From contig CAZMUW010000001.1 of NCBI GenBank assembly GCA_964569645.1, forward strand, positions 1-26,383: a stretch of DNA of 26,383 bases, given 5' to 3'. Source of the DNA: an uncultured Desulfobacteraceae bacterium (GTDB taxonomy: Bacteria > Desulfobacterota > DSM-4660 > Desulfatiglandales > B25-G16). A program made the position numbers and the translations under genes. Shown here in pieces: positions 1 to 26,383 of the stretch; position 1 is the first letter of the stretch, and the number at the start of each line of letters is the position of its first letter. The notes beneath the pieces were generated by a model that was given only the letters and a program-made list of their open reading frames with translations, had not been told where the DNA came from and did no database searches.

Positions 1-1757
1 GGAGGGTCAGTGGGGTAACTATAGGTCTGGCCGTCCAGGAGAGCTTCAGGGATCCTCAGGCTGGGCACGCTCTGATAAACAGGATTCACGGTGGGCAGCT
101 GAGGCGTCCTCTGGTACAAATTAACGGCCATCGCTGTACCTTCTAAATCACCGGACAATCCCCCCTCCGCGTAACCTGGAAAGAAAAAGCGAGTGTCTAC
201 TGGAGTCCCCTGCTGCATATTACCCATATTGATGCCGTGTTTGCCAAGGCCCTGCATGGCCATCAGACAGACCATAGAACGAGCCCATTCATTTCCAGTG
301 GCGCAGCGGCAGGCACCTCCAAAACCGCTTAGCCCCCCGGCAGCCAGGTATGTCTTTTTGGATCCCCATTCTCGGGCCAGGGCTCTAACGTCTTTTGCGG
401 GGATTCCCGCTTCCTTCTCCTGCCACCCAGGCGTTTTTGGTATCCCGTCATCATACCCCAAGATGTAGTCTTTCCATTTGTCAAACCCAGTAGTCCGTGC
501 TGCGACATATTCTTTATCGTAGAGATCTTCGGTTATCCAGACATAGGCGATGGCGAGAGCCAGGGCATTACCCGTAGCCGGTCTCGGGGCAAACCACTTG
601 CCGCCAAGCAGGGCCACCGTATGATTATAGAATGGATCAATGTGTACCATTTTGATGCCTAACTCTTTTAGCCATTGACGGCGAACGGTGCCCTCGAATG
701 CACCGTAGACCCCGCTGGTGGCCTCCGGATCACTCGACCAGAACACAACCATTTCACATTCCTTGAGGATATCTTCAACGGTACCGTAGGTCTCTGCCGC
801 GCCAAGACGCATGCTATACCCCCAATGATGCATGGCCCCCCAGTACCATCCCTCCCAACTGTCCGGATTATGCATAACGTAAGTCTGACCAATGGAGTTC
901 ATAAACCTGGGTTTGGTGCTTAACCAGTAACCTATGTGTCCCCACGTATGGTGAGACCCACTGCTGCTCATAATAGCGCCCGGACCATAGTCTCTTTTGA
1001 CTCTTTTGATTTCGTTGGCTACGATATCCGTGGCCTCATCCCAGCTGATCCGCTCATAGCCTGATATCCCTCTGTTCTTGCAGTTACGTTCACCGTTCGG
1101 ATCGAAATCGACCCGTTTCAAAGGGTACAGTAGCCTGTCAGGTGAATAGACCATCGATTTCCAGGCAAACGTATACGGAGAGACCGTGGTCTTCCGCGGA
1201 GGGATAAACCTTTTGCCCCTGGCCTCAATTATCCAGGGCTGTGCGTCGCTATCATCAAATTCAATGGGTGTGATACGTATTATCTTACCGTCTTTCACGT
1301 AAACAAAGAGTGGCCCGCCATTGGTATTACTGGTATACCTTTTTACCCCGCTACCAACGTCTGTGCCATATTCTATACCTGCTGACTGCATCAGACTGAT
1401 TGTCTCCAAAAACCAGTAGGTCAACTCATCATCCCCTTCCAGCAGTAAATGAAAATTTTTCATGGCATTAATCAGGGATAAGTAGTTCCTGGGCGGCATG
1501 AGGAGTTTGAAAGCCAAACCAGCACTGCTAAAGTTCATAGAGACTTCGGGGCTGGGATGAATTCCTCTTTTTGAGATAATATTGCCGTCACTGAAAGTAA
1601 AATATCTGCCCTCTGAATTATCCATAACCTTTATTTGGGCGGTGAAATTTTTTTCTTTGAGACGATTTTTGAATGATGGATATTTTCTTGCCGCGCGTCT
1701 TAACATTTGCTTAAGCCCAAAAAGTATTATTGAAAATGCCTGATTCGAAAGTTTCAT
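1..1757 (-). CDS. Molybdopterin (Mo-bisPGD, DMSO reductase family) oxidoreductase, pyrogallol hydroxytransferase large-subunit-like, with ~130-aa N-terminal extension; 3'-truncated by window edge
   Basis: Hand-translated minus-strand frame, open from ATG at 1757 (RBS AGAGGGGA just upstream) to position 1 with no stop, which is why the ORF track omits it. Contains NTNGGPLFVYVKDGKIIRITP, YERISWDEATDIVA, SGSHHTWG, HNPDSWEGW (Ser Mo-ligand codon 858-860), FWSSDPE and FPGYAEGG, matching the Pelobacter acidigallici transhydroxylase alpha subunit as I recall it. Confidence 0.92.
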   Translation of the reverse strand, partial: MKLSNQAFSIILFGLKQMLRRAARKYPSFKNRLKEKNFTAQIKVMDNSEGRYFTFSDGNIISKRGIHPSPEVSMNFSSAGLAFKLLMPPRNYLSLINAMKNFHLLLEGDDELTYWFLETISLMQSAGIEYGTDVGSGVKRYTSNTNGGPLFVYVKDGKIIRITPIEFDDSDAQPWIIEARGKRFIPPRKTTVSPYTFAWKSMVYSPDRLLYPLKRVDFDPNGERNCKNRGISGYERISWDEATDIVANEIKRVKRDYGPGAIMSSSGSHHTWGHIGYWLSTKPRFMNSIGQTYVMHNPDSWEGWYWGAMHHWGYSMRLGAAETYGTVEDILKECEMVVFWSSDPEATSGVYGAFEGTVRRQWLKELGIKMVHIDPFYNHTVALLGGKWFAPRPATGNALALAIAYVWITEDLYDKEYVAARTTGFDKWKDYILGYDDGIPKTPGWQEKEAGIPAKDVRALAREWGSKKTYLAAGGLSGFGGACRCATGNEWARSMVCLMAMQGLGKHGINMGNMQQGTPVDTRFFFPGYAEGGLSGDLEGTAMAVNLYQRTPQLPTVNPVYQSVPSLRIPEALLDGQTYSYPTDP

Positions 1758-1829
1758 ATGGTCCCCTCTATAAATATCTCAGACCAAGTTTTCCGGACCG
1801 GGATTCCATCGAGAATTCCCCTATTCCCT

Positions 1830-2603
1830 CTAACCTGCTGTATAACCACCATCCACATAAAGGACGGCCCCGGTCATAAAGTCGGATGCTTTAGATGACA
1901 GATAGATCACTGTTCCTATGAAATCCTCCGGCTCACCCAATCTTCCAATGGGGATGCGTTTCAAAAAATTCTTATAAAACGCACTATCATCAAACATCCA
2001 TTGAGTTAGCTCAGTCCGGAATACAGTCGGTGCAATTGCGTTGACATTTATTTTATGAGGCCCCCACTCGCAGCCCAGTGATTTAGTCATGAGAGAGATC
2101 GCTCCCTTCGACGGGCTATAGGCAGCGTAATTACTCATACCCAGCATTCCCCGGGTAGATGAAATCGGAATAACCTTTCCCCCACGTCCCTGGTCAATCA
2201 TAACCTTCCCTACCTCTTTACAATACAACCAGGTCCCCTTGACGTTTGCATCCATGATCATTTCCCATTCCTCGAGGGGTTGTTCGACGATGGGATTTGG
2301 TTTATTTACGCCTGCCGCAGTAATTAAAATGTCGATACCACCGAATCTATCAACAGTGTCCTTAACCACTCGCTTTACATCGTCATGATTAATCGGTGAG
2401 CCTACAGAAAAGGCAGCATCGCCACCGGCCTTTTCTATTTCCTCAACAAGCGGCTTAAGCTTTTCCTCAGTCCGTCCGGTAGCCATAATTTTTGCACCGG
2501 CATCCGCCAGACCCAGCGAAGCAGCATGGCCAAAGCCTCCAGTAGCCCCAGTGATAAGCGCGACCTTTCCACCAACGTCAAAAAGTGATTTCGTTTCTTG
2601 CAT
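1830..2603 (-). CDS. Short-chain dehydrogenase/reductase, phloroglucinol-reductase-like, probably NADP(H)-dependent
   Basis: TGATGGFG Rossmann motif, TGR at the end of beta-2, catalytic S...YSPSK, NAIAP, DGGYTAG C-terminus, RBS AGAGAGGG. The SDR call is firm. The phloroglucinol-reductase subfamily call rests on recalled similarity (GSP at beta-3, TAAGxNxPxPIVxQ, PTVFRxxLTxWMFD, NFLKRxPxGRLGEPEDFIG). Confidence 0.9.
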   Translation of the reverse strand: MQETKSLFDVGGKVALITGATGGFGHAASLGLADAGAKIMATGRTEEKLKPLVEEIEKAGGDAAFSVGSPINHDDVKRVVKDTVDRFGGIDILITAAGVNKPNPIVEQPLEEWEMIMDANVKGTWLYCKEVGKVMIDQGRGGKVIPISSTRGMLGMSNYAAYSPSKGAISLMTKSLGCEWGPHKINVNAIAPTVFRTELTQWMFDDSAFYKNFLKRIPIGRLGEPEDFIGTVIYLSSKASDFMTGAVLYVDGGYTAG

Positions 2604-2640
2604 GGCAATACCCTCTCTAAATGGTTATTCGTAATCGTTC

Positions 2641-2888
2641 ACCCCCACCCTAACCCTCCCCCGTCAAGGGGGAGGGGACTTTAAAGGAGCACTATTATTC
2701 CCCCTCCCCTGGCGGGCTTACTATTACCCACATCTACCCTTCCCCTCCCAGGGGCATATGCTCTAAATTAAACAACCGCAAGAGTATGAATATCGAATAC
2801 TATCTCACAGCTTAGTCCCCCCTCTATGCCTCCCCAAGAAGAGAGGACTTATGGGTAATAGTCAACATCAAGGGGGAGGGGATAGTGT
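2641..2888. repeat. Composite REP/MITE-like palindromic region
   Basis: Hairpin CCCTCCCCC-gtcaa-GGGGGAGGG (2654-2676); 15-bp direct repeat TCAAGGGGGAGGGGA at 2664-2678 and 2868-2882; 11-bp inverted repeat ACTATTACCCA (2720-2730) / TGGGTAATAGT (2852-2862). Confidence 0.7.
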
Positions 2889-2902
2889 TCAAACCAATAT
2901 GG

Positions 2903-2933
2903 ATGCCCCGCGTGGAAGCGCGGGGAGCTTCAC
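2903..2933 (+). mobile_element. IS200/IS605-type right-end-like hairpin (solo end / PATE-like relic)
   Basis: Stem CCCCGCG(2906-2912)-TGGAAG-CGCGGGG(2919-2925) followed by AGCTTCAC, resembling the GCCCCG...CGGGGAG..TTCAC right ends of IS605-family elements. No transposase adjacent. Confidence 0.5.
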
Positions 2934-3135
2934 TGGAGACTCTTCGCCCGGAAATAACTATGTCAGAGAATCAAAGAGATGGATGACAGTATCAAGTGAT
3001 GAACTGCTGACTGAGTTACATATTTATGGCCTTCTCAGCTCTTCGAAGGTACTTGCAGAGAGAGATCAGCATTTTTTTCTGAAGACCTGGAACCGTGTCA
3101 AGCAAGAAAGCCTCTAAGAATATGGGGGTTCGAGG

Positions 3136-4038
3136 TTACGCGATCAGGACATCCTTTTCCCAGCCCAGCTTGAGAACATGGATTCGGTCCGGCCGGCTGT
3201 TGCCCAGCCCGAATCGGGTGTCGGCTGCTGCAATGTGCCGGGGCGGTGGGCTGATGGGCCTTCCCATCCCGAAGAAGGCATCTCGCTTGGCCTGGATAAT
3301 CCGGGCGCCCGTAGTATCTGCGGCCACCGGATCGGTGCCTACGATCAGGCCGCAGTAGCGCCACGTGTGCCGACGGCTAAAGTGGTGGGGCCCGATGCCG
3401 TGAAACAGCGGCGTCAGCATCACCAGGATGTTGAGACGGGTTTTGTCCATGACATGGGGCAGCTTCCAGATAGCGCCCAGGTTCTCGCAGGCGTTGCCAT
3501 GGTACTTCGAGGGTCTGGGGATGAACATGATGTAGTTCTTGATGAGGGTGCCAAGGCCGGACCAGTAGTGGGTCCGCATGGGGCGAACGTTGATCAGGGC
3601 CGTGGACCGATTGAAGACGGGATTCCGCAACACTCCCCGATCATCGGCTGTCATGTTTTCCTTCTTGACACCCGAGTCAAGCAGGCGCTTCCGGATAGCC
3701 ACCTCCAACGGTTTTGGGGTTGGGAGATAGTACCAAACGTTGCTCTTAATGCCTACTATATCAGTGGGCCTGACCAACTGCTTCCAGGCGGATACTGGAT
3801 CAGGTGTATCGAGGAGGGTTGTTACAGCTTGGTCCAGCATTCTCTGCAAAATGACGGGCACGGGCAGCCCTTGTCTATCAAGGACGTTTTTGTCACGTAC
3901 CAATACCACCCGGCTCTTTCCGGGATTTTTATCGTGTGAATCCTCCAGCAGCGGAAGTCCCATGAGGCTTCCCATGGCCACGCATGAGCTGGCACGTATA
4001 AAATCACGCCGTGTAATGATCATTTTCTCTTCTGCCAT
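3136..4038 (-). CDS. DUF362 family protein with twin-arginine (Tat) signal peptide
   Basis: N-terminal TRRDFIR plus hydrophobic stretch. DUF362-like segments DIVGIKSN, INVRPMRTH, IKNYI and GTDPVAAD. Confidence 0.8.
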   Translation of the reverse strand: MAEEKMIITRRDFIRASSCVAMGSLMGLPLLEDSHDKNPGKSRVVLVRDKNVLDRQGLPVPVILQRMLDQAVTTLLDTPDPVSAWKQLVRPTDIVGIKSNVWYYLPTPKPLEVAIRKRLLDSGVKKENMTADDRGVLRNPVFNRSTALINVRPMRTHYWSGLGTLIKNYIMFIPRPSKYHGNACENLGAIWKLPHVMDKTRLNILVMLTPLFHGIGPHHFSRRHTWRYCGLIVGTDPVAADTTGARIIQAKRDAFFGMGRPISPPPRHIAAADTRFGLGNSRPDRIHVLKLGWEKDVLIA

Positions 4039-4105
4039 ATGACCAAACTCCGTCTTTCATATACCCTGCCTCCTCACCATACTTTGCGGCTAAGATTAAC
4101 CACAA

Positions 4106-5038
4106 CTAATTTCGAGAAGTTGTTCCCGTTACTCTTTTTAAAAGGCTCCTGGCGAGCTGCCGGCTGTCGGTCTCCAAAACTATCGCCAGCAGCTTATCCT
4201 TTGCGGCAGCGGCGGACCACTTTCCGTTTTCCAGCAAGACCACGCCTGTTGAGTCTGCTTCGGGCAGGTAATGCCTTGAAAAGCTTGCAAGGGCTTTTTC
4301 CGCTTTTCCTACACTGGGGTACATGACCAGAAGCAGTCTGGCATATTCTCCGCCCCGCTGGTACATGGCAAGGGCAGCATCCGTGTGAGGCCCAAGGTTA
4401 AGGATGTTTTCGTCTGCTAGATAGAAGTGGTAGTTCAGCACAATATGGTGATGAAGGTATCGGACACTCCTGGGCTGAAGTCCCTCCGGGGGCAGTTGCA
4501 AAAGGATCCGTGGCTTGGGGCCCTGGGCAGTAATGAGCGAAGCCACGACCTTGCCCAGCTCCTTAACAGCTTTTACGGCTAGGGCCGTTTCCTCTTCCGC
4601 GTAAATGGAGACGAAGAATCGATCTTTCCAGAAGCTCAGCCAGCCAGACCGGTAAAGGGCACCTTGTCCCACGTCTAATGCTTCTCCGTCCTGGTCGTGG
4701 GTGAAAACCCCAAAAGCATCTTCCGAAGATGCCATTTCGAAGATGTCCAGAGCGATGGGAGGGCCTTTGGGGGTTGTATAGCGGCGGGAAAGGCACTTCC
4801 GCATGTTGTAGGCCCTGTAGACCTCACCTGCGCCGTCGATATAGTCGAAAATGGTTTCATCATCGAAAAAGCGGTCCTCCGGTTCTGCAATCCAGCCCTT
4901 TATTTGGTTTGGTAGAGCCGCATGTAAAACATCGAGAGAATCTGCATAGGATTTCTGAATCATCAAAAGCGCCGAACCGCCTATCAGTAATGCGATAAGG
5001 AAGAAAAATAGTACCTTAGTCGGGAGAGCTCCTTTCAT
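4106..5038 (-). CDS. Exported protein, DUF6599-like
   Basis: N-terminal signal/TM segment; DETIFDYIDGAGEVYRAY and IFEMxSSEDAFGVF motifs; lies directly upstream of the DUF362 gene on the same strand. Confidence 0.65.
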   Translation of the reverse strand: MKGALPTKVLFFFLIALLIGGSALLMIQKSYADSLDVLHAALPNQIKGWIAEPEDRFFDDETIFDYIDGAGEVYRAYNMRKCLSRRYTTPKGPPIALDIFEMASSEDAFGVFTHDQDGEALDVGQGALYRSGWLSFWKDRFFVSIYAEEETALAVKAVKELGKVVASLITAQGPKPRILLQLPPEGLQPRSVRYLHHHIVLNYHFYLADENILNLGPHTDAALAMYQRGGEYARLLLVMYPSVGKAEKALASFSRHYLPEADSTGVVLLENGKWSAAAAKDKLLAIVLETDSRQLARSLLKRVTGTTSRN

Positions 5039-5259
5039 AAAGGCTTCCTCGTGCCATAGTTACAGAACGATGCGACCACCATTTCAAGGTGATTTTGTGG
5101 CTAAATGAGCTATTTTACTATACCATAACCTGGATCTATCTCAAAACTATTGATAGCCTCTCAAAGTCTTCCCCAGCTGAAATGTCAGGCACCTCTTCAT
5201 CCTCCAGCCGTCCTATCAATTGAGACAGGGAGTAGTACGGAGCAAATTTAAGGCTTCAC

Positions 5260-6057
5260 TCAAAGAGCAGCAACCATGGCAGCTAACTTCTCTCTGCTTA
5301 TCCTCAGATAGTCCCTGTCCCTTGAGAAGACCTCAAGGGTTACTGTCTCGTCGTATCCGATTCCCTTGAGGGCCTTGATGATCTTCAGGAAATCGATGGT
5401 CCCTACCCCGATAGGAAGATGATTGTCCTCTTTGCCGAAGTTATCGGTTGCGTGGATATGGCCAATTCGATCATAAAACCTCTCGATAAAATCCAGGGCC
5501 TTCTTGCCTCCTTTGCTCTCAATATGCGCATGCCCTGTATCGAGGGTCAGCTTGAGTGTCGAAAACCTCTCGAAGACCTCGACAAAGTCCTCCGGATCGA
5601 CGAGTGAATGGAATCGGGGAAACATGTTCTCGATGCAAAGACAGATTCCGAGTTGATCGGCCTTTTCTACAATGGCCTCGAGACTCTTGAGGGCATATTG
5701 TCTTGCCTGATCCATCACAAAGACGGCGAGTCCTACAATATAGCTCGGATGCAGAACAACTTTAAGGGGCCGAAGATCGGCCGCGACCTCGAGGGATTCG
5801 AGTACCTCATTCAGGGATGTTTCTCTCAGGCTATCGGTGAGATCTGCCGTGGAGACAAAGGTCGGAAGATGACAAATGAGTCCCATCTTACAGCGATCTA
5901 AGGTCCTCAATAGCTCTTCTTTCTGTTGACGGATCATCCTGTAGTGTGCCTGAGGAGGATCCATGGCCAACTCCAGGTAATCAAATCCCAGCCCTGAAAT
6001 TGACTCAAGCTCTTTAAGGAATGGCCTGATGGGGAAATTCATGGCCCCGTACAGCAT
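5260..6057 (-). CDS. Sugar-phosphate isomerase/epimerase (AP endonuclease 2 / XylA-like TIM barrel)
   Basis: Metal-binding motifs CIENMFP, LDTGHA, HIHATDN, NHLPIGVG and TLEVF. Start placed at ATG 6057 (MLYGAMNF) because AGGAGGTGAT at 6074-6065 is a perfect SD and overlaps the track's GTG at 6069. Confidence 0.85.
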   Translation of the reverse strand: MLYGAMNFPIRPFLKELESISGLGFDYLELAMDPPQAHYRMIRQQKEELLRTLDRCKMGLICHLPTFVSTADLTDSLRETSLNEVLESLEVAADLRPLKVVLHPSYIVGLAVFVMDQARQYALKSLEAIVEKADQLGICLCIENMFPRFHSLVDPEDFVEVFERFSTLKLTLDTGHAHIESKGGKKALDFIERFYDRIGHIHATDNFGKEDNHLPIGVGTIDFLKIIKALKGIGYDETVTLEVFSRDRDYLRISREKLAAMVAAL

Positions 6058-6414
6058 CGGTATTATCACCTCCTTTCAGGGCTTCCATACCATATCCTTT
6101 CCTTCCAAACAACCATAATCTATCCATTTGATTGAACATAAGAGAGTCCCGCTCCCAGCGTTCTCCTTGAGAAAAAAACGAAGATCGGAAATGAGAAGAA
6201 ATGTGCTCGAACGCCTGTGCATCTGGCTGGGCTCACTGCGCACTTGCTCCCCAGGAAGTGATTTTAAAAAGTGATTTTTTGTCTTGACAATGGGGGCCAT
6301 ATCATGAGAGCTTTCTTTTCGATGGATCAGTAGGTACATGCAATTATATCGAATTAATTCCTAAACCCGGCCATGGTGAAGATAAGATATAGTTCATGAA
6401 GAAAGGAGAAAACG

Positions 6415-7854
6415 ATGGCTGTCAAGACTGTAGAGGAGTACTACGACTCACTGAAAGGCCTGCATCCAACCACCTATATTCTGGGAGAAAAGGTAGAAAA
6501 CCCTTATAAGCACCCATTGATCAGGCACATGCTGGCAGGAGTTGCCAAGACCTATGACCTTGCTCATGATCCGGAGGGTAAAAATTATCTGGTAGCCGAA
6601 TCCGAGCTGATTGGAGAGGAGGTTAGCCGCTTCGTCAAGTTCTACAAAAGCAGGGATGACCTCCTGGCCAAGGTCAGAATGCTGAAATTCCTGGCCCAGA
6701 GAATCGGCACCTGCTTTATGCGGTGCACAGGTATGGATGCCATGAACTCCGTAGGGGTAGAGGCCTACAACTGTGACAAGAAATACGGCACCGATTATTG
6801 GGATAGACTCCTGAATTTTGTCAAGCACGTGCAGAAGAACGACTTTGTTGTCTTTAGTGGTGTGACCGATGTCAAGGGTGACAGATCCCTCCGCCCATCG
6901 GAGCAGAAAGACCCGGACATGTACGTGCATGTGGTAGAGAAGAAAAACGACGGTATTGTAGTCAGAGGTGCCAAGATACACCAGACAGGCTCTCTCTGCG
7001 CTCACTGGGGACTGATAGTGCCCACCAGAGAGATGCGCGAGCCAGACAAAGACTATGCCGTCTGTTTTGCTGTCCCGGTAGATGCCGAGGGCATGATTCA
7101 CGTTTACGGCAGGGGCACCCTGGAAGCCAGGGCCCTTGAGGATTGTGACCTCGGTAATGTTGAATACAGCAAGTTCGCGCCCATGGTCATTCTCAATGAT
7201 GTCTTTGTGCCCTGGGAGCAGGTGTTTTTGTGTGGCGAATATGAGTTTGCCGGCCCGATGGTGAGGAACTTCGGTAACTACCACCGTCATTCACATGGTG
7301 GCTGCAAGTGTGGTGTTGGTGACGTTCTTATCGGCGCTGCGGCAGCAGCCGCTGAATACAACGGTCTTCCTAATGTTTCACATATCAACTCCAAATTAGC
7401 AGAGATGATCAAGACCATAGAGGCAATCTATGGCTGCTCCATAGCCGCATCAGTGGAGGCTGAGCCAACAGAGTCAGGCATCTACATGGTTGACCCGGTT
7501 CTCTCCAACACATCCAAGCTCTACGAGGGCAAGGAGCTGCAAGAGGTAATCCGGCTTATGATTGAGATTGCCGGCGGCATGGTGACTGATCTGCCTTCAG
7601 AGAAAGACATGGAGAATCCAGAAATTGGCCCATTACTCCAGAAATATCTCAAGGGCGTGGAGAACGTCCCCACAGAAGACAGGATGCGTCTCTTCAGGCT
7701 TATTGAAAAGCTGGCATTTGAGAGCCGGGATATCGTCTCCAACATCCATGGCGCCGGCTCACCAGAGACACACAAGATGACCATACTGCGGAATGCGGAT
7801 ATTGAGTCAAAGAAGATGCTGGCCAAGAATCTGGCGGGCATCAAGGAAGAATAA
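6415..7854 (+). CDS. 4-hydroxybutyryl-CoA dehydratase (AbfD)-like FAD/[4Fe-4S] protein with divergent active site
   Basis: CFMRC (C100, C104), YHRHSHGGCK (H290, C297), TDVKGDRSLRP, GAKIHQTG and HGAGSP motifs; RBS AAAGGAG upstream. Confidence 0.88.
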   Translation: MAVKTVEEYYDSLKGLHPTTYILGEKVENPYKHPLIRHMLAGVAKTYDLAHDPEGKNYLVAESELIGEEVSRFVKFYKSRDDLLAKVRMLKFLAQRIGTCFMRCTGMDAMNSVGVEAYNCDKKYGTDYWDRLLNFVKHVQKNDFVVFSGVTDVKGDRSLRPSEQKDPDMYVHVVEKKNDGIVVRGAKIHQTGSLCAHWGLIVPTREMREPDKDYAVCFAVPVDAEGMIHVYGRGTLEARALEDCDLGNVEYSKFAPMVILNDVFVPWEQVFLCGEYEFAGPMVRNFGNYHRHSHGGCKCGVGDVLIGAAAAAAEYNGLPNVSHINSKLAEMIKTIEAIYGCSIAASVEAEPTESGIYMVDPVLSNTSKLYEGKELQEVIRLMIEIAGGMVTDLPSEKDMENPEIGPLLQKYLKGVENVPTEDRMRLFRLIEKLAFESRDIVSNIHGAGSPETHKMTILRNADIESKKMLAKNLAGIKEE

Positions 7855-7905
7855 TAGAGACAGGCCAGTTTTTTATGTTCATAAAAAGAAGGAGGAGGTA
7901 TTCAG

Positions 7906-8742
7906 ATGAAAGCTGCATTCACACTTATACCTGCAGAGTCGAGGAGGCTGATCGCAAAGGCTGTTGTGCATATGGAAGAGATCAAGATCGCAAAACAGAA
8001 GGCCTATATCATACTCAACGGCGGGACAACGAATGGCTACATAGCGCAAGAGCTTCTTGGGATGAGAGACCTTGAGCCTCAAAAATTTACCGCAGGCACC
8101 AACACGCACAGGCTCCTGTGTGTGACCGATGCCGATAAGCGAACGCCTTTCCCAATAATCCTTTATAAGGGGGAGAGATCCTCAAAAACCCTTCCTGAAT
8201 CCTTACAGGACTTTCATATCGAGACCGTGCTGATCAAAGGGGCAAATGCAATAGACCCTGAAGGAAATGTCGGTGTGATCACATCGGGTTTCGACGGTGG
8301 AACGATTGGGGCGACTTACGGCACTGTAACATCCCAAGGGCTGAAGTATATTTTCGCCGTGGGGCTGGAGAAGCTGGTGGCCTCGGTTAAAGAGGCAGCA
8401 GCCTGGGCAGGCGGCAAGACCCTCGATTACACAATGGGAGCGGATTTCGGCATGTTCTGTATTCCAAACGGAACCGTTGTAACGGAGATTGAGGCACTCA
8501 AGATTTTAGCCGGCGTGGAGGCAAAACATATCGCATCCGGTGGTGTGGGCGAATCGGCCGGTTCAGTGGTCCTGGTGATTAAGGGGGAGGAGGCAAAGGT
8601 CAGAAAGGCAATCTCCATTGTCGAATCAATCAAGGGGGAGCCGGCCTTGAAGGGATTTAAAGGCACGTGCGAGAAATGTCCCTATGCTTGTAAGTTTGCG
8701 GGAAAAAAGGCGGGCGATCTCCCAGCATGGCTGACCGATTGA
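7906..8742 (+). CDS. Conserved hypothetical protein, possible NagB/RpiA/CoA-transferase-like fold, with C-terminal CxxCxxxC
   Basis: Strong RBS (AGGAGGAGGT), codon usage like its neighbour. Motifs GGTTNGYI, IKGANAID, GGTIG and VGLEKLV; CEKCPYAC at 8668-8691. Fold is inference. Confidence 0.75.
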   Translation: MKAAFTLIPAESRRLIAKAVVHMEEIKIAKQKAYIILNGGTTNGYIAQELLGMRDLEPQKFTAGTNTHRLLCVTDADKRTPFPIILYKGERSSKTLPESLQDFHIETVLIKGANAIDPEGNVGVITSGFDGGTIGATYGTVTSQGLKYIFAVGLEKLVASVKEAAAWAGGKTLDYTMGADFGMFCIPNGTVVTEIEALKILAGVEAKHIASGGVGESAGSVVLVIKGEEAKVRKAISIVESIKGEPALKGFKGTCEKCPYACKFAGKKAGDLPAWLTD

Positions 8743-8745
8743 TCA

Positions 8746-8850
8746 GGTAGGCATTTTTGGGCGAAGGGGTACTGTGTTAGCACAGTTGGTCCGGATGAAG
8801 AGCAAATAAGAAAATATGTGGGCAGATGAAGAAAGAGAGGAGAAGATCGC
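8746..8850 (+). pseudogene. tnpA: C-terminal fragment of IS200-family Y1 transposase (TnpA)
   Basis: 8746-8829 translates GRHFWAKGYCVSTVGPDEEQIRKYVGR*, matching the TnpA FWxxGYxxxTVG...IxxY helix with the catalytic Tyr (8815-8817). A shifted frame continues QMKKER. The N-terminal HUH part is absent. Confidence 0.85.
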
Positions 8851-8861
8851 AATATTTCGTT

Positions 8862-8938
8862 TGGTCGGGACGACTGGATTTGAACCAGCGACCCCAGCGT
8901 CCCGAACGCTGTGCTCTACCAGGCTGAGCCACGTCCCG
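8862..8938 (-). tRNA. tRNA-Pro (anticodon CGG)
   Basis: Reverse complement CGGGACGTGGCTCAGCCTGGTAGAGCACAGCGTTCGGGACGCTGGGGTCGCTGGTTCAAATCCAGTCGTCCCGACCA, 77 nt, with full cloverleaf, anticodon stem CAGCG/CGCTG, TTC T-loop and encoded CCA. Confidence 0.98.
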
Positions 8939-8960
8939 ACTTTATCTGATTGCCTTTTTG

Positions 8961-8989
8961 ATGATAGATATTCCCAAAAGAAAAGTAAA
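8961..8989 (-). promoter_or_regulatory. Putative sigma70 promoter for tRNA-Pro
   Basis: Minus strand TTTACT (8989-8984), 17-nt spacer, TATCAT (8966-8961), ~22 nt upstream of the tRNA 5' end. Confidence 0.5.
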
Positions 8990-9132
8990 CCCTGTTAGAT
9001 ATAAAACAGGGAATTATATCCCGTATGAAAAAACGAAATATTATTATATATATCATCGCCATGATTCTGCAAGTGTATTCTAACAGGGTAAAGAAAAATT
9101 GCCACAAATCCCAGGATAAGCTGAGAAGCCCG

Positions 9133-9717
9133 TTATTTGAGCCTTATTAAATTGATAAAATTCTCTAAGATCCTTTCTGTAGCTCCCCAGATAACCGCAT
9201 CCTTATAGATAAAGGCTGGGGTCTCAAAAATGTCCCCTTCATGATCTATGGAAAAAGGCTGTGGTTGAGAAGGATCTAAAAAAAACCTTAAGGGGACTTC
9301 AATCAAGTGCCCAACCTCTCTCCTGTTAATTGTAAATACATAGGGAAATGGTACCACTCCGACAAAAGGATGAATGATGAAGCGGGACATCATTGTAGGT
9401 ATATTATCGAGCTGACCCAGGATCTCTATATCCTCTTCTCTGATACCTATTTCCTCAAAGGTTTCCCTTTTTGCAGTACCTTCAAGGCTATCATCATCCT
9501 CATCCACTACGCCACCAGGAAAGGATACCTCGCCTTTATGATATTCTACTGTATTTGCTCGCTTCGTAAAAAGAAGCCAATATTGTTCATCTCTGATAAA
9601 TAAGGGCAAAAGGACAGAGGCCTGCGTATAATCAGCACCGTTGCCTTTGATCCTCTTTGGCTCTCTATGAGCCAAAATCGTCTTAAGATCCTCTTTAAGT
9701 TGATCCGGGTTTAGCAT
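9133..9717 (-). CDS. Nudix hydrolase, CoA pyrophosphatase (NudL/PCD1-like)
   Basis: LLFTKRA...HKGEVSFPGG motif, Nudix box GG..RETFEEIGI, and IWGATERIL. Confidence 0.92.
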   Translation of the reverse strand: MLNPDQLKEDLKTILAHREPKRIKGNGADYTQASVLLPLFIRDEQYWLLFTKRANTVEYHKGEVSFPGGVVDEDDDSLEGTAKRETFEEIGIREEDIEILGQLDNIPTMMSRFIIHPFVGVVPFPYVFTINRREVGHLIEVPLRFFLDPSQPQPFSIDHEGDIFETPAFIYKDAVIWGATERILENFINLIRLK

Positions 9718-9728
9718 ATCTATCCTTT

Positions 9729-10730
9729 TTAAATGGTTGTTGTTGGCTTATGGACTGGAGAGGTTGCCTTTTCAATAGTAGTTACAATACTTCCACCCCT
9801 AAATATAGTTACCCTTCCACTCGACTCAGAGATGACTAAGGCAACTGAATCTGTTACCCCGGTGATAGCCGCAGCGGATGAATGCCTGGCACCCAGACCC
9901 TGGGGCATGGGTTCCCCATGATAGGCGGCATTGAGATAGCTTCCAGCTGCCAGGACAACACCATCATCTCTTATGACAAAGGCCCCATCAATAGAGGAGA
10001 ACTCCTTTAATGTTTCTCGAACTTCGGGCTTACTGATATGCAAAACATCCTCAGCGTGTCCCTGGAAGGGATTGAGAACCAACTGGTGGGAATATTGAAG
10101 CACCTTTTTATGGTCACCCAGGACAAATGTACTTCCAATAGGCTTCCCTTCCCTACCCTCATATGCCATCTCCACGACCAAAGTAAGAAGAGATTCGAAT
10201 ATGTCATGCTTTATGTTCTTAGGGAAAGGGGAGTCTTCCGCGAAACTGACGATCTCGGATTCATCCCCTACCTTCAGTACCATTATGGTATCCATAAACC
10301 CCTTTTCCGGTTGTCCACCCACACATACAAGGATATCACCCTTAGATAATATTCCCTTGGAGATGCCTGCCAGAAAGCCGAACTTTAGATAACCATCTCT
10401 GGTCAGGTAAACATCAGGGAGCATAATGGTATTGCCCCTTAAGCCAGTAGCCTTTTCCAGGGATATTTCCCTTTTAGTTACCAGGATAATCTTAAACTTT
10501 TTTCCCTCCGCCTTCAAAATGGGGACAATGTCTGCTGCGGACTCCATGTTAACCAAGATAGCGTCGGCCTTGAGCTTATTTGCTATAGATATGGCCTGCT
10601 TAAGCATTAATTCAGTCCAATTTGCCGACTCTATCCTTTTAATTTCTGCACCACTCTCATCCCTGGCTCTCTTGCTACCAACAATAGATAACCTCTCCTC
10701 TTTTTTCTTTTTTAATTTATTTGGTTCCAC
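9729..10730 (-). CDS. Diadenylate cyclase, DacZ-like (N-terminal pyruvate-kinase-C-like domain plus DisA_N/DAC domain)
   Basis: EGREGKPIGSTFV, SIDGAFV (DGA), GLGARHSSAA and VISESSG motifs. Start placed at GTG 10730, 7 nt after AGGAG (10742-10738). The track's 10787 start lies inside a repeat. Confidence 0.88.
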   Translation of the reverse strand: MEPNKLKKKKEERLSIVGSKRARDESGAEIKRIESANWTELMLKQAISIANKLKADAILVNMESAADIVPILKAEGKKFKIILVTKREISLEKATGLRGNTIMLPDVYLTRDGYLKFGFLAGISKGILSKGDILVCVGGQPEKGFMDTIMVLKVGDESEIVSFAEDSPFPKNIKHDIFESLLTLVVEMAYEGREGKPIGSTFVLGDHKKVLQYSHQLVLNPFQGHAEDVLHISKPEVRETLKEFSSIDGAFVIRDDGVVLAAGSYLNAAYHGEPMPQGLGARHSSAAAITGVTDSVALVISESSGRVTIFRGGSIVTTIEKATSPVHKPTTTI

Positions 10731-10753
10731 AATCTTTCTCCTTTTACGTTTGA

Positions 10754-10823
10754 GGTTCGTTGGGTTTATTGTGTTTGTTGTGTTCACTATTAACTCAATA
10801 AACCCAACAAACCCGATAAACTC
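10754..10823. repeat. Palindromic element of 9-bp tandem units (copy 1)
   Basis: Arm GGTTCGTTG/GGTTTATTG/TGTTTGTTG/TGTTC then arm AACTCAATA/AACCCAACA/AACCCGATA/AACTC; between the pyrE stop and the dac start. Confidence 0.85.
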
Positions 10824-10828
10824 TAACG

Positions 10829-11587
10829 TTACTCCCTGCCATAGGTTTCCATGTATTTATCGAATTCCTCCTTTGTCACCTCATCCATGGCTCTTTTCTC
10901 CCCTGAGATAAAAAGAGGGATCTTATCACTATAAAGGTACTCCACTATCTCCCTGATACCGGCAACAGAAAAAAATGGGATACCTGTCCTTGAGGTTAAC
11001 TCTGCTATTGGATCTTGCCCTTTTTTATTCAGGATAACATTTCCCTCTTTATCATAGACTGCCGTTGTCTGCTCCCTATCTACAGCAATACCTAACCCTA
11101 TTATCTGATATTGAAAACTGTGAGACATAGATTCTTTATCAATCTTTTCTATAAGCTCATACTTTGTTTCCATAGAAGTTACAACATCATCTACAACAAA
11201 GATCCTGCAGCCATCAAAGAAGGTATTGTTCACAAAAAGGGCAGCAGATGAAGACCTCTCACCATGTTTTTTAGGCTCTTTCCTGTCGTAATCAAAGAGG
11301 AGATCATGGCCATGATAATGAAAAAGGGTAGCAGCTGTAGCTGACGCAATGGCACTTCCTTTGTAAGATGGCCCAACTATGATATCTATCTTATCTAAAA
11401 GGGATCTGCTAACGAGCATCTCAGCAAAGAAAGAGCCCAACTCAAGTAGTAATCGGCCAGTACTGAATCTACCCAGGTTGACAAAATAAGGAGTTGGCCT
11501 GCCATCTTTCAGAATCAGATCCCTATTAAAAAATAGGGCTCCTGTTTCCGCAAGGATCAAACTCAAGCGTTTTTTGTATTCTTCCAT
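10829..11587 (-). CDS. pyrE: Orotate phosphoribosyltransferase
   Basis: LKDGRPTPYFVN, GPSYKG, DRKEPKKHGE and PRPP loop VVDDVVTS. Confidence 0.9.
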   Translation of the reverse strand: MEEYKKRLSLILAETGALFFNRDLILKDGRPTPYFVNLGRFSTGRLLLELGSFFAEMLVSRSLLDKIDIIVGPSYKGSAIASATAATLFHYHGHDLLFDYDRKEPKKHGERSSSAALFVNNTFFDGCRIFVVDDVVTSMETKYELIEKIDKESMSHSFQYQIIGLGIAVDREQTTAVYDKEGNVILNKKGQDPIAELTSRTGIPFFSVAGIREIVEYLYSDKIPLFISGEKRAMDEVTKEEFDKYMETYGRE

Positions 11588-11699
11588 ATCTCAATTGTTA
11601 CAATATTTTAACCAAAAATCAATATGATATTCAACCCCTATAATGAACAAATAGGAGACAAAAATCCAGCCTTAAGGCAAAAAGATAAAAGGGCTTTTC

Positions 11700-11728
11700 T
11701 TGACAGATCAAAAAAGAGTTGATATAAA
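11700..11728 (+). promoter_or_regulatory. sigma70 promoter
   Basis: TTGACA (11700-11705), N17, TATAAA (11723-11728), upstream of RBS GGGAGG and the ATG at 11766. Confidence 0.7.
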
Positions 11729-11765
11729 AGATTAAAAGATTCTTTTAACATAGGGAGGTTTTGCT

Positions 11766-12023
11766 ATGGCTGAGGAAGAAGTTGGTGTGGTAATTAAATT
11801 TTTTACCAAGCCAGGTGTGGCAGCCCTAAAGATAACAAAGGGATCCATTAAAAAGGGTGATATATTAAAGTATAAAGGCCACACTACTGACTTTAACGAG
11901 GAGATAAAGAGTATGGAGATTGATAACCAGCCTGTAGATGAAGCCAGGGTTGGTGATACGACAGGTATTAAGGTAGAAGAGAGGGTAAGGGAAAAGGATG
12001 TAGCTTATAAGGTTGTGGACTAA
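11766..12023 (+). CDS. Small translation-elongation-factor-like beta-barrel protein (EF-Tu domain II / U32 C-terminal-like)
   Basis: VGVVIKFFTKPGVAA, IKKGDIL, GHTTDF, SMEIDNQPVDEA..G..GIKVxERVRExDxxYKV pattern; strong RBS and promoter. Confidence 0.85.
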   Translation: MAEEEVGVVIKFFTKPGVAALKITKGSIKKGDILKYKGHTTDFNEEIKSMEIDNQPVDEARVGDTTGIKVEERVREKDVAYKVVD

Positions 12024-12035
12024 GATAAAATCCTT

Positions 12036-12407
12036 TTAAGGGGAAGAGTTTAAATCAAAGCCACATCTTGCACAAAAATCCTCCTTTATCTGTTTAAAAC
12101 CACAGTTAGGACAGAGGACAAAATCCTGGTTGGAGGCTATGCTTATTTTTTCAGCAGGGGATTTAATCTCGAGGAATTCCCCTGCCTCCTGAATATTAAC
12201 TAACCCACCAGCATTAATAATGGTCTCGGCATATCTTCTGGCATCTGCTAAGCTTAAATCCCTCTTCAATACTACGGGTGCCTTTTTCATATATTTATCT
12301 AATGTAGAGTCAGAAACACCGAGTTTGGCCATATTTTGCATAAAAACCTCTGTATCAAGTGCTATACCAAAAAAGACAACCCTGTATTTCTTGTTCACTA
12401 TTCCCAA
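12036..12407 (-). CDS. Hypothetical protein, L7/L12-CTD-like region plus C-terminal Zn ribbon
   Basis: APVVLKRDLSLADARRY resembles L7/L12-CTD-like modules; CPNCG...CARCG. Start is TTG and uncertain. Confidence 0.65.
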   Translation of the reverse strand: MGIVNKKYRVVFFGIALDTEVFMQNMAKLGVSDSTLDKYMKKAPVVLKRDLSLADARRYAETIINAGGLVNIQEAGEFLEIKSPAEKISIASNQDFVLCPNCGFKQIKEDFCARCGFDLNSSP

Positions 12408-12603
12408 AAATTATTTTTTAATAGACTCAGAAATAGGACTTCTATGTCGATTTAAGACCAGATCAATTTTATGTCAAGACAAAAAGGGAATAATCTTACT
12501 ATTCTTTTGCTTGCATATAAATACTATCATGTGATAATAAGAGCAGCTTATTAATAATATCAGTTATACATAACAATCAGATTAGTAAGGAAATAGACAT
12601 AAT

Positions 12604-13584
12604 TTGCCTGAGCTATTAAACAAAAGGGAGCATATCAAAACCAAAAGGGTTACCTTCGATAATAATGAATTAGTAAGGAGTCTTTATGGAGAAAGGAGCA
12701 GCAATCTCCGATTGATAGAAAAAAGACTAAACATTATAGTTAACATTAGAGGAAATGACCTCATTTTGCAGGGTGGCCTTTCGGAGTTAGAGATGGCCGA
12801 AAATCTGTTAACCCAGCTATATGGACTGCTTAAAGAAGGATATCCTATTTACGATAGGGATGTTGATTATTCCCTGAGAATCCTGGAGAGTAACCATAGA
12901 GCAGAGCTTAAGCGAATTTTTTTAGACAGGGTATACATCCCATCAAAAAAAAGGACAATAACACCCAAAAGTATCAACCAGAAGAATTATATTGATAGCA
13001 TAAGAAAATACGATATTGTATTTGGCATAGGACCAGCTGGTACAGGAAAGACATATCTTGCTATGGCAATGGCCATATCATCTTTAATAAAAAAGGAGAT
13101 AAACAGGGTAATCTTAGCAAGGCCAGCGGTGGAGGCAGGCGAAAAATTAGGTTTTTTGCCAGGAGATCTATACGAAAAGGTGAATCCTTACCTTAGACCA
13201 CTCTATGATGCCCTCCATGATATGATGGATTTTGAGGGTGCCTCACGCTTTATTCAAAATGGTGTAATAGAGGTAGCCCCTTTAGCCTTTATGAGGGGGA
13301 GAACACTTAATGATGCATTTGTCATATTAGATGAGGCCCAAAATGTAACACCTGAACAGATGAAGATGTTTCTGACCCGCCTTGGCTTTAGCTCCAAGAC
13401 TGTCATAACCGGGGATATTACCCAGACAGACCTGCCTGAAGGGAAGGCTTCAGGCCTTATACAGGCCAGGGATATTTTAGCCCATATAGAAGAGATAAGA
13501 TTTGTTTATTTTGGGAGGGAAGATGTTATCAGGCATCCATTGGTTCAAGAAATTATAGATGCCTATGATAAACTGGATACTTGA
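12604..13584 (+). CDS. phoH: PhoH family ATPase (PhoH2/YbeZ-like, N-terminal KH-like region)
   Basis: GPAGTGKT, LxRPAVEAGEKLGFLPGD, MRGRT, DEAQN and GDITQTDLP. TTG start. Confidence 0.95.
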   Translation: MPELLNKREHIKTKRVTFDNNELVRSLYGERSSNLRLIEKRLNIIVNIRGNDLILQGGLSELEMAENLLTQLYGLLKEGYPIYDRDVDYSLRILESNHRAELKRIFLDRVYIPSKKRTITPKSINQKNYIDSIRKYDIVFGIGPAGTGKTYLAMAMAISSLIKKEINRVILARPAVEAGEKLGFLPGDLYEKVNPYLRPLYDALHDMMDFEGASRFIQNGVIEVAPLAFMRGRTLNDAFVILDEAQNVTPEQMKMFLTRLGFSSKTVITGDITQTDLPEGKASGLIQARDILAHIEEIRFVYFGREDVIRHPLVQEIIDAYDKLDT

Positions 13585-13603
13585 TACTGGAAACTTGATA
13601 CAC

Positions 13604-13649
13604 TTTAACTTTAGGCACTTTAGGCACTTATAACTTTAGGCACTTTCAT
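13604..13649. repeat. ACTTTAGGC 9-mer tandem repeat cluster
   Basis: Units at 13608-13616, 13617-13625 and 13633-13641. The 24-mer ACTTATAACTTTAGGCACTTTCAT (13626-13649) recurs exactly at 16412-16435, and a 14-mer recurs inverted at 26338-26351. Confidence 0.85.
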
Positions 13650-13658
13650 ATAAATATC

Positions 13659-16082
13659 ATGTTCGAGAAAAAGAAGGGCAAAAAGTTAGAAAAGGAAATC
13701 ATATCCCCATTGAAAAGATTGGGGGCATGGTTCGGGCTGGTTAATTCCAGATTTCAAATATGGATTTATCTAATCATCTTAAGTGGTACCATTTCCTTTC
13801 TCATTTTCCCCAACTTGCTTGTAATATCAAAAGAAGAGTATTCTTTTGGCGATGTGGCAAATAAGGATATCAAGGCATCTCATGATTTTGATGTAGAAGA
13901 TAAGGAATTGACAAAACAGAGGAGAGATGAGGCAGTAAAATCATATCTCTTTGTCTATGACTTTGACAGGTCAGGGGCATATCTTGGTGACAGGATGAAA
14001 GAATCCTTCAGCTATGGAAGGACGGAGCTAGACCATATTTTATCAATTGAGTTGGAGCCAACTCTACGTTCAGAAAAACTTGGAGAATTAAGAGACAAAT
14101 TCTTTGAGCTTGTAGGAATTACTGGAGACCCTGCTCTCTTTGACCAACTTGTCAAAAATAGTTTTTCTTCCCAGATAAAGAATAGTGTATTGGATGCAGT
14201 AAATCAAATTTTAGAGAAAGGGGTTGTAGGGAGCAAGACAGTTTTGATGACCCAGAAAGAAAAAGGAATAATTCTCCGGGATATAGATACTCAAAAGGAG
14301 TTAAAGGTAGATGATCTTGATCGTTTTTATAATCTTGAAGATGCTCGCCAACATGTAAGTCAGATAATAGACCAACACATAATAAATGAAGATGGATCAG
14401 AGATTGTTGGTACAACAGGGCTATTTGCTAAATTGGTCATAAGGCCTAATATAACCTTTAATAAAAGGGAAACAGAGCTACGAAAAGAGGAGGCCAGAGA
14501 ATCGGTAAAACCTATCTATTTCAAGGTTAAAAAGGGTGAGATGATTATTAGAGAGGGAGAAAAAATAAACCCAACCCATCTATTAAAATTGGAGACCGAG
14601 GCCAGATTAAAGAGAAACCCCCCTATCCCGGGTATGGCCCTTAGCATGGCCGTAATGATTGGTATCTTGTTAGCCTTGAGTTATGTTGTACTTCTCAGGA
14701 GGTCTAATGCCTTCAAAGGGGATACCAGGAGCCTCATATTTAATAGCTCGACCCTTTTATTCATGTTTTTGCTTGTGCTACTGTATAATATAGTGGGTGA
14801 AGAGGTAGCCCGGGGTTTCTATTTTTTTAGTATTCAAGTTCTTCTCTTTGCCTTGCCAATTTCTCTGGGGGCTATATTGGTCTCTATCTTTCAGGGATTG
14901 GATGCGGCAATCGCCTTTTCATTGATCATCTCTATTCTGGCTTCCATTGTTATGGAAGGAAGGATAGAGTTTTTTGTTTATTTCCTGCTAGGCTCTCTGC
15001 TGGCTGCCTATGGGGTAAGAAATTGTAGGGAAAGAAGGATATTGATAAGAACAGGAATGAGGGTTGGTCTTTTAAATATTGTTATGGCTGTATCGATCCA
15101 GACCCTACTATACGGAAATCCTTACTCTCAAGCAGGTGGCATTTCTCTCATTGCTGGTTTTCTGGGAGGTTTCCTGGCTGGTGTTATAGCTACCGGTTTT
15201 TTACCATTGATAGAGATGATCTTCGGTTTTACCACGGATATCAAGCTGCTGGAGTTGTCCAGCTTGGATCAGCCAATCCTTAAAGATTTGATGGTTAAAG
15301 CCCCTGGTACTTATCATCATAGTGTCATTGTCAGCACCATGGTTGAGGCAACAGCTGAAAGTATCCATGCCAATCCCCTCTTGACAAAAGTAAGTGCCTA
15401 TTACCATGACATAGGAAAGATAAAGAAACCACTCTACTTTGTAGAAAATCAAGTGAGGGGCGACAACAGACATGAGAAACTTGCACCTTCTATGAGTAGC
15501 CTTATATTAATCTCACATGTCAAAGATGGTATAGAGCTTGCAAAACAACATAGGCTTGGAAAGGAGATAATAGATATTATCCAGCAACACCAGGGCACAG
15601 GTCTAATCTCCTATTTCTATCAAAAGGCCAAGGAGCAAAGTGAGAAAAAAGGGAGTAGATCCTCGCCTGCTAAAGAAGAAGATTTCAGATATCCTGGACC
15701 TAAGCCCCAGACTAAAGAGGCAGGACTTGTTTTAGTGGCAGATGGAGTGGAGGCTGCATCAAGAACCTTAGTCGACCCTACCCCTGCAAGGGTTAAAGGA
15801 ATGGTTCAGAAGATCATAAACAATGTCTTCTCAGATGGACAGCTTAATGAATGCGAATTGACATTGAAGGATTTAAACCAGATAGCCAAAAGCTTTACCA
15901 AGACATTAAGCGGAATCTTTCACAGCCGGATTGAATATCCAGAACCTACAGGAAAAGGAGAAACAGATAAGAAGAGAAAAAATGGAGATCCAAATAACCT
16001 GCCAGTACCCCCTGAAAAACATAGATCCCGGGAAGATAAAAATGAAGCTAACGGGGATCTTAAAAGGCTTGGAATACCATGA
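13659..16082 (+). CDS. 7TM-HD membrane phosphohydrolase (PgpH-like)
   Basis: 7TMR-HD extracellular domain, multi-TM block, APGTYHHS, YYHDIGK, HVKDG and ADGVEAASR; canonical phoH-HD-ybeY context. Confidence 0.93.
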   Translation: MFEKKKGKKLEKEIISPLKRLGAWFGLVNSRFQIWIYLIILSGTISFLIFPNLLVISKEEYSFGDVANKDIKASHDFDVEDKELTKQRRDEAVKSYLFVYDFDRSGAYLGDRMKESFSYGRTELDHILSIELEPTLRSEKLGELRDKFFELVGITGDPALFDQLVKNSFSSQIKNSVLDAVNQILEKGVVGSKTVLMTQKEKGIILRDIDTQKELKVDDLDRFYNLEDARQHVSQIIDQHIINEDGSEIVGTTGLFAKLVIRPNITFNKRETELRKEEARESVKPIYFKVKKGEMIIREGEKINPTHLLKLETEARLKRNPPIPGMALSMAVMIGILLALSYVVLLRRSNAFKGDTRSLIFNSSTLLFMFLLVLLYNIVGEEVARGFYFFSIQVLLFALPISLGAILVSIFQGLDAAIAFSLIISILASIVMEGRIEFFVYFLLGSLLAAYGVRNCRERRILIRTGMRVGLLNIVMAVSIQTLLYGNPYSQAGGISLIAGFLGGFLAGVIATGFLPLIEMIFGFTTDIKLLELSSLDQPILKDLMVKAPGTYHHSVIVSTMVEATAESIHANPLLTKVSAYYHDIGKIKKPLYFVENQVRGDNRHEKLAPSMSSLILISHVKDGIELAKQHRLGKEIIDIIQQHQGTGLISYFYQKAKEQSEKKGSRSSPAKEEDFRYPGPKPQTKEAGLVLVADGVEAASRTLVDPTPARVKGMVQKIINNVFSDGQLNECELTLKDLNQIAKSFTKTLSGIFHSRIEYPEPTGKGETDKKRKNGDPNNLPVPPEKHRSREDKNEANGDLKRLGIP

Positions 16083-16419
16083 CTGTGAGCTGAGCTTACT
16101 CTTTACAGACGATAAACATATAGCAGAGTTAAATTACCGTTTTCTCAAAAGAGAAGGCCCGACAAATGTTCTTGCCTTTCCGATGAGAGGTGATGAACGC
16201 AGCGAGCCTGAGACACCAATGCTGGGGGATATAGTCATATCCTTAGATGCTGCTATGAGGGATGCGAAAAGAGGTGGTGAGAGCCTTAACAATGCTATTG
16301 ATAGACTTTTAATCCATGGTCTTTTACACCTTTTAGGTTATGACCACGAAAGGTCAGAGGAGGAAGCCCGGCGGATGGAAGAAGAGACGGAAAGGTTGTT
16401 GGCGGCGTTTAACTTATAA
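15982..16419 (+). CDS. ybeY: rRNA maturation endoribonuclease YbeY
   Basis: LNYRFLKREGPTNVLAFP, LGDIVIS and HGLLHLLGYDH. Start taken at ATG 15982, overlapping the HD gene tail. Confidence 0.95.
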   Translation: MEIQITCQYPLKNIDPGKIKMKLTGILKGLEYHDCELSLLFTDDKHIAELNYRFLKREGPTNVLAFPMRGDERSEPETPMLGDIVISLDAAMRDAKRGGESLNNAIDRLLIHGLLHLLGYDHERSEEEARRMEEETERLLAAFNL

Positions 16420-16433
16420 CTTTAGGCACTTTC

Positions 16434-16820
16434 ATGATTTATGGCATTGGCATAGATCTTGTGACAATAAAGAGGATTGGAAGAGTAATCGATAGATGGG
16501 GGAAAAGGTTTATAAATAGGATATTTACTGCCCGGGAAATTAATTTCTGTTTTCAAGGTACAAAATCAGTGTCTTCCCTTGCCCTGCGTTTTGCTGCCAA
16601 GGAAGCCTTCTCAAAGGCGATAGGATTGGGTATGAGAAAGGGCATCAGGTGGCAAGATATTGAGATTGTTCAAAACCCAAGTGGCCGGCCTGACCTTAAT
16701 GTAACTGGAAAGGCCCTTAGTTTCTGTCGTAAGGAGGGAATAAGAAGGTGGTATGTTAGCCTTTCAGATGAGGGTGACTATGGCATAGCTGTGGTAGTAC
16801 TTGAAAAAGGCTCTACATAA
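16434..16820 (+). CDS. acpS: Holo-[acyl-carrier-protein] synthase
   Basis: GIGIDLV, RFAAKEAFSKAIGLG, GRP and VSLSD motifs. Confidence 0.95.
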   Translation: MIYGIGIDLVTIKRIGRVIDRWGKRFINRIFTAREINFCFQGTKSVSSLALRFAAKEAFSKAIGLGMRKGIRWQDIEIVQNPSGRPDLNVTGKALSFCRKEGIRRWYVSLSDEGDYGIAVVVLEKGST

Positions 16821-16822
16821 TA

Positions 16823-16903
16823 GTGTTTGTTGAGTTTGTTGAGTTCATAGAGTTCATAGGGTTCAACCCAATAAACACAATAAACCCAAGAAACCTAATA
16901 AAC
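16823..16903. repeat. Palindromic element of 9-bp tandem units (copy 2)
   Basis: GTGTTTGTT/GAGTTTGTT/GAGTTCATA/GAGTTCATA/GGGTT-C-AACCCAATA/AACACAATA/AACCCAAGA/AACCTAATA/AAC, immediately after the acpS stop. Confidence 0.85.
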
Positions 16904-16912
16904 TACTGGGCC

Positions 16913-17419
16913 TTGAGATTGAAAGAAATTTCTGTCAAATATTTGACACCTTCAGTTGAAAAAACTGTCTGGTTAGGCCAGCAATTGGGAACCCAATTAG
17001 TCGATGGCGATATTATCGCATTAATCGGTGACCTGGGTGGCGGTAAGACCTGGTTCACAAAAGGAGTGGGCATTGGCCTTGAGATTGCCCCGGATTATAT
17101 AGTCAGTCCAACATTCACCCTTGTTAATGAATACCAGGGTATGCACCAACTTTTTCATATAGACCTTTATCGGCCTAAAGACAAAACTGAGATTATGGCT
17201 TTAGATCTGGAAGATTACTTTTCAGGAGAAGGGATAGTTGTTATAGAGTGGGCGGACCGTTGGCCAGGGGAGCTCCCGGAAGAAAGAATTCAGGTTGACT
17301 TAAGGATGGTAGATAAGCATACCAGGGAACTTAGATTTTCGGGTTCTCATCCCAGGGCTAAAGAAATTATAAGGGCGCTAAAAGAAAGGGTGGGCTTCTC
17401 TTTGAAGGAGATTAAATAA
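16913..17419 (+). CDS. tsaE: tRNA threonylcarbamoyladenosine biosynthesis ATPase TsaE
   Basis: GDLGGGKT, SPTFTLVNEY, HIDLYR and VIEWA. Start uncertain (TTG 16913 or 16919); the track's first 30 aa are the translated repeat. Confidence 0.93.
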   Translation: MRLKEISVKYLTPSVEKTVWLGQQLGTQLVDGDIIALIGDLGGGKTWFTKGVGIGLEIAPDYIVSPTFTLVNEYQGMHQLFHIDLYRPKDKTEIMALDLEDYFSGEGIVVIEWADRWPGELPEERIQVDLRMVDKHTRELRFSGSHPRAKEIIRALKERVGFSLKEIK

Positions 17420-17432
17420 AAATGAAGGCTGT

Positions 17433-17547
17433 TTAATTCTACTTTGTCACATTAAAATCTAAGTATCTGAATTTATTATATGAACATAATTTTCACAAAA
17501 CGAGCATTTGCAATTGGTTAATTCCTAATGTGACAAAGTAGAATTAA
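17433..17547. mobile_element. MITE-like element with perfect 22-bp terminal inverted repeats
   Basis: TTAATTCTACTTTGTCACATTA (17433-17454) and its exact reverse complement (17526-17547) around 71 bp of AT-rich non-coding DNA. The terminal TTAA could be a target-site duplication. Confidence 0.8.
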
Positions 17548-17696
17548 TCACCCGGTCTTGGTGATGTAAAAAAAGGCTAACCAATAGGTTGCTAAAATTG
17601 AGGCTATGGTCTGTAGATTAAAGGGTGAGGAAGAAGGCCAAGGTAAAAGATGCTAAGCTGTCTGTGGAAGAAGGACAAAAGAAAACCGTGCTCGTG

Positions 17697-17752
17697 CCTC
17701 CCTGCCCGCAACGCTCTCGCGTGCGAGGCAGTGGCAGCGGGCTCAGGAGAGG
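17697..17752 (+). promoter_or_regulatory. Candidate cis-regulatory RNA (two alternative hairpins) in the lysC leader
   Basis: GC-rich patch in an AT-rich context. Hairpin A is 17702-17731. Alternative pairing of 17697-17709 with 17737-17752 covers the SD AGGAGAGG. Confidence 0.45.
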
Positions 17753-17761
17753 TCACTAAAT

Positions 17762-18991
17762 ATGGCGTTAATAGTCCAAAAGTACGGCGGTACATCTGTA
17801 GGAAATATTGAAAAGATAAAAAGTGTCGCCGAGAGGGTAGTTGAATCGTGTGAAAGAGGAAACAGGCTTGTGGTGGTTCTCTCAGCAATGGCCGGACAGA
17901 CAGATAACTTGATAAGGCTTTCCAGAGAGATAACAGAAACCCCGGACCCAAGAGAATTGGATGTTTTGATGGCTACAGGGGAACAAATTAGTGTATCCTT
18001 ATTTGCTATGACAGTCAAGTCCATGGGCTATGATTGCCGCTCCATTCTTGGCTTCCAGGTGGCTATACATACAGACCAAATCCATGGAAAGGCAAGGATC
18101 AGAAAGATTGATGCCGATAGGCTCCTAAAAGAGTTAGATGAAAGGAGAGTTATAGCTGTAGCTGGCTTTCAGGGAATTGATGAGAATAGAAACATCACCA
18201 CCTTAGGAAGAGGAGGATCAGATACTACCGCAGTAGCCCTGGCAGCTGCACTCAAGGCTGATCTATGCGAGATCTTTACAGATGTTGGGGGTGTATTCTC
18301 CGCTGATCCAAATATCTGCACCCATGCCAGAAAACTTAAGAGAATATCCTATGAGGAGATGTTGGAGTTGGCCAGCTTAGGGGCCAGGGTCTTGGATATA
18401 AGGTCAGTTGAATTCGCCAAAAAATTCAATGTGTCCATTCATGTTAGATCATCCTTTACGAAAAATGAGGGTACCATGGTAGTAGCAGAAAATAAAGAGA
18501 TGGAAAAGGTAATGGTCTCTGGTGTTGTCTTTGACAAAAATCAGGCCAGGATTACGATGGTCAAAGTGCCTGATAGGCCCGGAATTGCCTTCAAAATATT
18601 TGATCCTGTTTCCAAAGCCGGGATAGTGGTGGACATGATTATCCAGAATACCAGTGCCGAGGGTCTCACAGATCTGACATTTACAGTCAGCAAGACAGAT
18701 TTTCAGGAGAATATAAAATTGGTTAGAAGGATTGCCAAAGAAATAGGGGCAGAAAAGGTGCTTGGGGACCAGGATATTGCTAAGGTATCTATTGTTGGAC
18801 TGGGCATGATAAATCATGCCGGAGTTGCCACCAAGATGTTTGAGGCCCTATCAAAGGAGAATATCAATATATGTATGATCAGTACATCTGAGATAAAGAT
18901 CTCCTGCATTATAGAAGAAAAATATACCGAACTTGCAGTAAGGGCCATACACGAGGCCTTCGGTCTGGGTAATGAAAAAGAAAAGGATTAG
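17762..18991 (+). CDS. lysC: Aspartate kinase
   Basis: [44 protein letters not shown], two ACT domains, STSEIKIS. Confidence 0.97.
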
Positions 18992-19532
18992 CAGCCAGCA
19001 AATAGGACTTTCCATCCTTATTCTAATCCTCCTCCTGGGATGGGGAATAAACTTCCTATTTTCCTTACAAGGAGATCTTGGCCCTATCAGAAGGGAAAAT
19101 GAGATTTTTACCCTGATCACAGGGGAAGTAAAAAACCCTGGCGTCTATGTATTTGGCAGGGAACCTTCTTTAAAGGGATTGATAGCTAAGGCTGGTGGCC
19201 TTAAGGCAAGACTGATTGATAGAAAATGGGATAGATATCTCTATCTTACCCAGGGGACAAGTGTTCAAATCAGCTCAGAGAATGGATATATGAAGGTCTC
19301 AACTGATTCTATACCTGCTGCATATAAAGTCACCCTTAAAATCCCTATATCGGTAAATACCGCAGCTCAGGAGGAACTGGAGACCATACCTGATATAGGG
19401 CCTTCTCTGGCTAAGAAGATCATCAATTATAGATCTCTTTACGGTCCATTTGACACGGTAGAGGAGATAAAATCTGTATCCGGTATAGGAAGACTCCGCT
19501 ACCTAAAAATAAAGCCTTATATTGGGACTTAG
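18972..19532 (+). CDS. comEA: ComEA-family helix-hairpin-helix DNA-binding protein (TM + SLBB + HhH)
   Basis: N-terminal [35 protein letters not shown] and VSGIG. Confidence 0.88.
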
Positions 19533-19546
19533 GAAATTGAGGGAGA

Positions 19547-22123
19547 ATGATGTTACTCAAAAAGGGTATTCCTGAATGGTTGATTGGCTTAATCCTTACT
19601 CTTCTATTCCTGATCATGGTCGTCACGGGCTTTCTTGATTTTACCGACGTTATAGAGAAGAAAACATTTGACCTCCGCTCCAGGCTCAGTGCCTCTGGAG
19701 AAAGGAATCCAGATATTGAGATAGTGGTCATAGACGATGATGATTTAGCTGAAATCGGTCGTTTCCCCTGGCCAAGGAATATTCTTGCAAAGGGGATAGA
19801 CAACCTTGCAGATGCCGGTGCCAAGGTTATTGCCCTAAATATCATGTTTATTGAGCCGGAAGAGAGTGCCGGCCTCACAAAGATTAGAGAACTGAAGAAG
19901 ACGTATATTGATCTCGATTTAAATAATAAAGACTCATCTATCAAGACATTTTATGGTTTATTGAATAAGGCAGAGGCTGATCTGGATAATGACGCAAAAT
20001 TAGCTGAGGCCTTTAAAAAGGCCGGTAACGTAGTTCTGCCTTTCTACTTCGAGACAATGAGCACAGGCCGTGACCAGGAGGTTCCTGAATTCATAGCCAA
20101 AAACTCCTATAAGGTTATAGATGGTCTAAAGGATGAATTGGCCATCAGCTCCATCGGGTGGTATTCCAAGATAAAGCCACTCCTACCCTCCTTTGCAGAT
20201 TCAGTTGCAGGCATTGGCTATATAAACATCTTTCCAGATGGTGACGGATCCATCAGGAGTCAAACCCATGCTGTTGGCTATCTAGAAAACACTTTCGTTC
20301 CATCATTTCCTATGGCGATTGTAAAGGCCTTCAAAGGATTGGATGAAAGTAAGATCAGGCTTATCCTGGGAGAGGGAGTCGATATAAAGGTTAACCCATC
20401 CAAGACAGTCAGGATTCCAGCCACAGATTTTAACATGTCAACCCTAATTAAATGGAACGATGGGCCAGGGGTTGCATTTCACACGACACCATTCAGGAAA
20501 GTCTTCAATAACAAATTTCAAACCAGCCTCTTCAGGGACAAGATTGTCATTGTTGGGCCCACTGCCCCGGGGATTGGAGACAGCTTTGTTACAGCTATTT
20601 CCAGTAATCTACCAGGCGTCGAGATAATTGCCAATTCGGTCTCCAATATCTTAAGGGAAGAATTCTTTGTTCGCCCTCAATATTTTTCATTTGTCGAGCT
20701 GGGTATTATCCTTCTTTTCGGGCTATATATCTCATTTCTCCTTCCCAGGCTAAAGGCCGGTACCGGTGCGATCATCACCTTAGCCCTCTTTCTCTCTTAT
20801 GGAACAGTGGGGACGCTCCTCTTTTTTCACTCAGATATATGGCTTAGGATTACGCCCCAAGTAGTTCTTCTGATTCTGGGCTATATCTTTGTTGTCAGCA
20901 AACAATTCTTCATCACCGAAAGGAGAAAAGAAAAGGTGGAGGCTGATTCTGTAGAAACCAATAAGGCACTTGGTCTTTCATTCCAGCAACAAGGAATGTT
21001 GGATCTTGCCTTTGAAAAATTCCGGAAATGCCCTTTAGATGAGCCAGGGGTCAAGGATCTTTTATACAATCTTGGCCTGGATTATGAGAGAAAGAGGCAG
21101 ATTAGCAAGGCATTATCAACGTATAATATTATTATCGAGGATGGCAGCGATTTTAAGGATCTAAGTGAAAGAATGCCTAAACTAAAAGGTGCTGAATCCA
21201 TAATGATCTTTGGTGCCGGCGGCGCCCATCCTGGTGACATTGGGGCAACAATAACAGGTCTGGATACCAAACCCACCCTTGGCAGATATGAGGTTTCCGG
21301 TGAATTAGGTAGGGGGGCAATGGGGATTGTTTATAAGGGAGAAGATCCAACGATACACAGGACCGTTGCTATAAAAACCTTAAGGTTATCAGAATTTGAA
21401 CAAGAAGAGGTAGGTGAGATAAAGGAACGCTTCTTCAGGGAGGCAGAGTCGGCTGGACTTTTAAACCACCCTAACATTGTATCTATATATGATGCCGGTG
21501 AAGAACACGATCTGGCCTATATAGCCATGGAATTCATAAAAGGTGAGGATTTAGTAAGATTCACACATAAAGGAAATCTATTCCCTTTGAGGGATGTGCT
21601 TAATATGATAGCCCAGGTGGCCGATGCCTTAGGTTATGCTCACAGCAAAAATGTTGTTCACAGGGACATAAAACCTGCAAATATCATGTTACTCAAAGAC
21701 ACAGGCGATATAAAGGTTACGGATTTTGGCATCGCCAGGATCACATCCTCATCCAAGACAAAAACCGGTGTTATTTTGGGCACCCCATCTTATATGTCCC
21801 CTGAACAGGTGAGTGGGAAAAAGATTGACGGGCGTTCAGATATATTCTCCCTGGGGGTGGTTCTTTTTGAGATGCTGACCGGCCAAAAGCCCTTTGCCTC
21901 TGACGATATTACATCACTTATGTACCAGATTACCAGAGAGAAACACGCCTCAGTAAGGGAGGTTAATCCAAAGATTCCACCTGTTCTTGAAAAGATAATA
22001 GATAAGGCCTTGATTAAGGAAGTTGATCAACGTTACCAGAAGGCGGACTTGATGGCTGAACATCTCAGGAAGGTGGTGGAACGGATAGATCAATTGAAAA
22101 AGAATAAGGCCTCCAAACAATAA
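19547..22123 (+). CDS. CHASE2-domain transmembrane Ser/Thr protein kinase with TPR-like linker
   Basis: VIDDDDLAEIGRFPWPR...GAKVIALNIMF (CHASE2), three TM helices, TPR-like LYNLGLDYERKR, then LGRGAMG, VAIK, HRDIKPAN, DFG and GTPSYMSPEQ. Confidence 0.93.
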   Translation: MMLLKKGIPEWLIGLILTLLFLIMVVTGFLDFTDVIEKKTFDLRSRLSASGERNPDIEIVVIDDDDLAEIGRFPWPRNILAKGIDNLADAGAKVIALNIMFIEPEESAGLTKIRELKKTYIDLDLNNKDSSIKTFYGLLNKAEADLDNDAKLAEAFKKAGNVVLPFYFETMSTGRDQEVPEFIAKNSYKVIDGLKDELAISSIGWYSKIKPLLPSFADSVAGIGYINIFPDGDGSIRSQTHAVGYLENTFVPSFPMAIVKAFKGLDESKIRLILGEGVDIKVNPSKTVRIPATDFNMSTLIKWNDGPGVAFHTTPFRKVFNNKFQTSLFRDKIVIVGPTAPGIGDSFVTAISSNLPGVEIIANSVSNILREEFFVRPQYFSFVELGIILLFGLYISFLLPRLKAGTGAIITLALFLSYGTVGTLLFFHSDIWLRITPQVVLLILGYIFVVSKQFFITERRKEKVEADSVETNKALGLSFQQQGMLDLAFEKFRKCPLDEPGVKDLLYNLGLDYERKRQISKALSTYNIIIEDGSDFKDLSERMPKLKGAESIMIFGAGGAHPGDIGATITGLDTKPTLGRYEVSGELGRGAMGIVYKGEDPTIHRTVAIKTLRLSEFEQEEVGEIKERFFREAESAGLLNHPNIVSIYDAGEEHDLAYIAMEFIKGEDLVRFTHKGNLFPLRDVLNMIAQVADALGYAHSKNVVHRDIKPANIMLLKDTGDIKVTDFGIARITSSSKTKTGVILGTPSYMSPEQVSGKKIDGRSDIFSLGVVLFEMLTGQKPFASDDITSLMYQITREKHASVREVNPKIPPVLEKIIDKALIKEVDQRYQKADLMAEHLRKVVERIDQLKKNKASKQ

Positions 22124-22194
22124 ATGGCTCGTCGTTGGTTGCTCGTTGAAAAAAAGATTTATAAGAATGCGTCCGGGCGGAAGAAACGAGTAAT

Positions 22195-23220
22195 ATGATC
22201 ATACTTGGTATAGATACCTCCTGCGATGACACCTGTGCAGCAATAGTGGAAAATGGAGAAAGATTATTATCTAACGTTGTTAACTCTCAGGTTATTATTC
22301 ACCACGGGTATGGGGGAGTAGTCCCGGAACTTGCCTCAAGAGAACATATCAGGAATATTATTCCTGTTGTTAGGGAGTCCCTAAGAAAAGCCGGACTAAA
22401 TAATAAAAATATTGGTGCAATAGCGGTTACTGTGGGGCCTGGTCTTGTTGGGGCACTCTTAGTCGGCATTCATTTCGCCAAGGCCTATAGCTATGCTAAT
22501 AATATTCCTCTAATAGGAGCAAATCATTTAGAGGGGCATATCCTCTCTATCTTTTTGGAAGAAAGCTTTCCCTCTTTCCCCTTTGTAGCCCTTACTGTTT
22601 CAGGTGGCCATACAAACATTTACCATGTCCGGGGTTTTGGGGATTATACTGTATTGGGTCAGACCCTGGACGATGCCGCGGGTGAGGCATTCGATAAGAT
22701 AGCAAAACTTCTGGAATTAGGTTATCCGGGTGGTGAGGTAGTAGAAAAACTGGCTTCTACAGGCCGGCCCGATGCCATTGATTTTCCAAGGGCCTACCTA
22801 TCCAAAGACTCTCTTGACTTCAGCTTTAGCGGTCTCAAGACTGCTGTTGCCCTTTATGTCAAGAAATGGAGGAATCAAAAGACAGGCGAAAATAAAATCA
22901 AGATAGCAGATATTGCTGCATCCTTTCAGGCTGCAGTTGTTGATATCCTAATCAATAAGGTGATTGCCGCCACTGCCCAAGTTGGGGTAAAGTCAGTTGT
23001 GCTGGCGGGAGGAGTGGGCAGAAACAACCATTTACGCGGTAAATTACAAAAGATGATGAAGAAAGAAGGAATTGATCTCTATATCCCAAGTCCGGAATTC
23101 TGTACAGACAATGGGGCTATGATAGCTGATGCCGGTTATCACAGGATAAAGAAAGGCGAAAGGGATGATCTAACCTTAGATGCCAGGTCAAGATTTCCTT
23201 TAGATCAATTAGGTACCTAA
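22195..23220 (+). CDS. tsaD: tRNA N6-adenosine threonylcarbamoyltransferase TsaD
   Basis: GIDTSCDDT, GGVVPELASREH, NHLEGH, VSGGHT, DDAAGEAFDK and CTDNGAMIA. Confidence 0.97.
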   Translation: MIILGIDTSCDDTCAAIVENGERLLSNVVNSQVIIHHGYGGVVPELASREHIRNIIPVVRESLRKAGLNNKNIGAIAVTVGPGLVGALLVGIHFAKAYSYANNIPLIGANHLEGHILSIFLEESFPSFPFVALTVSGGHTNIYHVRGFGDYTVLGQTLDDAAGEAFDKIAKLLELGYPGGEVVEKLASTGRPDAIDFPRAYLSKDSLDFSFSGLKTAVALYVKKWRNQKTGENKIKIADIAASFQAAVVDILINKVIAATAQVGVKSVVLAGGVGRNNHLRGKLQKMMKKEGIDLYIPSPEFCTDNGAMIADAGYHRIKKGERDDLTLDARSRFPLDQLGT

Positions 23221-23331
23221 TTGGTATGTTCCTGCCTATTTTTGCAATGAATCGCTCCTTATTCTTGGGCTTCATTTTTTCGTTACCTTCATATTTTATC
23301 TTCCTTTATTTTTTTTTAAGACCTTTATTTC

Positions 23332-24216
23332 ATGGCGCAAATCAAGAAAGCTCACCGAGGCCTGAGCATCTCTAAGGCTTTGTTAACTAAATCAGGGCTT
23401 AGACCCAGGAAAAGCCTGGGGCAACACTTTCTGGAAGACCCTGCTATAATTGAGAAAATCATAGCCCAGGCAAGATTTGATAAAAACGATGTGGTTGTAG
23501 AAATAGGGTCGGGTTTAGGGGCCTTGACGATCCCAATCCTCCCTCACATTTATCATTTGGTGGCTATAGAAAAAGATCCATTATTGATAAATATATTAAA
23601 AGAAAGACTTTCCCTGAAAGAGAAGGAAAAGATAACATTTATTTCCGGGGATGTCCTGAGATTAAATCTTAAAGGGATCTATGATAAATTTGAACAAAAG
23701 ATCAAGATATTAGGCAATCTTCCCTATAATATCTCATCCCCATTCCTGGAAAGGCTTATAATAAATCGAGATTATATCAAAAGTGCGATCCTGATGTTTC
23801 AATTTGAGGTGGCACAACGATTGACTGCCGGGCCAAGAAAAAGGGAATACGGCGCCCTTAGCGTTATCAGTCAATACTATGCCCGGATATCTCCCCTTTT
23901 CAAGATTAAAAGGGATGCCTTTTACCCCCAGCCAAAGGTTGATTCTATGGTTTTAGAGATTGATTTTGAGAAACCATATCCATCTCAAGCAGAAAACGAG
24001 GAATCTTTCCATAGGATTGTCAAGGAAGCATTTAGTTGCCGGAGGAAGACAATCCTTAATTCCCTTGAAAGGGGAATGGTGTCTGTACCCAGGGAAATGA
24101 TAGCAAAGGCCCTTAAAAAATGCCTCATTGACCCAAAAAGAAGGGCTGAGACCCTCACTATAGATGAATACATTCGTTTGAGCTCTGTCCTACAGACTTC
24201 GTTAAGTAGAAACTAG
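23332..24216 (+). CDS. rsmA: 16S rRNA m6,2A1518/1519 dimethyltransferase RsmA (KsgA)
   Basis: KSLGQHFL, VEIGSGLGALT, GNLPYNIS, MFQFEVAQR, PKVDS and RAETL. Confidence 0.96.
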   Translation: MAQIKKAHRGLSISKALLTKSGLRPRKSLGQHFLEDPAIIEKIIAQARFDKNDVVVEIGSGLGALTIPILPHIYHLVAIEKDPLLINILKERLSLKEKEKITFISGDVLRLNLKGIYDKFEQKIKILGNLPYNISSPFLERLIINRDYIKSAILMFQFEVAQRLTAGPRKREYGALSVISQYYARISPLFKIKRDAFYPQPKVDSMVLEIDFEKPYPSQAENEESFHRIVKEAFSCRRKTILNSLERGMVSVPREMIAKALKKCLIDPKRRAETLTIDEYIRLSSVLQTSLSRN

Positions 24217-24622
24217 TTGAGTGGTTAAGTTGTATAACAATGACAATAATATGAATATGTTACATGAGATCAAAAGTCAAATGTCCAATTTTGGGGCTTA
24301 TGCCTAATATTCTCATAATAACACGTCTCGGAAATTGTATAACTCATTGAAATAACAGTTATTTTAATGGAGCATGTTTCATTTAGTCCAGATGGAATAA
24401 TGGAATGGTGGAATATTGGAATGTTGGTTTGAATAAGGAACTCATACATTTTATTGCCTCCCTGTCAAGAGGAATTTTGCCAATAGACCAGTACCCCATT
24501 TTTCCGGAACCCATTATTTTTACCCCGTGAAACTCCTTCTATTTCACTGGGGCCATCATTCCACTATTCCAACATTCCAATTGTGAGCGAAGCGAACTAA
24601 GTTCCTACTCAACGACTCAACC
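24216..24622. repeat. Nested inverted-repeat elements in the rsmA-dnk intergenic region
   Basis: Outer imperfect arms 24216-24232 and 24605-24622. Inner TGGAATNN x4 (24393-24427) versus (NNATTCCA)n (24553-24580). Innermost hairpin CCCCGTGAAA/TTTCACTGGGG (24523-24552). Confidence 0.75.
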
Positions 24623-24787
24623 ATTTGACGGTGTCTGGTCTTAACACCAAATAAGACAATCCCTTGACACACAACAAAGTCAATGTTATTTAGCTTTTGA
24701 ACATGTAAATGAGGCCCTTGCATAACGTAGCATTAAAAAAATGATGATATTTTAAGGGCAGAAAATGTCTCCGAAGTCCATGGGTCT

Positions 24788-25483
24788 TTGGAACACGGAT
24801 GCAGGTTATGCAAAGGTTTCGTAAATAGGATCAAAAAATTGCATCAAAAAGGTTATATAGTTGTTGAAGGTTCATTGGGGGTAGGTAAAACCAGCCTGGC
24901 CCTGTTGTTGGCTGAAAGGATAAATGGCAAAACCATCTTAGAGGATACTGAAGGAAATCCTTTTCTTGCCAACTTCTATAAGGACCCAAAAAGATTTGCA
25001 TTTCAGACCCAGTTCTTTTTTATGCTTAGGCGCTTTCAAAAACAGGAGGAGATAAATCAAATTGATCTCTTCAAAAGGGTGGTTATCTCGGACTTCCTCT
25101 TTGATAAGGACAGGATCTTTGCAAGCCTTACCCTGGATGACAGAGAATTCGGCTTATATGAGCAGGTATTCTATGTCTTAAAGGTTAGAATATTAAGACC
25201 AGATCTGGTTATATTTTTGCAGGCAAGGACTGATGTCTTGAAAGAAAGGATCAAAAAGAGGAATCTGGATTATGAAAAATCAATAAACCTCAAATACCTG
25301 GATCAAATAAATCAGGCCTTCAATGAATTCTTTTTCCATTACACTGAGACCCCTCTTTTAGTAATTAATGCCTCAGAGATAGATTTTGTTAATGTTTCAT
25401 CTGATCTCGATAACCTAATCCTTGAAATAGAAAAGATGGAAAAAGGAACAAAGTATTACGTTCCCCTTGGATCAAGACATTAA
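24788..25483 (+). CDS. Deoxynucleoside kinase
   Basis: VEGSLGVGKTSL, NPFLANFY, FQTQFFFMLRR, DKDRIFA and PDLVIFLQA. True start may be TTG 24839. Confidence 0.92.
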   Translation: MEHGCRLCKGFVNRIKKLHQKGYIVVEGSLGVGKTSLALLLAERINGKTILEDTEGNPFLANFYKDPKRFAFQTQFFFMLRRFQKQEEINQIDLFKRVVISDFLFDKDRIFASLTLDDREFGLYEQVFYVLKVRILRPDLVIFLQARTDVLKERIKKRNLDYEKSINLKYLDQINQAFNEFFFHYTETPLLVINASEIDFVNVSSDLDNLILEIEKMEKGTKYYVPLGSRH

Positions 25484-25613
25484 GTGGATATAATAGATGA
25501 ATCCTGCAACATCATATGTTGAGTTCGTCTCGAAATATAGTATATTTTCTTTTGGCATTGGCTGTAAGGGTAGGAAAGGCCAGGTTGATAGATAATGTTA
25601 CAGTGAGGGAAAA

Positions 25614-26234
25614 TTGAAACGCCTAAGAACGAGCCTAAAAAATTATTTTCTTACCGGTCTGCTGGTAATTTTACCAATCTTTATAACGGTGTACGTTATC
25701 TTGTTTTTAATCAGGATTATGGATGCGATACTTAAGTATATCCCTGCTAAATACCTGCCGGAAACCTATCTTCACATTCATGTACCCGGGCTTGGTCTTA
25801 TCCTGGTAGTTATTCTTGTCTTTGTTGTCGGTCTTTTGACCAGAAACTTCGTTGGCAGGAAGATAGTTCGCCTTGGAGAAAAGATTGTGGATCGTATTCC
25901 CCTGGTAAGGGTCCTCTATGCAGGGGTGAAGCAGCTTCTGGAGACCATTTTTTTGAAGAAAACCGATGCCTTTAAAAGGGTAGCATTGTTAGAATATCCC
26001 AGGCGCGGGGCCTATGTCCTTGGCTTTATCACAGGAGAGAGCAAGGGGGAGGTACAGAGTAAGACCAGTAAGAATATGGTAAATATCTTTGTTCCGACAA
26101 CGCCTAATCCTACGAGTGGATTTTATATACTTATACCAGACGATGAATTGATACTCCTCGATATGAGTGTTGAAGATGCATTCAAACTAATCATATCTGG
26201 TGGTATTGTTAGTCCACCTGAGGCAAGAAAATAG
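25614..26234 (+). CDS. DUF502 family membrane protein
   Basis: FLTGLLVILPIFIT, IPLVRVLY, EYPRRG, FVPTTPNPTSGF and FKLIISGG. Confidence 0.9.
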   Translation: MKRLRTSLKNYFLTGLLVILPIFITVYVILFLIRIMDAILKYIPAKYLPETYLHIHVPGLGLILVVILVFVVGLLTRNFVGRKIVRLGEKIVDRIPLVRVLYAGVKQLLETIFLKKTDAFKRVALLEYPRRGAYVLGFITGESKGEVQSKTSKNMVNIFVPTTPNPTSGFYILIPDDELILLDMSVEDAFKLIISGGIVSPPEARK

Positions 26235-26353
26235 ATAAAAAATAAGGCAGCGATCAACTGACTTTTATCATTTACAATTTGTTTACCTTTTGGTACATAA
26301 CTTAAACCTGACCTGACTTTAATACTAATATCAAGTTAAGTGCCTAAAGTTTA

Positions 26354-26375
26354 ACCCGCCGTAAGTCTGGCGGGT
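26354..26375. repeat. GC hairpin next to an inverted ACTTTAGGC-family copy at the window edge
   Basis: ACCCGCC-gtaagtct-GGCGGGT. No U-tract follows, so it is not called a terminator. Confidence 0.4.
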
Positions 26376-26383
26376 AAAAGTGC

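Follow-up and report, generated by a model that had tools for sequence, protein, structure and literature searches.

The SDR gene and the Mo-bisPGD enzyme gene at the left end of this contig probably represent the surviving core of an anaerobic module converting trihydroxybenzenes to phloroglucinol. This reading is supported by orthologous pairs, at 78-83% identity, that sit in complete clusters. The family assignments, the conserved catalytic residues, the SCP2 fold and the gene neighborhoods are observed, whereas substrate, product, co-transcription and a location of the missing partners elsewhere are deduced. The combination of a phloroglucinol reductase (PGR) with an AthL/RhL-like Mo enzyme is an already recognized kind of polyphenol degradation system. 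It is present here in reduced form, with the Mo enzyme fused to an SCP2-fold domain in a way not previously described. Tannins, flavonoids and phlorotannins constitute a big, supposedly recalcitrant carbon pool of anoxic sediments and peat, and phloroglucinol is a funnel for anaerobic polyphenol breakdown. In the proposed mechanism, the cytoplasmic, Ser-ligated Mo enzyme would produce phloroglucinol by moving a hydroxyl group on a polyhydroxybenzene or adding one to it, most likely through transhydroxylation of pyrogallol. The SDR, acting as an NADPH-dependent PGR, would then dearomatize phloroglucinol to dihydrophloroglucinol. The module of the wider clade goes on with the cyclase DPGC, the 3-hydroxyacyl-CoA dehydrogenase (3HCDH) TfD, the beta-keto acid cleavage enzyme (BKACE) TAL, a cupin and an FeS beta subunit. 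The species-level lineage keeps the cyclase, cupin, SDR and Mo genes together, and the window the last two alone.

The initial annotation, which had proposed a polyphenol operon in a deltaproteobacterial accessory region, is partly supported. The host is indeed a Desulfobacterota-type organism, from marine sediment. Trihydroxybenzene catabolism gains support from the complete clusters of the relatives, but what the window holds is a two-gene remnant and not a pathway operon.

Organization of the gene pair

The window is the whole stretch of DNA analyzed, 26,383 bp, and corresponds to the entire contig, so that the Mo gene is cut by the contig end. Its relevant features are the following:

1830-2603, minus strand: SDR gene, probable PGR (257 aa, ATG start; best solved relative 5G4K/5G4L)
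1758-1829, minus strand: SDR-Mo spacer of 72 bp, holding a GAGGGG ribosome-binding site (1768-1763)
1..1757, minus strand: 5' part of the gene for the Mo-bisPGD large catalytic subunit (585 of ~988 codons; PF21423, PF00384)
1368..1757, minus strand: predicted SCP2-fold N-terminal domain of the Mo subunit, residues ~1-130 (AlphaFold2 and Foldseek)
1152..1316, minus strand: AhtL-like first domain, residues 148-202 (PF21423, 1.6e-30, profile positions 1-55 of 55)
1..1136, minus strand: molybdopterin-binding catalytic region with the AthL active-site counterparts (HMMER alignment to 4V4C_A)
2631..2881, no strand: GC-rich non-coding segment with hairpins, on the upstream side of the SDR gene (repeat detection)

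The SDR gene lies upstream of the Mo gene on the same strand. The frame of the latter begins with an ATG at 1757 and is stop-free down to base 1; full-length orthologues that are 99% identical measure 988 aa. The gene is missing from the list of open reading frames because its ORF runs past the sequence end. The initial annotation had noticed this omission, as well as the co-orientation of the two genes 72 bp apart, and was right on both counts. GAGAGGG at 2617-2611 precedes the ATG of the SDR gene, as GAGGGG does that of the Mo gene. No terminator-like site was found on the minus strand of the spacer, an observation that was counted in favor of the trihydroxybenzene module, and the two genes are probably co-transcribed. 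Further upstream, the non-coding segment contains a hairpin, CCCTCCCCC-GTCAA-GGGGGAGGG, at 2655-2677 and a 30-nt imperfect inverted repeat (2701-2730 / 2852-2881).

The reductase and the Mo enzyme

The SDR carries the TGATGGFG and YSPSK motifs of classical SDRs and matches the Pfam families adh_short_C2 (2e-54) and adh_short (3e-48) over their full length. Among solved structures, the best matches are 5G4K/5G4L (246 bits, 47% identity, E = 3e-72 for 5G4K), which we take to be the PGR of Clostridium sp. ATCC BAA-442 described by Conradt et al. (2016). This proximity to 5G4K/5G4L was also counted for the trihydroxybenzene module. The SDR sequence TGRT aligns with TGRN of 5G4K: the Arg of the 2'-phosphate motif is kept, and the next residue is Thr, in contrast to the Ser or Asn of described PGRs, whose NADPH-specifying motif is TR(S/N) (Zhou et al. 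2023, PMC10470551). In the substrate loop, the SDR and 5G4K, which are only 47% identical overall, likewise have the motif PTVFR(T/S)(E/D)LT(Q/E)WMFD in common. From its sequence, the protein is a probable PGR of the NADPH-type classical SDRs, like the Clostridium enzyme and CsPGR of C. scatologenes. As for PGRs, its orthologues adjoin DPGC, TfD and TAL genes, and it is 80.5% identical to the SDR of one BKACE-SDR-3HCDH-Mo-beta cluster (L004).

An ordinary sugar-acid dehydrogenase of the gluconate 5-dehydrogenase/KduD type, lying beside the Mo gene by chance, is scarcely credible. Gluconate 5-dehydrogenase, glucose 1-dehydrogenase and KduD are the top NCBIfam models by score, but the SDR falls under every Gno/KduD/FabG cut-off (225.7 vs 279; 203 vs 339). 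The gluconate 5-dehydrogenase structure 1VL8, the best of its kind, reaches 183 bits and 36% identity, 63 bits under 5G4K, and it does not share the substrate-loop motif. In addition, the adjacency of the SDR to Mo and phloroglucinol-pathway genes is kept across phyla. The comparison with Gno and KduD enzymes suggested in the initial annotation was thus decided on the side of the PGRs.

The Mo protein matches the AhtL-like first domain (AhtL-like_1st, PF21423; 104.8 bits for a cut-off of 27) and the Molybdopterin family (PF00384). Its residues 138-577 align to residues 4-460 of 4V4C_A, the large subunit of pyrogallol hydroxytransferase, with E = 7e-174, against 3e-43 for DMSO reductase. Given the E-values of 7e-174 for the Mo protein and 3e-72 for the SDR, neither match is due to chance; each gene does resemble the enzyme that the initial annotation had named for it. 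By sequence, the Mo protein can be assigned to the AthL/RhL (PgtL/RhL) branch of the DMSO-reductase (MopB) family. With AthL/PgtL of Pelobacter acidigallici (4V4C; P80563), it has in common the Mo-bisPGD DMSO-reductase-family fold and the AhtL-like first domain, and neither protein has a Tat signal or an N-terminal Fe-S motif. The relatives of the window protein are also tied genomically to phloroglucinol catabolism. The window protein differs from AthL by its additional SCP2-fold domain, by the lack of the 8-residue insert GLSKQDPW and by the lack of an adjacent beta subunit gene in its lineage.

The characterized sequence closest to the Mo protein is in fact RhL/RehL of Azoarcus (Aromatoleum) anaerobius (A0N0U2), with 64.7% identity and one gap over 399 comparable residues (within the first 400 residues of RhL). 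The identity to AthL over the same region is 60.5% with nine gaps (60% over the first 370 residues), and that of the 988-aa orthologue to AthL is 56% over the orthologue's full length. In a neighbor-joining tree (distance-based, 365 columns, without bootstrap), the window protein groups in an environmental clade that includes neither AthL nor RhL, AthL being the outlier. An AthL orthologue was therefore rejected, and the window protein does not fall within an RhL clade either. By sequence comparison it falls in a third, uncharacterized environmental clade that is neither AthL nor RhL. The protein is slightly closer to RhL and lies outside both enzymes in the tree; its substrate is not readable from homology alone. 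That it is as near to the resorcinol hydroxylase as to AthL was counted against the trihydroxybenzene module.

The positions of AthL that we take to be catalytic or substrate-binding are His144, Asp174, Ser175 (the Mo ligand), Tyr404, Tyr560, Arg153 and Trp354 (presumably as in Messerschmidt et al. 2004). In the HMMER alignment to 4V4C_A, H269, D299, S300, W301 and Y529 of the window protein are the kept counterparts of AthL His144, Asp174, Ser175, Trp176 and Tyr404. Y675 of the full-length orthologue, the counterpart of Tyr560, is conserved as well. Two substitutions occur near the active site, Arg153 being replaced by W278 and Trp354 by F479; the latter Phe is common to RhL. The seven mapped positions (H269, W278, D299, S300, W301, F479, Y529) are invariant or nearly so in 42 homologues. 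S300, within the conserved motif NPDSWEGW, is invariant in all of these, and the AthL/RhL family was described as Ser-coordinating at Mo (PMC10100899). The AthL-family domain, the 7e-174 match and the conserved Mo-ligand Ser and His/Asp/Tyr residues were counted for the trihydroxybenzene module, and the two substitutions against it.

The alignment with AthL starts only at residue 138 of the Mo protein and leaves an N-terminal domain of ~135 residues that is absent from AthL. The query coverage is at least 92% in all of the best 120 Mo homologues and 97-100% in nearly all. A search with the domain alone yielded 475 representative clusters, and among them are stand-alone proteins 120-128 aa long. 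Its AlphaFold2 model (pLDDT 91.6) was compared with solved structures using Foldseek: the top 34 PDB matches of residues 1-125 are all of the SCP2 fold (E = 1e-5 to 1e-3; TM 0.58-0.70), led by UbiJ-SCP2 6H6O (E = 1e-5). The predicted fold also resembles the alkylsulfatase C-terminal domain (2YHE/2CFU) and sterol carrier protein 2, although the sequence identity to these SCP2-fold proteins is only 8-17%. The Pfam SCP2 family (PF02036) gave no match in the window's N-terminal domain even at E = 10, and a weak one in a stand-alone homologue (P0232; 22.0 bits for a cut-off of 21.3). The model thus predicts a lipid-carrier-like SCP2-fold domain fused to the Mo enzyme. The domain is common to the whole environmental clade and at least partly present in RhL, whose annotated start falls inside it and which shares its C-terminal segment. 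No published fusion of an SCP2-fold domain to a Mo-bisPGD enzyme was found in a literature search.

These data bear on an alternative in which the Mo enzyme is an RhL-type redox hydroxylase acting on a di- or trihydroxybenzene (for example resorcinol at C5 or a phlorotannin-derived unit) and the SDR reduces its product. The electron exit would be a beta subunit or quinone, with the SCP2 domain aiding contact with the membrane or quinone. SCP2 domains such as that of UbiJ, the best fold match, bind isoprenoid quinone precursors, which fits this alternative. The higher identity to RhL with a single gap, the lack of the AthL insert, the Phe at the position of Trp354, the share of the SCP2 domain and the place of AthL as outlier in the tree all speak for it, and so does the FeS beta subunit retained by most family members. 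Nevertheless, the RhL reaction is a net oxidation that requires an electron acceptor, yet the window lineage has no adjacent beta subunit. The RhL gene sits in a cluster with resorcinol and hydroxyhydroquinone (HHQ) dehydrogenase genes and not beside PGR, DPGC, TfD and TAL; this context was not found around the window's relatives, and phloroglucinol genes occupy its place. We also know of no phloroglucinol-making enzyme that works by hydroxylation. An RhL-type reaction is therefore considered unlikely.

Gene neighborhoods in relatives and the upstream junction

Relatives of the window pair at 78-83% identity possess a complete cluster made of IclR, DPGC cyclase, cupin, PGR, TfD, TAL, Mo subunit and FeS beta subunit genes. 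The order is IclR-cyclase-cupin-SDR-3HCDH-BKACE-Mo-beta in L005/L006 and similar in L004 and L008; the PGR, DPGC, TfD and TAL families are clustered in L004, L005, L008, L010, L043 and others. These are the same four families whose pathway was established biochemically by Zhou et al. (2023, PMC10470551), with clusters known from sulfate reducers as well. Compared with the published cluster, those of Desulfobacterota and Chloroflexi additionally contain an AthL/RhL-type Mo enzyme, its beta subunit and a conserved Cupin_2 gene; the word 'cupin' is absent from the text of that article (Zhou et al. 2023, PMC10470551). Upstream sequence of 5 kb or more was available for 47 family loci; one or more phloroglucinol-pathway genes occur within 10 kb in 19 of these and all four in 7. 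Such loci concentrate in the sub-clade of the window protein, which was also counted for the trihydroxybenzene module.

The FeS beta subunit of the AthL/RhL branch contains three [4Fe-4S] clusters and a beta-barrel domain. Of 69 other family loci, 63 have its gene directly downstream. The Mo gene is instead followed by a convergent FliL gene in the five closest contigs, which are independent of each other (96-100% identity), and no beta subunit gene or remnant was detected there, including by tblastn. The initial annotation had expected this subunit downstream and had named its absence as an argument against its own interpretation; the absence holds in all five contigs (5/5) and was counted against the trihydroxybenzene module. 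In the closest relatives (96-99.6%), only cyclase, cupin, SDR and Mo genes are found together, TfD and TAL being missing from the contigs. In the sister contigs L001, L098 and L099, the cyclase is directly upstream of cupin-SDR-Mo and carries a W-x-Y motif (W24-P25-Y26), the same pattern as Trp20/Tyr22 of CsDPGC (Zhou et al. 2023, PMC10470551). A cyclohydrolase had been expected beyond the left end of the window; the sister contigs place it, with the cupin, on the other side of the pair, upstream of the SDR. No tblastn match to the cyclase, 3HCDH or BKACE was obtained in the 26,383-bp window, from which the cupin is absent too, so only the PGR and Mo subunit genes are kept. The sister-contig cyclase was counted for the trihydroxybenzene module, and the lack of TfD and TAL from the closest contigs, with that of cyclase and cupin from the window, against it. 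The missing partners may be encoded elsewhere.

Under another reading of the same losses, the pair would be what is left of a horizontally acquired phloroglucinol cluster, decaying or no longer functional, in an organism that would not grow on trihydroxybenzenes. Beta, TfD and TAL would be gone from the lineage, and in the window variant cyclase and cupin would have disappeared as well. There are indeed fewer genes than in the relatives at 78-83% identity, and intergenic insertions and deletions vary from strain to strain. The GC content is 0.48-0.49 in the cluster, compared to 0.35 for the flanking FliL gene and 0.41 for the core genome. L098, one of the 96% relatives, has its Mo gene in two pieces (868 + 120 aa), a point also counted against the trihydroxybenzene module, but the split may be a sequencing error. 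The 988-aa ORF is whole in L001-L003 and L099, the clusters P0002-P0011 (96-99%) also have 988 aa, the catalytic residues are kept and the missing genes may lie elsewhere in a genome that is not assembled. A non-functional remnant is thus held to be improbable.

Between 3 and 2862 the window and L001 match at 99.6%; past 2862 they diverge. This point falls inside the non-coding segment, 15 nt from the cupin stop codon. The pair's place beside a region with DUF362, DUF6599, TIM-barrel, HpaB-like and tRNA-Pro genes could well be an assembly chimera, the real upstream neighbors being cyclase and cupin, although we lean slightly against it. A chimera would account for the cyclase-cupin arrangement in three independent relatives (L001, L098, L099), for the exact position of the departure from L001 and for four DUF362-bearing contigs, from three or four samples, whose ends all fall at 2868 or 2873 of the window. 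The junction 30-mer occurs nowhere else in the metagenome collection, and the left contig end is noisy: bases 20-106 contain 5 of the 12 mismatches to L001. However, contigs would also break at one shared point if the population carried a true structural variant or a second copy alongside the first. At ~11 nt, the stretch common to both sides of the junction is too short for a k-mer-based mis-join, the 30-nt inverted repeat is completed by the window junction, and the L001-type junction was itself seen solely in L001. L099 and L098, both 96% relatives, lack the 2631-2881 segment and have a cupin-SDR spacer of 79 bp. The link between the pair and the rest of the proposed accessory region depends on a single junction (2862-2873) reproduced by none of the other assemblies.

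An environmental form of the Mo enzyme

The locus adds little to what is established, namely the presence of such genes in sulfate reducers and Chloroflexi. The new elements are a widespread environmental form of the Mo enzyme that is neither AthL nor RhL, its previously unreported SCP2-fold domain and its tight linkage to PGR, DPGC, TfD, TAL and cupin genes. For these genes, the metagenome labels 'pyrogallol hydroxytransferase' and 'TMAO reductase' are therefore an assumption. As a tentative proposal, and not a likely one, the SCP2-fused AthL/RhL-like enzymes could make up a third functional class, feeding the phloroglucinol pathway from substrates beyond free pyrogallol, such as resorcinol, hydroxyhydroquinone or extra-hydroxylated units of brown-algal phlorotannins. 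Relatives are encoded in at least 546 stretches of GTDB representatives (one genome per species), the majority in sediment Desulfobacterota and Dehalococcoidia. In such a class, the role of the SCP2 domain would be to hold the substrate or co-substrate or to contact the membrane or quinone, and the beta-less enzyme of the window lineage would be a purely non-redox hydroxyl shuttle. This beta-less version would be a natural system in which to see whether transhydroxylation requires the FeS subunit. Biochemistry on one member of the environmental clade would allow hundreds of annotations to be calibrated.

The SDR-Mo gene pair

The two genes at the left end of the window (1-2603) lie co-oriented on the minus strand and 72 bp apart, as had been described in the initial annotation:

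2603 to 1830, minus strand: SDR ORF, 257 aa
ATG at 1757 to base 1, minus strand: Mo-bisPGD large subunit gene (Mo gene), 585 codons without a stop

The Mo gene was unlisted by the ORF lister solely because its ORF runs off the end of the sequence. Since the window is the complete 26,383-bp contig, it is the contig end that truncates the gene, whose product is 988 aa long in orthologues at 99% identity. A mis-called Mo start was rejected, as the alignments of nearly all of the best 120 homologues begin close to residue 1. Shine-Dalgarno-like sequences precede both genes and a scan of the 72-bp spacer revealed no terminator-like site. Upstream of the SDR gene, the promoter searches yielded neither a sigma-54 promoter (matches at chance level) nor a sigma-70 promoter.

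The SDR is a classical SDR over its full length (Pfam). Its top NCBIfam models are gluconate 5-dehydrogenase, glucose 1-dehydrogenase and KduD, all under their curated cut-offs (e.g. 225.7 versus 279). The best match among solved structures is 5G4K/5G4L (246 bits, 47% identity), which we take to be the phloroglucinol reductase (PGR) of Clostridium sp. ATCC BAA-442, a structure reportedly from Conradt et al. 2016. The top gluconate 5-dehydrogenase structure, 1VL8, reaches 183 bits and 36% identity. The existence of a PGR structure is confirmed by Zhou et al. (2023, PMC10470551). The SDR has the same NADPH 2'-phosphate motif Arg as 5G4K, and the substrate loop PTVFR(T/S)(E/D)LT(Q/E)WMFD is present in both but not in 1VL8. 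The choice raised at the outset, between a PGR and a sugar-acid dehydrogenase of the Gno/KduD type, therefore falls, on structure scores and motifs, in favor of PGR. The Gno/KduD identity was rejected on the sub-cut-off NCBIfam scores, the lead of 5G4K over 1VL8 and the loop motif. An exact-sequence look-up returned no recorded entry for the window SDR.

The Mo enzyme and its N-terminal domain

The Mo fragment comprises an AhtL-like first domain (104.8 bits) and a molybdopterin domain (Pfam). The proposed likeness to AthL, the pyrogallol transhydroxylase of Pelobacter acidigallici, was borne out: the large subunit from that species was matched at E = 7e-174, with DMSO/TMAO reductases far behind (1e-43). 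The full-length orthologue P0001 (988 aa) shares 56% identity with AthL in an end-to-end alignment. Residue roles in AthL, including that of Ser175 as Mo ligand, are assumed here.

AthL residues and their counterparts in the Mo protein
Ser175 (Mo ligand): S300, kept
His144: H269, kept
Asp174: D299, kept
Trp176: W301, kept
Tyr404: Y529, kept
Tyr560: Y675 (orthologue), kept
Arg153: W278, changed
Trp354: F479, changed

Among 42 homologues, H269, D299, S300, W301, Y529, W278 and F479 are invariant or nearly so, and Y675 does not vary in the alignment of full-length sequences. Of the 12 differences from the 99.6% identical sister contig L001, 5 fall within window positions 20-106. They alter Mo residues 551, 563, 566, 573 and 580, otherwise invariant or near-invariant, and the mismatches in the first ~106 bases are probably contig-end noise.

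A second activity was characterized within the AthL/RhL family, that of the resorcinol hydroxylase RhL. Comparison with the first 400 residues of RhL (A0N0U2, taken from a published supplement) gave 64.7% identity with 1 gap for the window protein, versus 60.5% identity with 9 gaps for the window protein and AthL over the same region and 58% identity with 10 gaps for RhL and AthL. Like the window protein, RhL is devoid of the 8-residue insert of AthL and carries a Phe at the position of AthL Trp354. The window protein, AthL, RhL and 86 loci were placed in a midpoint-rooted NJ tree based on 365 shared columns. In this tree, which is distance-based and without support values, a large environmental clade excludes both AthL and RhL, and the sub-clade of the window protein contains the members most often adjoining phloroglucinol genes. 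On sequence grounds, the Mo enzyme is not simply an AthL but a member of a third, uncharacterized clade that is new here. Pyrogallol would be its most likely substrate.

The AthL alignment starts at residue 138 of the window protein. The ~135 residues that precede are kept in almost all of the best 120 homologues, ~988 aa long, at a query coverage of at least 92% (nearly all 97-100%), and the domain is also kept in 80 GTDB genome loci. A domain-only search returned 475 representative clusters, including genuine stand-alone proteins of 120-128 aa, some of which match Pfam SCP2 weakly. A Pfam search with the window's own domain gave no match, and the SCP2-like matches of a domain profile to PDB sequences were all insignificant (E = 0.19 or worse). 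The AlphaFold2 model of the domain, from 34 diverse aligned members, reached a pLDDT of 91.6. The top 34 Foldseek PDB matches to this prediction were all of SCP2 fold, the best E value being 1e-5 and the highest TM 0.70; the predicted domain resembles UbiJ-SCP2, alkylsulfatase C-terminal domains and sterol carrier proteins. The model of the full 988-aa orthologue (42-sequence alignment, mean pLDDT 42) was usable for the N-terminal domain alone.

AthL of P. acidigallici is the exception in having no such domain. The annotated RhL start (MVIGRDELSVWF...) falls within it, residues 1-33 of A0N0U2 aligning to window residues 105-137. RhL of Azoarcus anaerobius therefore probably carries the SCP2-fold domain too, with a wrongly annotated start, and the real ORF is probably ~100 residues longer at its N-terminus. 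The possibility that the domain is encoded beside short AthL genes as a split 'third subunit' found no support, the stand-alone homologue P0232 adjoining HypA and no Mo enzyme. The domain may hold the substrate or co-substrate, or mediate contact with the membrane or quinones. A literature search found no paper on an SCP2 fold fused to a Mo-bisPGD enzyme; the fusion is undescribed and among the new features of this system.

Gene context in relatives and in the window's lineage

In the relatives L005/L006 (82% identity), the genes are found in the order IclR, cyclase (PF04199), Cupin_2, SDR, 3HCDH, BKACE, Mo (1002 aa) and FeS beta subunit (278 aa). Similar clusters occur in L004, a 5-Mb deltaproteobacterial genome, and in L008. 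The cyclase, 3HCDH and BKACE belong to the families that were biochemically shown to act in anaerobic phloroglucinol degradation as DPGC, TfD and TAL (Zhou et al. 2023, PMC10470551), and the PGR-DPGC-TfD-TAL cluster was already reported in sulfate reducers (PMC10470551). Sediment Chloroflexi with AthLS-like genes have been noted since 2013. Among 80 species-representative loci, beta lies immediately downstream of the Mo gene in 63 of the 69 whose flank is long enough; 19 of 47 loci have one or more phloroglucinol genes no further than 10 kb away, and 7 of 47 have all four. The complete clusters in relatives and the published reports make the SDR-Mo pairing a real, recurrent and already recognized association. 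Relatives of the Mo gene belong to Desulfobacterales, Desulfatiglandales, Dehalococcoidia and others, and the best named relatives of the window's TsaD are MAGs whose names begin with 'Des' and 'The' and a marine sediment metagenome. The deltaproteobacterial assignment made initially is reasonable.

Phloroglucinol clusters of Desulfobacterota and Chloroflexi share a small, conserved Cupin_2 gene placed between the DPGC-type cyclase and the PGR-type SDR (L001 1006-1371; L005 6772-7053; many of the family loci L009-L088). The paper on the C. scatologenes pathway (PMC10470551) does not use the word 'cupin' in its text, and the conserved cupin is a new feature of the cluster. In L008 (13833-15407), the genes directly after beta encode an arylsulfotransferase and a TRAP transporter, a hint that sulfated phenolics may be used.

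The window's own lineage is represented by five independent contigs at 96-100% protein identity (L001-L003, L098 and L099). Where the flank is sufficient (L001, L098, L099), the cyclase, Cupin_2, SDR and Mo (988 aa) genes are present, with a divergent DUF364 gene also upstream in L098 and L099. The W24-P25-Y26 of the cyclase matches the Trp20/Tyr22 signature reported for CsDPGC (PMC10470551). A convergent FliL gene lies beyond the Mo gene in all five contigs. None of the five carries beta, TfD or TAL, and a tblastn search for a beta remnant was empty. This beta-less arrangement, specific to the lineage, is a new feature. We infer that net non-redox transhydroxylation is the only reaction of the family that needs, in principle, no electron-transfer subunit.

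The AthL/RhL-type Mo enzyme would form phloroglucinol, on which the PGR would act next. The pair is probably the central part of a trihydroxybenzene module that relatives carry in complete form and that is reduced here; the SDR-Mo system belongs to an already known kind. The trihydroxybenzene operon of the initial annotation is upheld in part, by both enzyme resemblances and by the complete clusters of relatives, but the beta subunit expected next to the Mo gene is missing from the five closest contigs, which weakens this reading for the lineage.

The GC content is 0.48-0.49 in the cluster, versus 0.35 in FliL and 0.41 in the housekeeping part of the window, a contrast suggesting that the cluster was horizontally acquired. 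The SDR-Mo spacer measures 72 bp in the window and L001 versus 265 bp in the 96% relatives (L099 3269-3533), and the cupin-SDR spacer runs the opposite way, with 79 bp in the 96% relatives versus ~275 bp; small insertions are gained and lost among strains at both spacers. In the 96% relative L098 (4467-7432), gene calling splits the Mo gene into ORFs of 868 and 120 aa, owing either to a sequencing error or to a frameshift (pseudogene).

The junction at 2862 and the rest of the contig

The window and L001 are 99.6% identical over 3-2862 and then diverge, 15 nt from the end of the L001 cupin gene. A search of the window found no cyclase, cupin, 3HCDH, BKACE or beta gene. Positions 2862-2873 form a break point between the SDR-Mo segment, as in L001, and a DUF362 segment; four other contigs with the DUF362 gene all stop at 2868 or 2873. 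The junction falls in a 232-nt GC-rich, hairpin-bearing insert exclusive to the window and L001. The join could be an assembly chimera, to which we give somewhat less than an even chance, or else reflect genuine structural variation or a second copy. Within the metagenome collection, the 30-mer of the window-type junction does not occur elsewhere and the L001-type 24-mer occurs in L001 itself only, so that neither arrangement is independently confirmed. Contiguity from 5250 through the tRNA-Pro(CGG) gene into the core genome is backed by independent contigs.

Right of 2862, a higher-GC block (3136-8742) contains:

DUF362 protein with a Tat-like N-terminus
DUF6599 protein with a signal peptide
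sugar-isomerase-type (xylose-isomerase-like) TIM barrel
HpaB-family protein, possibly of the 4-hydroxybutyryl-CoA dehydratase type
278-aa ORF without family

None of these genes showed a link to phloroglucinol metabolism. The tRNA-Pro(CGG) gene (8862-8938, minus strand) lies exactly at a GC step, from ~0.50 on its left (1-8860) to ~0.41 on its right, resembling a genomic island boundary; the window shows no integrase. Housekeeping genes are found beyond the tRNA.

A 118-bp non-coding stretch 3' of ksgA (24193-24310) is 86% identical to the end of L001 (7565-7682) and has no Rfam match at gathering score; this resemblance suggests a dispersed intergenic element or a small RNA of this organism. 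An exact 24-nt direct repeat, ACTTATAACTTTAGGCACTTTCAT, is found at 13626-13649, just upstream of a 7TM-HD gene, and at 16412-16435, at the start of acpS, with an inverted partial copy near the right end of the contig (26338-26366). It may be a shared regulatory motif. The contig also encodes a diadenylate cyclase (9729-10787, minus strand) with a pyruvate-kinase-C-like/DacZ_P sensor domain, nearer to the haloarchaeal DacZ model (139 bits, cut-off 430) than to the bacterial CdaA or DisA models.

Follow-up and report, generated by a model that had tools for sequence, protein, structure and literature searches.

AbfD, the 4-hydroxybutyryl-CoA dehydratase/vinylacetyl-CoA delta-isomerase, characterises two CO2-fixation cycles, 3-hydroxypropionate/4-hydroxybutyrate and dicarboxylate/4-hydroxybutyrate, as their signature enzyme, and likewise two routes to butyrate. 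Zhang et al. are said to have found in 2015 that the E257Q, E455Q, and Y296F/W variants have no or <1% activity. Residues T190, E257, Y296, and E455 have been named as important for dehydratase activity (preprint, in a secondary statement), a list that does not include R90, which the earlier note on this DNA had counted among the residues shown by mutagenesis to be needed. T190 of 4-hydroxybutyryl-CoA dehydratase (4HBD) has been described as hydrogen-bonded to flavin N5 (preprint). The residue string R-C-Q-C-T-E-H-Y-C-K-E, which contains the four listed residues, is found in each of the 33 canonical sequences of our MAFFT alignment, from bacteria as well as archaea. The AbfD of Clostridium aminobutyricum (1U8V) and the oxygen-tolerant 4HBD of Nitrosopumilus maritimus (6VJR), from two domains of life, are 60% identical to each other. 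Canonical loci carry 4-hydroxybutyrate CoA-transferase (AbfT), a sigma-54 activator, and crotonase, 3-hydroxyacyl-CoA dehydrogenase (HBD), and thiolase genes.

We examined an AbfD-like gene in a window of 26,383 nucleotides (the whole stretch of DNA analysed, from an uncultured Desulfobacteraceae bacterium). The earlier note on this DNA had described the gene as an intact frame for an AbfD-like enzyme with complete Fe-S ligands and replaced catalytic residues. The frame is indeed uninterrupted and has a ribosome-binding site (Table 1). Its product matches the Pfam domains HpaB_N (6.9e-87) and HpaB (4.1e-64) and aligns to 1U8V over the full length, with the AbfD-type architecture of HpaB_N plus acyl-CoA-dehydrogenase-like HpaB in ~480-490 aa. 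The closest solved structures are 1U8V (2.8e-137, 46% identity) and 6VJR (2.9e-132, 45% identity); these two are closer to each other than the window protein is to either. An AlphaFold2 model, built on an alignment of 34 sequences that are 79-92% identical to the query, had a pLDDT of 50 and was left unused.

Table 1. Features in and around the AbfD-like gene (positions in the window).
Feature	Position	Strand	Remarks
Ribosome-binding site AAGGAG	6403..6408	+	6 nt 5' of ATG; read directly from the sequence
AbfD-like FAD/[4Fe-4S] enzyme gene	6415..7854	+	479 aa; clade A, in the H294/S442 sister group
CxxxC segment	6712..6726	+	C100 6712-6714, M102 6718-6720, C104 6724-6726; covers two ligands of the cluster plus Q101M; these residues do not vary in 120/120 close homologues
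T191 codon	6985..6987	+	AbfD T190; retained (MAFFT alignment)
K253-F254-A255	7171..7179	+	Lys gained (AbfD Gly255), Glu257 lost (A255 codon 7177-7179)
HRHSHGGCK	7282..7308	+	Ligands H290 and C297; H294 (7294-7296) for Tyr296; K298
E436...D439..S442..H445-G-A-G	7720..7758	+	S442 (7738-7740) for Glu455; from alignments
278-aa ORF	7906..8742	+	Starts 51 nt past the AbfD-like stop codon; neighbour in this genome only
tRNA-Pro(CGG)	8862..8938	-	Bounds, on the right, the higher-GC segment with the AbfD-like gene

Residue equivalences come out the same in a HMMER alignment and in a MAFFT alignment made independently from 90 sequences. The putative [4Fe-4S] site is complete: C99, C103, H292, and C299 of AbfD correspond to C100, C104, H290, and C297, and the ligands are the same in 6VJR. 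The flavin-contacting Thr190 (T191 here), as well as Lys300 (K298) and HGAG (445-448), are also kept, and the likeness to 1U8V extends to R102, the full HGAGSP motif, and the fold. In contrast, the catalytic Tyr296, Glu257, and Glu455 of AbfD are replaced by H294, A255, and S442, whereas 6VJR retains the canonical Glu, Tyr, and Glu. Further substitutions are K91 for R90, M102 for Q101, and K253 for Gly255. Because S442 lies three residues before the invariant HGAGSP without a gap, a 3-residue deletion upstream of it leaves its equivalence to E455 unaffected. Beside this deletion, two clade-specific acids, E436 and D439, are new, and D392 is another newly acidic position. The alignments thus bear out the ligands, retained residues, and replacements listed in the earlier note, all of whose codon coordinates are correct, and neither of them places Glu or Tyr at the catalytic positions.

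The replacements are widely conserved. C100, M102, C104, K253, H290, H294, C297, K298, and S442 are present in all of the 120 closest clusters, in which position 255 is A, C, S, V, or T and never Glu. The change of Glu257 to Ala therefore holds for the window protein, while across the clade only the loss of Glu is fixed. Similarly, R90K and Q101M are seen in the window's subclade and lie outside the general signature, since subclade B retains R and Q. K253 is as diagnostic for the clade as the three catalytic losses, and about 20 more positions are clade-specific, several of them with smaller side chains. Judging from the alignments, the signature is clade-wide, more than chance, and not a one-off.

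The full defining set of clades A and B (K253, H294, S442, E436, D439, H453, a residue other than Glu at 255, and the Fe-S ligands) is present in the window protein. The signature with K253 occurs in 51 genomic loci from many phyla, in metagenome-assembled genomes of Dehalococcoidia, Desulfobacterota, Zixibacteria, and Firmicutes, mostly sulfur-cycling anaerobes. In a neighbor-joining tree computed only from corrected identity distances, clades A and B together are monophyletic (50 of 50 bootstraps) and sister to canonical AbfD, itself monophyletic in 47 of 50, and the window protein groups with them, outside the canonical clade that holds 1U8V and 6VJR. Identity within the clade is very high, and dN/dS values of 0.06-0.10 against homologues indicate strong purifying selection on the coordinated changes that the earlier note had seen in a single frame. 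Based on these sequence comparisons, we suggest that the gene product may well be a functional member of a widespread, uncharacterised sister clade of AbfD. Our full-text literature searches found no published characterisation of an AbfD-like enzyme with the clade signature. Dozens of other unnamed groups (50%-identity representatives), 30-44% identical to the window protein, also keep C..C..H..C and have different residues at the catalytic positions (e.g., RCYCSTHGCK and RCLCS.HKCK); to our knowledge, none of them is characterised. Of the Fe-S AbfD-like groups, the one with the window protein lies closest to canonical AbfD.

To describe the genomic setting, we compared 51 clade A/B loci with 30 canonical abfD loci, with partners counted within 6 kb and genes called and clustered by crude custom procedures. 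A succinyl-CoA-synthetase-like (SCS-like) pair is present in 28 of the 51 clade loci and in none of the canonical ones, and a Kor-like 2-oxoacid:ferredoxin oxidoreductase (OFOR) of the 2-oxoglutarate type in 13 of 51 versus 1 of 30. The two never occur together, and 41 of the 51 loci have one or the other; Pfam counts across the neighbour proteins concur. AbfT is found in 0/51 clade loci versus 7/30 canonical loci, and the 25 Pfam families most frequent in the clade A/B neighbours do not include aldehyde dehydrogenase. The SCS alpha neighbour scores above its NCBIfam equivalog cut-off and the beta neighbour slightly under, with Thermus SCS as the nearest structure. The OFOR alpha neighbour best matches the alpha subunit of Pyrococcus furiosus 2-keto acid:ferredoxin oxidoreductase (1YD7, 350.9 bits), followed by 2-oxoglutarate synthase alpha (8YS5, 236.2 bits) and M. 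marinus KorA (6N2N, 195.4 bits). In Dehalococcoidia, the AbfD-like gene and the SCS-like pair stand by themselves as a module amid housekeeping genes.

Other neighbours are more varied. Oxidoreductases for 2-hydroxyacids, from at least four unrelated families, are frequent near the clade genes. The Ldh_2 neighbour has L-sulfolactate dehydrogenase (2X06) as its nearest structure, an enzyme that also reduces oxaloacetate and 2-oxoglutarate; a DAO-type neighbour is similar to L-2-hydroxyglutarate oxidase and to GlpO; and some loci encode a LarA-type 2-hydroxyacid isomerase. Some OFOR-type loci hold sugar-acid dehydratases (IlvD/Edd, GarD-like, and a DHDPS-family member), a CUT1 ABC ATPase, and Fe-ADH, which point equally to neutral hydroxyacyl-CoA substrates. 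One subclade B locus (L034) has thiolase, 3-hydroxyacyl-CoA dehydrogenase, and crotonase genes directly downstream, as expected for a crotonyl-CoA product, and this locus counts against a dicarboxylate-derived substrate.

The 26-kb window around the gene contains neither SCS-like nor OFOR genes, and the argument from context therefore comes from homologues with 50-90% identity. Genes for 4-hydroxybutyrate CoA-transferase and for conversion of crotonyl-CoA to acetyl-CoA were also not found in the window, and no flavin reductase domain was detected among the neighbours scanned. Upstream of the gene are a xylose-isomerase-like TIM barrel and an SDR. The 278-aa ORF downstream has no Pfam or NCBIfam match. 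We considered it as a partner subunit and rejected it, because it is missing from the other 80 loci and its own homologues lie in unrelated contexts without AbfD-like genes. GC3 is 0.45-0.70 on the left of tRNA-Pro and 0.38-0.46 on the right. To the left of the gene, the window contains no second copy of the tRNA-Pro 3' end of the kind expected at an integration att site.

Given that the catalytic residues are replaced and that genes of a different pathway adjoin the clade members, the reaction probably differs from that of AbfD. The earlier note had proposed a different substrate or chemistry; a separate clade, a separate gene neighbourhood, and the conserved changes all speak for this proposal, while the different chemistry is what we infer from them. 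For 3-hydroxy-5-oxohexanoyl-CoA, a substrate of the lysine or phloroglucinol type that it had listed, none of the 51 contexts offers neighbour genes in support. Because loci have the SCS-like ligase or the OFOR and never both, we infer that the two would be alternative suppliers of a single acyl-CoA. The only ordinary product common to both supplier types would be succinyl-CoA, with succinate or 2-oxoglutarate (the latter made from 2-hydroxyglutarate) as the starting compound, and such a shared product suggests that the enzyme binds a CoA thioester derived from a C4 or C5 dicarboxylate.

We therefore hypothesize that the clade consists of FAD/[4Fe-4S] enzymes that act on an acyl-CoA of dicarboxylate origin (succinyl-CoA or a closely related compound) and not on 4-hydroxybutyryl-CoA, with a probability of roughly 0.45. 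The candidate ligand would be succinyl-CoA itself or, for example, 2-hydroxyglutar-5-yl-CoA. Its distal oxyanion may sit at the His-ligated iron in place of the 4-OH of 4-hydroxybutyryl-CoA, His290 would abstract the alpha-proton, and the flavin would activate the beta position, with elimination, a double-bond shift, or decarboxylation as the possible outcome. AbfD-type elimination is not directly transferable to succinyl-CoA, which lacks a leaving group at C4. The loss of two Glu, the gain of Lys and His, and the smaller residues may weakly favour a distal group that is anionic and bulkier; the argument from charge has little force because the new acids E436, D439, and D392 also arise.

Alternatively, the clade could still dehydrate 4-hydroxybutyryl-CoA to crotonyl-CoA with a rebuilt catalytic set, in which His294 replaces Tyr296 and the relocated acids E436 and D439, conserved and next to the deletion near S442, replace Glu455. 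The SCS- and Kor-like genes would then mark the route to 4-hydroxybutyrate from succinyl-CoA, its precursor in known pathways, or the SCS-like enzyme would activate 4-hydroxybutyrate. This possibility agrees with the scaffold, cluster ligands, T191, and K298 shared with AbfD and with the genes downstream in L034; moreover, Fe-ADH (L039) and aldehyde:ferredoxin oxidoreductase (L002, L009, and L018) could yield 4-hydroxybutyrate from succinate. We consider it unlikely, however, because the replaced residues are those reported to be important for dehydratase activity and are invariant in the canonical sequences of both domains. In addition, AbfT is missing from all clade loci, aldehyde dehydrogenase is not among their common neighbours, and butyrate-pathway genes adjoin a clade member only in L034. 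True 4HBDs from two domains of life are also more similar to each other than the window protein is to either.

The neighbours of the window protein's closest relatives raise another possibility, that the enzyme is a dehydratase or isomerase for a neutral beta,gamma-dihydroxyacyl-CoA derived from sugar acids. An aldonate would be dehydrated to a 2-keto-3-deoxy acid, which the OFOR would convert to 3,4-dihydroxybutyryl-CoA or a longer homologue, and the AbfD-like enzyme would take off the gamma-OH to give acetoacetyl-CoA, completing a short anaerobic sugar-acid route. In these relatives (88-90% identical; L002, L007, L009, and L010) the gene order is OFOR, AbfD-like, Ldh_2, and L002 and L009 also have a CUT1 sugar ABC transporter, a GntR/FCD regulator, and an SDR upstream and aldehyde:ferredoxin oxidoreductase downstream. 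IlvD/Edd and GarD-like dehydratases in L030, L034, and L047, the DHDPS-family enzyme in L039, and the two genes upstream in the window itself fit the same route. Yet oxidative sugar-acid pathways also end at 2-oxoglutarate, and the same genes therefore suit a dicarboxylate-derived substrate. The sugar-acid route also leaves unexplained the commoner SCS-like partner and the stand-alone modules of SCS-like and AbfD-like genes, and we know of no OFOR that acts on 2-keto-3-deoxy acids. On balance, we regard it as quite improbable.

Within the dicarboxylate-derived hypothesis, a bolder version is very unlikely: that the clade performs a cobalamin-free reaction on succinyl-CoA without a characterised counterpart, such as beta-decarboxylation to propionyl-CoA or a rearrangement. 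In the decarboxylation variant, which would be assisted by flavin and Fe-S and independent of B12, CO2 would leave the enoxy-radical intermediate instead of the beta-proton lost in AbfD.

The distal anion could instead be a sulfonate, with C-S cleavage of an organosulfonate, sulfoacetyl-CoA (from sulfopyruvate or sulfoacetate) or 3-sulfopropionyl-CoA, and release of sulfite. The Ldh_2 neighbour best matches L-sulfolactate dehydrogenase in NCBIfam as well as among structures, the GarD-like neighbours have no SAF domain, a trait shared with the large subunit of sulfolactate sulfo-lyase, SCS is known to be paired with an ACAD-fold desulfinase in Advenella, and the hosts are largely sulfur-cycling anaerobes. 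However, every match is under its family cut-off (267 bits against 500 for the dehydrogenase), no sulfite exporter and no dsr genes were noticed near the clade genes, the host taxa are simply typical of sediment anaerobes, and C-S chemistry has no precedent in the family, which makes this proposal a long shot.

It is hardly credible that the protein is an HpaB-type two-component flavin monooxygenase or an inactive relic: although it shares Pfam domains and fold family with HpaB, the oxygenase component of 4-hydroxyphenylacetate 3-monooxygenase, and some sources name it HpaB N-terminal domain-containing protein, its equivalog scores are far too low (TIGR02309, 184.5 versus 480.2 bits; TIGR02310, 119.4 versus 885.2 bits), HpaB structures match at only 1e-47 (2YYG, 1.6e-47) against 1e-137 for AbfD, the Fe-S ligands are invariant while representatives as distant as 2YYG lack the Cys ligands, no flavin reductase gene is near, and a relic is at odds with the purifying selection and the identity within the clade.

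Public sources label the clade proteins 4-hydroxybutyryl-CoA dehydratase or HpaB-domain protein. As the earlier note had warned, neither name seems apt, given the missing AbfD catalytic residues and the HpaB equivalog scores. The KEGG orthologue for AbfD, K14534, serves as a marker gene in metagenome surveys (e.g., PMC10645885). Because the clade is named AbfD and lacks both its catalytic residues and its pathway context, pathway inferences from such hits are doubtful. If the cobalamin-free version were true, the clade would provide widespread sediment anaerobes with a cobalamin-independent link at the succinyl-CoA node. The clade is a well-defined target for new FAD/[4Fe-4S] acyl-CoA chemistry at the 2-oxoglutarate/succinyl-CoA node, and the neighbouring ligase or OFOR could serve to produce its true substrate in vitro.

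The AbfD-like gene is an open reading frame for a protein of 479 amino acids, with a ribosome-binding site (AAGGAG) 6 nt 5′ of its ATG. The protein contains the Pfam domains HpaB_N (6.9e−87) and HpaB (4.1e−64), and its top matches in a search of all PDB sequences are the 4-hydroxybutyryl-CoA dehydratases (4HBDs) of C. aminobutyricum (AbfD; 1U8V, 2.8e−137) and N. maritimus (6VJR, 2.9e−132). Its identity to these solved enzymes is 46% and 45%, and the two are 60% identical to each other, across domains of life. The cluster ligands C100, C104, H290, and C297 are retained, as are T191, K298, and the HGAG motif, while Tyr296, Glu257, Glu455, Arg90, and Gln101 of AbfD are replaced by H294, A255, S442, K91, and M102. 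These equivalences had been proposed in the earlier note; a HMMER alignment and a separate MAFFT alignment reproduced all of them, and the codon coordinates were correct. The residue roles in AbfD are taken from a secondary source.

A search of 5.8 billion proteins with the window protein returned at least 8,000 matches. The best 120 clusters of these are 79 to 92% identical to the window protein, come from MAGs of Desulfobacteraceae, Desulfatiglans, Dehalococcoidia, and Chloroflexota, and are named 4-hydroxybutyryl-CoA dehydratase or HpaB-domain protein. All 120 have C100, M102, C104, K253, H290, H294, C297, K298, E436, D439, and S442; position 255 is A, C, S, V, or T, and Glu in none. The replacement of Tyr296, Glu257, and Glu455 is a signature of the clade.

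A scan of GTDB species genomes yielded 80 loci, which were sorted into three groups with signatures read at AbfD positions 90, 99, 101, 103, 190, 257, 292, 296, 299, 300, and 455. Clade A (≥70% identity to the window protein; Zixibacteria [90%], Desulfatiglandales, Dehalococcoidia, Syntrophaceae, and Leptospirales) has K/R-C-M-C-T-(A/S)-H-H-C-K-S. Clade B (50 to 55%; Desulfobacteraceae, Peptococcaceae, Syntrophorhabdales, Dethiobacter, and others) has R-C-Q-C-T-(C/A)-H-H-C-K-S. Canonical AbfD (46 to 51%; bacteria and archaea) has R-C-Q-C-T-E-H-Y-C-K-E with no exceptions. In trees built by neighbor joining alone, A, B, and A+B were each monophyletic in 50 of 50 replicates and the canonical group in 47 of 50. 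Other changes that clades A and B share relative to the canonical group include G255K, N442K, G446E, A449D (next to a deletion of three residues), T394D, and Q466H.

The neighbors of the clade genes differ from those of canonical abfD (ORFs called at all loci and clustered by simple procedures of our own, clusters named via Pfam and NCBIfam). Of the 51 clade A+B loci, 28 have a succinyl-CoA synthetase (SCS)-like pair no more than 6 kb from the AbfD-like gene, 13 have a four-subunit 2-oxoacid:ferredoxin oxidoreductase (OFOR) of the 2-oxoglutarate (Kor-like) type in that range, and none has both. Ten loci have neither, and for 6 of them, including the window's contig, the locus as analyzed covers less than 2 kb of upstream sequence; the window itself extends further upstream on that contig and has no such genes there. 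At canonical loci, the SCS-like pair (0/30) and OFOR (1/30) give way to 4-hydroxybutyrate CoA-transferase, a sigma-54 activator, and crotonase/3-hydroxyacyl-CoA dehydrogenase/thiolase genes. A 2-hydroxyacid oxidoreductase also occurs at 25/51 clade A+B loci, from unrelated families: Ldh_2, D-2-hydroxyacid dehydrogenase, a GlpO/LhgO-like DAO protein, LutAB-like proteins, and LarA-type isomerases. GntR/FCD regulators are common. The closest relatives (L002, L007, L009, and L010; 88 to 90% identity) all show the order OFOR, AbfD-like gene, Ldh_2. In Dehalococcoidia, the SCS-like pair and AbfD-like gene form a stand-alone module amid purine-synthesis and repair genes.

Because the SCS-like and Kor-like neighbors are mutually exclusive, the best interpretation is that they provide the same acyl-CoA by alternative means; the ordinary compound common to both would be succinyl-CoA, and 2-oxoglutarate would come from the 2-hydroxyacid enzymes. 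The sole difference between succinyl-CoA and 4-hydroxybutyryl-CoA is at C4, where the former has a carboxylate instead of CH2OH. This carboxylate fits the two lost active-site carboxylates, the reduced size of residues, and the gained Lys and His. On both grounds, we propose, with a probability of roughly 0.45, that the window protein acts on a dicarboxylate-derived acyl-CoA, either succinyl-CoA or a related compound, for instance 2-hydroxyglutar-5-yl-CoA. If 2-hydroxyglutar-5-yl-CoA were the substrate, gamma-dehydration of the AbfD type would yield glutaconyl-CoA.

The window protein keeps the scaffold, cluster ligands, and flavin contact; the Tyr/Glu/Glu set is exchanged, Lys253 and His294 are gained, and by catalytic residues, tree position, and gene context the protein falls outside AbfD. 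We regard a function identical to that of AbfD as unlikely. OFOR-type loci frequently include a CUT1 ABC transporter, IlvD/Edd, GarD-like or DHDPS-family enzymes, Fe-ADH, or an aldehyde:ferredoxin oxidoreductase. These would point to a neutral beta,gamma-dihydroxyacyl-CoA derived from sugar acids, which is a rather improbable substrate. Sulfonated CoA esters, for which one might cite L-sulfolactate dehydrogenase as the nearest structure to Ldh_2, are very doubtful. An HpaB monooxygenase or inactive relic is highly improbable, with the protein missing the NCBIfam HpaB equivalog cutoffs, HpaB monooxygenases ranking behind 4HBDs in the PDB search (1e−47 or weaker), and a dN/dS of 0.06 to 0.10 against five homologs.

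Directly 3′ of the clade A/B gene at L022, L033, L035, L037, L042, L045, and L049, a trio recurs in which the GlpO/LhgO-like DAO protein, here with a BFD [2Fe-2S] domain, is partnered by a Pyr_redox_2 flavoprotein and DUF1667; candidate substrates are 2-hydroxyglutarate or glycerol-3-phosphate.

What we propose that the window's gene does derives from the gene contexts of its homologs. Its own context is atypical for clade A+B, with no SCS-like, OFOR, or comparable partner genes within the window's 26 kb. Divergent genes on its 5′ side encode a xylose-isomerase-like TIM barrel, DUF6599, DUF362, and an SDR. The 278-aa ORF that follows has no Pfam or NCBIfam match and is part of a large orphan family with very high conservation: the best 120 of its 3,797 database relatives are 75 to 97% identical, all "hypothetical protein." Other members lie near IOR-like OFOR/DUF169/FAA-hydrolase/HpcH genes or aldehyde:ferredoxin oxidoreductases; none was found beside AbfD-like genes elsewhere. 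GC3 is 0.45 to 0.70 in the segment with the AbfD-like gene and 0.38 to 0.46 in the housekeeping genes right of tRNA-Pro(CGG). This break is consistent with gain of the segment 3′ of the tRNA end by horizontal transfer; a search of the window for an att-like repeat found none. The 21-nt repeat may reflect an operator common to the two sites, or mere coincidence, and positions 1 to 1829 may be decayed or noncoding sequence where the higher-GC segment has its other end.

Features of the window around the AbfD-like gene
Feature	Position	Strand	Remarks
Region lacking ORFs	1-1829		No ORF ≥100 aa on either strand (1.8 kb); no Rfam hit; GC drop 0.55 to 0.42
Direct repeat, 21 nt, 86% identity	2580-2600 and 6266-6286		AAAAAGTGATTT..TCTTG; one copy overlaps SDR gene start, other in region 5′ of AbfD-like gene
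AbfD-like gene	6415-7854	+	
278-aa ORF	7906-8742	+	51 nt 3′ of AbfD-like gene; ends in CEKCPYACKFAGKK
tRNA-Pro(CGG)	8862-8938	-	End of higher-GC segment; compositional break, 1-9000 vs 9000-26383
NUDIX hydrolase gene	9133-9717	-	Directly 3′ of diadenylate cyclase gene
Diadenylate cyclase gene	9729-10787	-	DAC domain fused to DacZ_P/pyruvate-kinase-C-like sensor domain

Full-text literature searches found no published characterization of clade A+B. The 50%-identity representatives of the Fe-S-bearing part of the superfamily carry dozens of other signatures, so clade A+B is one of many uncharacterized variants, and the one nearest AbfD. Among representatives P0243 to P0353, many other AbfD-like subfamilies have the C..C..H..C motif with very different residues where AbfD has its catalytic ones, RCYCSTHGCK being a recurrent type. 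Little of the Fe-S branch of the HpaB/AbfD superfamily seems to have been explored. Clade A+B matters because K14534/abfD is taken to mark autotrophy and butyrate production.
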